Shown here one piece after another: positions 1 through 64,000 of a stretch of DNA of 64,000 nt. The position numbers and the translations under genes were made by a program. Source of the DNA: Acidimicrobiia bacterium (GTDB lineage Bacteria; Actinomycetota; Acidimicrobiia; IMCC26256; JBMOIJ01); contig JBMOIJ010000002.1 of the NCBI GenBank assembly GCA_049317385.1, positions 76,581 to 140,580 of the forward strand. The letters are read 5' to 3'. The notes under the pieces are model-generated. The model did no database searches. It had not been told where the DNA came from and saw only the letters and a list, made by a program, of their open reading frames with translations. Positions within the stretch are counted from its first letter, which is position 1, and the number at the start of each line of letters is the position of its first letter.

Positions 1-1
1 A

Positions 2-1282
2 CCCGAGTTCCAAGCAAAGCTCGAGTGGGTGCGCGAGTTCGTGGAGAACGACGTGGAACCGCTCGATCTTGCGTTCAACCACGAGATCGTCTACGACAAG
101 TCGCATCCCGTCCACAAAGAGGTGCTACCCGCACTGCAGGAGAAGGTGAAGGAACAAGGTCTGTGGGCCTGTCATCTCGGCCCGGATCTCGGCGGTCTCG
201 GGTACGGCCAAGTGAAGCTCGCACTGTTGAACGAGATCCTGGGTCGGTCCACTTGGGCACCATCCACCTTCGGCTGCCAAGCCCCCGACAGCGGCAACGC
301 CGAAATCCTCGCCCACTACGGCACCGAAGCGCAGAAAGCGAAGTACCTCCAGCCGTTGCTCGACGGCGAAATCGTGTCGTGTTTCTCGATGACCGAACCA
401 CAAGGCGGATCAGACCCACAGGTGTTCACCTGTCGCGCCGAGAAGGACGGAGACGAGTGGGTCATCAACGGCGAGAAGTGGTACTCGTCGAACCTGCGCT
501 ATGCCGCGTTCGCGATTGTGATGGCGATCACCGATCCCGACGTCCCCATCTACCAAGGTGCGTCCATGTTCCTGGTTCCCACCGACACGCCGGGAATCAA
601 CATCTTGCGCAACGTGGGAATCGCGGGTGAGCCACTGGGCGAGGGGTCCCACGCATACGTTCGCTACGAAAACGTTCGGGTACCCGACGAGAACGTGTTG
701 GGTGGTCCGGGACAAGCATTCGTTATCGCACAGACGCGCCTGGGCGGCGGACGGGTGCATCACGCGATGCGCACGGTCGGAATGTGTCAGCGTGCGCTCG
801 ACATGCTTTGCGAACGCGCGGTTTCCCGATACACGCAAGGCTCATCCCTCGCCTCCAAGCAACTGGTGCAGGAGTACGTAGCCGACTCGTGGATCGAACT
901 CCACCAGTTCCGACTGCAGGTGATGCACACGGCCTGGCTCATCGACCAAGTGGGTGGTCACAAGGCTCGACGCGAGATCGCGGCATGCAAGGTGGCCACG
1001 GCGAAGGTGCTCAAGGACATCGTGTTTCGCGCCATGCACCTGCACGGTTCGCTCGGCGTGTCGAACGAGATGCCACTCATCGGCATGTGGTCGACTGCTC
1101 CCATCATGGGTATCGCCGACGGCCCCACCGAAGTACACAAGATCACGGTGGCTCGCCAAACCCTGAAGGAGTACGAGCCCTACGACGGGTTGTTCCCACG
1201 CGAGTACCTCCCCGAACGCGTTGCCGCCGCACGGGCACAGTTCAGCGACCACCTCTTGAACTGGAAACCGAGCGACGCGTGA
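2..1282 (+). CDS. acyl-CoA dehydrogenase (5' end runs off the window)
   Basis: The frame stays open back to position 2. PEFQAKLEWVREFVENDVEPLD aligns with the N-terminus of the paralog at 48856-50097. ACAD-like motifs include CFSMTEPQGGSDP and RLGGGRVHHAMR. Track ORF is 29..1282. Confidence 0.85.
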   Translation, partial: PEFQAKLEWVREFVENDVEPLDLAFNHEIVYDKSHPVHKEVLPALQEKVKEQGLWACHLGPDLGGLGYGQVKLALLNEILGRSTWAPSTFGCQAPDSGNAEILAHYGTEAQKAKYLQPLLDGEIVSCFSMTEPQGGSDPQVFTCRAEKDGDEWVINGEKWYSSNLRYAAFAIVMAITDPDVPIYQGASMFLVPTDTPGINILRNVGIAGEPLGEGSHAYVRYENVRVPDENVLGGPGQAFVIAQTRLGGGRVHHAMRTVGMCQRALDMLCERAVSRYTQGSSLASKQLVQEYVADSWIELHQFRLQVMHTAWLIDQVGGHKARREIAACKVATAKVLKDIVFRAMHLHGSLGVSNEMPLIGMWSTAPIMGIADGPTEVHKITVARQTLKEYEPYDGLFPREYLPERVAAARAQFSDHLLNWKPSDA

Positions 1283-2292
1283 CCCTCATTCCCGATGTCG
1301 TGGAACTCGTTCGCGACGGTCAGTCGCTCCGTATCGACGGCTTCGACGAACACGACCACGTCGAACTCGCGTGGGGCACCGAACCCGCGCGCATCGACAC
1401 CCAATTGGGTGCGGTGCACCGTGACGCGGACGACCACCTCGTCATCGACGACCCAGCGCCCGCAGGCGTGCGCCCATACCTGCGCGTCACCACTCCCGAC
1501 GGCCAGAGCCGAACCGTGGCCGAACGGCGACTTCCGCTCACCGGGGCACCGAACACGCGCGACCTCGGCGGCTACCCCACTACCGATGGCCGAACGGTCC
1601 GGTGGGGCCGCATCTATCGATCGGGCGCGCTCGACAAACTCACCGACTCGGACCTGGAGTACCTCGAACGGCTTGGGCTCGCGCTCGTGGTCGACGTGCG
1701 GCGCCGCCGTGAGCGATCGGAGATGCCGAGTCGCATCCCGAACGGCGCCGAAGTGGTGGAGGTACCGGTCGGCGATACGGGCGCGCCCGACCAAACCGTG
1801 GCATCGGTGGTGCGTGAGGGGAAGGTGCACGAGCTGGGCGCACCCGGCGAGACGTTGCTGAAGGCGAACACCGCGTTCGTAGCGGAATGTGGCGACCAGT
1901 TCCGCGACATCGTGGGTCACCTCGCGCGCGCCGTCGACCACCCGGTGTTGGTGCATTGCACCGGCGGCAAGGATCGTGCCGGCTTCTCGAGCGCGCTGAT
2001 GCTCTTCGCACTCGGAGTACCCGAGGAAGTCGTCGTGTACGACTACTTGCGCACGAACGACTTCACGATTGCTCGCCGCCTCGACTCCATCCGTCGGCTC
2101 GAAGATCGGGGCGCCACATTGGAAGAAGTCGAGATCCTGCGAGCCATCCTTGAAGTTCGCCCCGAGTACATCGGTGCTGCGCTCGGGCAGATCAGTGAAC
2201 GCCATGGCTCCGTCGACACCTACCTACGCGACGCCCTCGATCTCGATCTGCCCCGGATCGCCGAGCTCCGCGCCCATCTGGTCGAGGCCTGA
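1279..2292 (+). CDS. protein-tyrosine phosphatase family protein (Cx5R active site)
   Basis: The GTG at 1279 overlaps the upstream stop (GTGA). The active-site motif VHCTGGKDRAG is present. The upstream part of track ORF 784..2292 lies inside the ACAD gene in another frame and is not coding. Confidence 0.75.
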   Translation: MTLIPDVVELVRDGQSLRIDGFDEHDHVELAWGTEPARIDTQLGAVHRDADDHLVIDDPAPAGVRPYLRVTTPDGQSRTVAERRLPLTGAPNTRDLGGYPTTDGRTVRWGRIYRSGALDKLTDSDLEYLERLGLALVVDVRRRRERSEMPSRIPNGAEVVEVPVGDTGAPDQTVASVVREGKVHELGAPGETLLKANTAFVAECGDQFRDIVGHLARAVDHPVLVHCTGGKDRAGFSSALMLFALGVPEEVVVYDYLRTNDFTIARRLDSIRRLEDRGATLEEVEILRAILEVRPEYIGAALGQISERHGSVDTYLRDALDLDLPRIAELRAHLVEA

Positions 2293-2336
2293 CGAACGCG
2301 GGGGGGTCGCTGCGCCGTGGCGGCGCCCGATGGCCG

Positions 2337-2981
2337 CTACTGCGGAGCGTTCACGTACACCACGTTCACGCGGTCGAAGCCGGCAGCTCGCATGAGCCCC
2401 GAGAGCATCGCAGTGGTGTTCGCTTCCGCCTTGGCCTGGAGGTCGCTGCTCGCCGCCGCCGCAGTCATCTTTGCCTCGGCGGCGCGATACAGCTCGGCGT
2501 CGTTGGTCGGGTTGTTGGACACGAAGTCGCCGATTCGGTTGAGGAGGCCCCGGTCGCGGTTGATCACCTCGGACTGCCCCTGATCGATGACCGCGTCACC
2601 GACCTGCGCGTGCGGCAGCCGAATCGTGACGGTATTCCCTTCCACCGTGATGTCGCCCGCCTGGAGCGACGAGAAGTCCACATAGGCGGGAACGTCGCCC
2701 ACCGCTTTGAGCTGCGCACGTTCCCCGGCGATCGATGCCGGGACTCGATCGACCGAGTGCTGCACGTCGACGATTTCTTCGAAGTTCGCCTTCGCCGCCT
2801 CGTAACGCGACAGGTTCTCGAGTCGGGTCAGCAAGGCCGGCGCGCTCTTGTCGGTGGTGCGCTCCGCAAACGGGTTGGCGTAGGTGAACCAGAGCCCCAC
2901 CCCCGCGGTCACCAGCACTGCGGTCGCCAACGCGAAGATCAGGACGAGTCCCAGCGGGTTCCGGCTGCGCGCACGCTTCAT
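2337..2981 (-). CDS. membrane-anchored DUF4230-like protein
   Basis: The ATG at 2981 is preceded by GAGGAAG. An N-terminal TM helix LGLVLIFALATAVLVTAGVGLWF is followed by a soluble domain. The track ORF start at 3035 is a TTG without an RBS. Confidence 0.5.
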   Translation of the reverse strand: MKRARSRNPLGLVLIFALATAVLVTAGVGLWFTYANPFAERTTDKSAPALLTRLENLSRYEAAKANFEEIVDVQHSVDRVPASIAGERAQLKAVGDVPAYVDFSSLQAGDITVEGNTVTIRLPHAQVGDAVIDQGQSEVINRDRGLLNRIGDFVSNNPTNDAELYRAAEAKMTAAAASSDLQAKAEANTTAMLSGLMRAAGFDRVNVVYVNAPQ

Positions 2982-3095
2982 CGTTGCCACGAGCTTCCTC
3001 GACTTCTGGGCACTGGTGTGCCCTGCCCTCTTCAACGGTGCGGGGCACCAGAAAGTTCCCGACTGCGGCCGGGGGCACCCCAGCCGGGAACTCGT

Positions 3096-4001
3096 TCAGC
3101 CCGCCAGCTGTTGGAGGGTCGCCTTGGCGGAGTTGATCGAGATGGCGAAGCCGATGTTGTTCGCCGCCTGGTTCTGGCTCGACGCGGCCACCATCGTGTT
3201 GATGCCGATCACCTGGCCAGCGGCATTCACCAACGGGCCACCCGAGTTGCCCGAGGAGATTGCGGCATCGATCTGGATCATTCCGGTCATCGTGCCGTTC
3301 TCGCCTTCCACCGATCGGTTCAGCGCCGAGACGATGCCGCGGGTCACGGTGGGGCTCCCTTCGAGCGCAAGCGCGTCACCGATGGCGATCACGTCATCGC
3401 CCACGTGTACACCGTCAGAGTTTCCGAGCGTCGCCGGATGCAGGTTGGCCGGCCCGCTGAGTTCCACCAAGGCGATGTCGGCCGCCTTGTCGGCGGCCAC
3501 GACGCGTGCGGCGCGGGGCGTCCGCTCCCCTGCCACCGCGACCTGCACGGTCTGCGCGCCGTTCACCACGTGCGCGTTGGTGAGCACCTTGCCGTCGCTC
3601 GAGATGATCACGCCGGTACCCACGGCCGTCCCGCGCTGGGCTCGAAAACCCTCGCGCTCGACCACTTGCGCCGTGATCTCGACCACGGACCGCCCGACGG
3701 TCTGCAACACCGCACCCACGTTCATCGCCCCCGACGCCACCACTGGCGTGGCCGGCTCGCCGGTGGCCTCCGGCGCAGCGGCGGTGGTGGCCGGGAGATC
3801 TGCACGCGTCGCCACTGCGCCCACCACGCCACCGCCAACCGCAGCCACTGCGATCGCCGCGCTCACTGCGATTGCCCGCGCGGCCGTGCCGGCGCGCGAC
3901 CGCCGGGCCCGCGCCGGCGCTGGTGCCGGCGCAGGGTCGATGGGCGCGGTGGGGGGCGAGGGCGTCCAGTAGGGCGAACCGGTGGGCGGGCTGGTGAACA
4001 T
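3096..4001 (-). CDS. secreted trypsin-like (S1C/HtrA-type) serine protease, no PDZ domain
   Basis: The catalytic triad context is TNAHVV, DIALVEL and GNSGGPLV. The ATG at 4001 is preceded by GGAGGAG. The N-terminus is Pro/Ala-rich with a hydrophobic anchor. Confidence 0.8.
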   Translation of the reverse strand: MFTSPPTGSPYWTPSPPTAPIDPAPAPAPARARRSRAGTAARAIAVSAAIAVAAVGGGVVGAVATRADLPATTAAAPEATGEPATPVVASGAMNVGAVLQTVGRSVVEITAQVVEREGFRAQRGTAVGTGVIISSDGKVLTNAHVVNGAQTVQVAVAGERTPRAARVVAADKAADIALVELSGPANLHPATLGNSDGVHVGDDVIAIGDALALEGSPTVTRGIVSALNRSVEGENGTMTGMIQIDAAISSGNSGGPLVNAAGQVIGINTMVAASSQNQAANNIGFAISINSAKATLQQLAG

Positions 4002-4141
4002 GGGAACTCCTCCTTGCCGTTCCCACTTTCGACCGGGTGGCCGAGGATTCCCTGAGTGTTCCTTGAGAGCCCGCTGTGAACTCACCGTCGGGCGCACATC
4101 CACAATCGCGCGCTCGAACGCCCGCCGCCTAACCTCGCTCC

Positions 4142-5296
4142 GTGCGACGGACCGCGACCGCGGCCGGGGAGACGCTCCCCGCCATTGAGAAACTCGGGCG
4201 CCGCCCCCCACTCGACGGATTGCGCGGGCTGGCCGCCATCTCGGTGATCCTCGTGCACTCACGAGTTGCGCCGTTCGTGTCGGGCCAGGTGGGCGTCGAC
4301 ATGTTCTTCGTATTGAGCGGCTTTCTCATCACCTCGGTGCTGCTCGAACAGATCGCGCACGGTCGCTACACGTACGCGAAGTTCCTCGAACGTCGGGCCC
4401 GTCGACTCCTCCCCGCATATTTCGTGGTGATGCTCTCTGCGCTCGTCATCGAACAGATCTGGCCGATGGGCGGCACTGAGCACGGCGCGTTCCTCGGGTT
4501 CTTCTACGTGGCCAACTGGTGGCAGGCCCTTACCGGCGGCGGACTGGGCCTGCTGGGCCATACGTGGGCCCTCCAGATCGAAGAGCAGTTCTACGTGCTG
4601 TGGCCGTTGCTGCTCGTTGCGTTGATCATCTGGACCCGAGGCCGGCTTCCTCGACTGGCCGCCGCCATCATCGGCATCGGCTGCGTCAGCATCGCCGCCC
4701 GGTTCTTCTTGTGGGGAACGGGCGCGTCATGGCAACGCATCGAGTTCGGCACCGACACGCGCGTCGCAAGTTTGCTGTTCGGGTGCGCAGCCGGTGTGCT
4801 CCTGGCCCGTTCCCGAGCGGCGTTCACCGGCCGCACAGCGCGCGCATGGAACGTCGCCGGAATCGCGGCGTTGGTTGCACTCGCCACCGGCACCACGTTC
4901 TCACTTGAAGAGGGCAACACGTTCTTCCTGGGGATGAGCCTGAAGTGGCCGGCGGTCACCGCCATCGCCCTGGTTGCCATCGTCGCCGTGGTGCGGGTGC
5001 CCGACGGCTCCGCGGCCCGCTTCTTGTCGAACCGGCCCCTCATGGCCGTCGCCGAGATCAGCTACGGGTTGTACCTGTGGCACTTCCTCGTGTTGGCGGA
5101 ACTCGACCAACACTTCGGACTCCAGCACTGGTGGGTCCGCATCACTGGCTGGGCACTGACTGCCGCGCTCGCGGTTGCGTCGTACAAGCTCATCGAGCAG
5201 CCGGCACTGCACGCATCGTTCGCATCGATCACAGCCCGGTTCCGGCGCTCGGCAGCACCCAGCGACGCCGACGGCGCGCTGAACGAGGCGGCCTAG
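4142..5296 (+). CDS. acyltransferase family 3 integral membrane protein
   Basis: The N-terminal signature LDGLRGLAAISVILVHS is present, and multiple TM helices run throughout. Confidence 0.75.
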   Translation: MRRTATAAGETLPAIEKLGRRPPLDGLRGLAAISVILVHSRVAPFVSGQVGVDMFFVLSGFLITSVLLEQIAHGRYTYAKFLERRARRLLPAYFVVMLSALVIEQIWPMGGTEHGAFLGFFYVANWWQALTGGGLGLLGHTWALQIEEQFYVLWPLLLVALIIWTRGRLPRLAAAIIGIGCVSIAARFFLWGTGASWQRIEFGTDTRVASLLFGCAAGVLLARSRAAFTGRTARAWNVAGIAALVALATGTTFSLEEGNTFFLGMSLKWPAVTAIALVAIVAVVRVPDGSAARFLSNRPLMAVAEISYGLYLWHFLVLAELDQHFGLQHWWVRITGWALTAALAVASYKLIEQPALHASFASITARFRRSAAPSDADGALNEAA

Positions 5297-6588
5297 GTCA
5301 GCGTGTCGCCGCCGCCAACCACCATGGCTGCGGCGGCGGTGGCGTTGGATGCGTCGTCGATGAGGATGCAGCGACCGGAGACCCGGCTCTCGTCGTAGGT
5401 GTCGATTGCCAGCGGCGTGCTCACCTTCACCCGCACGCGCCCCAAATCGTTGAGTGCCAGCTGCGACGGCCGCGGCTGCACGGCCAACGAGTTGACGTCG
5501 AGGCGTGAGACCAAATCGGTGACGATGGCGCGGGCCGTGCGAGTTCCGTGCTTCACCCACACTCGCGCGCCAGCCGTGAGCGGCTGCTCGGTCATCCAGC
5601 AGAGGTCGAGTTCGACCACTTGCGTGACCATCGGAGCCCGGTCATGCGCGACCACAATGGTGTCGCCGCGTCCCACGTCGAGGTCGTCGGCGAGGAGCAC
5701 CACGATGGCCTGGCCCGGAACCGCTTCGGCAAGTGGTCCGTCGAATGTGTCGATCGCCGACACCGTGGTGCGCTGACCGGCCGGCAACACCAACACGTCG
5801 TCGCCCACGCGCAATGCACCGCCGGAAACCTGGCCTGCGTACCCGCGGTAGTCGTGGTGCTCGGGGGTGAGCGGCCGAATGACCGACTGCACCGCAACAC
5901 GCCCGCCGAGCACCGGCGCCTCGACCGGCTCGATGATTTCCAGGAGTTCGAGCAACGCCGGACCGTCGTACCAATCGGTGACATTCGAGCGATCGACGAC
6001 GTTGCCGCCGAGCAGGGCCGACACTGGGATGGCGTGCACCAACGGCTGACGCGGCAGCGCTGCCACGTAGTCGCCGAACTCCTTCACGATTCCGGCGAAC
6101 ACGCGCTCGTCCCAGTCGACGAGATCCATCTTGTTGACGGCGAGCACGAGGTGCCCCACCCCCAGATGCGCCGCGAGGAAGGCGTGCCGGCGAGTCTGTT
6201 CCACTATGCCGTGGCGCGCATCGACCAGGATGACCGCAACGTCACTGACCGATGCACCGGTGACCATGTTGCGCGTGTACTGCTCGTGCCCCGGGGAATC
6301 CGCCACGATGAACGATCGGGCCGGCGTTGCGAAGAAGCGCCACGCAACATCAATGGTGATGCCTTGCTCGCGTTCGGCCCGCAGCCCGTCGGTCAGCAAC
6401 GCCAGGTTCAACGAACCGTCACCGCGACGTGCGCTTGCCGCCTCGACCGCTGCGAGTTGGTCTTCGAGAATCGACTTGGAGTCGTGGAGCAGCCGACCGA
6501 TGAGCGTGCTCTTGCCGTCGTCGACCGAACCGGCCGTGGCGACGCGCAACAGGCTCCGGGGCCCCGCGGTAATGGCATGGCCGGTCAT
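5293..6588 (-). CDS. cysN: sulfate adenylyltransferase subunit 1 (GTPase), no fused APS kinase domain
   Basis: G1 motif GSVDDGKSTLIGRLL, plus DSPGHEQYTRNM and NKMD. It overlaps the cysD stop. Confidence 0.9.
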   Translation of the reverse strand: MTGHAITAGPRSLLRVATAGSVDDGKSTLIGRLLHDSKSILEDQLAAVEAASARRGDGSLNLALLTDGLRAEREQGITIDVAWRFFATPARSFIVADSPGHEQYTRNMVTGASVSDVAVILVDARHGIVEQTRRHAFLAAHLGVGHLVLAVNKMDLVDWDERVFAGIVKEFGDYVAALPRQPLVHAIPVSALLGGNVVDRSNVTDWYDGPALLELLEIIEPVEAPVLGGRVAVQSVIRPLTPEHHDYRGYAGQVSGGALRVGDDVLVLPAGQRTTVSAIDTFDGPLAEAVPGQAIVVLLADDLDVGRGDTIVVAHDRAPMVTQVVELDLCWMTEQPLTAGARVWVKHGTRTARAIVTDLVSRLDVNSLAVQPRPSQLALNDLGRVRVKVSTPLAIDTYDESRVSGRCILIDDASNATAAAAMVVGGGDTLT

Positions 6589-7493
6589 CAGAAGTATCCC
6601 TCGCGCTTGCGGTCCTCCATGGACGACTCACTGAACGCGTCGTCGGCTCGGGTTGCCCCGCGCTCGCTGATGCGCGCCGTGGCGACTTCGTCGACGATGT
6701 CGGCCACCGTGGTCGCCGATGATCGCACGGCGCCTGTGCAGCTGGCGTCACCCACGGTGCGGTACCGCACGGTGACGACTTCGGCCGTCTCACCAGGCAG
6801 CATCCGATTCGGGCCGCCGTTCCACAACAACATGCCGTCGCGAGCGAACACCTCGCGTTCGTGCGCAAAGTAAATGGACGGAAGCGCAATCGATTCACGG
6901 GCGATGTAAGTCCACACGTCGAGTTCGGTCCAGTTGCTGATGGGGAACGCCCGCAGGTGCTCACCGGGCCGAATACGAGCGTTGAGCATTCCCCACGGTT
7001 CGGGGCGTTGCGCTTTGGGTTCCCACTGCCCGAAGTCATCGCGGAAGCTGAGAACCCGCTCCTTGGCGCGCGCCTTGTCTTCGTCGCGGCGCCCACCACC
7101 GAATGCCGCATCGAATCGGTGCTCGTTGATGGCATCGAGCAGGGTCACCGACTGCAACCGGTTGCGGCTGGCCCGCGGGCCAGTGGCGTCGGCCACCCGC
7201 CCCCGGTCGATGGACTCCTGCACGCTGGCCACGATCAGTGTCTCACCGAGGTACGCCATGACGGCGTCGCGATACTCGATGACTTCGGGGAAGTTGTGGC
7301 CCGTGTCGACGTGCATGACCGGGAACGGGAACCGGCCCGGACGGAACGCCTTGCGAGCCAGGTGCAGGAGTACCGCAGAGTCCTTGCCGCCTGAGAACAG
7401 CAGCACGGGCCGTTCGCACTCTGCGGCAACCTCGCGGAAGATCGTGATGGCCTCGGCCTCGAGCAGGTCGAGTTCGGTGAGCGGGGTGGTCAC
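6588..7493 (-). CDS. cysD: sulfate adenylyltransferase subunit 2
   Basis: PAPS-reductase-fold motifs are LLFSGGKDSAVLLHL and HVDTGHNFPE. The GTG at 7493 overlaps the cysH stop (GTGA). Confidence 0.9.
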   Translation of the reverse strand: MTTPLTELDLLEAEAITIFREVAAECERPVLLFSGGKDSAVLLHLARKAFRPGRFPFPVMHVDTGHNFPEVIEYRDAVMAYLGETLIVASVQESIDRGRVADATGPRASRNRLQSVTLLDAINEHRFDAAFGGGRRDEDKARAKERVLSFRDDFGQWEPKAQRPEPWGMLNARIRPGEHLRAFPISNWTELDVWTYIARESIALPSIYFAHEREVFARDGMLLWNGGPNRMLPGETAEVVTVRYRTVGDASCTGAVRSSATTVADIVDEVATARISERGATRADDAFSESSMEDRKREGYF

Positions 7494-8176
7494 ACGGGGC
7501 CCTTCACCACGTGCAACCCGCACTCGGTCTTGTCGAGACCCGCCCACCGGCCGGCCCGACGGTCTTCGCCCGGCGCCACCGGACGGGTGCAGGGCCAACA
7601 ACCGATGGATGCGTACCCACGATCCGTGAGCGGATGGCGCAGCAACTGGTGCGCGTCGATGTAGTTGTCAATGTCCTGGTCGGTCCATGCCGCCAGCGGG
7701 TTCACCTTCACCACGTCGCGCGCGACGTCGAACTCGATGACCGGCGCGTGCGCGCGCGTGGGGGCATCGGCGCGCCGTATGCCGGTGATCCAGGCGTCCT
7801 TCTCGGCCAACACCCGGTTGAGCGGCTCGACCTTGCGCACGCCGCAGCAGCCCTCGACGTCGTGTTGCCAGCGATTGTCGCGGACGACGCGGGGATCGGG
7901 GGTCACAACGCGCAGATTGAGCTGGTAGCGCTGGCGCAGCGCTTCGGCATACCACTCGGTCTCGGCGAACAGGTACTGCGTGTCGAGCAACACCACGTCG
8001 AGTGTGGGCGCCACCTGCGCCACCACGTCGATGAGCGCAGCGTCTTCGAAGCTGGCGGTGAAGACGACCCCATCGCCATAGGTGGCAACCGCCCACTCCA
8101 CGATTGCGGCGGCACCCCGCGGCTCGAGTTCGGCGGCGAGCGCCGGGATCTGGTCAGCAGTGGGACGATCGGTCAC
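7490..8176 (-). CDS. cysH: adenylyl-sulfate (APS)/PAPS reductase, thioredoxin-dependent, with Fe-S cysteine motifs
   Basis: Motifs are EGCCGVRKVEPL, SIGCWPCT and KTECGLH. The GTG start at 8176 is inferred from the usual N-terminal length. The CC...CxxC pattern is typical of APS-type enzymes. Confidence 0.85.
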   Translation of the reverse strand: MTDRPTADQIPALAAELEPRGAAAIVEWAVATYGDGVVFTASFEDAALIDVVAQVAPTLDVVLLDTQYLFAETEWYAEALRQRYQLNLRVVTPDPRVVRDNRWQHDVEGCCGVRKVEPLNRVLAEKDAWITGIRRADAPTRAHAPVIEFDVARDVVKVNPLAAWTDQDIDNYIDAHQLLRHPLTDRGYASIGCWPCTRPVAPGEDRRAGRWAGLDKTECGLHVVKGPV

Positions 8177-8209
8177 ACGGCAACCAGGGAACGCAGAAGA
8201 CTGGGGGGC

Positions 8210-8632
8210 ATGGCGCCCAAATCTACGAAACCCGACCGATACTCTCAAGATTCGCCGGCTCCGGCGGTCGTCGTGCGGTCGTCGCCCCGCCATGGACGCG
8301 GCGTGTTCACCACCCGAAAGGTGGCCGCCGGGGAGTTCCTCGACGCCAGCCCCGTGCTGTTCCTAAGTGCCGACGACGGCGACCACATCATGGCGACCCC
8401 GCTGCGCAACTACATCTTCGAGATCGACGACCGCTATGCCCTGGCCTGCGGGCCCGCCTCGTTCCTCAACCACTCCTACGCCCCCAACGCCGAGTACGTG
8501 ATCGACCTCGACGCGTCCATCCTCGAACTCCTGGCGCTCGAACCCATCCCAGCCGGGAGCGAGGTCCTCATCAACTACAACGGATCGCCCAACGATCACG
8601 CTCCGCTGTGGTTCGACCTCGCCCAGGAGTGA
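8210..8632 (+). CDS. SET-domain protein (putative lysine methyltransferase)
   Basis: ATG at 8210. SET signatures are GRGVFTT, FLNHSYAPNAEY and EVLINYNG. Only the last 140 aa of track ORF 7511..8632 are coding; the rest is antisense to cysH. Confidence 0.7.
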   Translation: MAPKSTKPDRYSQDSPAPAVVVRSSPRHGRGVFTTRKVAAGEFLDASPVLFLSADDGDHIMATPLRNYIFEIDDRYALACGPASFLNHSYAPNAEYVIDLDASILELLALEPIPAGSEVLINYNGSPNDHAPLWFDLAQE

Positions 8633-8715
8633 GTTCGCCCCTCGGGGGCCAGGTTTGGGATTCGAGACCGGCGGGCACCGTTTGCATTGTGAACGCGGCC
8701 GAAGGAACGCCCCGC

Positions 8716-9030
8716 ATGGGGAGCACAGACGCGCCAAATCCCCCGCCGTCGGCGGACGCTGTCCTCGAAACCGTCGAGGTCTCAGGTGACCTCGACTTTC
8801 ACACGGCTGATTCGTTCCGTGACCGGCTCTTCACCGCAATTGACCGGTCCAGCGCGGTCGTTCTCGATGCCCACGCGCTCGATTTCATCGACTCGTCCGG
8901 CTTGAGCGTCATCCTGAGCGCACGCCGCCGGGCCGACGAGCGCGGCACACGGTTCCACATCGATGGGCTCCACCCGCGGTTCATGCGCTTGCTCGAGATC
9001 ACCGGCATCGGGTCACTCATCTCGGACTGA
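8716..9030 (+). CDS. STAS-domain anti-sigma-factor antagonist
   Basis: ATG at 8716. The phosphorylatable-serine context is LDFIDSSGLSVIL, and the protein is about 104 aa. Confidence 0.8.
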   Translation: MGSTDAPNPPPSADAVLETVEVSGDLDFHTADSFRDRLFTAIDRSSAVVLDAHALDFIDSSGLSVILSARRRADERGTRFHIDGLHPRFMRLLEITGIGSLISD

Positions 9031-9161
9031 CGCGTCCAGTTCGTGACCGACGGGCGCATGACTCAGGATCGACAAGATCAGATCTTGACAAGCATCCGAA
9101 CTGCGATCACCGCATTGGTCAACGCCACTGCGCCGCTCGACGGGCTCGGTAGCGATCGCCT

Positions 9162-11771
9162 CTAGTGCGCCGAGTCACTCGCGTCGGCCGTTCCGATCGC
9201 GAAGTCCACGATGACCGTGGTGCCGTTGGGGCCAGCGTGAAGGGTGCGCCGCGACGAAAGGTTCTCCGCCAGCACGGTGCCGCGCCCACGCGGCGACTCC
9301 GACCCCGGGGCCGGACGCCGCTTGGTCCTCCAACGTCCGCTGTCGCGAACCTCGATTCGCACGTGATCGGCGTGGATACGTCCCGCCACGTACACGGCCG
9401 TGCCACCGTGCTCGATTCCGTTGGCAACAAGTTCATTCGTGGTCAACACGATGTCGTCGGTGAGTTGCGCACCGAGTGATCCCGCCTGACACCACGCGGT
9501 CACGGTGGCGCGCAATTCCTTCAACTCCGCGAAATCAGGAGCAACTCGTAGGTCGAATGCCGTCTGCGAGTTGGCGCGCGCAAATATGACGAGTGCCACG
9601 TCGTCGACTGCCGCAGTGGAGGCAGTCATGGTGTCGAGCACCTGGTCAGCAGCCATCTCGACATCGGCGGACGCCTCCTCGAACGCCGCAACAAGATCTG
9701 CAATTCGGTCGTCGATGAGCGTGCCCCGACGCTCGAACAGCCCGTCGGTGCAGAGCAAGACCTGCTCACCGCGTTCGAGCACGAACTCGTCTTCCGAGTA
9801 CTGGGCGTTGCCAATCGCGCCGATGGGTGGGCCACTGGCCCCTTCGATCAATCGGCAGGTGCGGCCGCTGTGCACCACTGGCGGCAAGTGGCCGGCCCGC
9901 GCGTACACGCACCGACCGGTGGCGGGGTCGAGCACCGCCACAATGGCCGTGGCCATCGCGCGGTCGGTTCGACCGTGGGCGAACTCGTTGGCAGAGGCAA
10001 GAATCTCCCCCGGGCTCGCGCCAGTAATGGCCTGCATCTCGATGACGGTGCGGAACCGACCCATCGTCGCCGCTGCGTGAGCGCCGTGCCCCACGACGTC
10101 ACCGATCACCAACATCACGCGGCCGTCGGGCAGCACCACCGTGTCGTACCAGTCGCCACCCACCTGGACGTCGACGGCACCCGGGACGTACCGCACGGCG
10201 ACGTCGACGGTGCAGAGGCGCGGCAGTTCGTCGGGGAGCAAGGCGCGTTGCAGGTGTTCGGCGGTGGCCCGCTGCCGTTCGAAGCGAATTGCGTTCGCCA
10301 TCCAGGCACTGACCCTTCGCCCCACCTCCTCGGCCATCGGGATGTCTTCGACGGTGTAGCTCCGCCCACTGTCGGCAAAGCCGAGCGCCAACACTCCGCG
10401 CACCTCTCCGCTGTCGAGGAGCGGCACAGCAATGAGGCTTTTGACGCCCCACAAACGCGCAATCGCACCCTCCTGGAGGTTCCGAGCGATCCGATCCACC
10501 GCCTCAGTGGTGAACCGTTCGATGAGCACGGGTTCTTGGGTGCGGGCGGCGACGGCTGCGGGGGTGTCGTCGTTGATGGACCGGCTGGGCCACGGACCGT
10601 ACTGATTCCGGAACTGATCCTGCTCCGCGTTCAGCGAAGTCGCGTTGAGCAACGACACGCGCTCGCCATCGACCCGGAAGATCGCACAGACGTCGGCGAG
10701 GTCCGGAAGTAAGATGCGGGGCAACGTATAGAACCTCGACCGCACGTCGAGTTCCACTCCCACCATCTCACCCAGACGCGCCAAGATCTGCATGCGCTCG
10801 CGCGCTCGCGCCGCCTCGGCGCGGAGACGGTCACGCTCCAGGTAGTCGGACACCCGCCGACCAACCTGCTCGACGAGCGTCGTCACCGAATCGCTGTAAC
10901 GACGTTCCGACACATGCGTGTAGGCCAACGACATGAGGCCCAGGATGTGGTCGCCGAAGATGAGCGGAACGAGGAACACCGACTGCGCGCCCACCTCGCG
11001 CTGCACCGTGACCGCTGCGGGATCGGCACGGGCAGTGAAGCCGACGCTGGCCGCCATCTCTTCGGTCACCACGTCGATCAGCTGCGTCTTTCGGCCAATC
11101 GCCTCGACGACGGCGCGTTCGCTCCCCGTGGGCACAGCCCGACGCCCAAGTGTGCGCAACCGAGTCGCCGTGTCCGGATCGACGTGGGCAAACGCCACCA
11201 CCGGAGAATCGGCCACCGCGATGCTGCACAGGTCTCCGAACGTGGGGATCATTGCGTTGGCAATGGTTTGGAGGCCCCGTTCGATCTCGATCGAAGGCTC
11301 GGACAGCACCGAGGTGATGCGGGCCAGGAACCGCCACGCCAACTTGGCCTGCACGACCGACGTGGTGTTCTCGATGATCGCCCCGATGCCATACGGCGGC
11401 CCGTCGCCCACTGGGAAGACTGACCCCTGCCAGTGACGTTCGTATCGAGCGTCGGGGGTGAGCCCCGAGGACGACAGGCCGGTCTCGGCCACCCCGGTGT
11501 CGCGCACCCGTCGAAACGTCTCGGCAACCCGACCCCACAAGTTGGGGGCGAACGATTCCAACGTCCGCCCGACCACGGCCGCCGGGTCGTAGTCGGCGGC
11601 AATGACCTCGGGGTCCGAGATTGCAAGCAACCGGAACTCGGAGTCGAAGAACGCTATTGCAACCGGCGCATGGTGCAAGAGCGCGTCGACCTGGTCAGCG
11701 GGATCGTACGCGGAGCGGTCGGCCACGCCCCCACGGTAGGACGAGGGCGAACTCGCGCGGGACTCTCCCAA
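9162..11771 (-). CDS. PAS/GAF sensor fused to a PP2C (SpoIIE) phosphatase and a C-terminal RsbW-like HATPase kinase domain
   Basis: The PP2C core is GGDWYDTVVLPDGRVMLVIGDVVGHGAHAAATMGRF and LLCTDGLFE. The C-terminal ATPase motifs are TNELVANGIEHG and RGRGTVL. Confidence 0.8.
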   Translation of the reverse strand: MGESRASSPSSYRGGVADRSAYDPADQVDALLHHAPVAIAFFDSEFRLLAISDPEVIAADYDPAAVVGRTLESFAPNLWGRVAETFRRVRDTGVAETGLSSSGLTPDARYERHWQGSVFPVGDGPPYGIGAIIENTTSVVQAKLAWRFLARITSVLSEPSIEIERGLQTIANAMIPTFGDLCSIAVADSPVVAFAHVDPDTATRLRTLGRRAVPTGSERAVVEAIGRKTQLIDVVTEEMAASVGFTARADPAAVTVQREVGAQSVFLVPLIFGDHILGLMSLAYTHVSERRYSDSVTTLVEQVGRRVSDYLERDRLRAEAARARERMQILARLGEMVGVELDVRSRFYTLPRILLPDLADVCAIFRVDGERVSLLNATSLNAEQDQFRNQYGPWPSRSINDDTPAAVAARTQEPVLIERFTTEAVDRIARNLQEGAIARLWGVKSLIAVPLLDSGEVRGVLALGFADSGRSYTVEDIPMAEEVGRRVSAWMANAIRFERQRATAEHLQRALLPDELPRLCTVDVAVRYVPGAVDVQVGGDWYDTVVLPDGRVMLVIGDVVGHGAHAAATMGRFRTVIEMQAITGASPGEILASANEFAHGRTDRAMATAIVAVLDPATGRCVYARAGHLPPVVHSGRTCRLIEGASGPPIGAIGNAQYSEDEFVLERGEQVLLCTDGLFERRGTLIDDRIADLVAAFEEASADVEMAADQVLDTMTASTAAVDDVALVIFARANSQTAFDLRVAPDFAELKELRATVTAWCQAGSLGAQLTDDIVLTTNELVANGIEHGGTAVYVAGRIHADHVRIEVRDSGRWRTKRRPAPGSESPRGRGTVLAENLSSRRTLHAGPNGTTVIVDFAIGTADASDSAH

Positions 11772-11797
11772 CGCCCGAGCGTCGGCCGGGCCGTCGG

Positions 11798-14467
11798 TTA
11801 GTCGCCGACCAGGCGACCGGCCACAACCTGGACGGTGCGGTTGGCCAAATCCCGATCAACGCCGGCACGCTCGGTGGCCAGCACCAATGCACTGCCGGCC
11901 TGCCGCCGCACGGCCAGTTCGGCGCGCACCGCCGCAGCGGCCTTCGGCGCCAACCCGGCCGAGGGCTCATCGACGACCATCGCAATCGCCGACGCCGGCG
12001 CCGCGAGAGCCACGGCGAGAAGCCGCTGCTCCCCACCCGAGCAGGAAGACGCCCGCACCTGACGGCGCGCGGCCAGCACGGGGAATCGCGCGAACACAGC
12101 AGCCTGATGCTCGCGATTACGCACGCCCAGCGCAATGTTCTCGGCGACGGTCAGGTTCGGGAACACCGCACGCGCCGCCGGCACGGTCACCAGACCCCGC
12201 CGCGCTCGCTCGTGAGGGGGCTGGTACGTCACGTCCTCGCCTGCGAGGGACACCGACCCCGCGGCCGTGGGGTCGAGTCCAGCCAGCACACGGATCAGTG
12301 AGGTCTTGCCGCCACCGTTCGGACCGCACAACACGACACCCTCGTACGGCGCGACGTGCAGCACGATGTCGCGCAGCGAGACCCGACCTCCCCGCTGCGT
12401 CGAGACGTTGCACACCGACAGCGCCGGGGCCGGCGCAACGCTCGGTGGCTCCATCGATGGAGTCGGAGTCGACTGCGTCGGCCGGTGGCGGCTTCCCAAC
12501 GCGTGCACGAACCCTTCCGGATCGCGGGAGTAACCAATAGCACCCAACCCAAACAGCACGTCGGGGAGATAGGGAGACGCCAACACCGAAAGGAACGCGG
12601 CCGGCATCCAGTCCAGGAACGACACGCGGGCCAACTCGCCCATCGCCTGGGGCCACACTGCGACGACTACGCCGGCAACGACCGCGGCGAACGGGCGGCG
12701 CACTCCAAAGGTCACCACCACTGCCAACCACACCAACCCCACCAGGGCCGGGAACGTCGAGCCCGAGAACGGGCTGGTGGTGACAGCGAGCAGCGCCCCG
12801 CCCAAGGCCGCGATCGATGCGGAAACCGCGAACAACGCAGCTCGCGTACGGATAGGCGAGATACCGCACGCACGCACAGCCGGCTCGGAAGACCGCAGCG
12901 CCTGCGCCGCCCGTCCGAGTCGCGACGTACGCAACCAACTCACCGAACCTGCGACAACAACACACAGTATGAACCCCGCGACCGCCATCTGACGCGGCTG
13001 GCCGAGATCGATGGGTCCAAGGGTGGGGGGCGTCACCACCCAGCCGCGCGTGCCGTTCCCGAACCACTCGCTCCGAAACACCAACTGCTCGCCGAGCAAC
13101 CCAAGCGCGAGTGTGGAGATTGCGAACGCCAAGCCGCTGATGCGAAGCGACACCAGCGCGACCCCTGCGCCCAGCAGTGCGGCGAGCCCGATCGCAATCG
13201 CCAATGCGACGCCGAACGCCAGTCGTCCGTTGTGCATGAGGACCGGCATCGTGCGGTCGAATTGATGACTTGTGAGCAGCCCAACGGCCAGACCACTCAC
13301 CGTCACGAACGCAGCTTGCGCCAGGCTCACGACGCCGCCGATACCGGTGATCACCACGAACGAGAGGAACACCAGCCCGAGCGCAACCCCCTTCGCGAGC
13401 AACGTTGCCCACAGGTTGTTCGCCACGATCAACGCAACGGCGCCGACCACTGCGAACGTGACCCACGGAGCGACGGAGCGCATCACCGAGGAGCGGGCCG
13501 ACGCGTCCGCCGGCGGCGCCTCGCGGACCGCAGCCCCGGCAGGTCGCACTGTCGAACTCCCCCGCCACAGCACGACGGCGAAGAGCAACGCGAACGGCAC
13601 CGCACTTCGCATCCCGGTGATCCCCTTCATCGCCGGCGGCAAGTACCCGTACGCAAGGTTCTGCACGATTCCGACGGCCAATCCCCCGGCGAACGCCAAC
13701 GGGAGCGACCGGAAGCGAGCGAACACCACGGCAGTGAAGGCCCCAACCATGAGGAGCGTGAACACTCCGGGGTCGAGTTGGTAGAGCGGCGTGATCAGCA
13801 CGCCGGTGACACCGGCCAACACGAATCCGATGACCCACGACACGGTGGAGATCCGCTCAACGTCGACCCCTCGCAAGGACGCGAGCTCCCGATCGTCAAC
13901 TGCGGCACGAGTGAGCAAGCCGAAGCGCGTGCGCCGGAGCAACCACCACAGCCCGATGGCCGCAGCGGCGGCAATGACGAGCACCAACAACTCGTCGGAG
14001 TTCACCGCCATGCGGGCCAATGGGTTCCAAACGACCGGCGGCACCGGACCGAGCCCTGGAACCGCAATCACAGAGGTGGTGTCGGGCACGGCCACTCCAC
14101 TGGCCGAGCACGCAGCGAGTACCACGCGGGTGAGCGCCGGCAGCGCGACGAGCAGACCGATGGTCGCCACGATGCGCGCAACCTCAGGCGCACGCGCCAA
14201 CGCGCGGAACATCACGCGATCGAGGAGGAAGCCCAGGGCGGGCGCGATCACGAGCACGCTCAGCACGAACGCGGCCGCAGTCGGCCAATCGGCCCCTTCA
14301 GGTGTGCGCAACAAGAAGTACATGAGGGCGCACACGTAGGCAACGGCTGCGTGGGCGAAGTCGAAGATGCCGGACGTGTCGTACGTGAGGACCAAACCGG
14401 TGGCCAGGAGCGCGTAGAGGCCGCCGGCCACCGCACCGGAAACCAGGAGCGCAATGAACACGCTCAT
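11798..14467 (-). CDS. branched-chain-amino-acid-type ABC transporter, fused permease-permease-ATPase (LivH-LivM-LivF-like) polypeptide
   Basis: ATG at 14467 (MSVFIALLVSGAVAGGLYALLATGLVLTY). About 20 hydrophobic segments are followed by one NBD with Walker A GPNGGGKT, signature CSGGEQ and Walker B MVVDEP. The reading frame is uninterrupted. Confidence 0.75.
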   Translation of the reverse strand: MSVFIALLVSGAVAGGLYALLATGLVLTYDTSGIFDFAHAAVAYVCALMYFLLRTPEGADWPTAAAFVLSVLVIAPALGFLLDRVMFRALARAPEVARIVATIGLLVALPALTRVVLAACSASGVAVPDTTSVIAVPGLGPVPPVVWNPLARMAVNSDELLVLVIAAAAAIGLWWLLRRTRFGLLTRAAVDDRELASLRGVDVERISTVSWVIGFVLAGVTGVLITPLYQLDPGVFTLLMVGAFTAVVFARFRSLPLAFAGGLAVGIVQNLAYGYLPPAMKGITGMRSAVPFALLFAVVLWRGSSTVRPAGAAVREAPPADASARSSVMRSVAPWVTFAVVGAVALIVANNLWATLLAKGVALGLVFLSFVVITGIGGVVSLAQAAFVTVSGLAVGLLTSHQFDRTMPVLMHNGRLAFGVALAIAIGLAALLGAGVALVSLRISGLAFAISTLALGLLGEQLVFRSEWFGNGTRGWVVTPPTLGPIDLGQPRQMAVAGFILCVVVAGSVSWLRTSRLGRAAQALRSSEPAVRACGISPIRTRAALFAVSASIAALGGALLAVTTSPFSGSTFPALVGLVWLAVVVTFGVRRPFAAVVAGVVVAVWPQAMGELARVSFLDWMPAAFLSVLASPYLPDVLFGLGAIGYSRDPEGFVHALGSRHRPTQSTPTPSMEPPSVAPAPALSVCNVSTQRGGRVSLRDIVLHVAPYEGVVLCGPNGGGKTSLIRVLAGLDPTAAGSVSLAGEDVTYQPPHERARRGLVTVPAARAVFPNLTVAENIALGVRNREHQAAVFARFPVLAARRQVRASSCSGGEQRLLAVALAAPASAIAMVVDEPSAGLAPKAAAAVRAELAVRRQAGSALVLATERAGVDRDLANRTVQVVAGRLVGD

Positions 14468-14486
14468 CTGGTTACCGCCAATTCGC

Positions 14487-15758
14487 TCACGACACCGAGA
14501 CCAACTTCGTGCACGTGAACGGAACCACCGGCTGGTACGCACCGTTGCTGATCTGCACCGCCGACTGACACGGGACCGGAACCGTGTGGTTCTTCGGGAA
14601 CTCAACGGTTCCCAATGCGTCGGGAACCGAGTACGAGAAGTTGTTGTTCATGGCAGCAACAAGTTTCTCGATGGTGAGGTCACGCCCCGCTTTCTGCAGG
14701 CCGGCCAGGAGGAGGTCGGCAGCCCAGTAACTCGCCGCGTTCGCGAGGTTGAGCGGCGTCTTGGTGCCGTTCTTCGCGTCGTAGGCCGCGAAGTCTTCCT
14801 TCATCTGCTTGATCGCCGCCGCCGAGGATTCGTAGGGCGCCCACTGCAGCGCGATGAGGAAGTTCTTCTGGAACGTAGGGACTTGGAGGAGTGCCGGGTC
14901 GTACCCGACCGCCGACTCGTAGAGCCCCTTGTAACCCAGCTCGTTCATCTTCTTGGTGAGGCCGTTGACATCCTTGAACGGCATGATCTGGAGCGTGACG
15001 TCGGGTTCCCTGTTCGCGTTCGCTGTGAGCACTTCCTGGGCGAACTGCGTGTAGTCGGTGGCCGGCACCGCAACCGGAATGCTGTTGAACGGCCCGAGCA
15101 CGGTGAACCCGGCCGCCTTCACGCTGGCCGCCACTGCCTTGGTCCCAATCTTCGACGAGTCATCGTCGACCCCCACGACGGCCACCGTCTTGGGGTTCTT
15201 GTTCGCATCGTTGGCGAAGTACTTCTGCAACACCACGCCCCATGCACCGTTTTCTTCGGTGGGGTTGGGGTTCGTCAAACAACCGGTGATACCGAAGCCG
15301 TAGTCGGAACCGCACCAGTCGCGGGAGATGCCCCAGCCCACGAACGGCGTCTTGGTCTTGTTGAGGAACGCGGCACCTCCGAAGCGGGAACTGATGACTG
15401 GCGCCACCACCGCAACCTGGTCCTGGTCGACGAGGCGCTGCACGATCTCGGCGTTCGTGTTGGCGTCGGTCTTGTCGCTCGTGACACCGACGTAGTCGAT
15501 GGTGCGACCGTTGACGCCGCCTTCGTTGTTGGCACGCAAGAAACGGGCTCCGGCGCCGTTGCCGGCCTGGAGGAATTGCGCGTCGTCGATGACGCCACCG
15601 ATCTTGACGGAATTGTCGGTGATGCCGCGCGTGGTGCGGGTGGCGGGTTCCGCAGCCGCGGTGGTGGTGGGCACAGCCTTCTTCGTGCTGGAACAGCCCG
15701 CGATCACCAGCGCAACGCTGGCGGCCCCGATGACGACACACTTCGACAGTCGACCCAC
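14487..15758 (-). CDS. ABC transporter substrate-binding lipoprotein (LivK/type I periplasmic-binding fold)
   Basis: The GTG at 15758 is preceded by AAGGGAG. The lipobox is VALVIAGCSS. It lies directly upstream of the permease gene. Confidence 0.8.
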   Translation of the reverse strand: MGRLSKCVVIGAASVALVIAGCSSTKKAVPTTTAAAEPATRTTRGITDNSVKIGGVIDDAQFLQAGNGAGARFLRANNEGGVNGRTIDYVGVTSDKTDANTNAEIVQRLVDQDQVAVVAPVISSRFGGAAFLNKTKTPFVGWGISRDWCGSDYGFGITGCLTNPNPTEENGAWGVVLQKYFANDANKNPKTVAVVGVDDDSSKIGTKAVAASVKAAGFTVLGPFNSIPVAVPATDYTQFAQEVLTANANREPDVTLQIMPFKDVNGLTKKMNELGYKGLYESAVGYDPALLQVPTFQKNFLIALQWAPYESSAAAIKQMKEDFAAYDAKNGTKTPLNLANAASYWAADLLLAGLQKAGRDLTIEKLVAAMNNNFSYSVPDALGTVEFPKNHTVPVPCQSAVQISNGAYQPVVPFTCTKLVSVS

Positions 15759-15835
15759 GATGGCTCCCTTGCTCCGGCGGTCGGTGGGCACTCTATAACA
15801 CCGTGATAGAGGGGCGGCGACCACCTCGCGGCCGC

Positions 15836-16462
15836 TCACGCCAGCCCTTCTCCCAGCAGGGCGGCCAGAAAACGGGCGACCGAGAACTCGAACAGTGCAT
15901 CGGGGTCGAACGCCGCCAGGGCATCGCCGCCGGGTGCTCCTTCGATGCCGGGGACCTCGGCCCGCCCCTGGGCGATGCGCTCGACGAACTGCGAGGACGC
16001 GCGCTCGGCCAGCACGAACCCCGTCACCTGGAACACGAACGCGCGCGTGGCCTGCACGGCATCGGGATCGGAGAGGCCGGCCGCCGCGAACTCGCGCAGG
16101 ATCGCGTTGCGCGGCCCAACGAGCATCTGGATGCCTTTGACCTCGTGCACCAACAGATCAGTGACGCGCGTGCGCGCCAACATGCGGGCGCGCACGCCGC
16201 GCGCGATGTAGAGCAGTCGTGCCTCCGGAGTGTCGCCGATTGGCGTGAGCGTCTCGAACTCGCTTGCGAGGCGCGCGCCGATGGCGTCGAGCAGCGCATC
16301 ACGGTTCCCGACGTGCCAGTAGATCGACGCCGGCTTCACGCCCAACGACGCGGCAAGCTTGCGCATACTGAGCGCATCGCCCCCCTCGCGGTCGATGATG
16401 TCGATGGCGCAATCGACGATGGCATCTCGAGTGATACCAACCGGTTCGGTGCGCCACGACAT
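15836..16462 (-). CDS. TetR family transcriptional regulator
   Basis: The N-terminal HTH is LSMRKLAASLGVKPASIYWHVGNRDALL. The ATG at 16462 gives a typical length of about 208 aa. Confidence 0.8.
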   Translation of the reverse strand: MSWRTEPVGITRDAIVDCAIDIIDREGGDALSMRKLAASLGVKPASIYWHVGNRDALLDAIGARLASEFETLTPIGDTPEARLLYIARGVRARMLARTRVTDLLVHEVKGIQMLVGPRNAILREFAAAGLSDPDAVQATRAFVFQVTGFVLAERASSQFVERIAQGRAEVPGIEGAPGGDALAAFDPDALFEFSVARFLAALLGEGLA

Positions 16463-16554
16463 GCGTGCGAGGATACCGGCGTGGACGAATCCGTCGACCC
16501 GGATCTCATCGTCGATGCGCGGCATCCCGTGGAACTTCTGGTGCTCATCGCCGT

Positions 16555-16740
16555 TGGTGGCGCGCCTTCGCCGTAACCGGGTTCTGCGGGGCGTTCACCA
16601 CGTTCTCCACCTTCTCCTACGAAACCGTGCGCCTCGCCGGCAACAACCGACCGGGTCAGGCCGCGACCTATGCGTTCGGCAGCCTGGTCGCCGGGCTCGT
16701 TGCCGCCGCCGCGGGCCTTGCACTGACGGGCGCTTGGTGA
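16555..16740 (+). pseudogene. crcB: crcB (fluoride channel) remnant: only the C-terminal half (TM3-TM4) is present
   Basis: AVTGFCGAFTTFSTFSYETV matches the CrcB signature TGFCGGLTTFSTFS. The about 65 N-terminal residues with TM1-TM2 are absent in all frames. The upstream DNA is the TetR 5' region. Confidence 0.65.
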
Positions 16741-16765
16741 GTTCGGCCACCTACAGTCCGTGCCC

Positions 16766-18664
16766 ATGACTCGCTCGTTCCGCTTCCTCACGCTGTCGTT
16801 GCTCGTTGCGGTCACGTTGACGGCATGTAGTAGCAACAACGGCTCGAAGCAGAGCAACGCACCGAAGGGCACGCCCGTCAGCTTCGACGGCAAACAGGAA
16901 TCGTCCATCCCGCTGGTACGTGTCGCCAACGCCGGCTCCGACGGGGGTCGACTCACCAAAGACCCGGCATTGCAGGTCTTCGCGTGGCAGTACGGCCCGG
17001 TCCCCGGCGTTCAGACGCCCGCCGGCAACCCGGGCGTGCGCGCCAGCGGCAGCCTCGCGCTCTACAGCGTGTTGCGGTACTGGAACGAACTCAGCGACGC
17101 ACAGCGGGCTGCCATCCGCCCGCTGGCCGGGCTGCCCGACGACTACGCGCCAACCGCCGGCCAGTTCGGAAAGAGTCGGCCGGCGCGCCGCGCCGCACCC
17201 ACACCGGTCAAGGCGTTCGAAGCAGAGCTCGCACGCGTGCGGGGCGAGATCGAGCCTCGGCTCGGAACCCTGAGCTTCCCGATCTTCGTGACCAAGGAAT
17301 CGGTCAACTTGAGCACCGAGGCCGACGCGCTCGCCGATGCGCTCGTACGCGGTGGCGTGTTCGGCACTGGCTGTTACATCCGCATGTTCCCCGGCTCCGA
17401 TGCAAGCAAGAGCACGCTCTTTTCCGTCCTCGGTCACGAAGTCATGCACTGTTACCAATTCGAATGGGGCCCGATCCTCGAAGGCTGGATCACCGAAGGT
17501 CAAGCCGAATGGGTGGGAGCCGTGGTCGGGAAGGCGCTGACGGGAGGGTCCGACCCGAACGCAGCTGGATGGGTCGAGAGCTATTACGAGACCCCGGGGA
17601 CGGCACTCTTCAAGCGCACGTACGACGCCGTCGGCTGGTGGATGCACCTCAACCAGTCCGGCGTGAACGTGTGGTCACGTTTGAAGAGCGTTGTCGAAGC
17701 CGGGGGTGGCGACGCGTCGTTCGCGGTCGCCACCGCAGGCGCCGACGAGACGTTGTTGCGTGAGTGGGGCTCGCGCGGCACCGGGTTGCGCCAGCTCGGT
17801 GGGTCGTGGTTCCTCTCGGGCCCCGGCGCCCCCGACGCGACAGGCCCTGGTGTGGGCTTCAACACCGTGTCCAACACCACGGGAGTCACCCGAACGATCG
17901 TCCCTTACTCCGCAGCGTACGGCGGGGTCGACTTCACTGCCGACCTCGTCGAGTTCTCGTACACCGGCAACGTGCAAGGACTGCTGCGAAAGAACGGCCA
18001 ACGCACCTTGGTGGGCCTCGACAACAAGAAGTGGTGCACCAAAGGCGCGAACGATTGCGTGTGCCCGCCCAACACCAAGTCTGCGGGCGAGCGATTCGAC
18101 ACGCTGCCGGGCGGCAAGCACGAGATCGCATTCACGGGCGGACCCGAGTCGGTCACGGTCACCATCACCGGCAAGTCGCTGAAAGACGCGTGCGACGGCG
18201 TGTGCATGGTGGGGACATGGCGACTGAACGGCCCCCCGACCGGATCGGGGCTGAGCTTCAAGTCGGGCGGCACCGGCGCCATCTTGAAGGTTGGTGAAGA
18301 CGGAGTGACCACCTACGACTTCACACCATCGGAGCCCGTCGTGCTCGACACCGGCGGCGGCGAGTTCAGCATCAAGTACAGCGGCGTTGGCAAGGCGCTC
18401 GCGCTGCTCCCGACGGATCCCAACGGCGGTTCGGCGTCGTTCACCGGCATCGACACCACTGGCATCACTGCTGAGGACATCACGATCGACGGGAAGAGCT
18501 CGCTCGACGGGTTGCCCACGAGCCTCATCGCCGACGCGGTGACCAAGGAGTTCCGCAAGTCAATCTTCATCGAAGACGCGAGCTTCACTGCATCGTGCCC
18601 CGGCAATCAGCTCGTGATCTCGAACAGCGTGGTGACGCTCAACTACACGAAGGTCGGCAAGTAG
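16766..18664 (+). CDS. secreted lipoprotein with an HExxH zinc-metalloprotease-like motif
   Basis: The signal/lipobox is FLTLSLLVAVTLTACSS. An HEVMH motif is present, and the C-terminal region is Cys-containing. No closer family is recognised. Confidence 0.55.
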   Translation: MTRSFRFLTLSLLVAVTLTACSSNNGSKQSNAPKGTPVSFDGKQESSIPLVRVANAGSDGGRLTKDPALQVFAWQYGPVPGVQTPAGNPGVRASGSLALYSVLRYWNELSDAQRAAIRPLAGLPDDYAPTAGQFGKSRPARRAAPTPVKAFEAELARVRGEIEPRLGTLSFPIFVTKESVNLSTEADALADALVRGGVFGTGCYIRMFPGSDASKSTLFSVLGHEVMHCYQFEWGPILEGWITEGQAEWVGAVVGKALTGGSDPNAAGWVESYYETPGTALFKRTYDAVGWWMHLNQSGVNVWSRLKSVVEAGGGDASFAVATAGADETLLREWGSRGTGLRQLGGSWFLSGPGAPDATGPGVGFNTVSNTTGVTRTIVPYSAAYGGVDFTADLVEFSYTGNVQGLLRKNGQRTLVGLDNKKWCTKGANDCVCPPNTKSAGERFDTLPGGKHEIAFTGGPESVTVTITGKSLKDACDGVCMVGTWRLNGPPTGSGLSFKSGGTGAILKVGEDGVTTYDFTPSEPVVLDTGGGEFSIKYSGVGKALALLPTDPNGGSASFTGIDTTGITAEDITIDGKSSLDGLPTSLIADAVTKEFRKSIFIEDASFTASCPGNQLVISNSVVTLNYTKVGK

Positions 18665-18811
18665 CGGGCGAGCAGCGCTCGGGGCGGCCAGCGCCAAGAC
18701 GGCCTTAACGAATAGGCCTTGTGGAGCGTCGACATTCGTAAGACAGTGGGGTTCCCCGTACTAAAGGAACCTTCCTTGCCCGCACCTCGGCACGGTCTAC
18801 CCGCCATGCAC

Positions 18812-18912
18812 GCGCAAGCGCCGCCCGAAGGCGGCGCTCACTAGGTTACCCCGCAGGGCATTGCCTACGAATTTGGAATCTTGTCGGAGCAAGACACCAA
18901 TTCGGGTTTAGT
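18812..18912 (-). ncRNA. tracrRNA (anti-repeat plus structured tail)
   Basis: Positions 18883-18912 are complementary to the repeat at 28 of 30 positions. Both mismatches become G:U wobbles only if crRNA and tracrRNA are minus-strand transcripts. The tail begins AAGAUUCC and ends in a perfect 8-bp GC hairpin with a UUCG loop (18818-18837). The exact ends are uncertain. Confidence 0.65.
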
Positions 18913-18919
18913 GCTCTCT

Positions 18920-18948
18920 GTTCTAACAGCAACACCCCGTTCAAGCAA
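18920..18948 (-). promoter_or_regulatory. putative tracrRNA promoter (TTGCTT - 17 nt - TAGAAC)
   Basis: On the minus strand the -35-like TTGCTT lies at 18948-18943 and the -10-like TAGAAC at 18925-18920. This places a start about 7 nt downstream, where anti-repeat complementarity begins. Confidence 0.35.
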
Positions 18949-19019
18949 GGCTGCACCGGGCGCATGAGCCACAACGAATTGGCGCCCCAAAATCCATGTC
19001 GTCGGAAGGATGCACTGCA

Positions 19020-21992
19020 ATGAAGCGCGTACTCGGACTCGACCTCGGCACCAACTCCATTGGCTGGGCCATTGTCGACGTTCCCGATTCCGATGACGAG
19101 GACGGCGATGTCGTAGCGATGGGGTCACGCATCTTCCCCGCGGGCGCAGAGATCGCAGGATCCAAGACGGAAACACGAGCGAAGGCGCGTCGCATGAAGC
19201 GTGCAATGCGCCGACAAATTGCGCGCCGCTCTCGCCGACGTCAAACCCTTGCCCGCGAACTAGCGCAGGTCGGCCTTCTGCCTGCGAACGATTCGGAATT
19301 CCAAGAACTGATGTCCCAGCAACCCGGCGAGCTACTCGATCGCGCACTGGCCGGCGGTGCGCTCACTGCGCATCAGGTTGGAAGAGTGCTTTATTGGTTT
19401 GCTTCGCGACGAGGGTTTCTCTCGCTGCGCGCTGGCGGGTCGCAGATGGTCGATGGAGACAGCGGGTTCACGCCGGCTCGTTTTCGCCTCTCTCAGTTCG
19501 ATGGCGAGACAGGTGAGCGTGTTCACCAAGGCCAAGAGGACCTCGTCATTGAGTTCGTCCGGTCTCAGATGCCCCATCACCCGGACCTCATCACCGAACA
19601 ACTGCTCTTTGGCACTCAGGGCCGTCAGCAATACCCGGTTCGCCCAATCAAGCGAATTGAGACCGACCCCAAGGATGGCTCAATCCAACGGTTCGGAATA
19701 CATGGTCTGCTGTTCTTCCAACGCAAGGTCTATTGGGACCAAGGAACAGTCGGGCACTGTTCGCTCGATCTAGATTCCCGACAGCGGCGAGCAGCTCGCG
19801 CTGAGCGAATGGCTCAACGCTTCAACGTTTGGCAGACCGTCGTGAACGTGCGTGTGGGCGAGGACCAACGCAGTCTCGCTCTTGCCGAGCGCGCACGGCT
19901 CTTCGATGCGCTCTGGTCGAAGAAGACCATGACCTTCGGCGCAATGCGGAAGCTGCTGAGCCTCAGCCCCGAGACCGCGATCAATTTCGAGCAGGACGAA
20001 ATCAAAGGCTTGAAGGGGAACCAAACAGATCCAGAGCTCAAGAAGGCCCTGAAGACCGAGTGGGAACTCCTGACGGAGGACGAACGAGACCAACTTGTAT
20101 TCCTCCTACTCGGCACGAGCACGGAAGAAGCGACACGGACGCAGCTCTCGGCACGTTTCCACCTAAGCGACGAGGGGTGCGATGCGGCCCTCAAAGTCAA
20201 ACTGCCCACCGGCCGCATGAACTATGGGCGGCGAACAATCGCTCGTCTACTTGAGACCCTGCCAGAAGCGGCAGATCTCCGAGACGCGATCGTTGCTGCC
20301 GGCTTCAAGCCGCCCGAAGAAGCTGTGGCAGCCAAGTCCACGGATCTCCACAAAGTCACCAATCCCTTGGTTCGTTCAACGCTCACCCAGCTCACCAAGG
20401 TGATTGCTGCGTTGCAGCGGAGCTATGAGCGCGCCGATGGGACTGCATTCGACGCTGTGCGCATCGAATTGTCACGCGATGTTTCTGCCTCCGCAAAGCA
20501 GCGCGAAGCGATGGTCAAACAGCAGAATGAGAATCGCCACTCGCGAGAGGCAGCGGTGAAGCTCATCAGCGAGTTTGCGCCGGGCTCCGAGAACAGTCGC
20601 GACGCGCAGCGAAAGGCTCGTCTCTGGCGCGATCAAGGCGAGCAGTGCCTCTACTGTGGCCAGCCCATCTCAGCAGTTGAGCTGTTTACCAATTCAGTTC
20701 AACTCGACCACATCCTGCCGCTTTCCAAGACCAACAACGACAGCCTCGCCAACGTGGCCGTCGTTCACGCAGTGGAGAACCTGGAAAAGAGCAATCAAAC
20801 CCCGTTCGAATGGGCCGGGCCCGACCGTCATGCGGAGCTCGTCGAGCTAGCGAAGTCGATGCGCCTCTCGCGCGCGAAGATGAACAACCTCAAGACACAG
20901 CATGTTGCACCCGATGCGATCCCATCCTCGCTCTTGGTCCAAACGGGTTACATCAATGCCTTGGCACGGACCGCCGTGCGCGATCAGACCGGCATTGAGC
21001 CCGAAATCTCGCGCGGGCGGCTGACCGCCCAGCTGCTCTACCGCATCGGCCTCAAGAAAGATTCAAGCGACCACCGCCGACACGCTCAGGACGCTGCGAT
21101 CATCGCGATTACGGATACGCGCCTCGCACTGAAGCTCGCCAAGCGATACGCAGCGGAGCGCGACTACGGGAATCAGCGGAGCGATGACTGGGGAGCCTGG
21201 GAACCATGGACCGGCTTCCGGGCGGAGGTGCTCGCCAAGTACGAAACGATCTTCGTTTCGCATCGGCCGAGCCGAAAGGTTCGAGGGCAACTCCACGAAG
21301 AAACGTTCTATGGAAAGGTCACGTCGCCAGGAAGCGATTCACCAACTCTCTATGCGCGGCGGCGCCAGCTCACGGGCGGGCTCACCGGCACCCAGATGGG
21401 GCAGGTAGCCGACCCTGTCGTTCGAAAGGCACTGATCGACAACCTGGCGGAGCGGGGCCTCGCTACTGATGGCGGATTCAGCCTTGATCCGTCGAATCCA
21501 CCCCGCCTCCCTGATGGCACTGGAATCACAAAGGTTCGCTGCCACATGAACATGCCAGCGAACCGGATCATCCGCCCCACCGATCAACCGAGGACGGGCG
21601 TCTCCCTCGCAAACAACCACGTTGCGTACGTGTTCCGAAACGAGAAGACAGGAAAACAGCGCGTGCACGTGGTGGCCCGCCTCGACGCGATCGCGACCCG
21701 CGCGCTTCCTGCACGGAGCGCGGCAGAGAGTGCCCGCGGCGAGGACGAGGAGTTCTTGTACAGCGTGACTGCAGGAGACCTGTTGCTTCTCAAGAACTCC
21801 AGCCCTGCCGAGCAGCTCGTGAGGGTGGCTCGTCTCGACGAGGGCGGAAAGCGCGTTTATGCCTTTCCGGCGAACAAGGCGATCCAGTCGAAAGAGGAGC
21901 GCCTCCTCCTGACTGGGGACCAGCTCGCTGCGCTGGGCGCAGTCAAGGTAACAGTCCCTCCCGATGGCGAACCTCGCCGAGCGAGCGACTAG
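19020..21992 (+). CDS. cas9: Cas9, compact type II-C-like (about 990 aa)
   Basis: RuvC-I is LGLDLGTNSIGWAIV. The Arg-rich bridge helix is RAKARRMKRAMRRQIARRSRRR. RuvC-II is VRIELSRD. HNH is QLDHILPLS...ENLEKSNQTPFEW. RuvC-III is HRRHAQDAAIIAITD. The ATG at 19020 has GGAAGGA 9 nt upstream. An alternative ATG lies at 18996. Confidence 0.95.
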   Translation: MKRVLGLDLGTNSIGWAIVDVPDSDDEDGDVVAMGSRIFPAGAEIAGSKTETRAKARRMKRAMRRQIARRSRRRQTLARELAQVGLLPANDSEFQELMSQQPGELLDRALAGGALTAHQVGRVLYWFASRRGFLSLRAGGSQMVDGDSGFTPARFRLSQFDGETGERVHQGQEDLVIEFVRSQMPHHPDLITEQLLFGTQGRQQYPVRPIKRIETDPKDGSIQRFGIHGLLFFQRKVYWDQGTVGHCSLDLDSRQRRAARAERMAQRFNVWQTVVNVRVGEDQRSLALAERARLFDALWSKKTMTFGAMRKLLSLSPETAINFEQDEIKGLKGNQTDPELKKALKTEWELLTEDERDQLVFLLLGTSTEEATRTQLSARFHLSDEGCDAALKVKLPTGRMNYGRRTIARLLETLPEAADLRDAIVAAGFKPPEEAVAAKSTDLHKVTNPLVRSTLTQLTKVIAALQRSYERADGTAFDAVRIELSRDVSASAKQREAMVKQQNENRHSREAAVKLISEFAPGSENSRDAQRKARLWRDQGEQCLYCGQPISAVELFTNSVQLDHILPLSKTNNDSLANVAVVHAVENLEKSNQTPFEWAGPDRHAELVELAKSMRLSRAKMNNLKTQHVAPDAIPSSLLVQTGYINALARTAVRDQTGIEPEISRGRLTAQLLYRIGLKKDSSDHRRHAQDAAIIAITDTRLALKLAKRYAAERDYGNQRSDDWGAWEPWTGFRAEVLAKYETIFVSHRPSRKVRGQLHEETFYGKVTSPGSDSPTLYARRRQLTGGLTGTQMGQVADPVVRKALIDNLAERGLATDGGFSLDPSNPPRLPDGTGITKVRCHMNMPANRIIRPTDQPRTGVSLANNHVAYVFRNEKTGKQRVHVVARLDAIATRALPARSAAESARGEDEEFLYSVTAGDLLLLKNSSPAEQLVRVARLDEGGKRVYAFPANKAIQSKEERLLLTGDQLAALGAVKVTVPPDGEPRRASD

Positions 21993-21996
21993 AGCG

Positions 21997-22905
21997 ATGG
22001 GCCGAGCAGTGATCCTGAGCGACCGGATTTCCCGGATCGACGTCAGGGATCATCAGCTCCGCGCCTACCCCAGTGACGGAACGGAAGCGAAGTCCGCACC
22101 TTGCGAAGACATCGACCTGCTTGTTCTCGACACCCATCTGCTGATCGGACTCGATTCACACGTTCTTCAGGAACTTGCTGCTGCGCGCTCGGCGATGCTG
22201 GTCACCAATCGTTCGCACATGCCCTGTGGCATCTTCCTGCCGTTCAGCGCGAACCTGGACCATGGGGCAGTCACGACTGCACAGTTCCAGATGAGCGTGC
22301 CGCGCAAGAAGCGGGCATGGCAGCAAATCGTGCGCCGAAAGATCCGCAACCAATCCGCATTGCTCGAACCGGGTAGCGCCGCTTACCGCAGGCTCCGGCT
22401 TCTTTCGGCAGAGGTCCGCTCGGGTGATTCGAGCAATGCCGAAGCACAGGCGGCCCGCACCTATTGGAAAGCGATGCTCCCAAGCGGCGTGCGCCGCAGT
22501 GCACGTTCTCGCCTCGGCGTCAACGCCGCCCTGGATTATGGATACGCAGTGCTTCGGGCGGCACTCGCACGATCCTGCGTATCGGTAGGGCTGCATGTCG
22601 GCCTTCCGCTCTTCCATTCGAACCTGCGAAATCCATTCGCACTCGTCGACGACCTGGTTGAGCCGTGGCGCCCGTTCGTCGACTCACGTGCTCGTTCGCT
22701 CGGCATCGGAGAAGACGACCTACTCGCTCCACACGATAAGGCTGAACTTGTCGGCGTGCTCCACGAGAGAGTGCAGTGCGGAGGAGTCGAGGGCCCTTTG
22801 ACTGAAGCCATGCTGCGCGCTTCGGCGGCGATGAAGCGCTATGCGTTCGGCGAGGCCGACGAGCTGGACTTGCCCGAAAGCCCGCGCCCGCGTGCTCGCG
22901 AGTGA
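21997..22905 (+). CDS. cas1: Cas1 integrase
   Basis: It starts 5 nt after the cas9 stop and is about 302 aa. The Cas1-like C-terminal region contains NAALDYGYAVLRAALARS and LPLFHSNLRNPFALVDDLVEPWRP. Confidence 0.9.
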   Translation: MGRAVILSDRISRIDVRDHQLRAYPSDGTEAKSAPCEDIDLLVLDTHLLIGLDSHVLQELAAARSAMLVTNRSHMPCGIFLPFSANLDHGAVTTAQFQMSVPRKKRAWQQIVRRKIRNQSALLEPGSAAYRRLRLLSAEVRSGDSSNAEAQAARTYWKAMLPSGVRRSARSRLGVNAALDYGYAVLRAALARSCVSVGLHVGLPLFHSNLRNPFALVDDLVEPWRPFVDSRARSLGIGEDDLLAPHDKAELVGVLHERVQCGGVEGPLTEAMLRASAAMKRYAFGEADELDLPESPRPRARE

Positions 22906-23221
22906 GTTCCGCGCCGTGTGGATGCTCGTGATGTTCGACTTGCCAGTCGGTTCCAAACGAGCGAAGACGGACTATCGACGGTTCCGCGACTTCTTACAGG
23001 ACGACGGCTTCGCAATGCTCCAGTACTCGGTGTACGGCCGGCATTGCGCAACGAGAGAAAGTGCCGACGCCCATGCGGCTCGTGTGCGCTTCGCTTTGCC
23101 GCCAGCAGGCGAAGTACGGATCTTGCGGGTAACCGAGGCGCAGTACGCGCGGATGGAAGTCTTCCGAAATTTCGAGCGACGTCACCCGGAACCCGCACCA
23201 GCGGTGCTCGAATTGTGGTGA
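22892..23221 (+). CDS. cas2: Cas2
   Basis: The motifs MLVMFDLPV, YRRFRDFLQDDGFAMLQYSVY and others are typical of Cas2. The start is ambiguous (GTG 22892, GTG 22916 or ATG 22922). It overlaps the cas1 stop. Confidence 0.85.
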   Translation: MLASEFRAVWMLVMFDLPVGSKRAKTDYRRFRDFLQDDGFAMLQYSVYGRHCATRESADAHAARVRFALPPAGEVRILRVTEAQYARMEVFRNFERRHPEPAPAVLELW

Positions 23222-23266
23222 GCGGAACCCCCGCAGCCCCGTGCACTGGGCTTCTCGGCGCTAACG

Positions 23267-24288
23267 GAGGTTACTAAACCCGAATTGGTGTCCTGCCCCG
23301 ACTGAGAAGTCACCTTCGGAATCGTGAGATGTGAGGTTACTAAACCCGAATTGGTGTCCTGCCCCGACTGTCCTCGTACTTCCTGCTGCCATCCGTAGGA
23401 GGTTACTAAACCCGAATTGGTGTCCTGCCCCGACCGTTTTGTTTGCCACACCGCCCACGGGTGGAGGTTACTAAACCCGAATTGGTGTCCTGCCCCGACT
23501 GGGGGATCGTGGATCGCAACGTCGCCGAAGAGGTTACTAAACCCGAATTGGTGTCCTGCCCCGACACGTTTGTTCATCTAGTGCACCAGCGCCCGGAGGT
23601 TACTAAACCCGAATTGGTGTCCTGCCCCGACGGACTACCCAGGAACTGTTGCGGCACCGGTGAGGTTACTAAACCCGAATTGGTGTCCTGCCCCGACCAT
23701 TCAGCTACCGGTTCGCGCGCCTCGTCGAGGTTACTAAACCCGAATTGGTGTCCTGCCCCGACCCCATGCTGGTTGTTGCCGAGAGTAAGGGCGAGGTTAC
23801 TAAAGCCGAATTGGTGTCCTGCCCCGACGCCGGTTTGGGTGAAGGTGGCGCGCGTGCGAGGTTACTAAACCCGAATTGGTGTCCTGCCCCGACTTCCCAG
23901 ATGCGGCCGTATTCGATGAGTTCGAGGTTACTAAACCCGAATTGGTGTCCTGCCCCGACAGCGAGCCCGAAAGTGGCATCGCCAAGCACGGAGGTTACTA
24001 AACCCGAATTGGTGTCCTGCCCCGACAACGGTACCCGTCGGCGGTGTCGACCTTTGAGGTTACTAAACCCGAATTGGTGTCCTGCCCCGACTCCTGTACC
24101 GCGAAGGTGATGCGCTGGCCGAGGTTACTAAACCCGAATTGGTGTCCTGCCCCGACTAAATCTCGACCGTGCCACCATTGCAGACGGAGGTTACTAAACC
24201 CGAATTGGTGTCCTGCCCCGACCGCAGCTGCGGCGGCAGCGACGACCCGGCGGAGGTTACTAAACCCGAATTGGTGTCCTGCCCCGAC
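23267..24288. CRISPR. CRISPR array: 16 repeats of 36 nt (GAGGTTACTAAACCCGAATTGGTGTCCTGCCCCGAC as written on +) and 15 unique spacers of 29-31 nt
   Basis: Each unit was counted by hand. Repeats start at 23267, 23333, 23399, 23464, 23530, 23596, 23662, 23727, 23793, 23858, 23924, 23991, 24056, 24121, 24187 and 24253. Only repeat 9 differs (C to G at 23805). Transcription is inferred to be on the minus strand from tracrRNA pairing. Confidence 0.97.
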
Positions 24289-24312
24289 GTAATTCCCGGG
24301 CTAGCGACTGCT

Positions 24313-25848
24313 CTACCCACCCAGCGGGTCGAACGCCTGCACGCCATTTGTTGCGACGTGCGCAGTCCAAGATGCGCCATCCCAAAATCGGTATTCAAAT
24401 CGTTGGAGTGGGTCTCCGTACCAACCTGCTTCTGGCAGCAACTCGTGCACCACGGGCGCCACATCGCTGCGAGAGTCCACGATCTCGGGCACCGCAAGGC
24501 GCGTGCTTGCGCTTTGATCGGTTGAGCATTCAGCGCATCGAAGATCTTTGCGACGCCTCGCCCCTTCGGTAAGAACAACCGCCTTGCCGCACACCGAACA
24601 GAGTTGGACAGTGCGCGGCCGCATGATGGCAGCTTCGCCTGAAACCTCATCGCCCGTGCGAGCAGCAAGGAACGCTTCCGCACCAACAATCGGTATCCCA
24701 TACTTGCGGGCCTTGGTCGCCTTGACACTTGCGGTCTTTGTATCCCCCGCTACGAGAACATCCGTCGTCTTTGTCACGGAAGGCACGGCGACCATTCGCC
24801 ACTCCCACGCATGCTGCTCAAGGACTTCCCGATCAACAAATTCTCCGTTGATGCAAGCTTCGCCCGTGAAACAAACCCGCATCCCCGCTCGCAGTCGAAC
24901 TGCGACATTCGCCCGTCGCGATTGCTCGGTCTTGCGCACAACGAACTCTGAATCCACATCGAGAAGCTGAGCGAACGCAAGTAGCTGTTCGAAGTCCGAC
25001 CCAGCGAATGAGCCCTGTTCCAAGGCGCGGCTCACCAGCGCGCCTATGAATTGCTGATGAGCCGCATGCTGTTGCGTTCGACTAAGGCCCAGCGCACTCG
25101 CAAGGTCGTCGAGTTGCTCTCGTTCGTCGGGCGTAATACGCCAATCCTCGACGACCTCGGAAACGAGATCCAAATATGGCTGCTCATCGACATCGGCGGC
25201 AGAGATCGATACCAGAACCGGCGCATGAGATAGTCCAGCGCCTACGACAGAACGATCGCGTTCGGCTCGCGGGCATATCGCAGCGGAGCCTGGACCGACC
25301 GCGTCAGCCTGGACGGGAATAACTCCGCCCTCATGGTTAGGTCCGATCAGTTGAAATAGCTGGGCGGTCGCGCGCGCGTCATGGAGCGCTGAATGCCAAC
25401 CCCCAAGACTGATGCCGTAAGCAGAGCATGCAACCTGAAGGTTCTCCCCTGCAATGCGCAACGTGTCGATTCCGCGGCCAAGATCGACAACGGGGGTTAC
25501 AACTCGCTCGAACTCGCAACGCAACATCCGCTCGTCGAACCCGAAGAGGTTATGTGCGACGAGGCAAGCGCCGCGAAGACGCGCCGCGACCTGATCGGCG
25601 ATATCCGAGAACATCGGCGCATTCACCACATCGCTTGCGGTGATCCCGTGGACCTTGGTCGGCCCGACATCACGCCCCGGATTCACAAGTGTCGTCCACT
25701 CGTCGACGACACGCCCCACAAGATCGACGGTGACGATCGCGATTTCGACGACACGATCCTTTGATCGCAGCCCAGTCGTCTCGAGATCGATCACCGCAAA
25801 GCGATCACTGTCCCCAGCAACGTGCTCCAGCGTTCTTGCCGTGTTCAA
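24313..25848 (-). CDS. DEDDh (DnaQ-like) 3'-5' exonuclease fused to a BRCT domain, a Cys4 zinc ribbon and a C-terminal DUF2510-like domain
   Basis: Exo motifs are FAVIDLETTG, LVAHNLFGFDERML and HSALHDARAT. The BRCT-like segment is VCFTGE...DVLVAGD...KARKYGIPIV. The zinc ribbon is CSVCGK...CAEC. The DUF2510-like segment is GWYGDPLQRFEYRFWDGASWT. The start codon is TTG at 25848, with a possible alternative GTG downstream. Confidence 0.8.
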   Translation of the reverse strand: MNTARTLEHVAGDSDRFAVIDLETTGLRSKDRVVEIAIVTVDLVGRVVDEWTTLVNPGRDVGPTKVHGITASDVVNAPMFSDIADQVAARLRGACLVAHNLFGFDERMLRCEFERVVTPVVDLGRGIDTLRIAGENLQVACSAYGISLGGWHSALHDARATAQLFQLIGPNHEGGVIPVQADAVGPGSAAICPRAERDRSVVGAGLSHAPVLVSISAADVDEQPYLDLVSEVVEDWRITPDEREQLDDLASALGLSRTQQHAAHQQFIGALVSRALEQGSFAGSDFEQLLAFAQLLDVDSEFVVRKTEQSRRANVAVRLRAGMRVCFTGEACINGEFVDREVLEQHAWEWRMVAVPSVTKTTDVLVAGDTKTASVKATKARKYGIPIVGAEAFLAARTGDEVSGEAAIMRPRTVQLCSVCGKAVVLTEGARRRKDLRCAECSTDQSASTRLAVPEIVDSRSDVAPVVHELLPEAGWYGDPLQRFEYRFWDGASWTAHVATNGVQAFDPLGG

Positions 25849-26003
25849 CTGGTTGCCCTCGTTCGTGCGACATGCAATCCGGCACGCCCGGTCGTCCGCG
25901 GCGTGACGGAAAGCCTCGCACGTCTGGGAACGGCGTCATCGCGAAGCCACGGGCATCGTTGCAAGTCACCCTTGACGCGCCGAAACGACCACATAGAAGC
26001 GCG

Positions 26004-26705
26004 TCAGAGGTACTGGCCGAACCACTCCAATGCGTGTGACCACGCGTCACGCGCCGAAGCGTCCACGTACGAGTCGCGCGCGTCACAGTGGAACCCGTGC
26101 CCCGCGTTCTCGTAGCGGCGGATCTCCCACGGCACCGATGGCGCGTCGGCCGCGAGTCGCGCGCCCAACGCTTCCACGTCATCGACCGTGACCGACGGGT
26201 CCTGATCGCCGAACAACCCGAGCCACGGCCCCCGCAACGACCCGGCGCGCTCAATGAGCGTGGGCCCACCCAAGAAGCCGGGGCGCACGATGCCGCCGCC
26301 GTAGAACGTGACCGCCGCACCAAGGCCGAATTCGAGGTCGGCGAGGAACGCCACGCGCCCACCGAAACAGAACCCCACGATGCCGGTGTGCGCGGCGTCA
26401 ACGCCCTCACCCTCGAGGTACGCAAGCGTGGCGCGCAGGTCGTCGAGCACCGACTCGTCGGTGGTGCCCGCCGTCAGCTTCTGCACACACGCGGGGTCGG
26501 TGTAACTGCAGGTACCGACGCCGCTGCGGCGAAACAGGTCGGGCGCCACCGCGAGGTAGCCCTCGGCGGCGAGCCGGTCGGCCACGCTGCGCACGTAGTC
26601 GTTCACCCCGAACGCCTCGTGGATCACGATGACCGCCGTGGCTCCCCGGCGCGGGCCGGTGGCCGGTGCCACATACGTGCCGGAACGATCGTCGAACAGG
26701 TCCAT
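26004..26705 (-). CDS. dienelactone hydrolase family protein
   Basis: ATG at 26705 ([11 protein letters not shown]). Motifs are [22 protein letters not shown] and NAGHGF. The upstream 350 codons of track ORF 26004..27773 are antisense to acnA. Confidence 0.8.
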
Positions 26706-26735
26706 TGGGTCCCCCGGTTGCGCCAGACTCACACC

Positions 26736-29372
<2,637 letters not shown>

Positions 29373-29390
29373 AGCGTTTTTGACTGTCAT

Positions 29391-29870
29391 ATGTCCAGCT
29401 CAGAAACGCCTCACGTGAGCGTGCTGATGGTGTGCATGGGGAACATCTGTCGGTCGCCCATGGCCGAAGCGGTGCTGCGCGCCCAACTCGACGACGCCGG
29501 TCTTTCACATGTGCACGTCGACAGCGCGGGCATCGGCGCATGGCACGTGGGCGAACGCGCCGACCGACGCGCCCGCGCTGAAACCGAACGCAACGGCATC
29601 ACCATCACGAGCCGAGCTCGCCAGATCAGCACGGCCGACTTCTTCGACTTCGAGCTGATCCTCACCGCCGACCACGAGGTGCACGCCGACACATTGCGTG
29701 TCGCGCCCGCCGGCCATGACGCCACCATCGCACTCCTGCGCAGTTTCGACGAGCACGCCGACGACCTGGAAGTCTCAGATCCGTACTACGGAGGACCGGA
29801 CGACTTCGCCGAGGTGTACGTGATGGTGTACGCGGCCTGCCGCGGCGTTGTCGCCCACCTGCAGCGCTGA
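29391..29870 (+). CDS. low-molecular-weight protein-tyrosine phosphatase
   Basis: The active site is VCMGNICRSPMAE. A DPYYG motif is present, and the protein is 159 aa. Confidence 0.85.
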   Translation: MSSSETPHVSVLMVCMGNICRSPMAEAVLRAQLDDAGLSHVHVDSAGIGAWHVGERADRRARAETERNGITITSRARQISTADFFDFELILTADHEVHADTLRVAPAGHDATIALLRSFDEHADDLEVSDPYYGGPDDFAEVYVMVYAACRGVVAHLQR

Positions 29871-29966
29871 GAGTGCGCCGCCACCCAGTGGGGGCGGGTC
29901 GGTCGCCTGGGGAAAGCGGGGGCACGCGCGCCCCGAGCCTCAGCCCGGGGCATCAGGACGACCGAC

Positions 29967-29991
29967 CCGAACCACTCGGTACAAGGTTCGG
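29967..29991. terminator. possible bidirectional hairpin between convergent genes
   Basis: CCGAACC (29967-29973) pairs with GGTTCGG (29985-29991), giving a 7-bp stem with an 11-nt loop. There is no U tract. Confidence 0.25.
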
Positions 29992-30043
29992 AGCCGGTAA
30001 CCCGCTCGGATGACGAAGAAGCTCCGGTGCGGCCCGGTGCGGC

Positions 30044-30910
30044 CTACGCAGGCGGCGCAGGCGCAGGCGACGCATTCGCGGCGGCGAGCTGCGCATCGAG
30101 CTCGCGTTGGCGCAGCCCCTCGAGGAACCGCTTCGCCAACTCGGCGTTGTAGCGCGTCTCCACTTGCGAATCGGCATTCCCTAGGTACGGACTCGCAAGA
30201 TCGCCCTGACCGAACGCGTGCTTGTCGGGGTCGATGAAGTAGTAGCCGGTGTCGTTGCGGTACTCGATGACTGTTCCATCACCCTTGATGTTCGGGACCC
30301 GGTCCGCAGCGCGGTACACACCGTATCGACGTTCGCCGTCGACCTCGAGAGACGTCACCTTCACGACGTCGCGCGCTCCGGTTTCGTCAGCTGCCGTCAA
30401 GTCGTTGGCAAACATGGTCACGGCAGTACCCCAGTTGCGGACGTACGGGACGTACGAAGGCAGCTCGGCGAACGGTTCGCGGGCGAACACGTCCATGAAG
30501 TTGTTGGCGCCCGCGAACCCATCGCGTGCCTTCATGGCGTAGAGGATCGCGTAGAAGAGGTCGGTGATCTGTGCATCGAGGGTTGCGGCGTCATCACGTT
30601 GCCAGGTTGCGTCCGCCGCCGCTCGCGACTTGATTGCGGGGTCTGGCTCCGCAGCGGCACGGGCCTCGAACGCTTGCACCATCGTCAGCGCACGCTGACG
30701 CATGTCCTGCAGCGTGGCAGCCGACTGCTGCGCCTCGGAGATGATGGCCTCGAGCTCGCTCACGGCAGCCGACGCGTTGCTCATGATCTCGCTCACGCTG
30801 TCATTGATGGTCTTCGACGCTTGCTCCAGCGTGTTGCCGTACGCGCCGATGCTCGTGCCCACGTGACTCAGGACTTCTGGGATCGCTTGGGTGATCATTT
30901 GGTCACTCAT
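30044..30910 (-). CDS. candidate type VII secretion substrate/effector: helical N-terminal region plus an unassigned C-terminal domain
   Basis: It is the last gene of the minus-strand secretion operon. The N-terminal ~95 aa are Ala/Ser/Gln-rich and helical with no signal peptide. The C-terminal ~190 aa has no recognisable motif. Confidence 0.45.
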   Translation of the reverse strand: MSDQMITQAIPEVLSHVGTSIGAYGNTLEQASKTINDSVSEIMSNASAAVSELEAIISEAQQSAATLQDMRQRALTMVQAFEARAAAEPDPAIKSRAAADATWQRDDAATLDAQITDLFYAILYAMKARDGFAGANNFMDVFAREPFAELPSYVPYVRNWGTAVTMFANDLTAADETGARDVVKVTSLEVDGERRYGVYRAADRVPNIKGDGTVIEYRNDTGYYFIDPDKHAFGQGDLASPYLGNADSQVETRYNAELAKRFLEGLRQRELDAQLAAANASPAPAPPA

Positions 30911-30919
30911 CGCCCGCCC

Positions 30920-31189
30920 CTAAATGCCTGCGACGTGTTGACGCATACCGAGGCCGGTTGCCCGAGCGTGCTCGAGCCGCTCGGCTACCGCTTGCATCGT
31001 AGGCGAGAAACTGTCGCTGTACACAGAGGCAAACGAACCGTGCCACTGCGCAGCCCAGGCGTTGAAATCAGGTACCCGAGCCGCTCCGGCGGCGTTAGTG
31101 AGCTTCTCGCACGCGTCGGAGATTGAGTTCTTCCTCACGTTGCGCACGTCATCGACGCGGGCCTTGACCTGCGATGCCGTCAGCGGCAT
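30920..31189 (-). CDS. small helical WXG100-like protein (89 aa)
   Basis: It has a central W-x-G (AAQWHGSF), a size of ~90 aa, and ends 9 nt upstream of the 288-aa gene. Confidence 0.5.
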   Translation of the reverse strand: MPLTASQVKARVDDVRNVRKNSISDACEKLTNAAGAARVPDFNAWAAQWHGSFASVYSDSFSPTMQAVAERLEHARATGLGMRQHVAGI

Positions 31190-31275
31190 GGTCGTCCTCC
31201 CGGAGTTCCGAACGCGGGCCGCGCGTCACGCGCAGCCCGTCCTCCGATATTTGATTCCGCGCGTGGTACGAACGA

Positions 31276-31575
31276 TCAGCCGGCCATGCCGCGAATGCGA
31301 CCGCCGTACATTGCGTCAGTACCCATCATCTGGTCGTGGGTCCGAACCGTGTTCTGACCGAACTGACGGTTCTGGTCACAGATCTGCTTGGCCCGGTTCA
31401 ACCGGAGCGCAATCTGGTCACGGATGCCTTGGGCGCCATCACCTTGGAACTGCGTCGACTGGAACACCGCGAGCAGCTCTTGGTGGGCAGCGTTGATGAG
31501 GTCAGCTCCGGTCGCCGTCTTGGTGTTGACGTCGGTGGCGCCGGTCGTGGTCATGCGAATGAAGTCAGCAGGCAT
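31276..31575 (-). CDS. small ESAT-6/WXG100-like helical protein (99 aa)
   Basis: Size, helical composition and the central turn FQGDG fit. It sits directly downstream of the EssC/EccC-type ATPase. Assignment is by context only. Confidence 0.45.
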   Translation of the reverse strand: MPADFIRMTTTGATDVNTKTATGADLINAAHQELLAVFQSTQFQGDGAQGIRDQIALRLNRAKQICDQNRQFGQNTVRTHDQMMGTDAMYGGRIRGMAG

Positions 31576-31605
31576 TGTTCAGCTCTTTCTGCGAGAAGGG
31601 GTTGC

Positions 31606-31914
31606 TCACCAGCCCGGAGTGACCGGGATGTTCGCCACGCCATTGGCGCCAGAGGCGACGAGCTGGTGGGACTGGCCGTCGAACTCGATGGTTTGCGACG
31701 ACAGCATCACGAGCACTTCGCGCAGGTACCCTGCGGCTCGCTTGAGGTCGGCGGAGAGCTGCACGCTGGCGTCGTGGTGCAAACCGGCGTGCCCGGTGTT
31801 GTTCACCGAGTTCGCCACGTTGCCTTGTGCGGCATTGAGGATCTCGCCGGCCTTGCGGGCCGACTCGGCGGTCTTGGCTGCATCGGCTGACGACAGCTGG
31901 GCGATCTGGGCCAT
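31606..31914 (-). CDS. small ESAT-6/WXG100-like helical protein (102 aa)
   Basis: AAGGAG lies 9 nt upstream of the ATG at 31914. Size and composition fit. There is no canonical WxG motif. Assignment is by context only. Confidence 0.4.
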   Translation of the reverse strand: MAQIAQLSSADAAKTAESARKAGEILNAAQGNVANSVNNTGHAGLHHDASVQLSADLKRAAGYLREVLVMLSSQTIEFDGQSHQLVASGANGVANIPVTPGW

Positions 31915-31980
31915 CGGGAAACGCTCCTTGAATCTGGCCGGGGGCCGTGTCCGTTACGGCCGGTACTTCCGCTTCCCGGT

Positions 31981-32011
31981 AATTGGGAGAATAGATAGCA
32001 ATCTCCCAATT
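31981..32011 (-). promoter_or_regulatory. AT-rich perfect inverted repeat immediately after the ATPase stop codon
   Basis: AATTGGGAGA (31981-31990) and TCTCCCAATT (32002-32011) are separated by the 11-nt ATAGATAGCAA. It lies 1 nt from the stop codon at 32013-32015 and about 70 nt upstream of the first small gene. Confidence 0.45.
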
Positions 32012-32012
32012 G

Positions 32013-35000
32013 TCAACGGCGGGTTCGCAATATTCGCTCAGGGACGATTGCCACCTGCCCGGTGACCGGCATCCGGTCGATCGTCAACAGGGCCCGGCCC
32101 GCCGGCCACTTCTGCCCCGGAAGCTCGCGTAACCGCGTCCCCACCAGCTCGGAGTCCTGCTGCGGATCCGGGCGGAAGCAACACACGTTGCGACCACGCC
32201 GCACTTCGGCCAACCACCCCGAGTACGCCCGGGCGGCGAACCCCGAGTCGCACGCGGCGACGATCCGCAGGTGCTCACGCCCCGGCGCACGGAGTGCTGC
32301 GTCGAGCGCCATGGCCGTCATCCCGTCACCGATCTCCTCGGCGTCGTCGATCACCAACACCACGGGCGGCGCGCCGGCCGGCCGCATCATCAACGTCCCG
32401 GCCAACGACTCCACGAACGTCGGCATGTCCATGCCCACGTGCACGCCTGACCAGATCGGCAAGGCCGCCAGCGGCGACGGACGGCCGCTCAACAAGTGCA
32501 ACTCCGCGCCTCGGCCCCGCGCCGCTTGCGCCGCAATGACCGCGAGCGCGTTCGTGCGGCCGGTCTGGCGCGGCCCCACCACCAAGTAGTGGCCGAGCCG
32601 GAGATCCGCCGTGGCCAACGCCAATCCTTCTGGCGCCGCGAACACCCCGATCGGAAGCAGCAGCGGTTCGGTCGGCGCGGGCAACCGATCAGCCGGAACC
32701 TGCGTTGGCAACGACTCGAGCCGTTGCGCACGCTGGCCACCGTCACGCACCTGCAAGTACTCGACAAGCGCGCGCAACGCCCGGTTCTGCGCGTCACCAG
32801 CCGCGTCATCACCAGGAACGGCGAACTGCATTTCGATGCCGTCGCCCATGAACGCCCGACCGGTCGGCAACACCGAGTCCCGAGCAATCGTGTGGGGCAC
32901 ACCCAACGTGGTGAGCTCGTCGGCGTCGGCCATGCGCATCACCAAACGGCATTCGACCAAGCCCCCCAACGCGTAGGGAATCGCGCCCCGCCGGTCACCC
33001 GTGATCACGAACGACACTCCGAGCGGACGACCTTCGGCAACCAGCCGCTGCACCCGGTCGTTCCACGCGCCGTAATCGACCCGCTCGAACGCGGCGCTGA
33101 ATCCACCGTAGGAATCGAGCAGCACCACGATGCGCGGCGGCGTCGCCTGCCCGTTCGCCGCCGCAATGCGACGGAACTCCGAAAAGCTGCCGGCGCCAGA
33201 ACCAGTGAGCAACGTCTTGCGCTCATCGACCTGTCGTTCCAGGTAGGTCAACATGCGGTCGACGTCCTCGGCCTCACGCGCGGTCACCACCCCGCCGCAG
33301 TGCGGCAGGTCTGCCAGGCTGGTGAGCGCACCGGCCGCACAGTCGATCACGAAGAACTGCACGTCGCGTGCCTGCGTGCCCACCGTCAACGACGCAGCAA
33401 CGGATCGCAATGCCGTGGTCTTGCCGGCGCCGCTGGTGCCGTACAACAAGATGTTGCCGTCGGACTCGAAGTCGTGGACGTAGACCCGTTGGCGCTGCTC
33501 CGCCGGTTCGTCGATCATGCCGAACGCGGCGCGCCGCCCCGGGTCGACCGGGTCGAAGTCCTCGGCCCCCACGAGCGACGCGATCGGAATGACCGGGTCC
33601 AACGGCGGCAGCCACGGACGGCGCACCGGCGGCAAGTGCAGCTGCGCTGCCGCGCCCAACATCGCGTCGACCAAGCGGCGCAGGTCGGTGGCGCTGCCTT
33701 CGGCAACCACCGGCTGGGACGTGCGCCCCTTCGCGCCCGCGGTGAGGTCGGCCACCGTTCCCGAGCTCTTGTCCTTCTCGGCGGTGTAGCCACCGCTGTA
33801 CGCGGCTTGGAATGCCGTCAGTTCGGAGTGGCCCAAGCGGGCGTACGCGCGACCGGGCAACGTGCGCGGGATCCGCACCGCGGCCGCGTCGTTGATCACG
33901 TCGGTGCTGTCGTTCGCATCAGCGACGCGCAGCGCGATCCGCAGGTTCGTGTTCGCACGGATGTTGTCGTTCACCACCCCAGCCGGCCGCTGCGTGGCGA
34001 GCACGAGGTGCATACCGAGCGAACGACCGCGCTGGGCCACGTCGACTATCCCGTCCACGAATTCGGGCACTTCTCGGGCCAGCACCGCGAACTCGTCGCA
34101 GATGATGATGAGGTTCGCGGGTGCTTCTTCTGGCGCGACCCGCTCGAACTCCACGATGTCCTTCACACCGCGCGCCTTGAACACGTGCTCCCGGCGGCGC
34201 ACTTCGGCGTTCAGCGACAACAACACCCTCCGAGCCAAACGCCCGTCGAGGTCGGTGACCATGCCCACGGCGTGCGGGAGCTCCACACACTCGGCGAATG
34301 CGGCACCACCCTTGTAGTCGACGAACAAGAAGTTCAGCCGCTGCGGCGAGTGTGACAGCGCAAGGGACGCCACCAACGTCTGGAGCAGTTCGCTCTTGCC
34401 CGCACCAGTCGTTCCGGCGACCAACGCGTGCGGGCCGTCGCGCCGCAGATCGACCGTGAGCGGACCTTCGGCCGCCATACCAATGGGCGCGTCGAGCCGT
34501 GCATGCGGTGAACGCCAGCCCCGCGCCACCCACTCGGCCGTCGGATTCTCGACGTCGAGCATCTCGAGCAGGTTCACGACCCGCGGCACCCCGCCGCCGC
34601 CGGCGGCACTCGTCACGTCGACGACCGGCGCCAGGGCCCGTGCGGCGCGCGCCACCAACTCGTGAGGAACGTCGTCCACGACGAACTCGAACTCGGGCGT
34701 GTCGGTCCCCGGTCGATGCATCCGACCAAAGCCGCGGGCCGGAAGCTCGGCCACCGTGCGAATCCCACCGGGAAGCTTGCGCGCATCGCTCCCCACCCAG
34801 CACACGTACACGCCGACTTCGGGACCTTCGGCCAGCAGTCGGTCCACTGCGCTCGCAGATTCGACGGCCCGCTCGTGCAGCACGGCGAGCACGGCGGCAC
34901 CAAGGGTCGAGCGATCCACCGTGAAACCCGAGCGCGTCTCGTTGACGCGCGCCGTCACCAAGTCGACCAACCGTCCCACCAGCTCGCGCGACGAATCGGG

Positions 35001-36422
35001 GGTGGACGCCACGCTCGGGCCATCGCTCCCCACGTGATCACGCGTATGCGGGAGCCATTTCGCCCATTCCCATGCGCCGGCGCGATCGGGCGGCACACAC
35101 ACCACCAGCCCCAGGTCGCGATGACTGTGCAACGCCGCCGCCTGGAGCGCACACCACGCGCCGGTTGCTTCGACGCGGTTGGCATCGCCGACCAGACCGA
35201 GCGAACGATCTTCAGGTAGCGCCGGCGCCAGTGGCACCGCCCGCAACGGACGGTCGATCATCAAGCGCTGCGCGGCCAACTTGCGCAGATCATCGCGCCC
35301 GCCGTCGGGCAGCTTCACCGATCCCAGCGCCGGAAGATCCGCCAAGCCCACGCGCAGCGCCAGGAAGTCAGGATCAGTTGCGCGCCGCTCCCAGACGTCG
35401 CTGCGCAAGCTCATGATGCGGTCGAGCACGTCGGCCGGGTCGGGTTGGGTGATCCGCCGCCGGCGCCGTTCGTCGTCGCGCGCGCTCGCGACGTCGGCGC
35501 TCAGCTGCTCGACGCGGCGACGGAACTCGGCTTCGTCGCCGCGACCTTTCTGCTTCGTCTTGCGCTTCTGGTCGAAGTGCTGCCACACGACCATGACCGG
35601 CGACAAGAACATGAACCCGGCGAAGAGGATGTTCTTGGTGAAGACCACCATCGCCACCCCCATGAGGAGCGGCGCGATGGCCATGGCCCAGGCGATCTCA
35701 GGCCGCTGCGACCGTTCCGGTACGGCCGGCGCCTCGATCGTGCGTTCGACCGGCGGCACCGAGGTACGCGGCGGACGGTTGAATCGAACCTTCCCGTGCC
35801 GCACTTCTCGCTCGGGTGGCGGCGCGTCAACCGGTCGGTACGCCAACCGGTGCTCGCCGATCGCAAGGATCTCGCCCGGCGCCAGCTCGTAGGGCGCTCG
35901 GATGCGACGGCCTTCGGCCCGAACCCGCGCGCCCGGCGCCGGCACCACGCGCACCAAGCCGGGCGCAACCTCGAACGCGAACGGTTCGCGCACTGCCCCG
36001 ACTGCTCCCAGCCGCACCTCGTTGCGAGCGTCGTTGCCCACGCTGTGGGTTCCGGCCGGCAACGACCAGTGGCGTCCGGCGTCGGTTCCCCCGACCACGG
36101 CGAGTTCAATCACCGGTGCGGCCACCTGCGGTGCGCTCGCCGCGCCACCGAGGCCACCGTTGACGACCCAGTGCGTGTCTTCGCGTCGAGCCAACAGCAG
36201 CGCGTCACCGTTGCAGAGCGCAGCCGAGCGTACCGTCTGGTCGCCCAACCACCGCTTGCGTGCGGTGTCGAACATGGCGAGTTCGCCGGCCGCGCCGTCG
36301 GCGAGCCCCAGGTGCGCGGCAACCAGTGCCACGAGATCCGCAGCCATCGCCTCGTCGTCGATGTCGATCGCCACGTCACGAGCGGCGCCTCCGGGCGGTT
36401 GTACAACCAGCGCAAGTTCCAT
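32013..36422 (-). CDS. EssC/EccC-family type VII secretion ATPase (three FtsK/SpoIIIE domains) with an N-terminal ubiquitin-like and FHA-like region
   Basis: The ATG at 36422 shares one nucleotide with the upstream stop (TGATG). Two TM helices are present (IAWAMAIAPLLMGVAMVVF and ILFAGFMFLSPVMVVW). Walker A motifs are GTTGAGKS (with DEF Walker B), GTSGAGKT and the degenerate GPRQTGRT. Confidence 0.85.
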   Translation of the reverse strand: MELALVVQPPGGAARDVAIDIDDEAMAADLVALVAAHLGLADGAAGELAMFDTARKRWLGDQTVRSAALCNGDALLLARREDTHWVVNGGLGGAASAPQVAAPVIELAVVGGTDAGRHWSLPAGTHSVGNDARNEVRLGAVGAVREPFAFEVAPGLVRVVPAPGARVRAEGRRIRAPYELAPGEILAIGEHRLAYRPVDAPPPEREVRHGKVRFNRPPRTSVPPVERTIEAPAVPERSQRPEIAWAMAIAPLLMGVAMVVFTKNILFAGFMFLSPVMVVWQHFDQKRKTKQKGRGDEAEFRRRVEQLSADVASARDDERRRRRITQPDPADVLDRIMSLRSDVWERRATDPDFLALRVGLADLPALGSVKLPDGGRDDLRKLAAQRLMIDRPLRAVPLAPALPEDRSLGLVGDANRVEATGAWCALQAAALHSHRDLGLVVCVPPDRAGAWEWAKWLPHTRDHVGSDGPSVASTPDSSRELVGRLVDLVTARVNETRSGFTVDRSTLGAAVLAVLHERAVESASAVDRLLAEGPEVGVYVCWVGSDARKLPGGIRTVAELPARGFGRMHRPGTDTPEFEFVVDDVPHELVARAARALAPVVDVTSAAGGGGVPRVVNLLEMLDVENPTAEWVARGWRSPHARLDAPIGMAAEGPLTVDLRRDGPHALVAGTTGAGKSELLQTLVASLALSHSPQRLNFLFVDYKGGAAFAECVELPHAVGMVTDLDGRLARRVLLSLNAEVRRREHVFKARGVKDIVEFERVAPEEAPANLIIICDEFAVLAREVPEFVDGIVDVAQRGRSLGMHLVLATQRPAGVVNDNIRANTNLRIALRVADANDSTDVINDAAAVRIPRTLPGRAYARLGHSELTAFQAAYSGGYTAEKDKSSGTVADLTAGAKGRTSQPVVAEGSATDLRRLVDAMLGAAAQLHLPPVRRPWLPPLDPVIPIASLVGAEDFDPVDPGRRAAFGMIDEPAEQRQRVYVHDFESDGNILLYGTSGAGKTTALRSVAASLTVGTQARDVQFFVIDCAAGALTSLADLPHCGGVVTAREAEDVDRMLTYLERQVDERKTLLTGSGAGSFSEFRRIAAANGQATPPRIVVLLDSYGGFSAAFERVDYGAWNDRVQRLVAEGRPLGVSFVITGDRRGAIPYALGGLVECRLVMRMADADELTTLGVPHTIARDSVLPTGRAFMGDGIEMQFAVPGDDAAGDAQNRALRALVEYLQVRDGGQRAQRLESLPTQVPADRLPAPTEPLLLPIGVFAAPEGLALATADLRLGHYLVVGPRQTGRTNALAVIAAQAARGRGAELHLLSGRPSPLAALPIWSGVHVGMDMPTFVESLAGTLMMRPAGAPPVVLVIDDAEEIGDGMTAMALDAALRAPGREHLRIVAACDSGFAARAYSGWLAEVRRGRNVCCFRPDPQQDSELVGTRLRELPGQKWPAGRALLTIDRMPVTGQVAIVPERILRTRR

Positions 36423-37966
36423 CAGCGCTTCCCCGCCTTCAGCGAGGACGTGGTGGGGACCGGCGGCCGGGTCGCGCGCTCCAGCTGCGGGCGCATCGAC
36501 TCGAGGAACCACTGGCTGAGTTCACCGATCTTCGCCGTCTCGCTCTCGACATAGCCCCACACCTGCGCCTTGTCGCCGGTGAAGTCGACGCGTGCGGTCT
36601 GATCACCCGACAGACAGAAGTACTCGCCCGCCTTGGTCTGGTCCCGCGACGTGGTCCACGCGTGCACACCCGGCTTCGCGCACTTCTCGTCGGGTGTCCC
36701 TGCGCCACCAGTGTTGGTGGTGAGCAACGACGTGCGCTTGCCGTAGCTCTGCGCCATCGTCGACTCGTCGACGAACTCGGCAAGGGTAAGCGCACCGACG
36801 GGGGTTGCGCACTGCAGTCGGGCCACTTCGCCGACGCCGTCCCCCACCGGCACCGACTGGCACGACACACCGTTCGGCGCAATGGCCCGCAATCGTTGGG
36901 TGGCCAACGCGGCGGCGTCGGGCGCGGCCGTCGTGGTGGTGACTGCCACCGGCCGATCGTCGGATGATCCGAACAAGAAGTACCCGCCCAGACCGAGCAC
37001 CACGACCAGCGCGCCCACGCCCGCCAACACGGTTGCACGCGAGAAGCGCGGCGCCGCCATGGCCACGCGGTCGTCGTCTGCCGGTTCTTCCACGGCCGGG
37101 TCGGGGGTGACCAACGCCGTTTCGACGGCCTGCACGAACTCGGCCGGTGTGCGCGGGCGTTGGTCGATACGGGCATCGAGCGCAGCCGCGAGGAGCGCGT
37201 CGAGCGCCATTGGCGCGTCGGGGCGGAACGATCGCAGGCGGCGCGGCAGATCGCCCTCGTGCCACGGTACGTACTCGCCATCGATCCACGCCGGCCCCAC
37301 CGGGGCCACGCCGGTCACCGCGGTGAAGTACGTGGCGGCGAGCGAGTACACGTCGGCGCGGCCGTCGAACGCCCGACCGGCATTGAACTCCGGGGCCGAG
37401 AACGGGTCGCGATCGAGTTCGTGATCGGGGGCGACACTGAAGTCGCTGACGAACACACGTGCGCGCGTGAGATCGCGATCGTCCATGAGGACGTTGGAGG
37501 GTCCACACTTGCCGTGCCACTCCGCGTGGGCGTGGGCGGCATCGAGCACCGTGGCTACCGCGCGCACCACCGCCAGTGCCAGCTGCGGGTCGAGCGCGCC
37601 GTGCTCTTCGATCACGTCAGCGAGGCTGGCGGCGAGCACCGTGCGGTACGCGACGTAGGGCACGCCGTTGACTTCGCCCACGTCGTGCACGTTCACGTTG
37701 GTGAGGCGATCGAGGCGATGCGCGCGCTCGGCCAATGCCCACGCCCGCGCCCGCACATCCGACGCCGGCCGCACGCTCGACCACACCTTCAGCGCCAGGT
37801 GGTACCCGGTGCGGGTGTCGACGGCGCGGTACACAGCGCTCCACCCACCGGTGCCGAGCAGCGCCTCCAGGCGGTACGGGCCGAACTCCGAACCGACGGC
37901 CAGTGGCGGGGCGGCGCGCGACGACTCACCCGGTCCGGGTGTGTGCGCGTCGAAGCCGTCGGCCAT
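36422..37966 (-). CDS. membrane-spanning Ser/Thr-kinase-fold protein, predicted pseudokinase, with an extracellular Cys-containing domain
   Basis: The Gly loop is LGTGGWSAVY and the lysine context is LALKV. The catalytic loop reads HGKCGPSN where HRDxKPxN is expected, and DFS replaces DFG. The TM helix is VLAGVGALVVVLGLGGYFLF. The C-terminal ~170 aa contain 4 Cys. Confidence 0.75.
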   Translation of the reverse strand: MADGFDAHTPGPGESSRAAPPLAVGSEFGPYRLEALLGTGGWSAVYRAVDTRTGYHLALKVWSSVRPASDVRARAWALAERAHRLDRLTNVNVHDVGEVNGVPYVAYRTVLAASLADVIEEHGALDPQLALAVVRAVATVLDAAHAHAEWHGKCGPSNVLMDDRDLTRARVFVSDFSVAPDHELDRDPFSAPEFNAGRAFDGRADVYSLAATYFTAVTGVAPVGPAWIDGEYVPWHEGDLPRRLRSFRPDAPMALDALLAAALDARIDQRPRTPAEFVQAVETALVTPDPAVEEPADDDRVAMAAPRFSRATVLAGVGALVVVLGLGGYFLFGSSDDRPVAVTTTTAAPDAAALATQRLRAIAPNGVSCQSVPVGDGVGEVARLQCATPVGALTLAEFVDESTMAQSYGKRTSLLTTNTGGAGTPDEKCAKPGVHAWTTSRDQTKAGEYFCLSGDQTARVDFTGDKAQVWGYVESETAKIGELSQWFLESMRPQLERATRPPVPTTSSLKAGKR

Positions 37967-38038
37967 CGAAATACTCCTCTGGTCGGTCAGAGGAACGTGT
38001 CAGCCGCTTCCAGCGCCGGAGCCAGGCCCCAGAGGCGC

Positions 38039-38875
38039 TCAGTAGCGGCGCATCACCTCTTCGAATCGCTCCGACACGGTCGCGGAGACCGTCTCGAACT
38101 GGTCGGGCGAGAGCTGCAGCGCCTCGAGGGCAAAGAGGCTCGCCTCGGGGTCGGTGTTGTCATCGTTGCCCGCACCGATCGTCTTCGCGATCACATCAGC
38201 CACGTGGACGGCGAGGGTGATCGGCTCGGCACATTCATCGGGGTCGTGGTGGTACGTGATCCCCTGGGTGATGGCTTCGGGCAGCCCCCAGCTCTGGGCG
38301 ATCAGTCCGCCGAGTTCCCCGTGGTGCACACCGAGGATCTCGGACTCGGCCACCCGACGCGACACCCCACCTTGTTCCTGGGCCCGCTCGAGCGTCTCGA
38401 GCACTGCGGCGTCGAGGAACCGACCCATCACCAGCTTGCCCACGTCGTGGAGCAACGCGGCCGTGGTGGCCTCGTTCGGGATACGGACACGCGTGTGGCG
38501 CGGCATCACTTCCGCAGCCAACGACGCCGCCACCGAGTGACGCCACAGGTCACCTTCGGCCAAGCCGTACTCGGGCAACGACTGCTGCATCCGCTTGCGC
38601 ACGTTCACGCCGAGCGCCAGCGACAGGACGGTTCCGTAGCCAAGCCGGATGACTGCGTCGCGAACCGTCGTGATCGACGTGCGGCTCGCGCTCCACGAAG
38701 AGTTCGCGCTGCGCAACAGGCTGGCGGTCAGCGCTTGGTCGTACCCGACGATCTCCGCGATCTCGGCGAGGTCCGGGTCGCCGTTGGAAACCAGGGAAGC
38801 CAAGCGGGTGACACTCGCAGGGAGCGGTTCGAGGCACGCAGCCGCTTCGGCGAGAGCATCGAGATCCATCGCCAT
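38039..38875 (-). CDS. HDOD-domain signalling protein
   Basis: An HD-like core is present (ALLHDVGKLVM, GVHHGELGGLIAQSWGLP), and length and architecture are typical of HDOD proteins. Confidence 0.7.
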   Translation of the reverse strand: MAMDLDALAEAAACLEPLPASVTRLASLVSNGDPDLAEIAEIVGYDQALTASLLRSANSSWSASRTSITTVRDAVIRLGYGTVLSLALGVNVRKRMQQSLPEYGLAEGDLWRHSVAASLAAEVMPRHTRVRIPNEATTAALLHDVGKLVMGRFLDAAVLETLERAQEQGGVSRRVAESEILGVHHGELGGLIAQSWGLPEAITQGITYHHDPDECAEPITLAVHVADVIAKTIGAGNDDNTDPEASLFALEALQLSPDQFETVSATVSERFEEVMRRY

Positions 38876-38954
38876 TTCGATTCCCTTCGAGTCCCCGGAG
38901 CAGCCGCCCCATCATCCATGTCTGTCTCGATTCATCGGCGCGCGCAGCGCTGAA

Positions 38955-39779
38955 TCAAGAGGATCGAAGATCCACAAAGTGATCGATGGGCCCGGGTCCT
39001 CGCCCGAGCTTCCAGTCGCAGCTCCCGACCAGCCCGGCGTGGACGAATGCCTTGGCCGCAGCCACGGCTTCGAGCCCGGGCCGCCCCTGCCCCAGGCCCG
39101 TGGCGATGGCGGCGGACAAGCTGCAGCCGGTGCCGTGGGTGTTGGCCGTCGCTACCCGAGGCGCCCGGAGTTCGCCGTGCATCCCGGCGGAGTACACGAC
39201 GTCGACCGCCGACTTGGGGTCGCAGTGTCGCCCCCCGGTCACGATCACCGTGGACGGACCAAACGACGCCAGTTCCGCCGCCGCATTCCGCACGTCGTCG
39301 TCGCTCACCACCGCTCGCCCGAGGAGCCGGGCCGCTTCGGCGACGTTGGGTGTCAGCACGTGCGCGTGCGCCAGCACGCACTCGCGGTAGGCGGCTTCGA
39401 CCTCGGCGTCGAAGAGAGCGTCGCCTCGCGACGACACGAGCACCGGATCGACCACGAGGTTCGGCAAGTCGCCGCGCGCGGCACGCGCACCGACGCGCGC
39501 CACAATTTCCGCGCTTGCGAGCAACCCCGTTTTCACGGCCTGAACGTCGAAATCCTCGAGCACCGCGTCGAGTTGCGCGTCGAAGAACTCGATCGGTGGG
39601 GTGTGGCGCGCGCGTACTTCCGCAGTGTTCTGCGCGGTGAGCGCGCTCACCACCGACACCCCGTACCCACCGAGTGCTGCGATGGTCTTGAGGTCGGCCT
39701 GGAGTCCTGCGCCGGCGCCACTGTCGCTGCCGGCGATCGTCAGGATCACTGGCGGGGTCGTCACCGGCGGATTCATCAC
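38955..39779 (-). CDS. thiD: hydroxymethylpyrimidine/phosphomethylpyrimidine kinase
   Basis: Motifs are [21 protein letters not shown] and [12 protein letters not shown]. Confidence 0.9.
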
Positions 39780-39963
39780 TGCGGTTCATCGGCAGGCACC
39801 CGGGTGGGCCTCGAGGGGGAGTTCGCCGGACCAGATTTCCCCGCCTGCCGGGTCCCGCCCGCCCCCAGGGCCCCGACTTGGCCGGGCCGCCGGACCTGCA
39901 CGAAATCCGCACATCTCCAGCGAGACGGCTACCGGACGGGTTCCTTATCCTCAAGGGGTGTTC

Positions 39964-40671
39964 ATGTCGGTGTCGGCGCTTCCCCCAACGGTCCTGGTGG
40001 TTGAGGACGAGGCCACCATCGCCGACGCCGTCGCCGCCCGCCTGCGCTCCGAGGGCTTCTCGGTCGAGATCGCGGCCGACGGCCTGGTCGCCATCGATGC
40101 CGCAGCCCGCCTGCAGCCCGATCTGGTCGTCCTCGACCTGATGCTGCCCGGTCTCGATGGCCTCGAGGTCTGCCGGCGCATTCAGTCCGAGCGACCGGTG
40201 CCCGTCCTCATGCTCACCGCCCGCGACACCGAGGCCGACGTCCTCACCGGATTGACCGTCGGCGCCGACGACTACATGACCAAGCCGTTCTCGGCGCGCG
40301 AACTGGTCGCTCGGGTGAAGGCCATGTTGCGCCGGGTCAACCGCGCGGCCGAGCTGCTCGCCGCGTCGGGCACCCAGACCATCACCGCCGGTTCGGTCTC
40401 CATCGACGTGGCGCAACGGCGGGTGTACGACGGCGCCGTCGAGGTGCACCTCACGCCCACCGAGTTCGACTTGTTGGCGTTCCTCGCCAGCCGACCGGGC
40501 ACGGTGTGCACCCGCGAGCAGCTCCTGGCCCAGGTCTGGGGATACGACAGCGACGTCGGCGGTCGCACCGTCGACTCGCACGTGCGCGCGCTGCGCCGGA
40601 AGTTGGGCGACGAGATCGTCCGCACCGTGCACGGCATCGGATACAGCATGAACGAGGGCGACCCGTCATGA
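39964..40671 (+). CDS. OmpR-family response regulator
   Basis: The receiver motifs are [21 protein letters not shown] and KPF. The winged-helix output contains [12 protein letters not shown] and [16 protein letters not shown] at 39964. Confidence 0.9.
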
Positions 40672-41750
40672 ACGACCGTATCCAGCGGGTGCGCAAGAAC
40701 TTCGACGACGTGCATCCGCTCGAACCGCTCCCCACACTGAAGCTCAAGATCGGCGTCATGGTCCTGGGTGCCGTGGGCGTCACCGTGTTCGTGTTCTGGC
40801 TTGGGCTGCGCGTCCAGTTGTGGCCCAGCGTTGCGGGCGTCATTGCGGCGGTGGTCGCGCTGCTCTTCGTACGGATCTTGGCCCGTGGCCTCACCACGCC
40901 GTTGCGCGAGATCACCGAAGCGGCCGACGCCATGGCCCACGGCCACTACGACCTGCGGGTCACCGTGCGCGGCCGCGGCGAGATGGCCCAGCTCGCAGTC
41001 GCGTTCAACCGCATGGCAGCGGAACTCGCCGAGACGGATCGGGTGCGCCGCGACCTCGTGGCGAACGTGAGTCACGAACTGCGCACGCCCATCACCGCCT
41101 TGCAGGCAAAGCTCGAGAACCTTGTCGACGGCGTCGAGCCGCCCGACCGCGACACCTTCGCCGTGATGCTCGCCCAGGTGGAGCGCCTCGGCCGGCTCGT
41201 GCACCAACTCCTCGACCTGTCACGTTTGGAAAGCGGCGTCGTGCCGCTGGAGCGTTCCCACTTCGAGATCGAACCGCTGCTCGAACACGCGGCAAAGGAA
41301 ACCCAGCTGCACGCGCCTGACGTGTCCGTGGCCGTCACGGTCGAACCCCACAACCTGGCCGCTGACGCCGACGCCGAGCGCGTGCATCAGGTCGTCGCCA
41401 ATCTGCTCGAGAACGCGGTGCGCTTCACGCCCGAGGGCGGCACGGTCGAAGTCAAAGCCACCCGGTCACGCCACGGCGTCACCATCGAGGTGTGCGACGA
41501 GGGCCCCGGCATCCCCGATGCCGACCTCGACAAGGTGTTCGAACGGTTCTACCGGGCCGACTCGGCCCGGAGTTCGAGCGGCGGTGGGGCCGGGCTCGGC
41601 CTGGCCATCGCCCGCTGGATCGTCGACCTCCACGGCGGCGAAATCCGGGCGGGGCGACGGGAACCGCATGGATGTCGGATGATTGTTGACCTTCCCGACG
41701 GCTCACCCGAGTCGCCGGGCGTGCCGGCCGAACTTGCGCCGTCACACTGA
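40668..41750 (+). CDS. sensor histidine kinase (TM-HAMP-HisKA-HATPase)
   Basis: The ATG at 40668 overlaps the regulator stop (ATGA). The H-box is [12 protein letters not shown]. The N and G boxes are [17 protein letters not shown] and GGAGLGLAI. Confidence 0.9.
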
Positions 41751-41769
41751 GCAAGCCAAGGAGTTACTG

Positions 41770-42405
41770 ATGTTCGCCAGCGTCGAAGAAGCCCTCAAGC
41801 GGATCCGCCGAGGGGAAATGGTGCTCGTCACCGACGACGAGGACCGTGAGAACGAGGGTGACCTCATCATGGCGGCCGCGTGGGTCACGCCCGAAGCCAT
41901 CAACTTCATGTTGCGCTGGGCGCGCGGTCTGGTGACCATGCCCGCGCACGCCGACTACCTGGATCGCCTGAACATCCACCCGATGTTGCCGGCCGGCCAA
42001 GAAACCGTCGACACGCCCTTCGCCATTCCGATCGACCACGCCCAAGGTGGCAGCGGCATCAGCGCGCAAGACCGCGCGCTCACGATTCGTTCGGTGCTCG
42101 ACCCCGATGCAGTGGCCACCGACTTCGTGCGCCCGGGCCACGTGTTCCCGCTGCGCGCCAAGCCGGGCGGCGTGCTCGAGCGTCGTGGTCACACCGAGGC
42201 GGCGGTCGACTTGGTGCGTCTGGCCGGGTTGCCGCCGGTGGCCGTCGACTGTGAGGTGCTGCACGACGACGGCTCCCCCGCGCGTCTGCCCTACCTGCAG
42301 ATGTTCTGCGAAGAGCACCGCATTGCGATGTGCACCATCGAGCAGCTCTGCAAGTACCGCGAGGAGAACTCGCTCGACGACGCGGAAGTCACCCTCGTTC
42401 TGTAG
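41770..42405 (+). CDS. ribB: 3,4-dihydroxy-2-butanone-4-phosphate synthase (stand-alone, no GTP cyclohydrolase II domain)
   Basis: The motif is VLVTDDEDRENEGDLIMAA. The ATG at 41770 is preceded by AAGGAG. The protein is 211 aa. Confidence 0.85.
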   Translation: MFASVEEALKRIRRGEMVLVTDDEDRENEGDLIMAAAWVTPEAINFMLRWARGLVTMPAHADYLDRLNIHPMLPAGQETVDTPFAIPIDHAQGGSGISAQDRALTIRSVLDPDAVATDFVRPGHVFPLRAKPGGVLERRGHTEAAVDLVRLAGLPPVAVDCEVLHDDGSPARLPYLQMFCEEHRIAMCTIEQLCKYREENSLDDAEVTLVL

Positions 42406-43048
42406 TCCTCGTTGCACTGAGGATTGCCATCACGTCATCGTCCGTGGTGGGTGAGAAGTCGTCGTACCACTCACCCACCGCGTACATGTGTGACGGCGCG
42501 AGCACGCTGATCACCTCGTCGTAGTCGGCTTGCAACGCGTTCAGCGCCGGCGGCGAACCCACGGGTACCGCCAGGATCACACGTGTCGCGCCGTGGTGAC
42601 GCGCCACCTGCGCACCCGCGCGCGCGGTCCCTCCAGTGGCCACCCCGTCGTCGACCACCACCACGTCGTGGCCGGCCAGCGGCACGAACAGATGGTCGGC
42701 CCGGTACCGCGCCACGCGTTCGTCGAGCCGTTCGCGTTCGGCGAACTCGACGGCTGCGATCTGGGATTCGCTCATGCGCAGGTCGGCGGTCATATGCCGA
42801 TCGACGACCGTCACGTCGTCTTCACCGATGGCCCCGAACCCGAGTTCTTCGTGGCCCGGCACGCCGAGCTTGCGCACGACCAACACGTCGAGCGGCGCGC
42901 CCAACGCGCGGGCAACTTCGGCGGCCACCGGAACGCCACCGCGAGGAAGACCAACCACGATGGGATCGTCGAGCGGATACGAGCGGAGCTTGGCCGCCAG
43001 CTGGCGGCCGGCATCGACCCGGTCTCGGAACTCCACGCCCATGACCAT
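42389..43048 (-). CDS. phosphoribosyltransferase family protein
   Basis: The PRPP-binding loop is VVVVDDGVATGGTA. ATG at 43048 (MVMGVEFRD). Confidence 0.7.
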   Translation of the reverse strand: MVMGVEFRDRVDAGRQLAAKLRSYPLDDPIVVGLPRGGVPVAAEVARALGAPLDVLVVRKLGVPGHEELGFGAIGEDDVTVVDRHMTADLRMSESQIAAVEFAERERLDERVARYRADHLFVPLAGHDVVVVDDGVATGGTARAGAQVARHHGATRVILAVPVGSPPALNALQADYDEVISVLAPSHMYAVGEWYDDFSPTTDDDVMAILSATRTTERG

Positions 43049-43059
43049 GGCGTGCCCTA

Positions 43060-43707
43060 TCAGCGCAGCAGCGAAACCACCAGTCCGAGTTGTGCCACGT
43101 GGTACGTGGCCATGATCGCGACCTGCACGCTGTTGCGGCCTTCGTCGCCACGCACGAACTTGCTCCAACCAATCAAGTAGTCGGACACGAAGAAGAAGCT
43201 CGCCCCGATGATTGCCCACGCAAGTCCGGTCGAGATCGCGAACGCAACCATCACCGAGATGGCGGTCATGTACATGAGGACCGGGGCGAGCAACGCCCGC
43301 TCACTCCCACTGCGGATTCCGTTGATCAACGGAACCGCCGCCACTGTGCCAAGCATGATCACGATGGCGAGGCACCACCCGATGGGCCACTCGCGCGGCG
43401 CGTCGACCGCAAAGCCCACGATGTAGAGCACATGCGCCACAAGGAAGCTGGCCAACCCGGCGACGAACTGGCGGGTCGGCAACATCAAGAAGACGTCGCC
43501 AGCGAGCGAACAGGCGAGCGCGGCCACGAACCACCAGCGACGCGCCGGATCGGCGGTCTCGCACAATGCCGCCACGATCAGCAGGAACGCCGTGGCGGCG
43601 GGCTTGGCCACGAACTCGAGGCGCTGGTTTCCCAACGCAACGGCGTTCCAGTCGGTGATCGCAGCAATGAAGAAGGCGAGGAAGCAGAGGGCGGCGGCAG
43701 TCGTCAT
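43060..43707 (-). CDS. YhhN/lysoplasmalogenase-family membrane protein
   Basis: It has about seven TM helices, a VSDYLIGW motif, and the typical ~215 aa length. Confidence 0.6.
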   Translation of the reverse strand: MTTAAALCFLAFFIAAITDWNAVALGNQRLEFVAKPAATAFLLIVAALCETADPARRWWFVAALACSLAGDVFLMLPTRQFVAGLASFLVAHVLYIVGFAVDAPREWPIGWCLAIVIMLGTVAAVPLINGIRSGSERALLAPVLMYMTAISVMVAFAISTGLAWAIIGASFFFVSDYLIGWSKFVRGDEGRNSVQVAIMATYHVAQLGLVVSLLR

Positions 43708-43754
43708 GAGCGCCGATTCTGCCGTCGCCGGCCGCCCCGGCGTATGGTCTTGGC

Positions 43755-44210
43755 GTGGTTGCCATTGTGATCGCCGGGGCCGGCGGCCCCCACGAGTGCG
43801 CCGACCCCTTGGCGGCGTTCGGCTGGTCGGTCTTCACCGCCGACGCCTCCATCGAGTCGGTCCTGCAGGTCCGCCGGGCCGCCCACAGCACCGACCCGCG
43901 TGTCGTCGCGGTCTGCAGCGGCGCGGCCGCGCCGTTGGGCGCGGCCCTCGCCGTGGAAGGCACGCTCGATGCCGTCATCAGCGTTGGTCCTGCCGGCGAA
44001 CTTGCCGGCGAACTGCTCGATGAGTTGCGCTCGCCCTGGCTGATCCTCGGCCGCGAGGACGACGTCGAGGTGCTCGAACCGTTGGCCCTCGCCCTCGAGA
44101 AGGCCGGTTCGCCCAGCTCGGTGGTGCGCTATCGGGCCGAGACGGTGACGCTCGCCGAACCCGACGCCCGGGCCCGCGCCGTGACCTGGATCGAACACTG
44201 GGCCAGTTGA
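43755..44210 (+). CDS. hypothetical protein (small alpha/beta-like)
   Basis: The ORF has GC3-rich codon usage and no motif I can assign. Confidence 0.4.
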   Translation: MVAIVIAGAGGPHECADPLAAFGWSVFTADASIESVLQVRRAAHSTDPRVVAVCSGAAAPLGAALAVEGTLDAVISVGPAGELAGELLDELRSPWLILGREDDVEVLEPLALALEKAGSPSSVVRYRAETVTLAEPDARARAVTWIEHWAS

Positions 44211-44291
44211 GCCCCGGGACGAGCGCCACGCCACCTCCGGAGCGCGCGTCCGTTTTGACCGTTCTCGGCAGGTTGTCCTACCGTCGAACCC

Positions 44292-45473
44292 ATGGCAGGC
44301 GCGGAGCACGGACAGTTCTTGATCGCGGACTGGGCGGTCAACGCCGCCATCCTCGACGCTGACGCCCACGGACAGAGTGTCGGAGCAGCGTTCTTGGCCA
44401 CCGCGACGGGCGGCCGCGCTGGATCGAGCGACGCCCCCTTCCCCGCGGCCGAGCTTTGGGCCCTCGACCCCAACGTCGACGTCTTCGAAATTGCGCACGC
44501 GGAACCCCCGGCAGCACTGGATGAAGCGAGCCGCGCCTGGCTGGTGGCGCGCCACCACCTCCGCCTCTTCCCTGCACTTGACCCCGAGGCCCTCGCGTCG
44601 ACGGTCGAGCATCGCCGCGCCGTGATGACGGTGGCCCACCACTCGTATCGGGTGCAGCTCGCCTCAACCCTGCGCCGCGCCGACGCCTACCTCGACTACG
44701 TCAAGCAGCGCCCCTGGCGCGTCGCCCGGCGACTCGAGCGCGCCGGTGTGCTCCCTGCGCGCGACCAGGAACTGCGCGCGCTCGGCATCAACGTTCCGGC
44801 GGATCCGCACGCAGTGCGACCCGTCATCGATGCCGCCCACCAACGACTGCAGGCGCGACTGGAACAGCCCACGCTGCTCGGCGGCGATTTCGTGGCGCGC
44901 GTGCTGCGCGACGCGGACACGCTCAACCAATTCAATGCGGTTGCGGGCATGCTCAGTCTGTACACGCTTCGGCTGGCCCAGCAAGCAGTCACCGACATTG
45001 CGGAATCGCAGCGATTCGCCGAGAACGCAATCACGTTGCATACCGCGATTGCGAAGAACAACGTCACGCGTGAGCGGCTCATGGACCAATCCACGCAGTT
45101 GGTCGAACAGATGATCCGGGCCGCGGTGCCCGGGCACCGGCTCGCCGACGATCTGGGCGTGCGTGCGCTCATCGGCGAGCGCCCCGGAGTCGACGACCCC
45201 GTTTCCCAGGCCGACGGGTGGGATCGATCGGCTCGCCTCCTCATGGCGATGGTCCAAGGCGGCGTACTCGACAACCTGCACCACGAACTCGACCCGAACT
45301 GGCCGGACTTCACCCTCATCGTCAATGCCGTCGAATTCGCGCGTGGCCTCGTGGGTCGCATGCTGCCGACCGATGACCGGCCCCGCACGGAACTGAGTCA
45401 GCAGCTCGACGGCATTCGTGCACGACGAGCGGAACGCCCGGCGCAGCGCTTGTGGTCGCTCGGAGATCGATGA
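44292..45473 (+). CDS. hypothetical helical protein, paralog A of a tandem pair
   Basis: Its C-terminal region (ALIGERPGVDDPVSQADGWDRSARLLMAMVQGGVLDNLHHELDPNW) aligns by eye with the next gene. Confidence 0.55.
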   Translation: MAGAEHGQFLIADWAVNAAILDADAHGQSVGAAFLATATGGRAGSSDAPFPAAELWALDPNVDVFEIAHAEPPAALDEASRAWLVARHHLRLFPALDPEALASTVEHRRAVMTVAHHSYRVQLASTLRRADAYLDYVKQRPWRVARRLERAGVLPARDQELRALGINVPADPHAVRPVIDAAHQRLQARLEQPTLLGGDFVARVLRDADTLNQFNAVAGMLSLYTLRLAQQAVTDIAESQRFAENAITLHTAIAKNNVTRERLMDQSTQLVEQMIRAAVPGHRLADDLGVRALIGERPGVDDPVSQADGWDRSARLLMAMVQGGVLDNLHHELDPNWPDFTLIVNAVEFARGLVGRMLPTDDRPRTELSQQLDGIRARRAERPAQRLWSLGDR

Positions 45474-46591
45474 GCGAACCCCCCTCCGTCACGCTCCTCA
45501 CATGGAGCGGCGCGTTGGGATCCGCCATGGCGTTCGCTCGCTCCAACGGCGCGCTCGCCGCCCGGGCGGCGCAATACATCGCCAACACCGGCGAGGATCC
45601 CGAGCGCGGTCCGGCCCCGCCCTGGCGGGTGCCCGATCGGCTTCTCCACCGGATCGCACTCCCCGGCCTGGCCGAAGACCTTCCCGGGGCGCTCGGCGAG
45701 TGGCTCGACACGGCGAACGCGCTGCGACTCCACCCACGGGTCGACATTGCGGCCGAGCACGCGGCGCCAATTGCCGCATCACTCGACACCAACACCCGTC
45801 GGTACCGCATGGCCCTCGCCCAGAACCAGCGACGAGCAGAGAAACTGCGCGAGCTCCTCGAAGAGCAAGACCCGGCACTGGTACGCGCCGCCCGCCGCAT
45901 CGGTCTTTCCGTGACGCGGGACCAGGCCGACGATCGAGTGCAGCTCCGCGCCGCCGAGCTGTATCTCGCTACCCGCGCCGAGGCAGAACCATTCGCTCCG
46001 CCCAGCTTCGACGAGATCCGTGCCGATGCCCGCATGATGCACTCCCTCGCGGGGAGTTCACAGTTCCACCGGTGGGCCTACGAGTACAGCGACTCGGTCG
46101 CCGCTATCACCACCGCGCTCGAGCAACGTGCAGCAGTTGCCCCGCTCCAAGCCGCCATTGACGCGCACAACATCGCTTGGGACGCGCTGGCTCGCGCCAA
46201 CGAGAAACACCTTGAGCGAATTGCGGCCAGCGTCGAACTCCCGGCGTCGCCAGAGTTCCTCTGGGATGTGCAGGCCTTGATCGGCCCACCCAATCAAACC
46301 TGGGAGCACGACCCCGACGCTGGGAACCGCTGGGACCGCGCCGCGCGGTTCCTGTACGCGCTGCAGTACAGCGGCGTGGTCGCCAACTTGCGCGACCACA
46401 TCGAACCGAACTTCGCCGGCGCCGAACGCGTGCAGCAGTTCGTGACCGGCGCAATGAGCATTGCTGCTCCGTTCAGGCGCCCGGCGAGTGGACCCGCCAC
46501 CGAGTTGTCACTGCAGCTGCAGGAACTCGCGCTCACATCCCTTCAGGGTGCGAGCCGCTCCAAGTTCCAACCCGGGCCGGAACTGCTGTAG
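45470..46591 (+). CDS. hypothetical helical protein, paralog B of a tandem pair
   Basis: The ATG at 45470 overlaps the upstream stop (ATGA). ALIGPPNQTWEHDPDAGNRWDRAARFLYALQYSGVVANLRDHIEPNF aligns with paralog A. Confidence 0.55.
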   Translation: MSEPPSVTLLTWSGALGSAMAFARSNGALAARAAQYIANTGEDPERGPAPPWRVPDRLLHRIALPGLAEDLPGALGEWLDTANALRLHPRVDIAAEHAAPIAASLDTNTRRYRMALAQNQRRAEKLRELLEEQDPALVRAARRIGLSVTRDQADDRVQLRAAELYLATRAEAEPFAPPSFDEIRADARMMHSLAGSSQFHRWAYEYSDSVAAITTALEQRAAVAPLQAAIDAHNIAWDALARANEKHLERIAASVELPASPEFLWDVQALIGPPNQTWEHDPDAGNRWDRAARFLYALQYSGVVANLRDHIEPNFAGAERVQQFVTGAMSIAAPFRRPASGPATELSLQLQELALTSLQGASRSKFQPGPELL

Positions 46592-47187
46592 CGCACGCGG
46601 TCGTGCAAACGACCGGCGCGGCCTTGCCAGAACTCCACCTCGTCCGGTGCCACCAGATACCCGTTCCAGAACGGCGGCTTGGGTGGGTCGTCACCGAGCC
46701 GCGCGGCCGCCGCCTTCACCAGCGCGTCGAGCGCCGCACGGTCTGCGATCACTTCGCTCTGCGGTGACGCCCAGGCACCGATGCGGCTCTCGAGCGGTCG
46801 CTTGCGGTAGTACCGCTCGGCTTCCTCCTGCGGCACGTTCGTCACCGAGCCAACCACCCGCACCTGCCGTTCGAGCTCGCGCCAGTAGATCGTAATGGCC
46901 GCGCGCGGATTGGCTGCGATCTCACCCGCTTTTCGACTCGTGTCGTTCGTGTAGAAGGCGAAGCCGCGGTCGTCGTACCCGCGCAACACCACGAAGCGCA
47001 CCGACGGCACGCCCTCGGGAGTGGCGGTGGCCACCGCCATGGCGTCGGGCTCGTTCACCCCGCTGTCGAGTGCTTCTTGGAACCACTGCGCGAACTGTCG
47101 CATCGGGTTGGGATCGACATCGGCAACGTCGAGCGACGACTGCTGATAGTGCGTACGGATCTCGGAGAAGTCGAAGTCGTCGGTCAC
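46543..47187 (-). CDS. pdxH: pyridoxamine 5'-phosphate oxidase
   Basis: Motifs are RFVVLRGYDDRGFAFYTN, EFWQGR and a C-terminal LERLAP. The GTG at 47187 overlaps the upstream stop (GTGA). Confidence 0.9.
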   Translation of the reverse strand: MTDDFDFSEIRTHYQQSSLDVADVDPNPMRQFAQWFQEALDSGVNEPDAMAVATATPEGVPSVRFVVLRGYDDRGFAFYTNDTSRKAGEIAANPRAAITIYWRELERQVRVVGSVTNVPQEEAERYYRKRPLESRIGAWASPQSEVIADRAALDALVKAAAARLGDDPPKPPFWNGYLVAPDEVEFWQGRAGRLHDRVRYSSSGPGWNLERLAP

Positions 47188-47693
47188 TCGGTGTCTCCGA
47201 TCCGGGTGGGGTTGGCGGATGACGGCGGGAGTTGCGCCAACACCCGCAGGAAACGAGCCCGGTTGTACCGCTGGGCCGCAACGCAGGGCACATTGGCCAG
47301 CACGGCGTACGCCACCATGACGAGCCCCAACCACCACGGGTTCCAAAGAAAGAAGAACGGCGCGACAGCCATCACGAGGTAGTGCGTGAATTCGGCGCGG
47401 CGGGTCTCGATGACGAACCGCTCCATGTAGTTGCGGTCGCGGCTGCGCAGGTGCCGCTTGTGGAAGCCGTCGTTGAACACGTCGCCGGCTTCGGGCAGGA
47501 ACCGCTTCCACTTCTTGATAGCGGTGTGCCGCACGTAGAACGAGCCGTCACGTTCGGAGCCGCGTAGCCGGAACACCCACGAGTCGTGGTCCAACCAGCG
47601 GGCCGGGACCCGATGCCCGATGTAGCCCGCCAGCGTGCTCCACACTCCCCACACCACGACATCGATGACGACGATCACGAGCAAGCGGGTCAC
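47184..47693 (-). CDS. glycosyl-4,4'-diaponeurosporenoate acyltransferase-like (CrtO-family) membrane protein
   Basis: Motifs are KKWKRFLPEAG, ETRRAEFTHY and AQRYNRARF. The GTG at 47693 overlaps the glycosyltransferase stop (GTGA). Confidence 0.6.
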   Translation of the reverse strand: MTRLLVIVVIDVVVWGVWSTLAGYIGHRVPARWLDHDSWVFRLRGSERDGSFYVRHTAIKKWKRFLPEAGDVFNDGFHKRHLRSRDRNYMERFVIETRRAEFTHYLVMAVAPFFFLWNPWWLGLVMVAYAVLANVPCVAAQRYNRARFLRVLAQLPPSSANPTRIGDTE

Positions 47694-48808
47694 GACGGGG
47701 ACCTTGCGTTCCGCGTCGAGATGGCGCGCCCCTTCCATTGCACTTCACGGCGTACGAGCGTGTTGATGCTCGACCACACGAACACGAGCAGGAACGCGAA
47801 TACGAAGACAGGGAACAGCAGTGCGGTTCCGGCACCGAACGTGCCGACCTGGCGCAACATGAAGAACAGCTGCAACGCGAATGCGCCGTACGCGGCTGCG
47901 TAGAACCATCCGGGTGCGGCACCGTCCGCCACCGCCTGCACGATGGCAACCACCGCTCCGATCGACAGCGATACGCATGCCGTCACCCATGCGAACACGA
48001 ACACGAAACGCACGGGCGGTGTGGTGCCGGCCCCACTGGCGAAGTTCTTGCCCCAGCCCTCCACCATCTGGCGCACCCCCATCGGGTACATACGGAACGC
48101 AATCGACTTGCGGCCCGTCGTGGTGTCGACCGGCAGTCCGGCGGACGCATACGCGTTGGCGAGCGCCACGTCTTCGAGCACCGACGCCCGGGCCGCTTCG
48201 TGACCGCCCGCCTGTTCATAGTCGGCCGCGCTGGTGGCCAGGCACGCGCCGAAGGCACCCGTGCGCTTGGCGCGGGGATTGATGGAACCGAGTCCCGTGG
48301 CCATCACCGCGATGAGGTTGAAGAACGCGCTGAGCTTCTCCACCACGCGGCCCGTGCGGTGGTACGGCTGCACGCTGATGAGGCCGCCGCACTGCTCCTG
48401 TCGCGCCACCAACCACTCCAACAGCTGTGGTTCGGGTTCGGTGTCCGCGTCGAGAAACACCAGCACGTCACCGGTGGCGCGTTCGGCGCCCTGCGCGCAT
48501 GCCCACGCCTTCCCGGTCCATCCGACCGGAAGTGGCGCGCCGGCGATCACCGTCACTCCGAATTCTTGCGCACATGCAGCCGTGCCGTCGCTGGAGTGAT
48601 CGTCGACGACGATCAACTCGTGGGGCGGACAGGTCTGGGCCTGCAGGCGACCGAGGAGTTCGGGCAGGACCAAGGCTTCGTTGCGCGCCGGCACGATGAC
48701 CGACACGGCGCGTTCCTGTTGGGGGGTGCCCGCGACGAGCCGCACGACGCGCCAGCACAACGCGAAGCCGATGCACCACTGCACGACGACCACGGCCTGT
48801 GTCCACAC
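47690..48808 (-). CDS. family 2 glycosyltransferase (CrtQ-like), membrane-associated
   Basis: Motifs are VSVIVPARNE, LIVVDDHSSDGT and FLDADT. C-terminal TM helices are present. Confidence 0.75.
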   Translation of the reverse strand: MWTQAVVVVQWCIGFALCWRVVRLVAGTPQQERAVSVIVPARNEALVLPELLGRLQAQTCPPHELIVVDDHSSDGTAACAQEFGVTVIAGAPLPVGWTGKAWACAQGAERATGDVLVFLDADTEPEPQLLEWLVARQEQCGGLISVQPYHRTGRVVEKLSAFFNLIAVMATGLGSINPRAKRTGAFGACLATSAADYEQAGGHEAARASVLEDVALANAYASAGLPVDTTTGRKSIAFRMYPMGVRQMVEGWGKNFASGAGTTPPVRFVFVFAWVTACVSLSIGAVVAIVQAVADGAAPGWFYAAAYGAFALQLFFMLRQVGTFGAGTALLFPVFVFAFLLVFVWSSINTLVRREVQWKGRAISTRNARSPS

Positions 48809-48855
48809 GGCGCCCAGGATACGGATCGGTTCCCGCCCCGAGTACGTTCCCGGCC

Positions 48856-50097
<1,242 letters not shown>

Positions 50098-50165
50098 TTG
50101 CTGGGTGATCCTGGTTGTGGAAGGAACGGACTGCGAATATGGCGAACTGGGCGTAATCTGCGCAT

Positions 50166-50603
50166 ATGAAACAGGTCGACCCGGATGCGCGGAAGGCGGA
50201 TGCGTTGCTCCGCCACCAACGACGTGACTACGCCACGGCGAACGTGGCCTTCCGAGACGCCATGGCGGGCTACTTCGCCACCGGCCGCCTCGGCGACGCC
50301 TGCACGCTCGCCGACGACATGATCACCATCTACGAACGCCAGCTCGACTACCGGGCCGCCTACGAGCAGGAACGCCGCGCCTGGAAGCTGCGCGACGGCG
50401 TCGACGCCCTCGAAGACGCAGCGCAAGCGGACGCAGTCGGCGACTCCGAACTCGTCATCGTCGAACTCCAGCGCGCGCACGCGTTCTTCTTGGAGAGTGG
50501 ATACGCCGACGCGTGGGCCATCACTGAAGCCGCGCTCACTGAACTCGGGGCACCGCTGATCAACCTGACGGTGGTCGAGGACACCGAGGCCGCCACCGCC
50601 TGA
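50166..50603 (+). CDS. hypothetical protein
   Basis: 145-aa acidic helical ORF with no recognisable motif. Confidence 0.4.
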   Translation: MKQVDPDARKADALLRHQRRDYATANVAFRDAMAGYFATGRLGDACTLADDMITIYERQLDYRAAYEQERRAWKLRDGVDALEDAAQADAVGDSELVIVELQRAHAFFLESGYADAWAITEAALTELGAPLINLTVVEDTEAATA

Positions 50604-50649
50604 ATGCAACCGCCGGCGCGCAACGCGTGCCGCGTGGACGCGTCACCAG

Positions 50650-51135
50650 TCAGTGCGAGCGTGCCCGCAGCGTGCTGAACGCGATGAGCGTTCCACCAAT
50701 CAGCACCACGCCCACCGAGTAGTAGACGATGTCGGATGGCTGCTTGGCCAGCAGACACTTCTCGAAGAACTTCACCGCAACCACCAGCACCACCAGCTCG
50801 GCGACCTTCACCTTCAAGTCGTCGAGCGTGTCGATGCGGAGCCATTCGGGTTCCGCCAGGTCGCCCACGAACAGCTCCCACAACCCAATGGCGAGCACCA
50901 CCAACGTGGTCCCCACGAGCAGCAGGTCGAGCACACCGAGCAGTTCGGCCACGGTGCCGGCGGCCTTCCAACCGTTCTTCACCACCAGGTCGTGGACCAG
51001 TTCGACGCCCGCAACGACCGCCCACACGAACGCGATCACCGCGAGCAGCGCCGACGCAATGCTGGCCACAGCCACGAGGTATCGGCTGCGTTCGATGACT
51101 GCTTTCACGAATCGGGAGCGTAGGGGGCGCCACAC
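50650..51135 (-). CDS. YqhA/UPF0114-like small membrane protein
   Basis: It has four hydrophobic segments, is ~160 aa, and has an N-terminal pattern IERSRYLVAVASIASALL. Confidence 0.45.
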   Translation of the reverse strand: MWRPLRSRFVKAVIERSRYLVAVASIASALLAVIAFVWAVVAGVELVHDLVVKNGWKAAGTVAELLGVLDLLLVGTTLVVLAIGLWELFVGDLAEPEWLRIDTLDDLKVKVAELVVLVVAVKFFEKCLLAKQPSDIVYYSVGVVLIGGTLIAFSTLRARSH

Positions 51136-51165
51136 GCAGATACGTGCATCACACGGCGCAGCCGC

Positions 51166-52419
51166 TCAGCGTTCGTCGTAGACCTCGATGGTCCCCGAGT
51201 AGTTGGCCACCCAGATCCGACCCGTCTTCGCGTCATACGTGATGCCGATGGGGTGCTGCCCCGTGGGGAGCTCCTGCACCTCGCGCAGGTCGTTGGCGTC
51301 GAGCTTGGACACCGTGGAGGAGTCGTAGTTCACATTGTAGAGCGCAGTGCCGTCGGACGAGATCGCCATGGACCGCGGCTTGGAGCCGACCTTCACCCGC
51401 TTCACGATTGCGTCGGTGCTCGTGTCGATTTTCACCACCGTGCCGTCGCCGTTGTTCGTGACGTAGAGATAGCGACCGTCGGGCGACCGCACCAGGTGGC
51501 GGGGCGCCGACCCCACGCCCCCGATCCGGGTGACGGCGAAGGTGTTCATGTCCACCTTCGCGATCTGGTTGCCACCCATCACGGCGACATGGGCCGTGGC
51601 GCCGTCGGGTGAGAACACGATGCCCCGCGGGTACGCGCCCATCGGGATGCGCTTGATCTCTTTCGCAGTGGCGGCGTCGACGACCGACAGGTCATAGGAG
51701 CACCAGTTGGTGGCCAGCACCGTCTTGTCGTCGGGGCTGATCGCCACGAACTTGGGGGTGGAACCGACGCCGATGACCTGGTCGATGGCCCACGATTTCG
51801 TGTCGATCCGGTACAGGAAACTGGCGGGCACCTTCGAACCTGGCACGCAGTCGTCACTGCCTTCACTGAAGCCCGGTCCGTACATCGCGTAGTTCGACAC
51901 GTACATGTGAGAACCGTCACGCGTGAATGCCGCTTCGACGGGCGCGCCCTTGTAGGTACCCGGCTTGTCGATCCCGAAATCGGAGAGTCGAACGGCGTCG
52001 GGAACCGTGGTGACCAGTTGCCCCTCGCTGTCGTACACCGTGACGCTGTGGTTGTACATCATGTTCTGCGCGGTCACGAAGCCCGTGCCGGATGCCACGA
52101 CCGACTTGGGTGAGATGCGGCCGTCGATGGTGCGCTTCTTCACCAAGGTGCGCGCAATGGCCGGGGCACTCGGTTGCGCCGTCGTTGCCGGCGCGCCTGC
52201 TGTTGTCGCCGGCGCCGACGCCGATGCCGACGCCGCGCGCGTTCCGGCCGCCGTCACTCCCTGCACGCGCGTGCGCGCCGCACGCAAAGGATCCTCGGGG
52301 ATCGCCACCAGCAACGCCACGAATGCGACGACACCAAGCGCCAGAATCGCCAGCGCGCGCCCCGTGGCAATAGGGGTTCGGCCCCCTGGTGGGGTCGGCA
52401 TCGGCTCGTCGGGCACCAC
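51166..52419 (-). CDS. membrane-anchored beta-propeller repeat protein (YVTN/YncE-like)
   Basis: An N-terminal TM helix is followed by repeated units such as PRGIVFSPDG, PRHLVRSPDGRYLYVTN and PIGITYDAKTGRIWVAN. Confidence 0.7.
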   Translation of the reverse strand: MVPDEPMPTPPGGRTPIATGRALAILALGVVAFVALLVAIPEDPLRAARTRVQGVTAAGTRAASASASAPATTAGAPATTAQPSAPAIARTLVKKRTIDGRISPKSVVASGTGFVTAQNMMYNHSVTVYDSEGQLVTTVPDAVRLSDFGIDKPGTYKGAPVEAAFTRDGSHMYVSNYAMYGPGFSEGSDDCVPGSKVPASFLYRIDTKSWAIDQVIGVGSTPKFVAISPDDKTVLATNWCSYDLSVVDAATAKEIKRIPMGAYPRGIVFSPDGATAHVAVMGGNQIAKVDMNTFAVTRIGGVGSAPRHLVRSPDGRYLYVTNNGDGTVVKIDTSTDAIVKRVKVGSKPRSMAISSDGTALYNVNYDSSTVSKLDANDLREVQELPTGQHPIGITYDAKTGRIWVANYSGTIEVYDER

Positions 52420-52502
52420 CGAACGATACGAGGCCGCGCACTGCGTGGTCAGGTCGGGCCCGGCGCGCGCCGTAGCCTTCGGCCACCAGCCCCGGAGCTC
52501 CG

Positions 52503-53351
52503 ATGTTGATCGACACCCACGTGCACCTGGTCAGCGCCGACGAGCGGCGCTATCCACGCCAACTCAATGGTGACGCCGATTGGGTGCACACGCACGCCTG
52601 TGACGCATCGGCGTACCGCGTGCTGATGACGGCCGCGGGCGTGACCCACGCCGTCTTGGTGCAGGCAGTCGGTGCGTACCGTGACGACAACCGGTACTGC
52701 CTCGATGCCGCGAACGCTGATCCGGAACTCTTCACCGCAGTGGCGTACGTCGACCTTGCGGCCACCGATCCGGTGGAAGCGCTCCGTGCGTGCGTCGACG
52801 CCGGCGCGCATGGCGTACGCGTGGTTGCGGCAGCCGGGCCCGACCCGGTCGCAATGCTCGACGCGCGGGTCATGGCCGTGATCGACGCGGCCAATGGACT
52901 TGGCGTTCGGGTGCTGCTCACCACCATGCGCGATGGATTGCGCGACGTTCCTGCGTTGCTGGCGCGTCACCCCACGATGCCCGTCGCCATCGACCACTGC
53001 GCGTTCGCCGACCTGAGTGGTGGCGCATCGTTCCCGCACGCGGGCGCACTGTTCGCGCTCGCCGAGTTTCCGTATGTGCACCTCAAGGTGTCAACGAATG
53101 CGCTCGACGGCGCGCGCCGCGCCGGTGTTGATCCGCAGGCATTCGTGGCTGCGCTGGCCGAATGCTTCGGCGCCGAGCGCTTGGAATGGGGATCTGATTG
53201 GTCCCATACCCACGACCGTTCGTTCGGGGAGCTGGTGGCCGAAGCGCAGGACGCGTTCTCGGTACTCGACCCGGACGATCGCGAGTGGCCGCTCGGACGC
53301 TCGGCCGCCGGTTTCTGGCCTGGTTGGGCCCCGGCGACCGAGCATCACTGA
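52503..53351 (+). CDS. amidohydrolase-2 family metal-dependent hydrolase
   Basis: The N-terminal metal motif is MLIDTHVHL. A later DH motif (AIDHCAF) and GSDW are present. Confidence 0.7.
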   Translation: MLIDTHVHLVSADERRYPRQLNGDADWVHTHACDASAYRVLMTAAGVTHAVLVQAVGAYRDDNRYCLDAANADPELFTAVAYVDLAATDPVEALRACVDAGAHGVRVVAAAGPDPVAMLDARVMAVIDAANGLGVRVLLTTMRDGLRDVPALLARHPTMPVAIDHCAFADLSGGASFPHAGALFALAEFPYVHLKVSTNALDGARRAGVDPQAFVAALAECFGAERLEWGSDWSHTHDRSFGELVAEAQDAFSVLDPDDREWPLGRSAAGFWPGWAPATEHH

Positions 53352-53363
53352 GCGAACACAATC

Positions 53364-53385
53364 GTCACTGCAACAACGCAGTGAC
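53364..53385. terminator. bidirectional hairpin between convergent genes
   Basis: GTCACTGC (53364-53371) and GCAGTGAC (53378-53385) form a perfect 8-bp stem with a 6-nt loop. It sits between the stops at 53351 (+) and 53397 (-). Confidence 0.5.
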
Positions 53386-53396
53386 ACAACGGCAGC

Positions 53397-53795
53397 TCAG
53401 GCGCCGACGACCTTGGCTTTCAGGTCGTTGTACTCGGCGTCGCTGATGGCGCCCTTTTCCTTCAGGTCGTGCAGCTTGGCGAGCTGGTCGGCCGGCGAAT
53501 CACCCGAGCCGGCAGCCTGCTGCACGTACGCCTTGAAGGCATCATCTTGGGCTTTCGCCGCTTGAACGGCGTGCTCGTGCATCTTTCCGCCCCGCGCAAT
53601 CAAGTAGACGAAGATGCCGATGTACGTGAAGAAGATGACGAAGATGAGCCATAGCGTCTTCGCAACGCCGCCCAGGTCAGGGCTGCGGAAGATGTCCATG
53701 ACGACGAGGATGAACAGCCAGATCCAGATGAAGAACAACGTGAACCAGAGGATGGTCCACACCGCCTGACCAACTTGCCACTCTGCAAGAAACAC
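53397..53795 (-). CDS. small membrane protein with a PLD-nuclease-N-like TM region and a C-terminal SHOCT domain
   Basis: Two Trp/Phe-rich TM helices (ILWFTLFFIWIWLFILVVMDIF and LWLIFVIFFTYIGIFVYLI) precede LAKLHDLKEKGAISDAEYNDLKAKV. Confidence 0.65.
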   Translation of the reverse strand: MFLAEWQVGQAVWTILWFTLFFIWIWLFILVVMDIFRSPDLGGVAKTLWLIFVIFFTYIGIFVYLIARGGKMHEHAVQAAKAQDDAFKAYVQQAAGSGDSPADQLAKLHDLKEKGAISDAEYNDLKAKVVGA

Positions 53796-53835
53796 TCAAA
53801 CAACTCCTGCTCGGGAACGAGAAGCCTGGAGCCTC

Positions 53836-54330
53836 TCACACGGGCGACGGCGTGTCTCGTTCTGTCATGCGGGCGGCGATGGGCCCGAGTGCCCGGTGCA
53901 GCGCCGCCCCCGTTGCCGAGTCCACCCAGGCTCCGAAGTACTCGGCCAGGGCGTCCTCGTACATGGCGCTCGCCCGCCGGTGGAAGGCCCGCCCCTTGCG
54001 AGTGATCACCAGCACGGTGGCCCGGCCGTCAGTGGAATCGTTGTGGCGGGCAACCAGCCCGTCGGCCTCCATCCGCTGCACCGCGCGACTGAGGCCGGGT
54101 TGGCTGTAGCGCACCCGCATGCGGGCATGGAGTTCACCGAGCCGCAGGTGCGCCGGTGCGCTGCTCGTGGCGGCTTCATGCTCGGCCCGCACCAGGTGGC
54201 CCAAGATCGAGAACACACCAGAATCCACGCCGGCATCATCTTCGAGGCGCGCCACCACCTGCGGGATGACGTGTTGGTACACGTCGACGAGTTCGGTCCA
54301 CGCCTGGCGCGTGATGGGGTCGAGCGCCAT
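53836..54330 (-). CDS. MarR family transcriptional regulator
   Basis: ATG at 54330. The winged-helix segment is RLGELHARMRVRYSQPGLSRAVQRMEADGLVAR. Confidence 0.8.
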   Translation of the reverse strand: MALDPITRQAWTELVDVYQHVIPQVVARLEDDAGVDSGVFSILGHLVRAEHEAATSSAPAHLRLGELHARMRVRYSQPGLSRAVQRMEADGLVARHNDSTDGRATVLVITRKGRAFHRRASAMYEDALAEYFGAWVDSATGAALHRALGPIAARMTERDTPSPV

Positions 54331-54332
54331 GG

Positions 54333-54584
54333 TTAGTCTGCGCGCGGATCGTCGATGATGAGTTCGAACTCTTCGAGCAACTGCTGTTGGAGTTGCGTGT
54401 CGATCACCGCTCGCAGCTGCTGCGGCGGCAACACGCAGTCGTCGCACCGCACGTCGTCGAGTACGACCCGCAGATGAATACGCGCCGCACCAGGGTCGGC
54501 GTTCACCACCAGCAGGTCACCACCGTCGGCTCGCAACATGCGGCCAGCTTCCTGCACTGCCGCTTCCACTTGCGCCACATCCAT
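54333..54584 (-). CDS. NifU-C-terminal-like small protein
   Basis: The ATG at 54584 shares one nt with the upstream stop. The protein is 83 aa, with ADGGDLLVV and a CDDC pair. Confidence 0.5.
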   Translation of the reverse strand: MDVAQVEAAVQEAGRMLRADGGDLLVVNADPGAARIHLRVVLDDVRCDDCVLPPQQLRAVIDTQLQQQLLEEFELIIDDPRAD

Positions 54585-55645
54585 CACACTGCTGCCGTCT
54601 GCACGCGCGCAGTGGTGAGCGACGTCTCGCCAAACGTGGGCAGCGAGATTGCGTGCAGGCTGCCGAGCCCGCCACAGACGATCGGGATGATCTGGTCGGG
54701 ACGTTCGAAGAGCGGCACGCGACCATCGACACTCACCCGCCCCTTGTCGCGCAGGATCTGTTGGTTTGCAGCCGGCCACACGTCGATGGGCTGCCACGCG
54801 TGGTCGCGCAGGTATTCCTGCAGATCTTCGACATTGGGGAACGCCGCCACGAACCGATCGGCCCAGATCGGGTTGATGGCGAGCACGATCTCGCCGTTCT
54901 CCACGTTGCCGAGGTACATGTTCGCGAGCGGATATGCGATGGACTTGGCGATGCAGTGCAGCAAGTCGCGCGGGTCGTCATTGTGGATGTCGGCGAGCGG
55001 CATGGTGCCCTTGCCTCCATGCACATGCACCACATCGTCGGTGACACTGAAGCCTCGGCGCTGCGCCAGCGTGGGCCACGGTGAGCGCTCTTCCCACTCG
55101 CCGATGCAGAACCCGAAGCGCGCGGGTTGACCGAACACGGTGCGGCTGGTGTCACCGGCGCGTTGCCCACCGATGTTGCGCAGCGCGAGCGACACCGCGC
55201 GACCGATGGTCATGGACCCGCGCCCAGCCGCGCCCCCCATGCATCCGGCCCGATGGTCGATGCCGAGCTCGGCACGCGACGGCCCGTCGACGATGAGCAT
55301 CGGGAACACGCTGGAGGTGGTGGTGGTGAGCCCGAATGCATTCCACTCGGGTTCGAGGATGGCTTCGATCGCCGCCACCACGAACGGGAACGCCGCCGCC
55401 TCCACGCCCGCCATGGCGGCATTGATCGCAAGCAACTCCAAGGTGGCCACACCGTTGCGCGGCGGCAACACGCCGATCACGTGGTCGGGCGCATACGGCG
55501 TGGCAGCGAGCAACTCGGCGACCACGGCATCGGTCGGCGGCAACAGCGGTACGCCGTCGCCCCACTGCTCGGCGAGTGAAAGCTCGTAGAACGCGCGTGG
55601 ATCGGCGGGGACCTCCATGGTCTCGGCACTCAGCGCAACGGTCAT
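54584..55645 (-). CDS. conserved hypothetical protein (partner of the UGSC-family gene)
   Basis: The ATG at 55645 overlaps the upstream stop (ATGA). The protein is 353 aa with no motif I can name. The upstream part of track ORF 54584..56437 is out-of-frame overlap with the UGSC gene. Confidence 0.55.
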   Translation of the reverse strand: MTVALSAETMEVPADPRAFYELSLAEQWGDGVPLLPPTDAVVAELLAATPYAPDHVIGVLPPRNGVATLELLAINAAMAGVEAAAFPFVVAAIEAILEPEWNAFGLTTTTSSVFPMLIVDGPSRAELGIDHRAGCMGGAAGRGSMTIGRAVSLALRNIGGQRAGDTSRTVFGQPARFGFCIGEWEERSPWPTLAQRRGFSVTDDVVHVHGGKGTMPLADIHNDDPRDLLHCIAKSIAYPLANMYLGNVENGEIVLAINPIWADRFVAAFPNVEDLQEYLRDHAWQPIDVWPAANQQILRDKGRVSVDGRVPLFERPDQIIPIVCGGLGSLHAISLPTFGETSLTTARVQTAAV

Positions 55646-56229
55646 GCCTGCACCCCCAACAACTCGAGCGCCTTGGCGAAGTAGTCGTCGGCGATGGCCC
55701 GCAACTCGTCCTCGGGCCGCGCTTCGAGCGGGTACGGCATGACCAGAATCTTGAGGTCGCCGTGTCCCAGATGGCGCGCCATGTTGGCGCCATGGGTCGC
55801 GAACTCGTCGCACACGAGTGCGATGACGGGCTTTTCGTGTTCTTCGATGGTGACGGCGTCGGCGATGGTGAAGCTCGTGCACGAGCCGCAGGTGCCGAGG
55901 CCCACCATCAACACATCGCTGGTCGCGGCCAGGCGCTCCACTTCTTTGCGGTCCTGTTCGCCGGCGTCGCCCACTTGCCCGTCGGTGATGACGAGCTCGC
56001 TGGTGGCGCCCATCGCGGCGAGGCGCTCGGCCCAGAGCTGCGCAATGAATTGCCACGATCGCCACGCGTGATCGGCGCGGAAGCCCACGTGTTTGCCCGC
56101 AATGGAGCCGTCGAGCGTGAACGTAGGGGCGCTCTGCTCGGGTGCGGGCGGCGCCGTGGGCCGCCGGATCGTGACGGTAGGGGCGACGGGCGCTGCGGAG
56201 GCGACGGGAATATTCATATGCGTGAGCAT
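55642..56229 (-). CDS. UGSC-family (seleno)protein homolog, Cys variant
   Basis: The motif GLGTCGSCTS corresponds to the family-defining U/C-G-S-C. The protein is ~195 aa. An alternative ATG lies at 56217. Confidence 0.55.
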   Translation of the reverse strand: MLTHMNIPVASAAPVAPTVTIRRPTAPPAPEQSAPTFTLDGSIAGKHVGFRADHAWRSWQFIAQLWAERLAAMGATSELVITDGQVGDAGEQDRKEVERLAATSDVLMVGLGTCGSCTSFTIADAVTIEEHEKPVIALVCDEFATHGANMARHLGHGDLKILVMPYPLEARPEDELRAIADDYFAKALELLGVQA

Positions 56230-56346
56230 AGAACTCCATGCGCCGGCATGGAACCGGTTTGCAGCCCGCGGGCGCGGCCGGAGTTCCTGTCACACCCCGT
56301 CCGTAGGCTGAGTCATCAATGGCGTTGGCGCAAATGGAGGTATGAA

Positions 56347-57417
56347 ATGGCGTTCGTCCGGTTGGAGCGATCTCGGATCCTCGAGTTGGAGACAGAGATC
56401 TGTGCCGTTGCTGCGGCCGTGCGGCTGCATCGAGCACGCCTGCTGCAACTCATTGGCGAATTCGCGGCCGGCGAGGGCTGGCGAGCCACTGGAGCGATTT
56501 CGTGTGCGCACTGGCTCGCCGACCTGCTCGACATCGAGCTGTGCACTGCCCGCGAGCAAGCGCGGGTTGCACGCGCGTTGCGGGAGTTGCCCCTCATTCG
56601 AGCGGCGTTCGATGCCAGTGAGATCTCATATGCCAAAGCCCGGGAGATCACGCGAATGGCAACCGTGGCGACCGAGGCCGACCTGCTCGAAGTCGCTCGG
56701 CACGCGCCCGCGGGCGCGTTGACGCGCGAAATTGCGAATTGGCACACACGCCGAGCGCCCGAAGCGATGCAGAACCGGCAGTGGAACGAGCGGGCGTGCA
56801 CCTACCGCCAGGAGTACGACGGGAGTGTCACCATCACGCTCCGGCTGCCACCCGAGGAGGCGGCCAAGGTCACTGCAGTCTTCGACGGAGCCACTCGAAA
56901 GCACAACGCGCCCGCGGGCGCGTCCGTCCCGCAACGGCGGGCCGACGCCGCGGTGCGTGTGATCACCAGCGCGCGCACCGCCGCGTCGCACCACCGAACC
57001 GAGGTGGTGCTGCACCATCGCGCCGGCCAAACTGACATCGGCGGCCTCACACTCACGCCAGCCACCGCAGAGCGACTCCTCTGCGACTGCGACGTTCGCC
57101 TCATGGCGCACCGAGCCGACGGATCACCGGCGGATGTGGGTCGCGCGCACCGCCTCATCACCCCGAAGCTGCGCCGCCTGCTCGAAGAGCGCGACCGTCA
57201 CTGCACCTTCCCGGGCTGTCGGACCACCGCCTTCTTGGAAGCGCATCACATCGTTCCGTGGTCCCAAGGCGGTGAGACGAACCTGGCCAACCTGACGCTT
57301 CATTGCAGCTACCACCACCGATACGGACACGAGCACCAGCATGCGCCCGCACAGGAGTACCGGCACGCGCCCGCACAGGAGTACCGGCACGCGCCTGCGG
57401 GCGCGTCGAGCGCGTAG
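56347..57417 (+). CDS. DUF222 / HNH endonuclease (REP13E12-type)
   Basis: ATG at 56347. The HNH core is RHCTFPGCRTTAFLEAHHIVPWSQGGETNLANLTLHCSYHH. The N-terminal DUF222-like helical region contains ISYAKAREITR. Confidence 0.8.
   Translation: MAFVRLERSRILELETEICAVAAAVRLHRARLLQLIGEFAAGEGWRATGAISCAHWLADLLDIELCTAREQARVARALRELPLIRAAFDASEISYAKAREITRMATVATEADLLEVARHAPAGALTREIANWHTRRAPEAMQNRQWNERACTYRQEYDGSVTITLRLPPEEAAKVTAVFDGATRKHNAPAGASVPQRRADAAVRVITSARTAASHHRTEVVLHHRAGQTDIGGLTLTPATAERLLCDCDVRLMAHRADGSPADVGRAHRLITPKLRRLLEERDRHCTFPGCRTTAFLEAHHIVPWSQGGETNLANLTLHCSYHHRYGHEHQHAPAQEYRHAPAQEYRHAPAGASSA
57343..57405 (+). repeat. 24-bp tandem direct repeat (about 2.5 copies) at the 3' end of the HNH gene
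   Basis: GCGCCCGCACAGGAGTACCGGCAC occurs at 57343-57366 and identically at 57367-57390, followed by a diverged partial copy. It encodes HAPAQEYR HAPAQEYR HAPAG. Confidence 0.85.
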
Positions 57418-57428
57418 CGTTCGGGGCC

Positions 57429-58592
57429 GTGCCCACCGAACCCGGTCCCCTCCTTGCCTCCGACGAGTTCTTCAACCACCAGATCGTCGACACCTTTGGA
57501 CGCGTCGGTCAGACCGACCGTGCGTGGACCGAAAAGGTGTGCGCCATGGCGGCGGCCACTGACGGATCGTTGCAGTGCGCGTTCGGGCTCGGTAAGTACA
57601 CCAACCGCAACGTGATGGACGCGTATGCGGGCGTGTCGCGCGGCACGGAGCAATGGACGGTGCGCGCCAGCCGCCAACTTGCACCTCATCCCGAAACTCT
57701 TGCGGTAGGGCCGATCCGCTACGAAGTGGTCGAGCCGCTGCGCACCATTCGCTTCTCGCTCGACGCAAACGACGTGCAACCCATTGCGTTCGAGTGGACG
57801 TTCACGCGCGTGGTGCCACCGAGTTTGGAGTCACGCGAAGTACACGTGAGTCGCGACCGGTACCGCCTCGACGCAGATGTCATCCGCTACCACCAGAGCG
57901 GCGTGGCCGAAGGCTGGGTGGAAGTTGACGGCGAACGCACCGAGTTCTCGCCCACCAACTGGGTGAGCACCCGCGACCACTCCTGGGGCGTGCGCTACCA
58001 AGTGGGCGCGCCGCTGCCCGACATTGCGCCGGTGGAACGCCCGGCGGGCACGTCGGGCTACGTGCTGTGGTTCCCGGTCGTGTGCACCGCCGCCGACGGC
58101 ACCAAGTACGCGTTGCACTTCTATTACCAACGATTCGCGTTCGGAGGATGGAGCCGCCTTTCGTTCGAGGGAGCGGTCGAGCACGCCGATGGACGGCGCG
58201 ACGCCATCGCCACCTGCACACCGGAGCTGCGCTTCGACGACGCCATGCGCCGCTTCCTTGGCGGCTCGTTGCACTGCACCATGACCGACGGCACTGCGCG
58301 CGACTTCCACCTCGCTCCCGTCTCCGATACCGGGTTCCACCTGGCCACTGGGTTGTACGGCGGCTTCGACGAACAGTTCCACGGGCAGTGGCGCGGCCCG
58401 CAGCACACCAGCGGCGAACACATCGCCGACTGCACCGCGCCCGACGTCGTGGCCCGCGTGCGCCAGCACCGCGAGTGCGTGGTGCGCGTGGAAGACCCGA
58501 GCGCGGGCGGCGTGGGCATCGGAAACCTGCAGAGCATCATCGTCGGCCCGCACCCCGAGATCGGCCTCACCGACAACGGCGTGGGCCAGTAA
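57429..58592 (+). CDS. hypothetical protein
   Basis: The long ORF has coding-like composition. The first in-frame start after the HNH stop is the GTG at 57429. The ATG at 57303 would overlap the HNH gene by 115 nt. Confidence 0.5.
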   Translation: MPTEPGPLLASDEFFNHQIVDTFGRVGQTDRAWTEKVCAMAAATDGSLQCAFGLGKYTNRNVMDAYAGVSRGTEQWTVRASRQLAPHPETLAVGPIRYEVVEPLRTIRFSLDANDVQPIAFEWTFTRVVPPSLESREVHVSRDRYRLDADVIRYHQSGVAEGWVEVDGERTEFSPTNWVSTRDHSWGVRYQVGAPLPDIAPVERPAGTSGYVLWFPVVCTAADGTKYALHFYYQRFAFGGWSRLSFEGAVEHADGRRDAIATCTPELRFDDAMRRFLGGSLHCTMTDGTARDFHLAPVSDTGFHLATGLYGGFDEQFHGQWRGPQHTSGEHIADCTAPDVVARVRQHRECVVRVEDPSAGGVGIGNLQSIIVGPHPEIGLTDNGVGQ

Positions 58593-58648
58593 CCACCGGT
58601 CGCGACGGCACGGCGCAGCGACGCCGCAGTGCCGTTACGTCAGAACCG

Positions 58649-59839
58649 TCAGAACCGCAGCGGCACCGAGTGCGGGCCTCGCACCAGGCTGGAGGCCAAC
58701 CATTCGGGCTCGCCGGCAAGTTCGAACCGCTCCACTCGTTGCGCGAGCTCCTCGAACACGATGCGCGCTTCGAGTCGCGCCAGCGCCGCGCCCAAGCACA
58801 GGTGCTCGCCGAAGCCGAACGCCAGGTTCGGCACCGTGACAGGACGGAACGCGTCGAACCGATCAGCGGTGGGCCCGAACGCGGCCTCATCGCGATTGCC
58901 CGAGGCGTAGAGCATCACCAGGTAGTCGCCGGCCTGTACCGAAACGCCGCCCACCTCGGTGTCGGTCACCACGGTGCGGGCGAACTGCTGGATGGGCGTG
59001 ACCCACCGCAACATCTCCTCGACCGCGCCGCCCATGGCTGCGGGCTGTTCACGCAACGCGGTCCACTGATCGGGATGTTCCGCGAACGCGAGCACACCAC
59101 CGCTGATGAGATGCCGAGTGGTCTCGTTGCCGGCCACCAGCAACGACATGTTGAACGTGACCAACTCGCCGGGCGCGGGCGTGCGCCCTTCCACCTCGGA
59201 CTGCACCAACAGCGACACGATGTCGGGGCCGGGGTCTGCGGCCTGTCGACGCGCGTGCTCGTCGAGGTACAGAACCAGTTCCATCACCTCACGCTGATCG
59301 TCGGCGCTCATGGCGGCACGCCCGTCGGAGGCCACGATGGTGGCGTCCGACCACCGCCGGAAGTTGCCACGGTCCTCGGGCGGGATGCCCAGAAGCTCCG
59401 CGATCACCAACACGGGCAATGGGGCCGACACCACGTCGACCAGATCCACCACGTCGCCGCGAGGAACCGCGTCGAGGAGTTCGCGCACGAGCGAACGGAT
59501 GCCCGCTTCCATCTGCGCAACGGCCCGCGCGGTGAACTCGCGGTTGAGAATGCGCCGCCACTCGCCATGTTGAGGTGGGTCCATGTGCAGGATGGATCCT
59601 TCGATGGCGTGCCCTTCACGAATGGGGTCGTTGATGAGCACGCCGCGCCCCGAACAGAAGCGCTCGGGGCTGCGGCTGATCTCGCGAATGTCGTGGTAGC
59701 GACTGATGATCCTCTGCCCGGGCGCGAACTCAACGAACGACGGCTCGGCGCGCAGGTGCGCGAGCACGTCGTAGTAGTCGGGCCGGAGGAAGAACCCAGG
59801 GATCGACGGATCGATGCCAGCGAACTCTGCGCCACTCAT
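58649..59839 (-). CDS. cytochrome P450
   Basis: The heme-binding loop is FGFGEHLCLGAALAR. Other motifs are EEMLRW (ExxR) and AGNETT (I-helix). Confidence 0.9.
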   Translation of the reverse strand: MSGAEFAGIDPSIPGFFLRPDYYDVLAHLRAEPSFVEFAPGQRIISRYHDIREISRSPERFCSGRGVLINDPIREGHAIEGSILHMDPPQHGEWRRILNREFTARAVAQMEAGIRSLVRELLDAVPRGDVVDLVDVVSAPLPVLVIAELLGIPPEDRGNFRRWSDATIVASDGRAAMSADDQREVMELVLYLDEHARRQAADPGPDIVSLLVQSEVEGRTPAPGELVTFNMSLLVAGNETTRHLISGGVLAFAEHPDQWTALREQPAAMGGAVEEMLRWVTPIQQFARTVVTDTEVGGVSVQAGDYLVMLYASGNRDEAAFGPTADRFDAFRPVTVPNLAFGFGEHLCLGAALARLEARIVFEELAQRVERFELAGEPEWLASSLVRGPHSVPLRF

Positions 59840-61491
59840 TGCCCCACCACTCCTGCGCGACCGTTGGCCACGAACCGTTCGTGGAGCATGCGTACATCAT
59901 CGGCGGTCATGGGCGCGAGCGCGTCGTTGCGTTCGGGGCGCCACCACACCGGTTCGGTCGTGTTCCACCGCTCGGTTCGTAATGCGGTCTTGTCGGTCTT
60001 CTGCGTTGCGCCCACCGGCATCTGCGGGGTGACGCGCACGTAGCGGGGCGCCCACTTCGTGCCGAGGTCGGGTTGCTCGGCGAGAAATGCGTCGAATGCG
60101 GCGGCGTCGAATGCCGCAGGGTTGTCAACTTCGAGCACGGCCATCACCTGGTCGTCGGCCGTGTGCTCGTCGGGCACGCCGAACACTGCAACTCCGTGCG
60201 CGCCGGGGAAGCGTTCGAGGATGCGTTCGACCGGCGCGCCCGCGAAGTTCTCGGCGTCGACTCGGATCCAGTCGGCCGAACGGCCGGCGAAATAGAAGAT
60301 GCCGGCTTCGTCGCGGTAGCCGAGGTCGCCCGACCAATACCAGCCGTTGCGGGTGCGAGCCCGCGTCGCTTCTTCGTTCTTGTAGTAGCCCTCGAACCGG
60401 TTGAGCGCAGTGCGCCCGACGATCTCGCCCGTGGCCTCCTCGGCGTTGCACAACTTGCCCTGCTCGTCGAAGCGCGCACGGGGTCGCTCCTCGCCCGTGT
60501 CGGGGTCGACGATGGCCACGTCGAGGCCCGGCAATGGTTCGCCGAGCGCGTCCTTGGGCAGCCCCGGCTTGGGCACCATGATCACGGCGTTCTCGCTCGA
60601 CCCGTAGCCCGCCACCACGTAACAGCCGAAGCGCTTGCCGAACGCTTTGATGTCGGGCGTGCTCGACTCGGGCGCCAACACCACTTTCAGCGGGTTGTCG
60701 CGGTCGTGATCAGTGGGCGGCGTCGCGAGGATGTACGCGAGCGCGCGCCCCACGGTGCTCGAGAACGTGGCGCCGTAGTGCACCACGTCGGGCAAGAACG
60801 CCGAGGCCGAGAACTTGCGCCGCAACACGATGGTGGCGCCCGTTGCCAATGCCGGGAAGATGATCGCGTTCAAGGCGTTGCCATGGAACAACGGCATCGG
60901 GCAGTACAACACGTCGTCGGCGGTGAAGCCCATCCCGCCGATCACTCCGCACGCCCGCCCGTGCGACATCTGCACCGCCTTCGGTGCACCGCTCGTTCCC
61001 GACGTGAAGATGAGCAGGAAGAGATCGCTCGGCTGCACATCGGCGTGCACCGGCGCCGAAGTGCGAGCCGCCTCCAGCTGGGCGGCGTACGCCGCGCCGT
61101 CGTATTCGAGGACGTGATCGTTTGCTGCACCAAGATCGAGGCCGGCGAGCAGCTCGGCGTGGGCCGAATCGGTGATGACCACCTGGCAGTCGGTGTGGGT
61201 GATGTCGCGCGCGAGCTCGGCACCGCGCCGCGTGGGATTGATGCCCACGAGCACTGCGCCACTGAGCGCGACACCACCAAGGAGGAATACGAACTCGGGC
61301 ACGTTGTCGAGCAGCACGCCCACATGGAACGGCGTGCGCTCACCCACCGCATCACGCAGCAACGCGGCACGCGTCTGCATCTCGGCCACGATCTCGCGCC
61401 AGGTCCACGACTGGTCTTCGAAGCGCAACCCCGCCGAATCGTCGGTGGCTCGCTGCGCGATGAACGCTGCGATGGTGTCGCCGTCACCCAA
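59836..61491 (-). CDS. acyl-CoA synthetase / AMP-dependent ligase (FadD-like)
   Basis: AMP-binding motifs are IFTSGTSGAPKA, GYGSSE and SGDLGYRDEAGIFYFAGR. The proposed TTG start at 61491 overlaps the ALDH stop, so the start is uncertain. Confidence 0.8.
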   Translation of the reverse strand: MGDGDTIAAFIAQRATDDSAGLRFEDQSWTWREIVAEMQTRAALLRDAVGERTPFHVGVLLDNVPEFVFLLGGVALSGAVLVGINPTRRGAELARDITHTDCQVVITDSAHAELLAGLDLGAANDHVLEYDGAAYAAQLEAARTSAPVHADVQPSDLFLLIFTSGTSGAPKAVQMSHGRACGVIGGMGFTADDVLYCPMPLFHGNALNAIIFPALATGATIVLRRKFSASAFLPDVVHYGATFSSTVGRALAYILATPPTDHDRDNPLKVVLAPESSTPDIKAFGKRFGCYVVAGYGSSENAVIMVPKPGLPKDALGEPLPGLDVAIVDPDTGEERPRARFDEQGKLCNAEEATGEIVGRTALNRFEGYYKNEEATRARTRNGWYWSGDLGYRDEAGIFYFAGRSADWIRVDAENFAGAPVERILERFPGAHGVAVFGVPDEHTADDQVMAVLEVDNPAAFDAAAFDAFLAEQPDLGTKWAPRYVRVTPQMPVGATQKTDKTALRTERWNTTEPVWWRPERNDALAPMTADDVRMLHERFVANGRAGVVGQ

Positions 61492-62917
61492 TGGACTTGA
61501 CCTCGAGGAACTCTTCCAGGCCTTCGCGACCGTACTCACGACCGATTCCACTCTGCTTGTACCCGCCGAAGGGCGCCACGAAGTCAGGCGCAAACTTGTT
61601 CACGCCGATGGTGCCGGTGCGCACGCGCCGTGCCACGTCACGACCGTGTTCCTTGTCGGCCGTCCAGACCGAACCAGCCAATCCGTAGTCACTGTCGTTC
61701 GCGATGCGAATGGCGTCGCGCTCGTCGTCGTAAGGAATGACCACGATGACCGGACCGAAGATCTCTTCGCGCGCCACCCGCATGTCGTTGGACGCATTCG
61801 CGAACACGGTGGGCTTGATGTACCAACCGTGTTCAATGCCATCAGGCATGCCCGGTCCGCCGACCGCAACCTGCGCGCCTTCGTCCACGCCGATACCGAT
61901 GTAGCCCGCCACCCGTTCTTGTTGTCGTCGCGCCACCATCGGCCCGATTTCGGTGGCCTCGTCGGCCGGGTCACCCACGTGCAGACTGCGCACGGTGTCG
62001 GCGAACGCATCGACGAACTCGTCGTGCCGTGCGCGCGACACCAACACGCGCGTCTGCGCCGCGCAGGCCTGGCCGCTGTTGACGAAGGAGGCGAAACGCA
62101 GGCCCTTCACAGTGCGGGCGATGTCGGCGTCGTCGAGCACGATGGCCGCGCTCTTCCCGCCGAGTTCCAAGCTGCAGCGTTTGATCTGCTCACCGCAGAT
62201 GCCACCAATACGACGACCCGCCGCAGTGGACCCGGTGAACGCGATCTTGTCGACACCGGCGTGGCGCACCAGGTGCTCGCCCACCTCGCGACCGGCGGGC
62301 AGCACGCTCACGACGCCCGGAGGGAATCCGGATTCGTGGATCCATTCGGCCATCTTCAGTGCGTCGAGTGGCGTCTCGGGCGACGGCTTCACCACGACTG
62401 CGCAGCCGGCAAGCAGCGCCGGCGCGAGCTTCGACATGATGGTGATCTGCGGCACGTTCCACGGCGCGATCGCACCGACAACACCCACGGGTTCCCGCCG
62501 CACGGTGACGGGCATCCCGGTGATGCCGGTGCGTTGCTCCTCCCATGCGAAGTCGTCGGCCATGCGGACATAGGTGTCGATGAGCGCCCACGCCGCGGCC
62601 GACTGCCCCATCTTCGAAAACGCGATCGGTGAGCCCATCTCGCCGGTGATGCACTCGGCCATTTCGTCGACTCCCGCCAGGTACCGATCGGCGAAGCGGC
62701 GCAACACTGCGGCGCGCTCGCTCGGCGGTAGGAACGGCCATTCGCTCTCGTCGAAGGCGCGGCGCGCGGCCACAACGGCGCGGTCGACGTCAGCTGGCGT
62801 GGCGTCGGGGGTGCGGCCGTGCAGTTCTTCGCTGACCGGCGAAATCACGTCGATGGTTTCACTCCCGGCCGGGTCAACCCACTCGCCCCCGATGTAGAGC
62901 TGGCGATACTCGATCAT
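61484..62917 (-). CDS. NAD(P)-dependent aldehyde dehydrogenase
   Basis: The ATG at 62917 overlaps the upstream stop (ATGA). Motifs are FTGSTAAGR, LELGGKSA, GQACAAQTR and EEIFGPV. Confidence 0.9.
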   Translation of the reverse strand: MIEYRQLYIGGEWVDPAGSETIDVISPVSEELHGRTPDATPADVDRAVVAARRAFDESEWPFLPPSERAAVLRRFADRYLAGVDEMAECITGEMGSPIAFSKMGQSAAAWALIDTYVRMADDFAWEEQRTGITGMPVTVRREPVGVVGAIAPWNVPQITIMSKLAPALLAGCAVVVKPSPETPLDALKMAEWIHESGFPPGVVSVLPAGREVGEHLVRHAGVDKIAFTGSTAAGRRIGGICGEQIKRCSLELGGKSAAIVLDDADIARTVKGLRFASFVNSGQACAAQTRVLVSRARHDEFVDAFADTVRSLHVGDPADEATEIGPMVARRQQERVAGYIGIGVDEGAQVAVGGPGMPDGIEHGWYIKPTVFANASNDMRVAREEIFGPVIVVIPYDDERDAIRIANDSDYGLAGSVWTADKEHGRDVARRVRTGTIGVNKFAPDFVAPFGGYKQSGIGREYGREGLEEFLEVKSIG

Positions 62918-63960
62918 GCGGACTCCTGGTCGTGGCGCGCGATGCGCGCCGTGATGACGTCGAGGATGGGGTTGTCGGCAATGGGAAAGAAGTTGGGGAC
63001 ACCGGCCCGTTCGTGCAGCACGGCGATACGCGTCATGATCGACGTACTGCGCACGAGCGCAAAGATCTCGAACCACGGCATGGCTTGCAGCGGGCGGCCG
63101 ATGCGCGCCTCGAACGCTGCTTGCGCCGCGTTGCGGGTGGGGAACCCGTCCACCCGGCACCGCAACATCTCGTCCTGCATCGATTCGAGCGCCCAACACC
63201 ACCCCAGGTCGTGTTCGGGCGCGCCGATGCTCACCATCTCCCAGTCGAGTACGGCGGCGACGTGTCGCTGCTCGTCGAAGATGAGGTTGCCCATGCGCAC
63301 GTCGCCCCACAGCAATGCGTTCGGCGGATCAGCCGGGCGCGTGCGCGTGCACCACTCGAGCGCGTCATGCAGCGTGGGCACGATGCGGTGCCCGTCGGCG
63401 TACCAGTCGAGATACGCGCGCCAATACGCCAACTCGGCGTCGAGGTCGCGAGTGGGCACCACCTCAGCCAACGCGTCGGTGGGTACGGCATGCACGGCCG
63501 CAATGGCATCGAGAAAGCAGCCGTAGAGCGCGTCCTGCGCGGCGCCGCTCAGGTCGGTGATCCACGGGTCGGTCTGCGGCGTACTGGCCGGCACATGGCC
63601 ATCAACTTTTGGCATCACCAGGAACGGCACGCCGAAGTACTGCTCGTCGGCGACGCATTCAACCGGGGCCGCCGGCACGCCGTGCGCGCGCACGTGGTCT
63701 TGCACTGCCGCCTGCACATCGAGGCGGTACGACGGGAAGATGCCTTCCCCCAGGGGCGGCAGTCGGAACACGAACGACTGATCCCGCGACACTCCCCCAA
63801 CCGTGAGCGCCGCGCGTACAAGCACGGTTTCGCTGGAGAGTCCATCGGATGGGCGCTCGCACGTGAGCACATCCACGCCGGACGCGCCGCGCGCGTCGTG
63901 CAACCAGCGCGTAATGCCGGCCACGACATCGTCGAGCTCGCGTGCAACGGCCAACGGCAT
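62914..63960 (-). CDS. phosphotransferase (APH/choline-kinase-like) family protein
   Basis: Brenner-type motifs are LLWGDVRMGNLIF and VLDWEM. It is the first gene of the four-gene coupled operon. Confidence 0.75.
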   Translation of the reverse strand: MPLAVARELDDVVAGITRWLHDARGASGVDVLTCERPSDGLSSETVLVRAALTVGGVSRDQSFVFRLPPLGEGIFPSYRLDVQAAVQDHVRAHGVPAAPVECVADEQYFGVPFLVMPKVDGHVPASTPQTDPWITDLSGAAQDALYGCFLDAIAAVHAVPTDALAEVVPTRDLDAELAYWRAYLDWYADGHRIVPTLHDALEWCTRTRPADPPNALLWGDVRMGNLIFDEQRHVAAVLDWEMVSIGAPEHDLGWCWALESMQDEMLRCRVDGFPTRNAAQAAFEARIGRPLQAMPWFEIFALVRSTSIMTRIAVLHERAGVPNFFPIADNPILDVITARIARHDQESA

Positions 63961-64000
63961 CGGTCCCCCTTGGTTTCGAGGGCGACGCTAGTGCTCGGTG

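Follow-up and report, generated by a model that had tools for sequence, protein, structure and literature searches.

CRISPR-Cas systems belonging to type II-C in Neisseria and Campylobacter combine promoters inside the repeats with a polarity of the array antisense to the cas genes (PMC5965381, PMC12080349). In Neisseria meningitidis, a three-gene operon without csn2 or cas4 accompanies an array of 36-nt repeats and spacers of roughly 30 nt, and its effector Nme1Cas9 (PDB 6JDQ/8JA0) was the best match by sequence among solved structures (E = 1e-45) for the Cas9 described here, which is encoded in the window, i.e., the whole 64,000-nucleotide stretch of DNA that was analysed. The locus at positions 18812-24288, which belongs to an uncultured Acidimicrobiia bacterium, very probably represents a complete CRISPR-Cas9 locus of type II-C for adaptive immunity that is intact in sequence and, going by that sequence, is apparently functional.

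Both systems have this operon layout. In the two Cas9 proteins the domains follow one another in one order, and every catalytic motif aligns. The antisense polarity of the N. meningitidis array is supported for our locus as well, whereas repeat promoters are only suggested, with a TANNNT -10-like element here versus an extended TATAAT-type box in N. meningitidis. Differences include the low identity (~22% over the structural alignment), the length of the effector (1082 aa for Nme1Cas9 versus 990 aa), the repeat and tracrRNA sequences, and the host, which is here a high-GC actinobacterium. Because the window's Cas9 beyond residue ~765 (WED and PAM-interacting regions) showed no sequence match to NmeCas9, the PAM of the latter is not transferable. 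An AlphaFold model of the Cas9 (pLDDT 76.7) matched ThermoCas9 and Nme1Cas9 over its full length (Foldseek, E = 1e-35 to 1e-37), and full-length fold matches extended to ThermoCas9/GeoCas9, CjCas9, AceCas9 and HpaCas9 (E = 1e-18 to 1e-37), which are of a similar size class (CjCas9 has 984 aa) and 15-21% identical to the window's protein. The top solved-structure matches by sequence and fold (Nme1, Hpa and ThermoCas9/GeoCas9), together with a Cas1 matching the NMENI-type model TIGR03639, support grouping the locus with subtype II-C.

Gene content and relatives of the Cas9 effector

Along the window, the tracrRNA on the minus strand is followed by cas9, cas1 and cas2 on the plus strand and then by the CRISPR array (Table 1), with only 5 nt between cas9 and cas1, 16 nt between cas1 and cas2, and 45 nt between cas2 and the array. 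The cas9 frame is open without interruption from 18996 to 21992, and ATG 19020, which has a GGAAGGA motif 7-13 nt upstream, is the start that agrees with relatives and GenBank. Family and domain matches of Cas9, Cas1 and Cas2 all exceeded the curated cut-offs, with 417 bits for Cas9 against TIGR01865 (cutoff 100). One large effector combines a RuvC domain split into three parts with an HNH insertion and a bridge helix rich in Arg, the combination that marks type II. Profile matches, motif alignment and predicted fold thus bear out the ~990-aa Cas9 with readable RuvC-I/II/III, HNH and bridge helix that had been described from the sequence alone. Residues D8, E483, H564, N587, H688 and D691 line up with the catalytic motifs of NmeCas9 (E = 1e-45), and these residues as well as D563 showed no variation in a 26-protein alignment of the clade. 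No catalytic residue of RuvC or HNH is replaced, a change which the sequence-only reading had named as a sign of inactivity.

Table 1 Features of the CRISPR-Cas9 locus and the adjoining gene (window positions; residues for Cas9 domains)
Feature	Position or residues	Strand	Remarks
tracrRNA (predicted)	18812..18918	-	~107 nt; exact 5' and 3' ends predicted
tracrRNA terminal 12-bp GC hairpin	18814-18841	-	fold
tracrRNA internal stem-loop	18842-18867	-	fold
tracrRNA anti-repeat	18883-18918	-	inverted repeat copy
cas9	19020..21992	+	990 aa; TIGR01865, Pfam HNH_4, Cas9_a, RuvC_III
Cas9 RuvC-I	D8
Cas9 Arg-rich bridge helix	~53-83
Cas9 REC lobe	~84-445
Cas9 RuvC-II	E483
Cas9 HNH	D563/H564/N587
Cas9 RuvC-III	H688/D691
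Cas9 C-terminal WED/PAM-interacting region	~765-990
cas1	21997..22905	+	302 aa from ATG 21997, 5 nt past cas9 stop
cas2	22922..23221	+	99 aa from GenBank start ATG 22922
CRISPR array	23267..24288	- (predicted transcription, towards cas2)	16 x 36-nt repeats, 15 spacers
DEDDh exonuclease-BRCT-DUF2510 gene	24313-25848	-	adjoins array, same low-GC stretch

The presence of Cas1 and Cas2 was likewise confirmed. Cas1 matched the type II model TIGR03639 with 200 bits (cutoff 120) and PADLOC Cas1_II with 255 bits. Its start at ATG 21997 is a reading of the sequence itself. With the in-frame ATG at 21964 the product would have 313 aa, and in relatives cas1 encodes 295-306 aa and starts 6-19 nt past cas9. 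Cas2 matched Pfam CRISPR_Cas2, TIGR01573 and PADLOC Cas2_II (124 bits) and is identical over its 99 aa to MFZ4584017.1, with GTG 22892 and GTG 22916 as possible other starts. Neither csn2 (II-A) nor cas4 (II-B) was found by the profile scan in the operon or its immediate neighbours, as had been claimed, and the flanking genes encode a peptidase-like protein and an exonuclease. A locus with only cas9, cas1 and cas2 has the II-C layout, and domains, catalytic residues, gene order, anti-repeat and array all agree with the complete type II-C system proposed earlier.

The nearest database relatives of the Cas9, 53% identical, belong to an uncharacterised metagenomic clade (P0002-P0036; loci L081-L089), which aligns with the window's protein full-length at 42-53% identity and, two longer partial matches excepted, spans 984-1058 aa. 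As in the window, cas9, cas1, cas2 and the array follow in this order, the repeats belong to one homologous family (…CCGAA.TGG…CCCGAC), and the tracrRNA has the scaffold GACAAGAUUUUCAAUUCGCGGGCUCUGCUCCACGGGGCAACCCGG with a hairpin after it; none exceeds 53% identity, and their genomic neighbourhoods are unrelated. Unlike in the window, the tracrRNA module of L081, L082 and L083 is inverted and lies on the cas9 strand. A contig scan for clade members yielded, among the matches listed, relatives at no more than 31% identity, and the literature searched contained nothing relevant on Cas9 in Acidimicrobiia. Near-identity to a characterised orthologue, which would have taken away the novelty seen in the protein, was looked for, and the best solved structures were only ~22% identical. 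Its size, which had been placed at the small end for Cas9, does not set the protein apart, as all of the clade falls within 984-1006 aa and most of the further Cas9 relatives recovered within 940-1100 aa. The window's Cas9 is a distant relative of every studied Cas9, yet of an ordinary II-C kind and already labelled Cas9 in GenBank, where the identical 990-aa protein of an Acidimicrobiia MAG (MFZ4584015.1) is machine-annotated.

tracrRNA, repeats and transcription strand

The array of 16 near-identical 36-nt repeats and 15 unique spacers of 29-31 nt was recovered where the sequence-only reading had placed it. Fifteen of the repeats are identical (GAGGTTACTAAACCCGAATTGGTGTCCTGCCCCGAC), and the copy at 23793 carries a single C>G change. 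All spacers are distinct, with lengths of 30 nt (nine), 29 nt (five) and 31 nt (one), and at up to 8 mismatches they had nothing above chance elsewhere in the window. A search for the 30-nt repeat core at up to 3 mismatches revealed 17 copies in the window (0 expected), namely the 16 of the array and one inverted copy at 18883-18912. This sole copy outside the array is identical to the core at 28 of 30 positions and constitutes the anti-repeat of the tracrRNA candidate, which is present at the left boundary as claimed, with the qualification that it lies on the minus strand and thus opposite to the cas genes.

Several lines of evidence strongly support that crRNAs and tracrRNA would both be read from the minus strand. 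In this orientation the two changes in the anti-repeat become G:U wobbles, the predicted tracrRNA folds with -55.3 kcal/mol (z = -4.0), and co-folding with the crRNA repeat, GUCGGGGCAGGACACCAAUUCGGGUUUAGUAACCUC, results in a 30-bp duplex. The scaffold is common to seven related loci with Cas9s 43-53% identical to that of the window, and across the resulting eight loci RNAalifold revealed compensatory changes in 10 of 31 pairs. Locus by locus, the anti-repeat follows its own repeat. As Rfam contained no matching family, the tracrRNA call rests on this comparative analysis. The terminal hairpin of the window's tracrRNA is without a U-tail, whereas the relatives' tracrRNA terminators have one.

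Alternatively, crRNAs and tracrRNA could be transcribed from the plus strand. They would then run in the direction of the cas genes, which is the type II-A arrangement, and the tracrRNA would enter the 5' region of cas9. In principle a duplex could form, since a repeat transcribed from the plus strand finds its complement in the plus strand of 18883-18918. We nevertheless consider this extremely improbable: the fold of the plus strand does not surpass that of shuffled sequence (z = -0.35), a terminator before cas9 is absent, the two anti-repeat changes become A·C mismatches, and only a reading on the minus strand places the conserved stem-loops as well as the relatives' hairpin and U-tract downstream. 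Moreover, of the 43 differences between repeat and anti-repeat in seven loci, 35 are compatible with G:U pairing only for a crRNA running opposite to the cas genes, compared to 2 of 43 for a sense crRNA.

With transcription from the minus strand, the unpaired 3' end of the repeat carries a TANNNT motif (TAACCT, TAGACT or TACACT) that is kept in all seven clade repeats examined. It is a possible internal promoter element resembling a -10 box; alternatively, it could be conserved because the Cas1-Cas2 integrase recognises this end of the repeat. A scan for the sigma-70 consensus identified no promoter in the region.

From gene content, catalytic residues, fold, anti-repeat, conserved tracrRNA structure and strand polarity we propose the following course of expression, interference and spacer acquisition. 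The ~107-nt tracrRNA would be transcribed from the minus strand, divergent to cas9, and the array on the same strand towards cas2, probably in part from TANNNT in each repeat, with starts ~6 nt into the spacer and guides of ~24 nt. The first ~30 nt of the crRNA repeat would pair with the anti-repeat, the 990-aa Cas9 would bind the duplex and cut PAM-flanked DNA complementary to the spacer, and Cas1-Cas2 would put new spacers in at the cas2-proximal repeat. Under the II-C model, for which array polarity has been described (PMC12080349), the repeat at 24253-24288 would count as the 'extra' one, and the newest spacer would be spacer 1 (23303-23332). Loci L081 and L082, which have near-identical genomic contexts, have no cas2-proximal spacers in common, which fits ongoing acquisition at the cas2 end within the clade.

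Spacer targets and the genomic neighbourhood

Protospacers, from which the sequence-only reading had expected a PAM, were not found in the databases searched. Searched with the whole array, GenBank phages and PLSDB plasmids yielded only matches with E >= 0.3, which involved part of spacer 10 and the GC-rich spacer 15. Exact scans of IMG/VR, which covered 13 of the 15 spacers with five degenerate two-spacer patterns and three single 22-mers, returned no match. In JGI metagenomes, spacers 9 and 13 gave two mosaic matches at chance level, including 25 of 29 positions of spacer 13 with mismatches in the seed, and the arrays of the relatives L083 and L081 had no match in phages. No PAM was derived, because no protospacer was found. 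This outcome, the negative sigma-70 scan and the missing U-tail of the terminal hairpin count against the proposed reading of an active locus.

An intact-looking locus might also be a silent or recently inactivated remnant, for instance a horizontally acquired island that is unexpressed or blocked by an anti-CRISPR. Consistent with this, GC content falls to 0.58-0.63 over ~18.4-25.9 kb (~7.5 kb) compared to 0.65-0.70 in the flanks, which suggests a foreign origin, and searches detected neither a spacer target nor a consensus promoter. At the borders of the island, neither a tRNA nor direct repeats on the two sides were found. On the other hand, targets are usually missing for spacers of uncultured lineages, all three cas frames are open with catalytic residues intact, neither terminal repeat is degenerate among copies that are identical in 15 of 16 cases, and the pairing of the anti-repeat is kept. 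A remnant is therefore very unlikely in our view.

Besides a system confined to cas9, cas1 and cas2, we considered a larger one in which the neighbouring exonuclease serves as an accessory, e.g., in prespacer trimming without Cas4 or through read-through into the array. The exonuclease gene is on the predicted strand of the crRNAs, only 24 nt separate its stop codon from the outermost repeat with no canonical terminator found in between, and the gene falls within the same low-GC stretch. The protein matched PADLOC PDC-S48 (E = 5.7e-100, 333 bits, residues 15-395 to profile positions 4-403 of 411) and a generic CRISPR-associated DEDDh model. However, the latter match is limited to the exonuclease domain, and DnaQ-like proteins of the exonuclease-BRCT type are widespread in Actinobacteria, in line with a sub-threshold match to NCBIfam PRK06063. 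A conserved CRISPR accessory role was rejected, as no homologue occurred in 89 other Cas9 loci, nine of them of the same clade (flanks 0.4-8 kb past the cas genes). PDC-S48 is a candidate phage-defence family only, of which a literature search found no mention, and we regard the gene as a neighbour rather than a part of the CRISPR system; an accessory function appears quite improbable. A strong AT skew at 12-14 kb was assigned to a minus-strand membrane permease/ABC gene unrelated to the CRISPR locus.

Possible lineage and guide design

More speculatively, and in our judgement unlikely, the locus may stand for a discrete uncharacterised II-C lineage (~990 aa) with its own tracrRNA scaffold, a PAM-interacting domain that has no similarity in sequence to any solved Cas9, a new PAM, use as a compact GC-tolerant editor and perhaps a coupling to PDC-S48. 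In the databases the proposed lineage has 36 or more clusters (42-53% identity), with everything else at or below 34%. A new PAM and a compact editor tolerating GC-rich sequence could both follow from the scaffold and the dissimilar PAM-interacting domain, and the exonuclease, if coupled, would act via read-through into the extra repeat or prespacer trimming. The locus matters in two respects, neither of which would surprise specialists, given that II-C orthologues of this size class remain uncharacterised by the thousands and that this Cas9 is already annotated. For biology, the locus offers a well-defined II-C example in a high-GC actinobacterial lineage, with a tracrRNA backed by relatives, antisense polarity and possible repeat promoters. 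For technology, it offers a ready sgRNA design for a 990-aa Cas9 far from characterised enzymes: as crRNA and tracrRNA are assigned to the minus strand, the crRNA repeat part must be taken as GUCGGGGCAGGACACCAAUUCGGG..., and the predicted sgRNA, with a guide of 22-24 nt, reads guide-GUCGGGGCAGGACACCAAUUCGGG-GAAA-CCCGAAUUGGUGUCUUGCUCCGACAAGAUUCCAAAUUCGUAGGCAAUGCCCUGCGGGGUAACCUAGUGAGCGCCGCCUUCGGGCGGCGCUU.

Cas genes and the integrity of Cas9

Judged from its sequence, the locus at 18812-24288 is an intact and apparently functional type II-C CRISPR-Cas9 system with a comparatively validated minus-strand tracrRNA. Its genes, array, anti-repeat and layout bear out the sequence-only reading, which had called a complete, compact type II-C-style system here. 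The genes cas9, cas1 and cas2 and the array follow one another with gaps of 5, 16 and 45 nt, and no csn2 or cas4 was found within the operon or among its immediate neighbours, which is the II-C layout; family models and neighbouring genes agree with the earlier claim on cas9, cas1 and cas2 and on the lack of csn2 and cas4. GGAAGGA sits 7-13 nt upstream of the cas9 start codon, and the product, which has the N-terminus MKRVLGLDLGTNS as in all relatives, scores 417 bits against TIGR01865 (cutoff 100) and carries the Pfam domains HNH_4, Cas9_a and RuvC_III. Cas1 matches the type II model TIGR03639 (200 bits, cutoff 120) and compares in length with 295-306 aa in relatives.

Features of the CRISPR-Cas9 locus and its flanks (window positions)
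Feature	Position	Strand	Description
Upstream flanking gene	16760-18664		peptidase-like protein
tracrRNA	~18918 to ~18812	-	anti-repeat GAGAGCACUAAACCCGAAUUGGUGUCUUGCUCCGAC, then stem-loop, then GC hairpin
tracrRNA GC hairpin	18814-18841	-	12 bp
tracrRNA stem-loop	18842-18867	-	
cas9 frame	18996-21992	+	single open frame; start ATG 19020; 990 aa
cas1	from ATG 21997 (most likely start)	+	302 aa; starts 5 nt past cas9 stop
cas2	22922-23221	+	99 aa; TIGR01573 and PADLOC Cas2_II matches
CRISPR array	23267-24288	- (crRNAs, inferred)	16 copies of 36-nt unit GAGGTTACTAAACCCGAATTGGTGTCCTGCCCCGAC, spacing 65-67 nt
DEDDh exonuclease-BRCT-DUF2510 gene	24313-25848	-	511 aa; ends 24 nt from outermost repeat

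In a HMMER alignment of Cas9 with NmeCas9 (E = 1e-45), the RuvC-I motif (LGLDLGTNSIGWA) and the arginine-rich helix line up, RuvC-II (RIELSRD) and RuvC-III (RHAQDAAIIA) stand in the same register, and the HNH motifs DHILP…N…ENLEKSNQTP are aligned. Residues D8, E483, D563/H564, N587, H688 and D691 are invariant across a 26-member alignment of the clade, the metagenomic relatives 42-53% identical to this Cas9. The RuvC-I/II/III, HNH and bridge-helix motifs read from the sequence are thereby confirmed, and the proposed check of catalytic residues revealed no RuvC or HNH substitution. An AlphaFold2 model built on the same alignment (mean pLDDT 76.7; pTM 0.40, as would be expected of a flexible multi-lobed protein) shows residues 53-83 as a long helix and the C-terminal region as rich in beta structure. 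Foldseek matched it end-to-end with ThermoCas9, Nme1Cas9, SaCas9, St1Cas9, GeoCas9 and AceCas9 (E = 1e-37 to 1e-22, identity 15-22%).

The protein is identical to GenBank MFZ4584015.1, encoded on a 173-kb contig and titled 'MAG: type II CRISPR RNA-guided endonuclease Cas9 [Acidimicrobiia bacterium]', and Cas2 to MFZ4584017.1; the locus is therefore already public and machine-annotated. The next-best proteins share 53% identity, and a discrete group of about 36 clusters lies at 42-53%, nearly all of them 984-1006 aa long; beyond this group, identity drops to <=34%. The sources of these relatives are metagenomes and MAGs, a Tara Oceans mesopelagic sample among them; none carries functional characterisation, and a literature search for Cas9 from Acidimicrobiia found no paper. 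Comparison with Cas9 profiles and sequences thus gave a divided answer on novelty: the enzyme is distant from characterised ones (15-22% identity to solved structures) but already annotated in GenBank, and its architecture and size are ordinary. The first reading had put 990 aa at the small end of known Cas9 sizes; the length is unremarkable, most of the relatives recovered measuring 940-1100 aa. The interest of the locus is modest.

tracrRNA and crRNA polarity

A 30-nt core of the repeat occurs 17 times in the window at <=3 mismatches, and 100 shuffles gave none. One further copy beyond the 16 in the array (18883-18912) is inverted and lies upstream of cas9, and 18883-18918 read on the plus strand is the repeat's reverse complement. 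The minus-strand tracrRNA folds at -55.3 kcal/mol (z = -4.0), whereas the plus-strand alternative (z = -0.35) would enter cas9 without a terminator. Nine loci encoding clade Cas9s were fetched. In seven distinct ones (L081, counted as one with its near-twin L082; L083-L087; L089) the anti-repeat leads into a tail of clear homology, GACAAGAUUUUCAAUUCGCGGGCUCUGCUCCACGGGGCAACCCGG, and then a GC hairpin, behind which the relatives have a U-tract. The tail is also present in L088, broken by Ns. RNAalifold on eight sequences predicted 31 pairs, with compensatory double changes in 10. Anti-repeat, minus-strand fold and conserved scaffold thus uphold the tracrRNA that had been put forward as a candidate.

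The anti-repeat sequence tracks the repeat of its own locus. Across seven loci, repeat and anti-repeat show 43 differences in the duplex region, 35 of them C>U or A>G; the resulting G:U wobbles require crRNAs antisense to the cas genes, compared with 2/43 for the opposite orientation, which places both tracrRNA and crRNAs on the minus strand of the window. The crRNA repeat is then GUCGGGGCAGGACACCAAUUCGGGUUUAGUAACCUC, and a co-fold pairs it with the tracrRNA in a duplex of 30 bp. The same antisense polarity is known for the II-C systems of Neisseria and Campylobacter (PMC5965381, PMC12080349).

The tracrRNA lies on the strand opposite cas9 in the window, L084-L087 and L089. In L081 and L082 (both 7833-7950) and L083 (7752-7870; all plus strand) the entire module is turned round compared with the window and lies upstream of cas9 and on its strand, and array polarity is still antisense.

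Spacers, PAM and candidate repeat-internal promoters

Tandem Repeats Finder and a repeat finder, which defined the array unit and spacing, recovered the claimed 16 repeats of 36 nt and 15 unique spacers of 29-31 nt, no two alike. Repeats are identical in 15 of 16 copies; the ninth (23793) differs by a single C>G. Spacer counterparts elsewhere in the 64-kb window did not go beyond chance-level matches of 8 mismatches. Searching the spacers for protospacers, as suggested for deriving the PAM, yielded none: no match was better than E = 0.3 in GenBank phages and PLSDB plasmids, exact 22-30-nt patterns from 13 spacers gave 0 matches in IMG/VR, and the larger arrays of relatives (L081, 42 spacers; L083, 89) had no match in GenBank phages. 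A JGI metagenome scan for spacers 9 and 13 returned two mosaic matches, the number expected by chance, both to spacer 13 at 25/29. These sites, on contigs L090 (6365-6392) and L091 (838-865), were rejected as targets with seed positions 4 and 5 mismatched; an identical 58-nt stretch carries both, in our judgement a match to a degenerate search pattern that is mosaic or due to chance. The C-terminal ~225 residues of Cas9 showed no sequence match to solved Cas9s, so the PAM is not inferable by homology either.

L081 (12262-15077) and L082 (12259-13153) agree fully in flanking genes and repeat and share no cas2-proximal spacers (42 and 13 compared), which fits active spacer turnover at that end in the clade. 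At L084 (5556-8043), no cas2 was called after cas1, the one repeat-like sequence found (6830-6865) is degenerate, and next comes a gene for an rve-family transposase (7402-8043); this locus may be in decay, or an insertion sequence may have disrupted it.

At the 3' end of every clade repeat (7/7, crRNA orientation), 0-1 nt from the repeat end, stands TANNNT, in the window's repeats as well as in L081, L083 and L085 (TAACCT), L084 (TAGACT), and L087 and L089 (TACACT). The segment is unpaired with the tracrRNA, and its NNN varies while T/A/T are kept. TANNNT is the actinobacterial -10 consensus, and we hypothesize that the hexamer is a -10 box inside each repeat, like those of the II-C arrays in Neisseria and Campylobacter. 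Transcription would then start ~6-7 nt downstream and give guides of ~24 nt, the length seen in N. meningitidis (PMC5965381). A simple sigma-70 scan detected no promoter, and conservation at the repeat end might alternatively reflect a recognition signal for the Cas1-Cas2 integrase.

The II-C model (PMC12080349) would make the spacer nearest cas2 (23303-23332) the most recent one, with 24253-24288 as the 'extra' repeat. This repeat is unmutated and lies 24 nt past the stop codon of a gene running in the same direction; no canonical or Rho-independent terminator was found between the two (24253-24370, minus strand), and predicted pairing of the flank with the repeat 5' end is weak (5 bp). Three mechanisms are reported to suppress extraneous crRNAs in II-C systems (PMC12080349), none of them evident at 24253-24370.

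Low-GC surroundings and the neighbouring exonuclease

GC content is 0.58-0.63 over ~18.4-25.9 kb, compared with 0.65-0.70 on both sides, and the stretch takes in the tracrRNA, cas genes, array and exonuclease gene. This composition suggests horizontal transfer, and ~18400-25900 has the look of a small defence island that was acquired; neither a tRNA gene nor flanking direct repeats were found at its borders. The exonuclease gene lies on the same strand as the crRNAs, and its protein matches PDC-S48, a PADLOC phage-defence candidate family (E = 5.7e-100, 333 bits) that the literature searched does not mention. None of the 89 other Cas9 loci examined has a homologue, and the exonuclease is therefore treated as a neighbour in the island and not as a component of the CRISPR system.

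Elsewhere in the window, the AT skew at 12-14 kb (0.36) coincides with a minus-strand gene (11798-14605) that joins a branched-chain amino-acid permease to an ABC ATPase; such a bias in composition is ordinary for a gene encoding a membrane protein.

Follow-up and report, generated by a model that had tools for sequence, protein, structure and literature searches.

A 355-nt gap upstream of the cas9-cas1-cas2 operon of an Acidimicrobiia bacterium holds a segment closely matching the reverse complement of the repeat in the neighboring CRISPR array. The question that this locus raises is whether the gap encodes the tracrRNA of the system and, if so, which strand is transcribed, and whether the crRNAs are read with the cas genes or against them. 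We analyzed these questions in the 64-kb stretch of DNA that contains the locus (hereafter, the window) and in homologous loci of related genomes. A first-pass annotation of the same DNA had proposed a tracrRNA that diverges from cas9, with two G:U wobble pairs fixing one transcription direction for the whole RNA module, and crRNAs antisense to cas9-cas1-cas2.

The genes are arranged in the order cas9-cas1-cas2-array, the same as in relatives, and the array starts 46 nt past cas2 (Table 1). Neither csn2 nor cas4 is found beside cas9-cas1-cas2; thus, the system belongs to type II-C. The Cas9 is 100% identical to the NCBI protein annotated as Cas9 of "MAG: Acidimicrobiia bacterium", contains the Pfam domains HNH_4, Cas9_a and RuvC_III, and carries D8, D563-H564 and N587, which are invariant in the alignment of its clade. 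The true start of the gene is MKRVLGLDLGTNSIGWA, not the in-frame ATG located upstream at 18996; the homologues begin at this Met. The cas2 ORF, as listed, overlaps cas1, and the real start is probably further downstream. The flanking ORFs encode a BSP-peptidase-like protein and an exonuclease of the RNase_T family. A literature search found no published type II system in Acidimicrobiia.

Table 1. Coordinates of the cas genes, the array, and the predicted parts of the tracrRNA gene in the window
Feature	Position	Strand	Details
-35-like hexamer TTGCTT	18943-18948	-	read from the sequence
-10-like hexamer TAGAAC	18920-18925	-	17-nt spacer to the -35; ends 7 nt before 18912, where pairing starts
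Predicted tracrRNA, whole	18802-18912	-	~100-110 nt; both ends predicted
Anti-repeat	18883-18912	-	5'-ACUAAACCCGAAUUGGUGUCUUGCUCCGAC-3'; hybridizes with the first 30 nt of the repeat as read on the minus strand
AA junction	18881-18882	-	directly after the anti-repeat
Putative nexus-like hairpin GAUUCCAAAUUC	within 18869-18882	-	short and weak; closed by G:C and A:U
Stem-loop 1, UAGG-CAA-UGCCC-UGCG-GGGGU-A-ACCUA	18842-18867	-	RNAalifold consensus, 14 homologues
3' terminal hairpin, 12 bp, then UUGCG	18814-18841	-	perfect 8-bp core at 18818-18837
cas9, 990 aa, type II-C	19020-21992	+	TIGR01865, E 2.5e-124
cas1, type II, NMENI class	21964-22905	+	TIGR03639, E 3.3e-59
cas2	22841-23221 (ORF as listed)	+	TIGR01573, E 2.1e-17, residues 28-112
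CRISPR array	23267-24288	- (predicted crRNAs)	16 repeats of 36 nt, 15 spacers of 29-31 nt

On the plus strand, the array repeat reads GAGGTTACTAAACCCGAATTGGTGTCCTGCCCCGAC; 15 of the 16 copies are identical, and one copy has a single mismatch. The plus strand of the anti-repeat site, GTCGGAGCAAGACACCAATTCGGGTTTAGT, coincides with the reverse complement of this repeat at 28 of 30 positions; at the other two, the window has A and the reverse complement has G, in agreement with the first-pass annotation. The next best ungapped 30-mer in the whole 64-kb window matches at 19 of 30 positions; therefore, the anti-repeat match is unique in the window and far above chance. If the RNAs are transcribed from the minus strand, both differences place a U of the tracrRNA opposite a G of the crRNA, and all 30 positions are paired (28 Watson-Crick pairs and 2 G:U pairs), whereas RNAs transcribed from the plus strand would have an A opposite a C at both positions. 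The energy of the repeat:anti-repeat duplex, compared in both orientations, is -58.0 kcal/mol for the minus-strand RNAs versus -53.5 kcal/mol for the plus-strand RNAs. Thus, the window's own evidence on polarity is modest, consisting of two wobble positions and approximately 4.5 kcal/mol. The two wobbles that had been thought to settle the direction are, taken alone, a hint only; polarity is decided by comparative G:U and covariation counts. The opposite reading, in which the array is co-transcribed with cas9-cas1-cas2 and a tracrRNA runs from 18883 toward cas9 with two C:A mismatches tolerated, agrees with the still considerable stability of the plus-strand duplex and with the default of CRISPR tools, which take the array and the cas genes as co-directional (PMC3737331).

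The flanks of the anti-repeat differ sharply between the strands. Past the anti-repeat, the minus strand reads AAGAUUCC..., and the 78-nt tail 3' of the anti-repeat has a folding energy of -37.2 kcal/mol (z = -3.24), with none of 200 shuffled sequences as good. The equivalent plus-strand flank (18913-18990) has -16.7 kcal/mol and no significant structure (z = +1.0), and it contains no terminator before cas9, which is difficult to reconcile with a tracrRNA directed toward cas9. A canonical tracrRNA layout (a 5' anti-repeat followed by a junction, a nexus, stem-loops and a terminal hairpin) is found in the minus-strand reading only. Stem-loop 1 has two helices, the outer of 4 bp and the inner of 5 bp, with compensatory changes in two pairs and G:U pairs kept, and the core of the terminal hairpin, GCGCCGCC-UUCG-GGCGGCGC, is perfect. 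The junction and the putative nexus match the pattern described for II-C, in which the junction is typically AA and the first nucleotide of the nexus stem is G (PMC6546382). The closing A:U pair of the nexus is replaced by G:C in one relative, L084 (AAGG...AUCCG), a clean compensatory change (alignment A3), and clearer hairpins are found at the nexus position in distant relatives, for example, GGAAC-UUUC-GUUCC in L012 and GAAAU-AUCU-AUUUC in L008. No Rfam model matched the window, either at the gathering threshold or at E <= 1. To our knowledge, the Rfam tracrRNA model represents Streptococcus-type sequences only. The absence of an Rfam match says little about the function of the RNA.

For the comparative analysis, we used the clade of this Cas9, which includes approximately 35 relatives with 43-53% identity. 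Contigs of 11 relatives were obtained by exact protein look-up and six more by a scan of JGI metagenomes with a pattern derived from the tail; after removal of near-duplicates, 13 distinct loci with a homologous RNA gene, besides the window, were available. In every relative examined, the RNA gene lies upstream of cas9 at a distance of no more than ~330 nt, and its parts follow a common order: the anti-repeat, AAGAU, ...CAAUUCG..., GGCNNUGCYC-loop-GGGGYAWCC, and a GC-rich hairpin. The consensus of an alignment of 14 tails comprises one two-tier stem-loop and an 11-bp terminal hairpin. Standard pairs occupy 98.6% of the 280 pair cells of this consensus, compared to 87.8% in column shuffles (none of 500 attained 98.6%), and when the partners were slid along the same alignment, 39-53% were paired. 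Compensatory double changes were detected in nine of the 20 pairs, and seven of the 11 pairs of the terminal helix have such changes. The tail structure of the minus-strand layout is supported by covariation among the 14 homologues.

The same data carry strand information. The tail consensus contains 29 G:U cells; on the opposite strand, only 88% of the cells are paired, no cell pairs solely there, and all 29 conserved G:U pairs become A:C. In seven loci with a known repeat, the differences between the repeat and the anti-repeat produce 35 G:U pairs for the proposed polarity and two for the opposite polarity, and the duplex energy favors the proposed polarity by 4.5-20 kcal/mol. Taken together, the 35-versus-2 wobbles, the energy differences and the G:U pairs of the tail decide the strand, and the same counts argue strongly against transcription of these RNAs from the plus strand.

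A covariance model built from the tail (R1) matches the window at 18802-18882 with a score of 67.9 bits (E 8.5e-17) on the minus strand only; a match on the plus strand, which co-transcription with the cas genes would call for, is not found in the window. R1 also matches II-C loci of Planctomycetota, Nitrospiria, Gammaproteobacteria and others, in which Cas9 is 26-31% identical. These distant loci were obtained by a profile search of contigs with the alignment of the Cas9 clade, in which the matches listed were at most 31% identical, so that the search was of no use for the close clade. In the distant loci, the R1 match is always on the strand opposite to cas9 and just upstream of it, and is accompanied by a canonical promoter, an anti-repeat and a U-tract. 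The members of this wider II-C branch from MAGs of Planctomycetota, Nitrospiria and Gammaproteobacteria (L001, L073, L012, L004, L033, L007 and L008) have the same succession of an anti-repeat, an AAGA junction, ...UUCG(Y)(R)GGC...GGGGC.ACC and a terminator; they differ from the window in the low Cas9 identity, in repeats that start with GUUG... rather than GUCGGGG, and in clear nexus hairpins, canonical TATAAT-type promoters and U-tracts. As these model matches show, the tail motif is widespread beyond the Acidimicrobiia clade.

The first-pass annotation had placed the 5' end of the tracrRNA exactly at the start of pairing, based on the element TTGCTT-N17-TAGAAC. The element is present, and its offsets are conserved across relatives: a TTGnnn is located approximately 25-31 nt before the 31-nt anti-repeat segment in 11 of the 13 homologous loci, and a NANNNT hexamer is located 3-8 nt before it, also in 11 of 13. 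The offsets of TTGCTT and TAGAAC in the window (29 and 6, respectively) match these family positions. The promoters of relatives include TTGCAT-N17-TATAAT in L081 and TTGACA-N17-TACTAT in L083, and the hexamers TAGAAT in L097 and TAGCCT in L087 occupy the same -10 position. A generic scan for sigma-70 promoters and terminators reported neither the promoter nor the terminal hairpin of the window. TAGAAC is without the near-invariant final T of the -10 box, and the terminal hairpin is followed by UU only, with no U-tract, which explains why it was not reported as a terminator. A U-rich run follows the terminal hairpin in several relatives; among them are L081, with U7, and L084, with CUUCUCUUUU. 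The conserved hexamer offsets and the U-rich runs of relatives make the proposed 5' end plausible; its exact placement is a prediction, to within approximately 3 nt of the start of pairing.

The sub-consensus form of both signals in the window would also suit an orphan, degenerate, inverted copy of the repeat that is not expressed as a functional RNA and was left behind, for instance, by a former array or by recombination; recruited repeats are the presumed source of anti-repeats (PMC6546382). However, the anti-repeat and its 80-nt structured tail are kept at the same position in loci with Cas9 proteins that are 43-53% identical, and the stems retain pairing through compensatory changes. The conserved position and the compensatory changes indicate selection acting on an RNA. 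Furthermore, type II systems need a tracrRNA, and the window contains no other candidate. We consider an orphan copy very unlikely.

The orientation of the tracrRNA gene is not uniform in the family. In three loci (L081, L082 and L083), the gene is inverted and shares the strand of cas9; there, its promoter (TATAAT or TACTAT) and its terminator (hairpins with U-rich tracts behind them) are strong. In all other loci, the window included, it runs away from cas9. These loci are the only ones in which a tracrRNA runs with cas9, as the plus-strand reading of the window would have it. Nevertheless, the anti-repeat and the plus-strand repeat are of like sense in these loci; hence, the crRNA is antisense to cas9 there too, and the co-directional tracrRNA can pair only with an antisense crRNA. 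The constant feature of the family is the antisense polarity of the array, and the tracrRNA gene is inverted in one sub-lineage. Variable tracrRNA orientation is already known (PMC3737331; summarised in PMC6546382). For the window, the divergence of the tracrRNA from cas9 is borne out by the 13 loci, the 29 G:U pairs, the 35-versus-2 wobbles, the promoter offsets and the U-tract terminators, and plus-strand RNAs are highly improbable. The broader claim, of one direction for the whole RNA module, stands for the strand in the window and fails as a statement about the family, which has no single direction.

The crRNAs are thus predicted to be antisense to cas9-cas1-cas2, as the earlier annotation had it, based on the strand-specific G:U pairs and on the promoters and terminators of tracrRNA genes in relatives. 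It should be noted that, in II-C systems, the array is as a rule transcribed against the cas operon, and that orientation assigned from the cas genes ("Cas orientation") contradicts experiment in 100% of II-C cases (PMC6737040); antisense arrays were detected by RNA-seq in N. meningitidis and C. jejuni (PMC3737331). An antisense array is therefore not unusual here, and the existing II-C paradigm is confirmed, unchanged. We also searched for protospacers. The arrays of the window and of L083 had no match in 50,697 phage genomes, three 22-mers from spacers of the window had no match in IMG/VR, and 232 spacers of the family had only chance-level matches to the loci examined and the window; thus, protospacers contribute no PAM-side evidence on crRNA polarity.

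Considering these results together, the minus-strand segment of about 18802-18912 is, with high confidence, the tracrRNA of a type II-C cas9-cas1-cas2-array system in an Acidimicrobiia MAG. It would be transcribed away from cas9 from the weak promoter TTGCTT-N17-TAGAAC, would start at or within ~3 nt of the anti-repeat, and would contain, in order, the 30-nt anti-repeat, the AA junction, the nexus-like hairpin, the two-tier stem-loop and the GC-rich terminal hairpin. The array would be transcribed antisense to the cas operon, and each crRNA would consist of a spacer and then GUCGGGGCAGGACACCAAUUCGGG... (starting with GUCGGGGCAGGAC...), in which the first 30 nt of the repeat would pair with the anti-repeat. 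The 990-aa Cas9 may then bind the crRNA:tracrRNA dual guide. In this scheme, we infer the exact RNA ends, the use of the promoter, the binding by Cas9 and the formation of the crRNA 5' end.

Instead of a canonical tracrRNA, the locus may encode a regulatory RNA associated with Cas9: a scaRNA, for instance, or a natural single guide of the kind represented by the long form of tracrRNA. Such RNAs occur in type II loci, for example, the scaRNA of N. meningitidis (PMC13431127), and the linker CAAUUCG of the tail is partly complementary to the center of the anti-repeat. We examined this complementarity as a candidate intramolecular helix and rejected it as unsupported: the pairing is 89.3% versus 85.4% in shuffles (13/500), a marginal excess, and the clearest sign of compensation, the double change in L084, fits the nexus stem better (A:U to G:C). 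In addition, the layout is canonical, from the 5' anti-repeat to the terminator, and there is one anti-repeat per locus. A regulatory RNA in place of the tracrRNA has, in our assessment, a very low probability.

Among the known systems, the closest solved structure by sequence is that of Nme1Cas9 from N. meningitidis (E 1.2e-45; PDB 6JDQ and 8JA0). The two systems are alike in a minimal cas9-cas1-cas2 operon with 36-nt repeats and ~30-nt spacers, in an array antisense to the cas operon, in a tracrRNA composed of a 5' anti-repeat, an AA junction and a structured 3' tail, and in repeats whose 3' end may contain a -10 box. Repeat degeneracy and spacer turnover that single out the transcription-downstream end, a paradox noted in PMC3737331, are a further similarity with both N. 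meningitidis and C. jejuni. However, Nme1Cas9 is distant: the phmmer match is limited to residues 3-708, and the Cas9 of the window is ~90 aa shorter. The tracrRNA tails have no sequence-level relation, the candidate -10 box of the window (TAACCT) is without the extended TG motif, and the host of the window belongs to a high-GC actinobacterial lineage. C. jejuni (CjCas9; PDB 5X2G) also has a compact Cas9 and an antisense array, whereas its protein sequence matches far less well (E 2.8e-15 over ~100 residues), the position and the fold of its tracrRNA differ from those of the window, and C. jejuni is AT-rich, with canonical -10 boxes. In C. jejuni, crRNAs are produced from promoters inside the repeats, and RNase III is not needed (PMC8616872; PMC3737331).

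Compared to the catalogued type II tracrRNAs (Chylinski 2013, PMC3737331; Faure 2018, PMC6546382), the predicted RNA has several common features: an imperfect hybrid with the spacer-adjacent last repeat nucleotide paired, the A or AA junction of II-C systems with a nexus stem starting with G, a terminal hairpin of the Rho-independent type, and a position and orientation that vary between close relatives (here, L081-L083 versus the rest). It differs in a lower stem that starts with G:C, not with the commoner G:U, and in a nexus that is very weak throughout the Acidimicrobiia clade (two closing pairs and one or two A:U pairs). The hybrid, an uninterrupted helix of 30 bp with -58 kcal/mol, is more stable than the II-C median of -39.4 kcal/mol (PMC6546382).

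We also analyzed how crRNA 5' ends may be formed. The terminal repeats of the array in the window are all intact; thus, repeat degeneracy is uninformative there. In L084, repeat mismatches rise with the distance from cas2 (0, 3 and 9). The rule that the degenerate terminal repeat marks the end of the array, which would point to plus-strand transcription in L084, was rejected as an indicator of polarity, because experiments on N. meningitidis and C. jejuni contradict it (PMC3737331). Counted from cas2, the second and fifth spacers are the only ones of ~46 that differ between the near-identical loci L089 and L090; L081 and L082 have common flanks and share none of the 13 cas2-proximal spacers. 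The mismatches in L084 and the spacer differences in these two pairs of loci place spacer turnover at the cas2-proximal end, i.e., downstream in the direction of transcription. In Neisseria and Campylobacter, promoters inside each repeat reconcile such turnover with expression (PMC8616872).

Read in the crRNA sense, the repeats of eight loci end in TANNCT (TAACCT, TAGACT, TACACT or TACGCT), the form in the window being TAACCT. This region is outside the tracrRNA pairing, and the repeats have neither an extended -10 TG nor a -35 element. The position and form of TANNCT are suggestive of a candidate repeat-internal -10 promoter. If this is true, transcription would start 6-8 nt downstream, and guides would be ~24 nt long. 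The formation of crRNA 5' ends by repeat-internal promoters of the type known from Neisseria and Campylobacter is a tentative proposal that we rate somewhat below an even chance; otherwise, the 5' ends would come from an external promoter, or from read-through and RNase III processing. A composite scheme is, as a whole, slightly more doubtful than the proposal of repeat promoters: each repeat would have a minimal -10 box of its own, TANNCT, lacking the extended TG of Neisseria, crRNAs with guides of ~24 nt would be made singly, the array would acquire new spacers next to cas2, where transcription ends, and the conserved CAAUUCG linker would mimic the center of the repeat and fold back on the anti-repeat in free tracrRNA.

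These results provide a guide-RNA annotation (the tracrRNA strand, its modules and the crRNA polarity) for a compact 990-aa Cas9 from an uncultured high-GC member of Acidimicrobiia, and thereby allow rational sgRNA design. A minus-strand sgRNA would have the form N22-24 + GUCGGGGCAGGACACCAAUUCGGG + GAAA + CCCGAAUUGGUGUCUUGCUCCGAC + AAGAUUCCAAAUUCGUAGGCAAUGCCCUGCGGGGUAACCUAGUGAGCGCCGCCUUCGGGCGGCGCUU. The family alignment and the covariance model define a tracrRNA class that is absent from Rfam and reaches II-C loci of Planctomycetota, Nitrospiria and Gammaproteobacteria. The locus is an unannotated representative of this widespread, uncurated tracrRNA class in a standard type II-C system.

A covariance model built from the structured tails 3' of the anti-repeat in Acidimicrobiia-clade tracrRNAs (the tail model) also finds tracrRNAs just upstream of distant Cas9 genes whose products are 26-31% identical, and these RNAs are transcribed away from cas9. 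The matched loci, which are listed in the table, belong to MAGs of Planctomycetota, Gammaproteobacteria, Nitrospiria and others. The tracrRNAs matched by the model form a broad II-C class, and this class is absent from Rfam.

Among the closer relatives of the window locus, one sub-lineage (L081, L082 and L083) carries the homologous tracrRNA gene at an unchanged position upstream of cas9, inverted relative to that of the window (18802-18912, minus strand) and therefore co-directional with cas9. The inverted genes have TATAAT or TACTAT promoters, and their hairpins are followed by U-rich tracts, which in L081 amount to seven consecutive U. The antisense crRNA polarity is retained in these loci despite the inversion of the tracrRNA gene.

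Within the tracrRNA, the linker CCAAAUUCG (window 18864-18882, minus strand) is similar to the middle of the crRNA repeat (CCAAUUCGG) and, therefore, complements the middle of the anti-repeat (18896-18904, minus strand). A helix of 7 bp could form in most family members, with marginal covariation support (13/500 shuffles). At its 3' end, the repeat as read on the minus strand has a TANNCT hexamer, located in the part that is unpaired with the tracrRNA. In the window this hexamer is TAACCT on the minus strand (AGGTTA on the plus strand), at 23268-23273 and at the equivalent site of all 16 repeats. It is conserved across eight related loci, with four versions of the middle dinucleotide, and is a possible intra-repeat -10 box. 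The sole variant in the window array is the ninth repeat (23793-23828), where position 13 of the repeat (plus strand) has G in place of C; the change lies within the tracrRNA-pairing region and would introduce one mismatch in the pairing of its crRNA.

Features bordering the window array and in the compared loci
Feature	Location	Strand
ORF, 511 aa; RNase_T/DEDD exonuclease domain (PF00929, E 9.6e-20), C-terminal DUF2510	window 24313-25848	-
Inverted tracrRNA gene	L081:5830-5940 (L082 same)	+
Inverted tracrRNA gene	L083:5750-5870	+
rve-family integrase/transposase gene after cas1	L086:6458-8043	
rve-family integrase/transposase gene after cas1	L098:4310-5900	
Tail-model match	L001:7207-7284	-
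Tail-model match	L073:7727-7820	-
Tail-model match	L012:80-154	-
Tail-model match	L004:7818-7895	-
Tail-model matches	L033, L007, L008	

A gap of 25 nt separates the end of the exonuclease-domain ORF from the last repeat. The ORF is on the crRNA strand and is directed into the array, so that read-through from it could contribute to pre-crRNA. Its position is probably coincidental, because such an ORF was not seen adjoining the arrays of relatives. The mechanical cas9 ORF opens at an in-frame ATG (18996); all Cas9 homologues start at the MKR/MER... methionine corresponding to 19020, which is preceded by GGAAGG, and the annotated NCBI Cas9 protein likewise has 990 aa.

In two relatives, L086 and L098, the gene after cas1 encodes an integrase/transposase; neither locus has a called cas2, and the array is down to a single repeat. 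This pattern is suggestive of an IS-element insertion that eroded the adaptation module along with the array. Where near-identical loci differ in their spacers (L089 versus L090; L081 versus L082), the differences are concentrated at the cas2-proximal end of the array. In the related locus L084 (10265-10432), repeat degeneracy increases toward the cas2-distal end, with 0, 3 and 9 mismatches. The cas2-proximal end, which lies downstream in crRNA transcription, therefore seems to be where new spacers are added, as has likewise been reported for Neisseria and Campylobacter.

Follow-up and report, generated by a model that had tools for sequence, protein, structure and literature searches.

A PDC-S48-type exonuclease gene abutting an Acidimicrobiia type II-C CRISPR array: accessory of Cas9 or mobile neighbour?

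Introduction

[quoted passage not shown] Were it a true type II accessory, it would be the missing prespacer-processing nuclease of type II-C, an open question in Cas9 adaptation. The evidence from sequence comparison instead places the gene among members of a family that had previously been singled out as a candidate for stand-alone defence. The locus presents a clean natural pairing of a PDC-S48-type exonuclease with a minimal Cas9 system; both occupy a single acquired island, small enough to be transplanted whole to test both ideas, a defence candidate and a Cas9 accessory.

The CRISPR-Cas cassette and its low-GC island

The features of the locus, in coordinates of the window, are as follows.

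18700..25900, unstranded: low-GC island, GC 0.604 against 0.671 in the rest of the window
18800..18925, minus strand: predicted tracrRNA, with anti-repeat, nexus-like hairpin and terminal hairpin GCGCCGCCUUCGGGCGGCGC; ends approximate
18996..21992, plus strand: cas9, 998 aa, compact type II-C (TIGR01865 E 2.5e-124; HNH_4, Cas9_a, RuvC_III)
21964..22905, plus strand: cas1, type II, NMENI type (Pfam Cas_Cas1 E 2e-21; TIGR03639 E 3e-59)
22918..23221, plus strand: cas2 (translation; tblastn to the cas2 genes of clade loci, whose products carry PF09827)
23267..24288, minus strand: CRISPR array, 16 repeats of 36 nt and 15 spacers of ~30 nt (repeat search)
24289..24312, unstranded: 24-nt junction from stop codon to outermost repeat, GTAATTCCCGGGCTAGCGACTGCT on the plus strand
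24313..25848, minus strand: exonuclease gene, 511 aa (ORF and translation), member of the PADLOC candidate family PDC-S48

The system has the gene content of type II-C, with cas9, cas1, cas2 and a tracrRNA bearing an anti-repeat, with neither csn2 nor cas4, and with no further cas gene in the ORF list for the island. The 36-nt repeat, found in 16 copies across 23267-24288 against 0 expected by chance, reads GTCGGGGCAGGACACCAATTCGGGTTTAGTAACCTC in crRNA orientation and terminates in the -10-like box TAACCT. Upstream of cas9, the anti-repeat at 18912-18883 matches the array as an inverted repeat (30 nt, 93%) and is followed on the minus strand by a nexus-like hairpin and then a strong GC hairpin (fold z = -4.2); an Rfam scan of 15-30 kb returned no known RNA family, tracrRNA included. 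The minus-strand anti-repeat (18883-18912) and hairpins thus assign the predicted tracrRNA and the crRNAs alike to the minus strand, which is that of the exonuclease gene, bearing out the initial annotation in its placement of this gene on the crRNA strand. With its predicted tracrRNA, the locus adds to the record a Cas9 clade from Acidimicrobiia. The arrangement resembles type II-C of N. meningitidis and C. jejuni in its cas9-cas1-cas2 and tracrRNA content without csn2 or cas4, its crRNA strand opposite to the cas operon and its -10-like box at the 3' end of each repeat, but differs in that the Cas9 belongs to a distant Acidimicrobiia clade (~990-1000 aa) and in that the repeat promoters here are predicted from the motif alone.

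The island contains only the tracrRNA-cas9-cas1-cas2-array cassette and the exonuclease gene, with housekeeping genes on both sides (branched-chain amino-acid ABC transporter, dienelactone hydrolase, aconitase, LMW phosphatase and FtsK/SpoIIIE-family ATPase). No tRNA gene lies in the window, and a scan of flanking genes detected no integrase domain. The flanking protein on the upstream side (16760-18664) had no homologue but itself among 5.8 billion proteins, and consequently no island-free relative was found by which to date the arrival of the exonuclease with the cassette.

The exonuclease gene has a GC content of 0.595 and a GC3 of 0.61, compared with a GC3 of 0.69 for cas9 and cas1 and 0.80-0.90 for the host genes on both sides, a composition that marks the gene as acquired. 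The lower GC that had been attributed jointly to this gene and the cas genes is thereby upheld, as is the count of 33 G+C in the 60 nt at 25381-25440 within the gene.

The exonuclease gene and the domains of its product

The gene is open for 511 codons, ends in a TAG stop at 24313-24315 and is intact, with a product predicted to be a DnaQ-type DNA exonuclease. The TTG start at 25848 is preceded, 7 nt upstream, by a GAGGG Shine-Dalgarno motif, and residues 7-18 are conserved among homologues in the alignment; for these reasons the 511-aa start is preferable to the 493-aa start of the public annotation. The following domains were assigned.

25354..25794, minus strand: DnaQ-like DEDDh 3'-5' exonuclease domain, residues 19-165 (Pfam RNase_T E 1e-19)
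24931..25233, minus strand: all-helical, TerB-like middle domain, residues ~206-306 (helices in the AlphaFold2 model)
24664..24915, minus strand: BRCT domain, residues 312-395 (F-T-G and S-x-K positions conserved)
24526..24600, minus strand: C4 zinc ribbon, C417/C420/C438/C441 (CxxC-x17-CxxC pattern)
24337..24429, minus strand: DUF2510 module, residues 474-504 (Pfam PF10708 E 1e-8)

This order is established by profile matches and by an AlphaFold2 model of the 511-aa protein (mean pLDDT 85.8) that is confident up to about residue 448. The order first read from the translation, DEDDh exonuclease, BRCT, zinc ribbon and DUF2510, was correct (RNase_T E 1e-19, PHROG BRCT E 3e-10, CxxC-x17-CxxC, PF10708 E 1e-8); absent from that description was the helical middle domain, which is conserved within the family alignment and for which TerB-type matches are weak and come from homologues only (PF05099 in P0074 and phrog_632 for the protein of clade locus L097, discussed below).

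The catalytic residues D21, E23, D105, H152 and D157 are invariant across 100 aligned homologues. The family profile of the exonuclease domain is nearest to the PolC exonuclease (2p1j, E 4e-29), the DinG exonuclease and DnaQ epsilon, and Foldseek superposed the modelled domain on E. coli epsilon with a TM of 0.80 and an rmsd of 2.0. For the BRCT domain, the Pfam match to the window protein alone is below threshold (E 0.0076); NAD-ligase BRCT profiles in PHROG match it at E 3e-10, the family profile matches LigA BRCT structures at E 1e-5, the L097 homologue has a BRCT match at E 2e-6, and residues F327, T328, G329, S374 and K376 show at least 90% conservation in the family alignment. The zinc ribbon has no Pfam match; its cysteines align with the CxxC...CxxC of longer homologues and the model places small beta strands there. 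The DUF2510 region is modelled with low confidence, and homologues P0007 and P0026 appear from the alignment to carry a DUF2510-like segment N-terminally instead, with a Pfam DUF2510 match in P0007. Inspection of the C-terminus by eye (…NGVQAFDPLGG) revealed no obvious beta-clamp motif of the QLxLF type.

Family membership and genomic neighbourhoods

The protein matches the PADLOC family PDC-S48 (PDLC05027) at E 5.7e-100 and 333 bits, with residues 15-395 aligned to profile positions 4-403 of 411, and a second PDC-S48 model, PDLC05028, at E 1.7e-58. Equally good matches to the family are given by P0003, a homologue away from CRISPR (E 5e-105), and by the L097 copy (E 7e-114). The exonuclease is thus, by profile, a newly found member of an already known candidate family. 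The match is near full length, spanning the exonuclease, helical and BRCT domains, with the C4 zinc ribbon and C-terminal DUF2510 of the window protein as additions outside the 411-position model. PDC-S48 is a single-gene phage-defence candidate and one of 145 PDC systems, which are predictions recognised by their location within BREX, DISARM or type I R-M loci (Payne et al. 2024, bioRxiv 10.1101/2024.01.29.577857); no paper naming PDC-S48 was found in the literature searched. The homologues of the window protein resemble PDC-S48 also in their accessory, mobile behaviour and their R-M, BREX and Abi neighbours, with the difference that the PDC families were originally delimited from BREX, DISARM and type I R-M loci rather than from CRISPR loci. 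The association with defence and mobile-element genes on which PDC families were proposed is seen among these homologues; in the window itself, the neighbour is CRISPR-Cas.

Homologues of 31-53% identity were surveyed at 80 GTDB loci, with flanks of up to 10 kb per side, drawn from representatives other than the window's own species. None of the 80 contained cas9, cas1, cas2 or an array, and the 6 metagenome loci carrying the closest homologues were likewise free of cas genes and arrays; the genes around these homologues (P0002-P0004, identity 47-50%) encode, among others, ParB_N, a phage integrase and a PIN_4 protein. Synteny is not conserved, as no neighbour family was common to different genera. 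Across 34 loci, the immediate neighbours include TrwC relaxase, BrxC/D, DUF2398, Abi_2, AAA_21, integrases and Uma2, with S, R and M subunits of type I R-M adjoining family members in 3 of these loci and with part of the neighbourhoods plainly housekeeping. Only 1 of 80 matches on viral contigs had the full architecture, the others being exonuclease-domain-only phage DnaQ-like genes, and the family is therefore not typically phage-borne, as judged from these matches.

Co-occurrence with type II CRISPR loci

The reverse comparison began from the Cas9. Approximately 12 informative loci of the same Cas9 clade all have different flanks, with the exonuclease present only in the window and in L097, and no family member lies near any of ~60 more distant type II loci; among the other type II loci groups, a family member is found close by in 1 of 81. 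In seven clade loci, the genes on the upstream side of cas9 are mutually unrelated, leaving no shared partner at that position.

At L097 the exonuclease gene is located beside the tracrRNA and cas9, 1.1 kb upstream of the latter and separated from it by a single gene. The copy is 400 aa long compared with 511 aa in the window, occupies a different position relative to the cassette, and represents a different subfamily, the window protein ranking 90th of 120 among its matches. Its nearest relative, P0049, adjoins an AAA ATPase and a Phd/ParE toxin-antitoxin pair. Because the copies belong to different subfamilies, the window and L097 juxtapositions are, on sequence grounds, independent. Assuming about one family copy per 3-8 Mb genome, chance alone is estimated to give roughly 0.03-0.1 juxtapositions of the L097 kind in the flanks that the survey covered. 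The 227-aa ORF between the L097 exonuclease and tracrRNA matched nothing in Pfam, PADLOC, PHROGs or PDB sequences; nor did the window or the other loci that were searched contain a homologue.

A dedicated Cas9 helper is therefore not supported, since homologues are almost never beside CRISPR loci and the Cas9 clade is mostly without the exonuclease. The neighbourhood survey that had been proposed as the test of a dedicated type II accessory thus went against it, with homologues scattered, 0/80 and 0/6 of their loci CRISPR-linked and 1/81 type II loci groups having one nearby.

Competing explanations for the exonuclease

In the explanation we favour, the gene is an autonomous, horizontally mobile exonuclease of PDC-S48 type that neighbours the Cas9 cassette in a mini defence island and is not a Cas9 component, with a predicted role in defence. 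We consider this probable, with appreciable room for doubt, and favour it because relatives of the gene are almost never beside CRISPR loci. The hitch-hiking gene that the initial annotation had offered as its fallback comes close to it, given scattered homologues without conserved synteny. Under this explanation the exonuclease, with its Exo-TerB-like-BRCT architecture, shares a small, acquired island of low GC with the compact type II-C cassette. Its BRCT domain and zinc ribbon may recruit the DnaQ-type nuclease to nicks or ends of DNA, or to a partner that is a replisome component or phospho-protein, where it would then degrade the 3' ends of invading or damaged DNA, and any benefit to Cas9, such as degradation of cut targets or the supply or trimming of prespacers, would be opportunistic. 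Several observations point the other way: the island consists of the CRISPR cassette and the exonuclease only, and a gap of just 24 nt to the array, on the crRNA strand, is unusually short; L097 provides a second, independent juxtaposition; and part of the family has housekeeping neighbourhoods, with the defence role of PDC-S48 itself a prediction.

One alternative is a helper role in CRISPR adaptation, in which the exonuclease would act in trans to trim the 3' overhangs of Cas1-Cas2-bound prespacers in a type II-C system lacking Cas4 and Csn2, as do Cas2-DEDDh fusions and host DnaQ/ExoT in type I-E. That DEDDh nucleases trim prespacers, and that unfused ones can do so in trans, is an accepted model (PMC10284694). 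Here the gene immediately borders the array within the same acquired island, next to an adaptation module without Cas4, and its product retains the full set of DEDDh catalytic residues, matches the PADLOC Cas-associated DEDDh profile at E 4.9e-32, and in its modelled form shares the DnaQ fold with, and superposes on, the Cas2-DEDDh/Cas2-DnaQ trimmer-integrases of type I-E (PDB 8fy9, 8fyc, 8h18; Wang et al. 2023, PMC10284694) and the S. thermophilus DnaQ domain at TM 0.79-0.80. L097 offers a second clade locus with a family member beside tracrRNA and cas9, and DEDDh genes have been noted beside Bifidobacterium type II-C loci. The earlier claim that such a neighbour had not been described accordingly needs qualifying, both for those remarks and for the presence of the family in PADLOC as PDC-S48. 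However, the Cas DEDDh profile is matched about equally by non-CRISPR homologues, and the sequence is far nearer to PolC, DinG and DnaQ (E 1e-22 to 1e-29, with 4e-29 for the PolC exonuclease) than to Cas2-DEDDh (E 6e-8). The gene is not fused to cas2, lies outside the cas operon, beyond the array and on the strand opposite to cas9-cas1-cas2, and is not conserved with cas genes; the BRCT, TerB-like and zinc-ribbon domains of its product have no counterpart in the Cas2 fusions. Further, 0 of 86 homologue loci are CRISPR-linked, the exonuclease is confined to the window and L097 among the ~12 informative clade loci and absent from the ~60 more distant ones, and the two CRISPR-adjacent copies differ in subfamily, architecture (400 versus 511 aa) and position. 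An adaptation helper is thus improbable. The same low standing is given to a broader proposal, that Exo-BRCT (PDC-S48-type) exonucleases have been repeatedly and independently recruited beside Acidimicrobiia type II-C systems as facultative Cas1-Cas2/Cas9 partners, trimming prespacers or resecting Cas9-cut DNA into prespacer substrates in the role of Cas4 or Csn2; were it to hold, the window and L097 juxtapositions would be the first trace of such recruitment.

A housekeeping origin is also unlikely, if a little easier to entertain. The gene would then be a replication or repair paralogue, a DnaQ-BRCT proofreader like mycobacterial DnaQ (Rv3711c/NCBIfam NF004719, PRK06063; an exonuclease-BRCT second proofreader, PMC11348249), situated beside the array by chance. 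The best NCBIfam match is indeed PRK06063, an actinobacterial DEDDh exonuclease (E 1.7e-43), the N-terminal DnaQ exonuclease followed by BRCT is a core shared with mycobacterial DnaQ within an actinobacterial lineage, and the exonuclease domain is nearest to replicative proofreaders. However, the match of 148.8 bits is far under the equivalog cut-off of 389, and the window protein has a helical insert of ~100 residues between exonuclease and BRCT, as well as the zinc ribbon and DUF2510. The GC3 of 0.61 against 0.80-0.90 is foreign to the host, and matches are scattered across genera without conserved synteny and often beside mobile-element or defence genes. Least credible, and very improbable in our estimation, is a role in RNA processing, whether as a 3' trimming enzyme for crRNA or tracrRNA or with the gene relevant only as a read-through promoter for the array. 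The DEDDh superfamily does include RNases such as RNase T and oligoribonuclease, and the gene shares the strand of the crRNAs, with no terminator ahead of the first repeat. Against this, it is RNase III that generates the crRNA 3' end in type II, and the unexplained further trimming affects the 5' end, beyond the reach of a 3'-5' exonuclease (PMC5965381), so that the crRNA 3' trimming initially suggested for the gene is not a needed step. The nearest relatives are DNA proofreading exonucleases, the BRCT/LigA-like features point to DNA, each repeat carries a conserved TAnnnT box, and most arrays of the clade work without an exonuclease gene.

Transcription at the gene-array junction

The TAG stop at 24313-24315 and the last repeat, which ends at 24288, are separated by exactly 24 nt, the distance originally given. 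A promoter and terminator scan found no terminator-like site at the junction, the fold of 24225-24375 was no more stable than shuffled sequences (z -0.54), and there was no sigma-70-like promoter within 18.4-26.4 kb. The transcript of the exonuclease gene probably runs on into the array, because nothing appears to stop it, and read-through is accordingly possible. However, every repeat of the clade ends in a conserved -10-like TAnnnT box, for which reason read-through is probably not needed for array expression. The read-through put forward in the initial annotation is thus not contradicted as far as co-transcription is concerned, with no terminator in view, but is probably made unnecessary as a source of crRNA by the boxes within the repeats.

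The TAnnnT motif at the repeat 3' end is kept in 9 of 9 distinct repeat consensuses of the Cas9 clade (from 7 distinct loci with an array, L096 and the window), with the middle three bases varying. The type II-C repeats of N. meningitidis and C. jejuni are established to contain promoters (PMC5965381), and, as predicted from the motif, crRNAs here would most likely start at the box ending each repeat, as in these Neisseria and Campylobacter systems. A conserved leader was sought across the Cas9 clade on the distal side of the array and the flanks proved unrelated, from which it follows that little can be read about a leader from the position of the array against the exonuclease gene. One array of the clade abuts a tRNA gene. 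Compared with a view to the polarity of spacer acquisition, the arrays of L089 and L090 differ from each other only by one internal spacer and one SNP.

Genomic context of the exonuclease gene

The array-adjacent exonuclease gene of this Acidimicrobiia MAG is, on balance, probably an autonomous mobile member of the PDC-S48 family, a single-gene phage-defence candidate family in PADLOC, that shares a small acquired island with the Cas9 cassette. GC content is 0.60 within 18.7-25.9 kb versus 0.67 in the rest of the window, and the island is flanked by ordinary housekeeping genes encoding a branched-chain amino-acid ABC transporter, dienelactone hydrolase, aconitase, LMW phosphatase and an FtsK/SpoIIIE-family ATPase. 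The CRISPR-Cas locus was assigned to type II-C because neither csn2 nor cas4 is present. The features are as follows, in window coordinates:

18800-18925, minus strand, diverging from cas9: predicted tracrRNA (anti-repeat and hairpins)
18912-18883, minus strand: anti-repeat of the tracrRNA, 93% complementarity to the repeat across 30 nt
18996-21992: cas9, 998 aa, TIGR01865 E 2.5e-124
21964-22905: cas1, TIGR03639 E 3e-59
22918-23221: cas2
23267-24288: CRISPR array, 16 repeats, all 36 nt
24313-25848, minus strand: exonuclease ORF

In the predicted tracrRNA, a nexus-like hairpin 3' of the anti-repeat is followed by a terminal hairpin, GCGCCGCCUUCGGGCGGCGC; the predicted fold has z = -4.2, and Rfam gave no match. 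The orientation of the anti-repeat and following hairpins places the tracrRNA, and therefore the crRNA, on the minus strand, on which the repeat reads GTCGGGGCAGG...TAACCTC. As the initial annotation had proposed, the exonuclease gene is co-directional with the crRNAs, standing at their transcriptional upstream end, and exactly 24 nt separate its stop codon (TAG, 24313-24315) from the outermost repeat. The quoted count of 33 G+C in 60 nt was likewise correct, and low GC is common to the exonuclease gene (GC3 0.61) and to cas9 and cas1 (0.69), compared with 0.80-0.90 in host genes.

Domain architecture and family assignment

The exonuclease matches, at 100% identity, an NCBI entry titled 'exonuclease domain-containing protein'. 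The public annotation starts it at GTG 25794 (493 aa); TTG 25848 (511 aa) appears the better start, because residues before V19 are conserved and a GAGGG Shine-Dalgarno motif lies 7 nt upstream. Profile, alignment and model evidence bore out the domain order first read from the sequence, namely DEDDh exonuclease, BRCT, C4 zinc ribbon and DUF2510. All five catalytic residues of the DnaQ-type domain are invariant over 100 homologues, and the BRCT domain, weak from the sequence of this protein alone, is solid at the family level and keeps the conserved T-G and S-x-K positions. The AlphaFold2 model (mean pLDDT 85.8, confident as far as residue 448) adds a further domain, all helical and spanning about residues 206-306, for which homologues gave weak TerB-like matches.

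A PADLOC scan matched PDC-S48 over nearly its full length (E 5.7e-100; residues 15-395 aligned with positions 4-403 of a 411-position profile), and equally good matches were obtained for P0003, a homologue from a non-CRISPR locus, and for the exonuclease of locus L097 described below. The PDC systems are 145 predicted 'phage defence candidates' that Payne et al. picked out among genes lying inside BREX, DISARM and type I R-M loci; a literature search found no paper naming PDC-S48. The gene adds a new member to an already known candidate family. DEDDh genes adjoining type II-C loci have been remarked on in Bifidobacterium, and PADLOC handles DEDDh as a generic Cas-associated gene. The window protein has a variant C-terminus, with its zinc ribbon and DUF2510, and its gene stands unusually close to a type II-C array.

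Distribution relative to CRISPR loci

The exonuclease family is large (at least 680 clusters), most members being 375-415 aa and consisting of the exonuclease-helical-BRCT core, and the nearest relatives of the window protein share just 47-50% identity with it. Among 80 homologue loci from GTDB species representatives (up to 10 kb each side), none contained a CRISPR-like array or matched the window Cas9, Cas1 or Cas2 by tblastn, and the contigs of the three nearest homologues held no cas genes or array, their neighbours including ParB_N, a phage integrase and a PIN-domain protein. No neighbour family was common across genera in the homologue loci. Within two ORFs per side in 34 loci, neighbours included TrwC relaxase, integrases, type I R-M S, R and M subunits, BrxC/D, DUF2398, Abi_2, AAA_21 and Uma2, together with some housekeeping genes. 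This neighbourhood analysis agrees with the family being an accessory, mobile gene; hardly any viral contigs carry the full architecture (1/80 matches). The same pair of proteins, about 1260 aa and about 359 aa long, follows the homologue downstream in three genomes, two of Lentzea and one of Streptomyces (L009 11211-16062, L011 11173-16012, L035 11651-15496), and the family may in some lineages be part of a multi-gene cassette.

The converse survey started from the clade of the window Cas9 (about 36 clusters, 42-53% identity, about 990-1000 aa); a metagenome scan with the clade alignment and long-contig look-ups yielded 79 distinct type II loci with about 450 kb of flanking DNA, two clade contigs being added later. 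Searching these loci by tblastn with the window exonuclease gave exactly one match, a 400-aa exonuclease-BRCT protein on the minus strand in L097, 1.1 kb upstream of cas9. Of the roughly 12 clade loci whose usable flank reached 3 kb or more, just the window and L097 have the exonuclease; the remaining informative flanks are unrelated. The best matches of the L097 protein are themselves about 390 aa long and share about 50% identity with it, and the window exonuclease ranks 90th of its 120 matches; since the two are not close relatives, the two juxtapositions are independent. The nearest relative of the L097 protein, P0049, adjoins an AAA ATPase and a Phd/ParE toxin-antitoxin pair, with CRISPR absent. 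With the window left out as the prompting case, one match compares with 0.03-0.1 expected by chance in the surveyed flanks, a rough estimate in which a 3-8 Mb genome is taken to carry about one copy of the family, which is a hint of enrichment and not a conserved partnership.

Between the L097 exonuclease gene and cas9 stand a 227-aa ORF (2432-3115, minus strand) and a tracrRNA (about 3205-3310) laid out as in the window. By eye, the ORF shows a PD-(D/E)xK nuclease-like D...E-x-K pattern (IDVVG...AVEVK) and a C-terminal cysteine cluster; it had no match among Pfam, PADLOC, PHROGs or PDB sequences. In L170, a second Cas1-domain protein (8156-9730, 524 aa) lies directly upstream of cas9, on top of the normal 303-aa cas1.

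Proposed function and alternatives

With homologue loci lacking cas genes and arrays and a single match among the Cas9-side loci, the suggestion of a dedicated type II accessory is disfavoured. A nuclease trimming prespacers in trans is quite unlikely: while all DnaQ folds are equally like the exonuclease domain in structure (TM about 0.8), the sequence match to Cas2-DEDDh (E 6e-8) is much weaker than those to replicative and repair proofreaders (PolC exonuclease E 4e-29, DinG, epsilon E 8e-23). The latter are what a housekeeping DnaQ paralogue would resemble, an origin nevertheless doubtful given an NCBIfam score far under the cut-off and the foreign composition of the gene. A role confined to RNA trimming or to supplying a promoter, to which the position upstream of the crRNAs might point, is very improbable, as crRNA maturation in type II systems needs no 3'-5' trimming.

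For an autonomous PDC-S48-family protein, the parts suggest that the BRCT domain and zinc ribbon could direct the DnaQ-type nuclease towards DNA ends or nicks, or towards a replisome or phospho-protein partner, where it would resect 3' ends. A precedent for such targeting is the mycobacterial exonuclease-BRCT DnaQ, which cannot function without its BRCT domain (PMC11348249).

Array transcription and spacer entry

No terminator-like site was found between the exonuclease stop and the first repeat, so the proposed read-through into the array is plausible; array expression nonetheless appears independent of the gene, because most clade arrays lack an upstream exonuclease gene and share no related sequence in their distal flanks. 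TAnnnT, the actinobacterial -10 pattern, ends 9/9 distinct clade repeat consensus sequences in crRNA orientation (window 23267-24288 and L096, plus seven distinct array loci: L088, L089, L099, L167, L169, L170 and L171), with T, A and T invariant and the inner three bases varying (TAACCT, TAAGAT, TAGACT, TACGCT, TACACT). This suggests that a -10 promoter may lie within every clade repeat, as in Neisseria type II-C, and fits the repeat-embedded promoters demonstrated in the type II-C systems of N. meningitidis and C. jejuni (PMC5965381).

Clade arrays abut whatever stands beyond, with no conserved leader on the distal side. The distal end of the 90-repeat array of L169 (about 20351-20480) comes within about 40 nt of a sequence, GGGGCTGTAGCTCAGCTGG..., that by eye resembles a tRNA gene. 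Two near-identical loci (L167 14262-17077, L168 14259-15153; 98.5% identity across 14 kb covering cas genes and upstream flank, repeats identical) have 0/13 cas2-nearest spacers in common, a hint that the cas2-proximal end of the array, its transcriptionally downstream end, may be where new spacers are added. The gap between the cas2 stop and the first repeat (window 23222-23266; L089, L169, L170, L171) is about 45 nt and often contains a GC-rich hairpin, e.g. CTCCCGAATCCCCTGAAATATCAGGGAATTCGGGAG in L169, that may terminate transcription in both directions, ending the cas operon transcript and the crRNA transcripts that converge on it.

Follow-up and report, generated by a model that had tools for sequence, protein, structure and literature searches.

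EssB/YukC, a component of the Firmicutes T7SSb (PDB 6Z0F and 9QKS), combines a kinase fold that lacks the catalytic Asp with one transmembrane (TM) helix and an ectodomain of ~180 aa. All three catalytic motifs have been lost in EssB (PMC12599244), and its ectodomain is helical (PMC3694306). The YukC pseudokinase contacts FHA2 of the ATPase YukB via its αC helix, and YukD stabilizes the contact (PMC12637312). Kinases linked to the T7SS and FHA domains competent to bind phosphothreonine are found in T7SSc, T7SSd, and T7SSe (Garrett, Higginson and Palmer 2024, PMC11217815). In the Esr threat-sensing pathway of the Actinomycetales, Esx is controlled by a kinase and an FHA output module: the Esx-linked kinase phosphorylates an FHA protein, EsrG, which is often fused to EccC (PMC13622651).

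We analyzed a window of 64,000 nucleotides from an uncultured Acidimicrobiia bacterium (GCA_049317385.1 JBMOIJ010000002.1:76581-140580), in which a gene for a 514-aa protein directly precedes that of an EccC/EssC-type ATPase (Table 1). Our favored reading, held with moderate confidence, is that the 514-aa protein is a bitopic membrane pseudokinase and a noncatalytic partner of the T7SS ATPase encoded directly downstream. What was probably a phospho-signaling pair now appears to be a fixed scaffold, resembling EssB-EssC of Firmicutes.

Table 1. Features of the pseudokinase-ATPase locus (positions counted from the first nucleotide of the window)
Feature	Coordinates	Strand	Evidence
Membrane pseudokinase gene, 514 aa (kinase-like domain, TM helix, 4-Cys ectodomain)	36422..37966	-	ORF and translation, Pfam Pkinase, PknE match, GC3
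Predicted cytoplasmic Hanks-kinase-like domain, aa ~26-290	37097..37891	-	AF2 and Foldseek
Degenerate catalytic loop H151-G-K-C-G-P-S-N158 (canonical, HRDxKPxN)	37493..37516	-	Alignment to PknE HRDVKPEN and homolog columns
D175-F-S177 replacing DFG; start of shortened activation segment	37436..37444	-	Homolog alignment
Single predicted TM helix, aa 310-332	36971..37039	-	Hydropathy scan and AF2 helix H310-332
Predicted extracytoplasmic domain, aa 333-514, 182 aa, Cys 369, 386, 429, 451	36425..36970	-	Translation
TGATG stop/start overlap of pseudokinase and ATPase genes	36420..36424	-	Read directly
EccC/EssC-type T7SS ATPase, 1469 aa	32013..36422	-	TIGR03925, FtsK_SpoIIIE, PDB matches
Ubiquitin-like (YukD/EsaB-like) domain fused at ATPase N-terminus, aa ~1-85	36168..36422	-	Profile and Pfam YukD
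Degenerate FHA-like domain of ATPase, aa ~104-196	35835..36113	-	Yop-YscD_cpl, FHA profile
HDOD-domain gene, 72 nt upstream of pseudokinase gene	38039..38875	-	Pfam HDOD, E 3e-48
102-aa ORF 3′ of ATPase, candidate small helical substrate	31606..31914	-	Coding-like GC3, 0.84
99-aa ORF, weak WXG100-like candidate, FQG replacing WxG	31276..31575	-	Pfam WXG100, E 0.21, whole profile; hhalign, E 0.069
89-aa ORF, weak WXG100-like candidate	30920..31189	-	hhalign, E 0.004, low probability
288-aa ORF, N-terminal region probably helical, possible larger substrate (candidate)	30044..30910	-	Sequence

A Hanks-type kinase domain with predicted loss of catalysis

A protein of an Acidimicrobiia MAG in NCBI is identical to the translation of the gene, and a Shine-Dalgarno-like AGAGGAG lies 8 nt 5′ of its start. 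The protein matches Pfam Pkinase (PF00069) at 42.6 bits (cut-off, 31.7; E value, 6e-11), and its best sequence matches are PknE (2h34; E value, 5e-28) and PknI (E value, 3e-18). The AF2 model of residues 21 to 290 has a pLDDT of mostly ~90, with dips at residues ~171 to 200 and ~221 to 240. The top Foldseek matches of the kinase-like domain, with a TM-target of about 0.78, are again the Mycobacterium tuberculosis kinases PknI (0.77 to 0.79; PDB 5M06-5M09 and 5XKA) and PknE (0.78; PDB 2H34). A sequence match above the curated cut-off, together with the modeled bilobal fold, places the cytoplasmic domain in the Hanks-type Ser/Thr protein kinase family, nearest actinobacterial PknE and PknI both by sequence and by predicted structure.

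The original prediction held that the Gly-rich loop (GTGGWS) and the β3 Lys (LALKV) are retained, that the catalytic Asp and loop Lys are replaced in HGKCGPSN, and that DFG has become DFS. All of these can be read directly from the translation as G38-T-G-G-W-S43, L57-A-L-K60-V, H151-G-K-C-G-P-S-N158, and D175-F-S177, and HMMER alignments to PknE and PknI set HGKCGPSN over HRDVKPEN and DFS over DFG. Column counts were based on a MAFFT alignment of 69 sequences, comprising the window protein and its 68 closest homologs. The columns of K153, G155, and S177 contain D, K, and G, respectively, in 67 of the 68 other sequences, the lone exception each time being the ortholog P0002 (see below). No alignment placed an Asp in the catalytic loop, including the profile alignment proposed at the outset as a check for a restored one; the nearest candidates, D162/D163, lie past N158. 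The activation segment, from D175 to A191-P-E193, spans 19 aa (homologs: median, 30; range, 28 to 31), leaving the activation loop short by ~11 residues. The protein therefore has neither the catalytic Asp and Lys of an active HRDxKxxN loop nor the DFG motif and full segment with P+1 loop of an active enzyme. As aligned, the domain has Lys in place of the Asp that serves as catalytic base and Gly in place of the catalytic-loop Lys, and the Gly of DFG is gone. The losses cited in calling it a pseudokinase rather than an enzyme thus stand, and the absence of enzymatic activity is predicted from them.

A hydropathy scan located one hydrophobic stretch in the protein (residues ~310 to 332), with Arg residues N-terminal to the predicted TM helix and an acidic SSDDRP stretch after it. 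The topology proposed earlier, a cytoplasmic kinase fold followed by one TM helix and a 4-Cys ectodomain, is consistent with these features, with an ectodomain slightly larger than the ~170 aa first given. When 1.84 billion representatives were searched with an ectodomain profile, the window protein itself and P0002 were retrieved and nothing else, and no fold match was obtained for its low-confidence AF2 model (mixed α/β; pLDDT, 47). At the level of sequence, the ectodomain is an orphan.

P0002, encoded at locus L001, is the only full-length ortholog that was found (34 to 39% identity, 549 aa). Its motifs are also dead (HGRIHPGN, DFA, and a Gly loop reading AAGAFTG). At a third Acidimicrobiia locus, L003, a kinase-like protein with 28% full-length identity, the same TM helix, and a 4-Cys ectodomain bears intermediate motifs (HGDVKPSN and DAG).

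The partner ATPase and its FHA-like domain

The ATPase scores 353.8 bits against TIGR03925 (EccCb), above the cut-off of 346.55, and 582 and 384 bits against TIGR03928 (EssC) and TIGR03924, each under its own cut-off. Matches to FtsK_SpoIIIE (E value, 2e-57) and to the PDB entries of EccC (4nh0; 1.5e-81) and YukB (9qks; 1e-66) identify it as an FtsK-like membrane ATPase of the EccC/EssC type, the protein with several NTPase domains by which a T7SS is recognized. A profile of 30 ATPase N-termini matched ubiquitin-like proteins in the PDB at E values of 2.6e-6 to 1e-4, and Pfam YukD matched 7 of the 30, with an E value of 0.01 for the ATPase of the ortholog locus. The FHA-like N-terminal region that had been suggested for this ATPase was borne out by a profile match to FHA domains in the PDB (E value, 4e-4). 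Yop-YscD_cpl was matched by both the window ATPase (0.017) and its ortholog (3e-10), the latter also matching FHA (1.7e-5). Aligned to EmbR, the window domain reads GN for GR and VREP for SRHH, and SSNG is absent. The phosphothreonine-binding R/S/H/S/N residues are retained in 86/120 homologous ATPases and not one of them in the window ATPase, whose FHA-like domain, judged by alignment, is without the phosphothreonine-binding Arg/Ser/His/Asn.

The TGATG overlap described in the original prediction was recovered: the stop codon of the pseudokinase gene (TGA, 36424-36422) and the start codon of the ATPase gene (ATG, 36422-36420) have one base in common. The same TGATG occurs at L001, where the ATPase N-terminus MELALV is also kept, and the relative at L003 has an ATGA overlap. 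A stop/start overlap is common to the three known family members. Its 1-nt extent supports translational coupling and no further, being no proof of the 1:1 ratio that stoichiometric coproduction would imply.

The cluster is flanked by aconitase, LMW-PTP, HDOD, and ThiD genes. WXG100 matches are present in related loci, and of the three ORFs of ~90 to 100 aa downstream of the window ATPase gene, two are weak WXG100-like candidates. In hhalign comparisons, the FQG of the 99-aa ORF falls on the WxG column, and the 89-aa ORF aligns at low probability with WXG100 proteins of related loci. The 102-aa ORF has no family match, and the 288-aa ORF has no significant one.

Comparison with EssB/YukC and with T7SS-linked kinases

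The window protein shares with EssB/YukC a cytoplasmic kinase fold without the catalytic Asp, followed by one TM helix and a similarly long C-terminal domain outside the cell. In each case, an FHA-bearing ATPase of the EssC type is encoded with the protein, and a ubiquitin-like module is present in the same unit. The ATPase partner of the window protein, encoded by an overlapping gene and matched by EssC/EccC models, likewise has an FHA domain that appears unable to bind phosphorylated residues (no R/S/H/N). By analogy, the likely shared role would be that of a scaffold on the FHA head of the ATPase (PMC12637312, PMC9600267). The earlier statement that the protein mirrors EssB therefore holds for topology and gene context, but not for YukC family membership by sequence: there was no match to Pfam YukC (PF10140) at E ≤ 0.1, and the Pfam scan gave Pkinase and a weak Kdo match alone.

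It is unlikely that the window protein is a genuine EssB/YukC ortholog that has diverged very far, in which case the pseudokinase-EssC pair would be an ancestral one held in common with Firmicutes. The common topology, the FHA-bearing EssC-like partner (best NCBIfam model, EssC), and the ubiquitin-like module, present as in T7SSb, would fit such descent. However, the nearest sequences and structures are the active-type Hanks kinases PknE and PknI, and no EssB or YukC chain was among the 50 Foldseek matches listed for the kinase-like domain. The β3 Lys, N158, and DFG Asp are kept, whereas EssB is without all three motifs (PMC12599244), and the orphan ectodomain is predicted at low confidence to be mixed α/β, whereas that of EssB is helical (PMC3694306). 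The window ATPase has one FHA domain where the EssC type has two, its ubiquitin-like domain is fused where YukD is separate, and the window cluster showed no homologs of EsaA or EssA. Finally, the close relative at L003 still has HGD..K..N, an indication that loss of the catalytic residues took place inside the Acidimicrobiia lineage. The reading that fits best is that a T7SS-linked Hanks kinase gave rise to the window protein, which would make it an analogue of EssB/YukC.

Such kinases include TsdD, TscD, and TseD, from actinobacterial or Gram-positive T7SS variants. Like the window protein, they are bitopic, have an N-terminal kinase domain, and are encoded alongside the ATPase; the T7SSd and T7SSe ATPases also bear N-terminal FHA domains. 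T7SSd retains a competent kinase, TsdD, and a phosphothreonine-competent FHA domain on TsdC, both of which the window locus appears to have lost. The TsdD/TscD/TseD ectodomains are predicted to be helical, unlike that of the window protein. TsdI, the large Ig-like envelope protein of T7SSd, was not found beside the window cluster, and no large secreted ORF is adjacent. PknI resembles the window protein in its very short activation segment and noncanonical catalytic loop (Lys to Asn), but PknI and PknE keep the catalytic Asp, and their ectodomains differ. Neither of them is known to be a T7SS component. As the window kinase is predicted to be dead and its FHA domain unable to read phosphothreonine, signaling by phosphorylation would not be expected here, unlike in the Esr pathway. 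No MoxR, vWA, transglutaminase, or β-propeller sensor genes were found near the window cluster; at the related ATPase locus L006, MoxR, DUF58, and transglutaminase genes lie directly upstream.

Other explanations for the pseudokinase gene

The protein could still be an enzyme, either an atypical kinase using other residues or a kinase-fold protein that uses ATP for a different reaction (AMPylation, for instance, as SelO does), but we assign this a low probability. G38, G40, and G41 of the Gly-rich loop are retained, as are the β3 Lys K60 (column invariant, 68/68), the metal-binding N158, and D175, with equivalents of the last three also kept in P0002; a residual or different nucleotide-dependent activity is therefore still conceivable, and new activities have been described for bacterial pseudokinases (PMC12599244). 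However, neither the catalytic base nor the loop Lys is left, the αC Glu is missing as aligned, and so is the activation and P+1 loop. The αC column contains L78 in the window protein, H in P0002, and E in 67/68 sequences, a call that depends on the alignment because E80 sits two residues downstream. P0002 also has R/H at the catalytic positions where the window protein has K/G, and its Gly loop is degraded, as would not be expected if an active site of another kind had been conserved. The phosphothreonine pocket of the partner FHA domain has gone as well.

Equally improbable, in our estimation, is a PknI/PknE-like membrane receptor pseudokinase of another pathway, lying next to the ATPase gene incidentally. 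The closest relatives are general signaling kinases, and several related ATPase loci are without an adjacent kinase. Moreover, the order ThiD-HDOD-pseudokinase-ATPase is common to the window and L001, so that the upstream HDOD gene, with its signaling-type domain, is syntenic too and is more conserved (68% identity). Nevertheless, the stop/start overlap has been kept in all three members despite identities of 28 to 39% and despite flanking genes at L003 that differ from those of the window, and every family member found lies beside a gene for an EccC/EssC-type ATPase.

The pseudokinase gene is under selection, since 41% identity persists in the kinase-like domain between the window protein and P0002 (ATPase N-terminus, 47%) and both ORFs are intact. 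That it is a decaying, functionless pseudogene of a former kinase is very improbable: although several catalytic motifs are gone and it evolves faster than its neighbors (39% overall identity versus 47 to 68% for adjacent genes), two genomes retain intact ORFs of 514 and 549 aa whose products are about 39% identical, the residues of the structural core are invariant (H151, P156, N158, D175, F176, APE, D205, and R270), the TM helix and four ectodomain Cys are kept in P0002 and the L003 protein, and the GC3 of 0.85 is typical of coding sequence here.

From phospho-signaling to a putative scaffold

The ancestor of the pseudokinase may have been a T7SS-linked membrane Ser/Thr kinase, comparable to TscD/TsdD/TseD or to EsrE, acting on a phosphothreonine-reading FHA module of the ATPase or fused to it. 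The contact between kinase and FHA domain would then have turned from phospho-dependent to phospho-independent in the Acidimicrobiia lineage. From the example of YukC, we infer that the pseudokinase binds the FHA domain: the dead kinase domain would dock on the ubiquitin-like-FHA head of the ATPase, as YukC/EssB does on YukB/EssC plus YukD, and would help to assemble or gate the channel. The ectodomain, presumably disulfide-bonded, may still respond to a cue in the envelope, relaying it by conformation or dimerization, and nucleotide binding without phosphotransfer is possible.

The phosphothreonine-binding residues of the FHA domain are R/S/H without the Asn at L003, the H alone at L001, and none in the window. 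Canonical kinases (HRDIKPxN and DFG) are encoded near canonical FHA domains at two other loci, L002 and L005. The parallel decay of kinase and FHA domain across loci is anecdotal because the family has three members. Degenerate FHA domains are also present in Mycolicibacterium, Microbispora, and Streptomyces ATPases without a kinase-like neighbor; thus, FHA decay needs no pseudokinase partner. We tentatively suggest, at somewhat less than even probability, that the three Acidimicrobiia loci capture a transition from kinase to pseudokinase in a secretion machine, in which kinase and FHA domain lose their phospho-chemistry stepwise and together, from L003 through L001 to the window, and an EssB-EssC-like constitutive scaffold arises independently of Firmicutes. 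If this reading is true, these loci would be a living model of how EssB/YukC arose.

The pseudokinase gene overlaps the gene of the secretion ATPase

The kinase-like gene, located on the minus strand, encodes a protein of 514 aa by ORF calling and translation and corresponds (100% match) to an NCBI entry named "protein kinase domain-containing protein" of Acidimicrobiia bacterium. A Shine-Dalgarno-like AGAGGAG is located 8 nt 5′ of its ATG, and a GC3 of 0.85 is coding-like for this 66% G+C window. The stop codon (TGA, 36424-36422) shares one base with the start codon (ATG, 36422-36420) of the gene for the partner ATPase of a type VII secretion system (T7SS), as originally noted and as read directly here. 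Conservation of the N-terminal MELALV at the ortholog locus fixes the ATPase start position. The overlap supports translational coupling, but the further claim of stoichiometric co-production was not sustained, as a 1:1 ratio is not established by gene overlap. Promoter and terminator scans around the locus were uninformative.

Three ORFs of ∼90 to 100 aa and one of 288 aa follow the ATPase gene on the same strand; their similarity to WXG100 proteins is weak at best (Pfam, NCBIfam, and hhalign), and related loci carry WXG100 matches. No genes for EccB, EccD, EccE, mycosin, EsaA, or large TsdI-like proteins flank the window cluster, whose neighbors encode aconitase, a low-molecular-weight phosphotyrosine phosphatase, an HDOD protein, and ThiD. 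The phosphatase gene, with a CX5R motif, adjoins the distal end of the cluster. Elsewhere, the window carries a compact type II CRISPR-Cas locus and, with no relation to the pseudokinase finding, a regulator of the partner-switching type.

Coordinates of features in the window and at related loci
Feature	Location	Coordinates (strand)	Description
Pseudokinase	Window	36422..37966 (-)	514 aa
Partner ATPase	Window	32013..36422 (-)	1469 aa
Fused YukD-like ubiquitin-like domain	Window	36168-36422 (-)	N-terminal in the ATPase
HDOD gene	Window	38039-38875 (-)	Directly upstream of the pseudokinase
HDOD gene	L001 (ortholog locus)	9094-9933	Directly upstream of the pseudokinase
Phosphotyrosine phosphatase	Window	29391-29870 (+)	Low molecular weight
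Type II CRISPR-Cas locus	Window	18996-24297	Compact
Cas9-like protein	Window	18996-21992	998 aa; HNH_4, Cas9_a, RuvC_III
Cas1	Window	21964-22905	
CRISPR array	Window	23267-24297	16 copies of 36-nt repeat GAGGTTACTAAACCCGAATTGGTGTCCTGCCCCGAC, spacers ∼30 nt
Regulator	Window	9162-11771 (-)	869 aa; PAS-GAF-SpoIIE(PP2C)-HATPase_c_2
Gene preceding ATPase	L004 (Dormibacteria MAG)	6676-7998	440 aa; 2 nt upstream
Genes preceding ATPase	L006 (Acidimicrobiales MAG)	3396-8004	MoxR-type AAA, DUF58, transglutaminase, giant Cadherin/Big_9 surface protein
Gene preceding ATPase	L091 (Mycolicibacterium litorale)	6315-7001	RDD-family membrane protein; 1-nt overlap

Catalytic residues are replaced in a recognizable kinase fold

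Each motif quoted in the original prediction is present in the translation (G38-T-G-G-W-S43, L57-A-L-K60-V, H151-G-K-C-G-P-S-N158, and D175-F-S177). The protein scored 42.6 bits against Pfam Pkinase (cut-off, 31.7) and matched PknE (E = 5e-28) and PknI (E = 3e-18) of M. tuberculosis; its kinase homology is far beyond chance. The HMMER alignment places HGKCGPSN opposite HRDVKPEN of PknE and DFS opposite DFG. Motif columns were read from an alignment of the window protein with the 68 homologs that ranked best in the database. K153 occupies the position of the catalytic Asp, G155 that of the catalytic-loop Lys, S177 that of the DFG Gly, and L78 that of the alphaC Glu; the expected residue (D, K, G, and E, respectively) is present in 67/68 of the other sequences in each column, and the lone exception in all four is P0002, the full-length ortholog. 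The L78 assignment is alignment dependent because E80 lies only two residues downstream. The segment from DFG to APE spans 19 aa compared to a median of 30 (range, 28 to 31), and therefore neither the activation loop nor the P+1 motif (GTxxYxAPE) remains. On these residues, the window protein is predicted to be a kinase fold with a dead catalytic center.

With the 69-sequence alignment, AF2 modeled most of residues ∼21 to 290 at a pLDDT of ∼90 and a transmembrane helix at 310 to 332, where the protein has its single hydrophobic helix (∼310 to 332); the protein is thus bitopic by prediction. Foldseek ranked PknI (TM-target, 0.77 to 0.79) and PknE on top. The C-terminal 182 aa, which carry Cys 369, 386, 429, and 451, are an orphan at the sequence level. 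An ectodomain profile searched against 1.84 billion representatives returned only the window protein itself and P0002, a three-sequence alignment found no match at E ≤ 0.01 among 5.8 billion proteins, and Pfam gave none even at E = 10. The ectodomain model was of low confidence (pLDDT, 47) and had no Foldseek match in the PDB at E ≤ 0.001.

The partner ATPase carries a ubiquitin-like domain and a degenerate FHA-like domain

The partner is an EccC/EssC-type motor, scoring 353.8 against TIGR03925 EccCb (cut-off, 346.55) and 582, under the cut-off, against TIGR03928 EssC, with PDB matches to EccC (4nh0, E = 1.5e-81) and YukB (9qks, E = 1e-66). Its N-terminal ∼85 aa are a ubiquitin-like domain (UBL): a profile from 30 N-termini of the ATPase family matches ubiquitin-like proteins in the PDB (E = 2.6e-6 to 1e-4), and Pfam YukD matches 7/30. 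A fused YukD-like UBL recurs in FHA-bearing EccC/EssC ATPases of Actinomycetota (P0122-P0240), and a Bifidobacteriaceae ATPase outside the profile set (P0174) has, by eye, a like N-terminal pattern. Such a fusion could be the reason that Garrett et al. 2024 (PMC11217815) did not see a stand-alone ubiquitin-like gene in T7SSd.

One FHA-like domain follows the UBL (Yop-YscD_cpl, E = 0.017). The ortholog's domain matches Yop-YscD_cpl (E = 3e-10) and FHA (E = 1.7e-5), and a two-sequence profile of the region matches PDB FHA domains at E = 4e-4. Residue states were scored by alignment to the EmbR FHA sequence at what we take to be the phosphothreonine-binding positions (R of GR, S and H of SxxH, and N of SxNG). 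Among 120 ATPase homologs, R/S/H/S/N are retained in 86, ∼12 have no FHA domain, and ∼20 are degenerate.

An apparently rare family, with parallel loss of kinase and FHA residues among three members

P0002, from a JGI metagenome, is the sole full-length relative among 5.8 billion proteins (identity, 34% with BLAST and 39% when aligned globally). With HGRIHPGN, DFA for DFG, a Gly-loop reading AAGAFTG, and an activation segment of 19 aa, it is likewise predicted to be a dead kinase. Its contig (L001) has the window gene order (ThiD, HDOD, pseudokinase, and ATPase) and the TGATG overlap. Window and L001 are 41% identical in the kinase-like domain, 31% in the ectodomain, 47% in the ATPase N-terminus, 52% in ThiD, and 68% in HDOD; no other gene of the block is as well conserved, and HDOD is missing from L003. 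The pseudokinase gene is therefore faster evolving than its neighbors, yet clearly maintained, and the reading as a pseudogene was rejected.

Walking out from ATPase homologs reached a third member, L003 (Acidimicrobiia MAG GCA_046331155.1). Here, a kinase-like product of 526 aa is encoded by a gene that shares ATGA with the start of the ATPase gene; it aligns over its full length (28% identity, E = 3e-28), with a matching transmembrane helix and 4-Cys ectodomain; it retains HGDVKPSN and has DAG and a 14-aa activation segment. A scan of genome contigs with the ATPase N-terminus confirmed no candidate, a GTDB scan with the three-member alignment returned 80 ordinary kinases (essentially kinase-domain-only matches, with 0 reaching the Cys-containing ectodomain core), and a JGI metagenome scan found the L001 contig again and nothing further. 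The family appears rare, as judged from pattern-based scans of limited sensitivity.

FHA phosphothreonine residues and kinase motifs by locus
Locus	FHA residues	Kinase-like protein
L002, L005	All retained	Canonical kinase nearby (HRDIKPxN, DFG)
L006	All retained	None adjacent
L003	R, S, H retained; N lost	HGDVKPSN, DAG
L001	Only H retained	HGRIHPGN, DFA
Window	None retained	HGKCGPSN, DFS

Within the Acidimicrobiia trio, predicted kinase decay parallels decay of the FHA phosphothreonine pocket, a three-point series and not a statistic. The degenerate-FHA ATPases of Mycolicibacterium, Microbispora, and Streptomyces have other neighbors and no kinase-like gene beside them, and co-decay is therefore not general. 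Neither the gene upstream of the Dormibacteria ATPase nor a 591-aa gene of L087 gave a kinase signal. The former product, beside a partly degenerate FHA domain, has no Pfam family and only a weak PAS_4 match, and may be another lineage-specific ATPase partner. At L091, PP2C and VWA genes lie near the degenerate-FHA ATPase. The coupled position before the ATPase seems to be taken by different partners.

Relationship to known type VII secretion systems

In T7SSb, the alphaC helix of the pseudokinase YukC/EssB binds FHA2 of YukB/EssC, and ubiquitin-like YukD stabilizes the unit (PMC12637312). EssB retains none of the three catalytic motifs (PMC12599244), and the FHA domains of EssC have no phosphothreonine site (PMC11217815). 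Like EssB-EssC, the window pair has by prediction lost its phospho-chemistry on both sides. The two overlapping window genes together encode every module of the T7SSb core unit (pseudokinase, UBL, and FHA-ATPase). Membrane kinases are described in T7SSc, d, and e (Garrett et al., PMC11217815), and TsdD and the window protein are both clearly Hanks derived. A 2026 preprint (PMC13622651) describes Esr, a kinase pathway linked to Esx in which an FHA protein is phosphorylated, and reports that FHA proteins also occur as fusions with EccC in Actinomycetales. The genes preceding the canonical-FHA ATPase of L006, where the transglutaminase gene runs into the start of the ATPase gene, match the Esr threat-sensing module of that work. 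No paper linking T7SS with Acidimicrobiia was found in the literature searched.

One rival reading, a true EssB ortholog, shares the predicted bitopic pseudokinase topology, and to that extent the EssB likeness originally proposed stands; membership in EssB/YukC failed by sequence test, and the 50 Foldseek matches listed include neither an EssB nor a YukC chain. The window pair was also negative in the T7SSd active-site and phosphothreonine tests and is therefore assigned to neither family. The window protein retains K60, N158, D175, APE, D205, and R270. A residual or novel enzyme would agree with the first three of these; the check for an alignment restoring the catalytic Asp left the predicted dead loop in place, the nearest Asp residues (D162 and D163) lying outside it. 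A further rival is an unrelated receptor; the gene overlaps the ATPase start at all three loci. The ectodomain may be a PknH-like sensor domain.

We regard the window protein as a new variant that probably works like EssB. As a single explanation, which we favor with moderate confidence, the pseudokinase domain would bind the ATPase at its UBL-FHA head independently of phosphorylation, helping to assemble or gate the secretion channel; nucleotide binding may persist, and the putatively disulfide-bonded ectodomain may supply envelope contact or sensing. The locus would represent a minimal two-gene actinobacterial T7SS core of a membrane pseudokinase and an ATPase with fused UBL and FHA domains. 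T7SSb relies on the pseudokinase EssB/YukC binding non-phospho-binding FHA domains of its own ATPase; other variants have active kinases and phosphothreonine-competent FHA domains. The window protein is still a recognizable Hanks kinase, with its catalytic residues gone and its partner FHA degenerate, and a closely related locus is halfway. If the interaction is confirmed, pseudokinase-FHA scaffolds would have more than one origin in type VII secretion, and the three loci could serve reversion-mutant and binding work as sequence-tractable intermediates.
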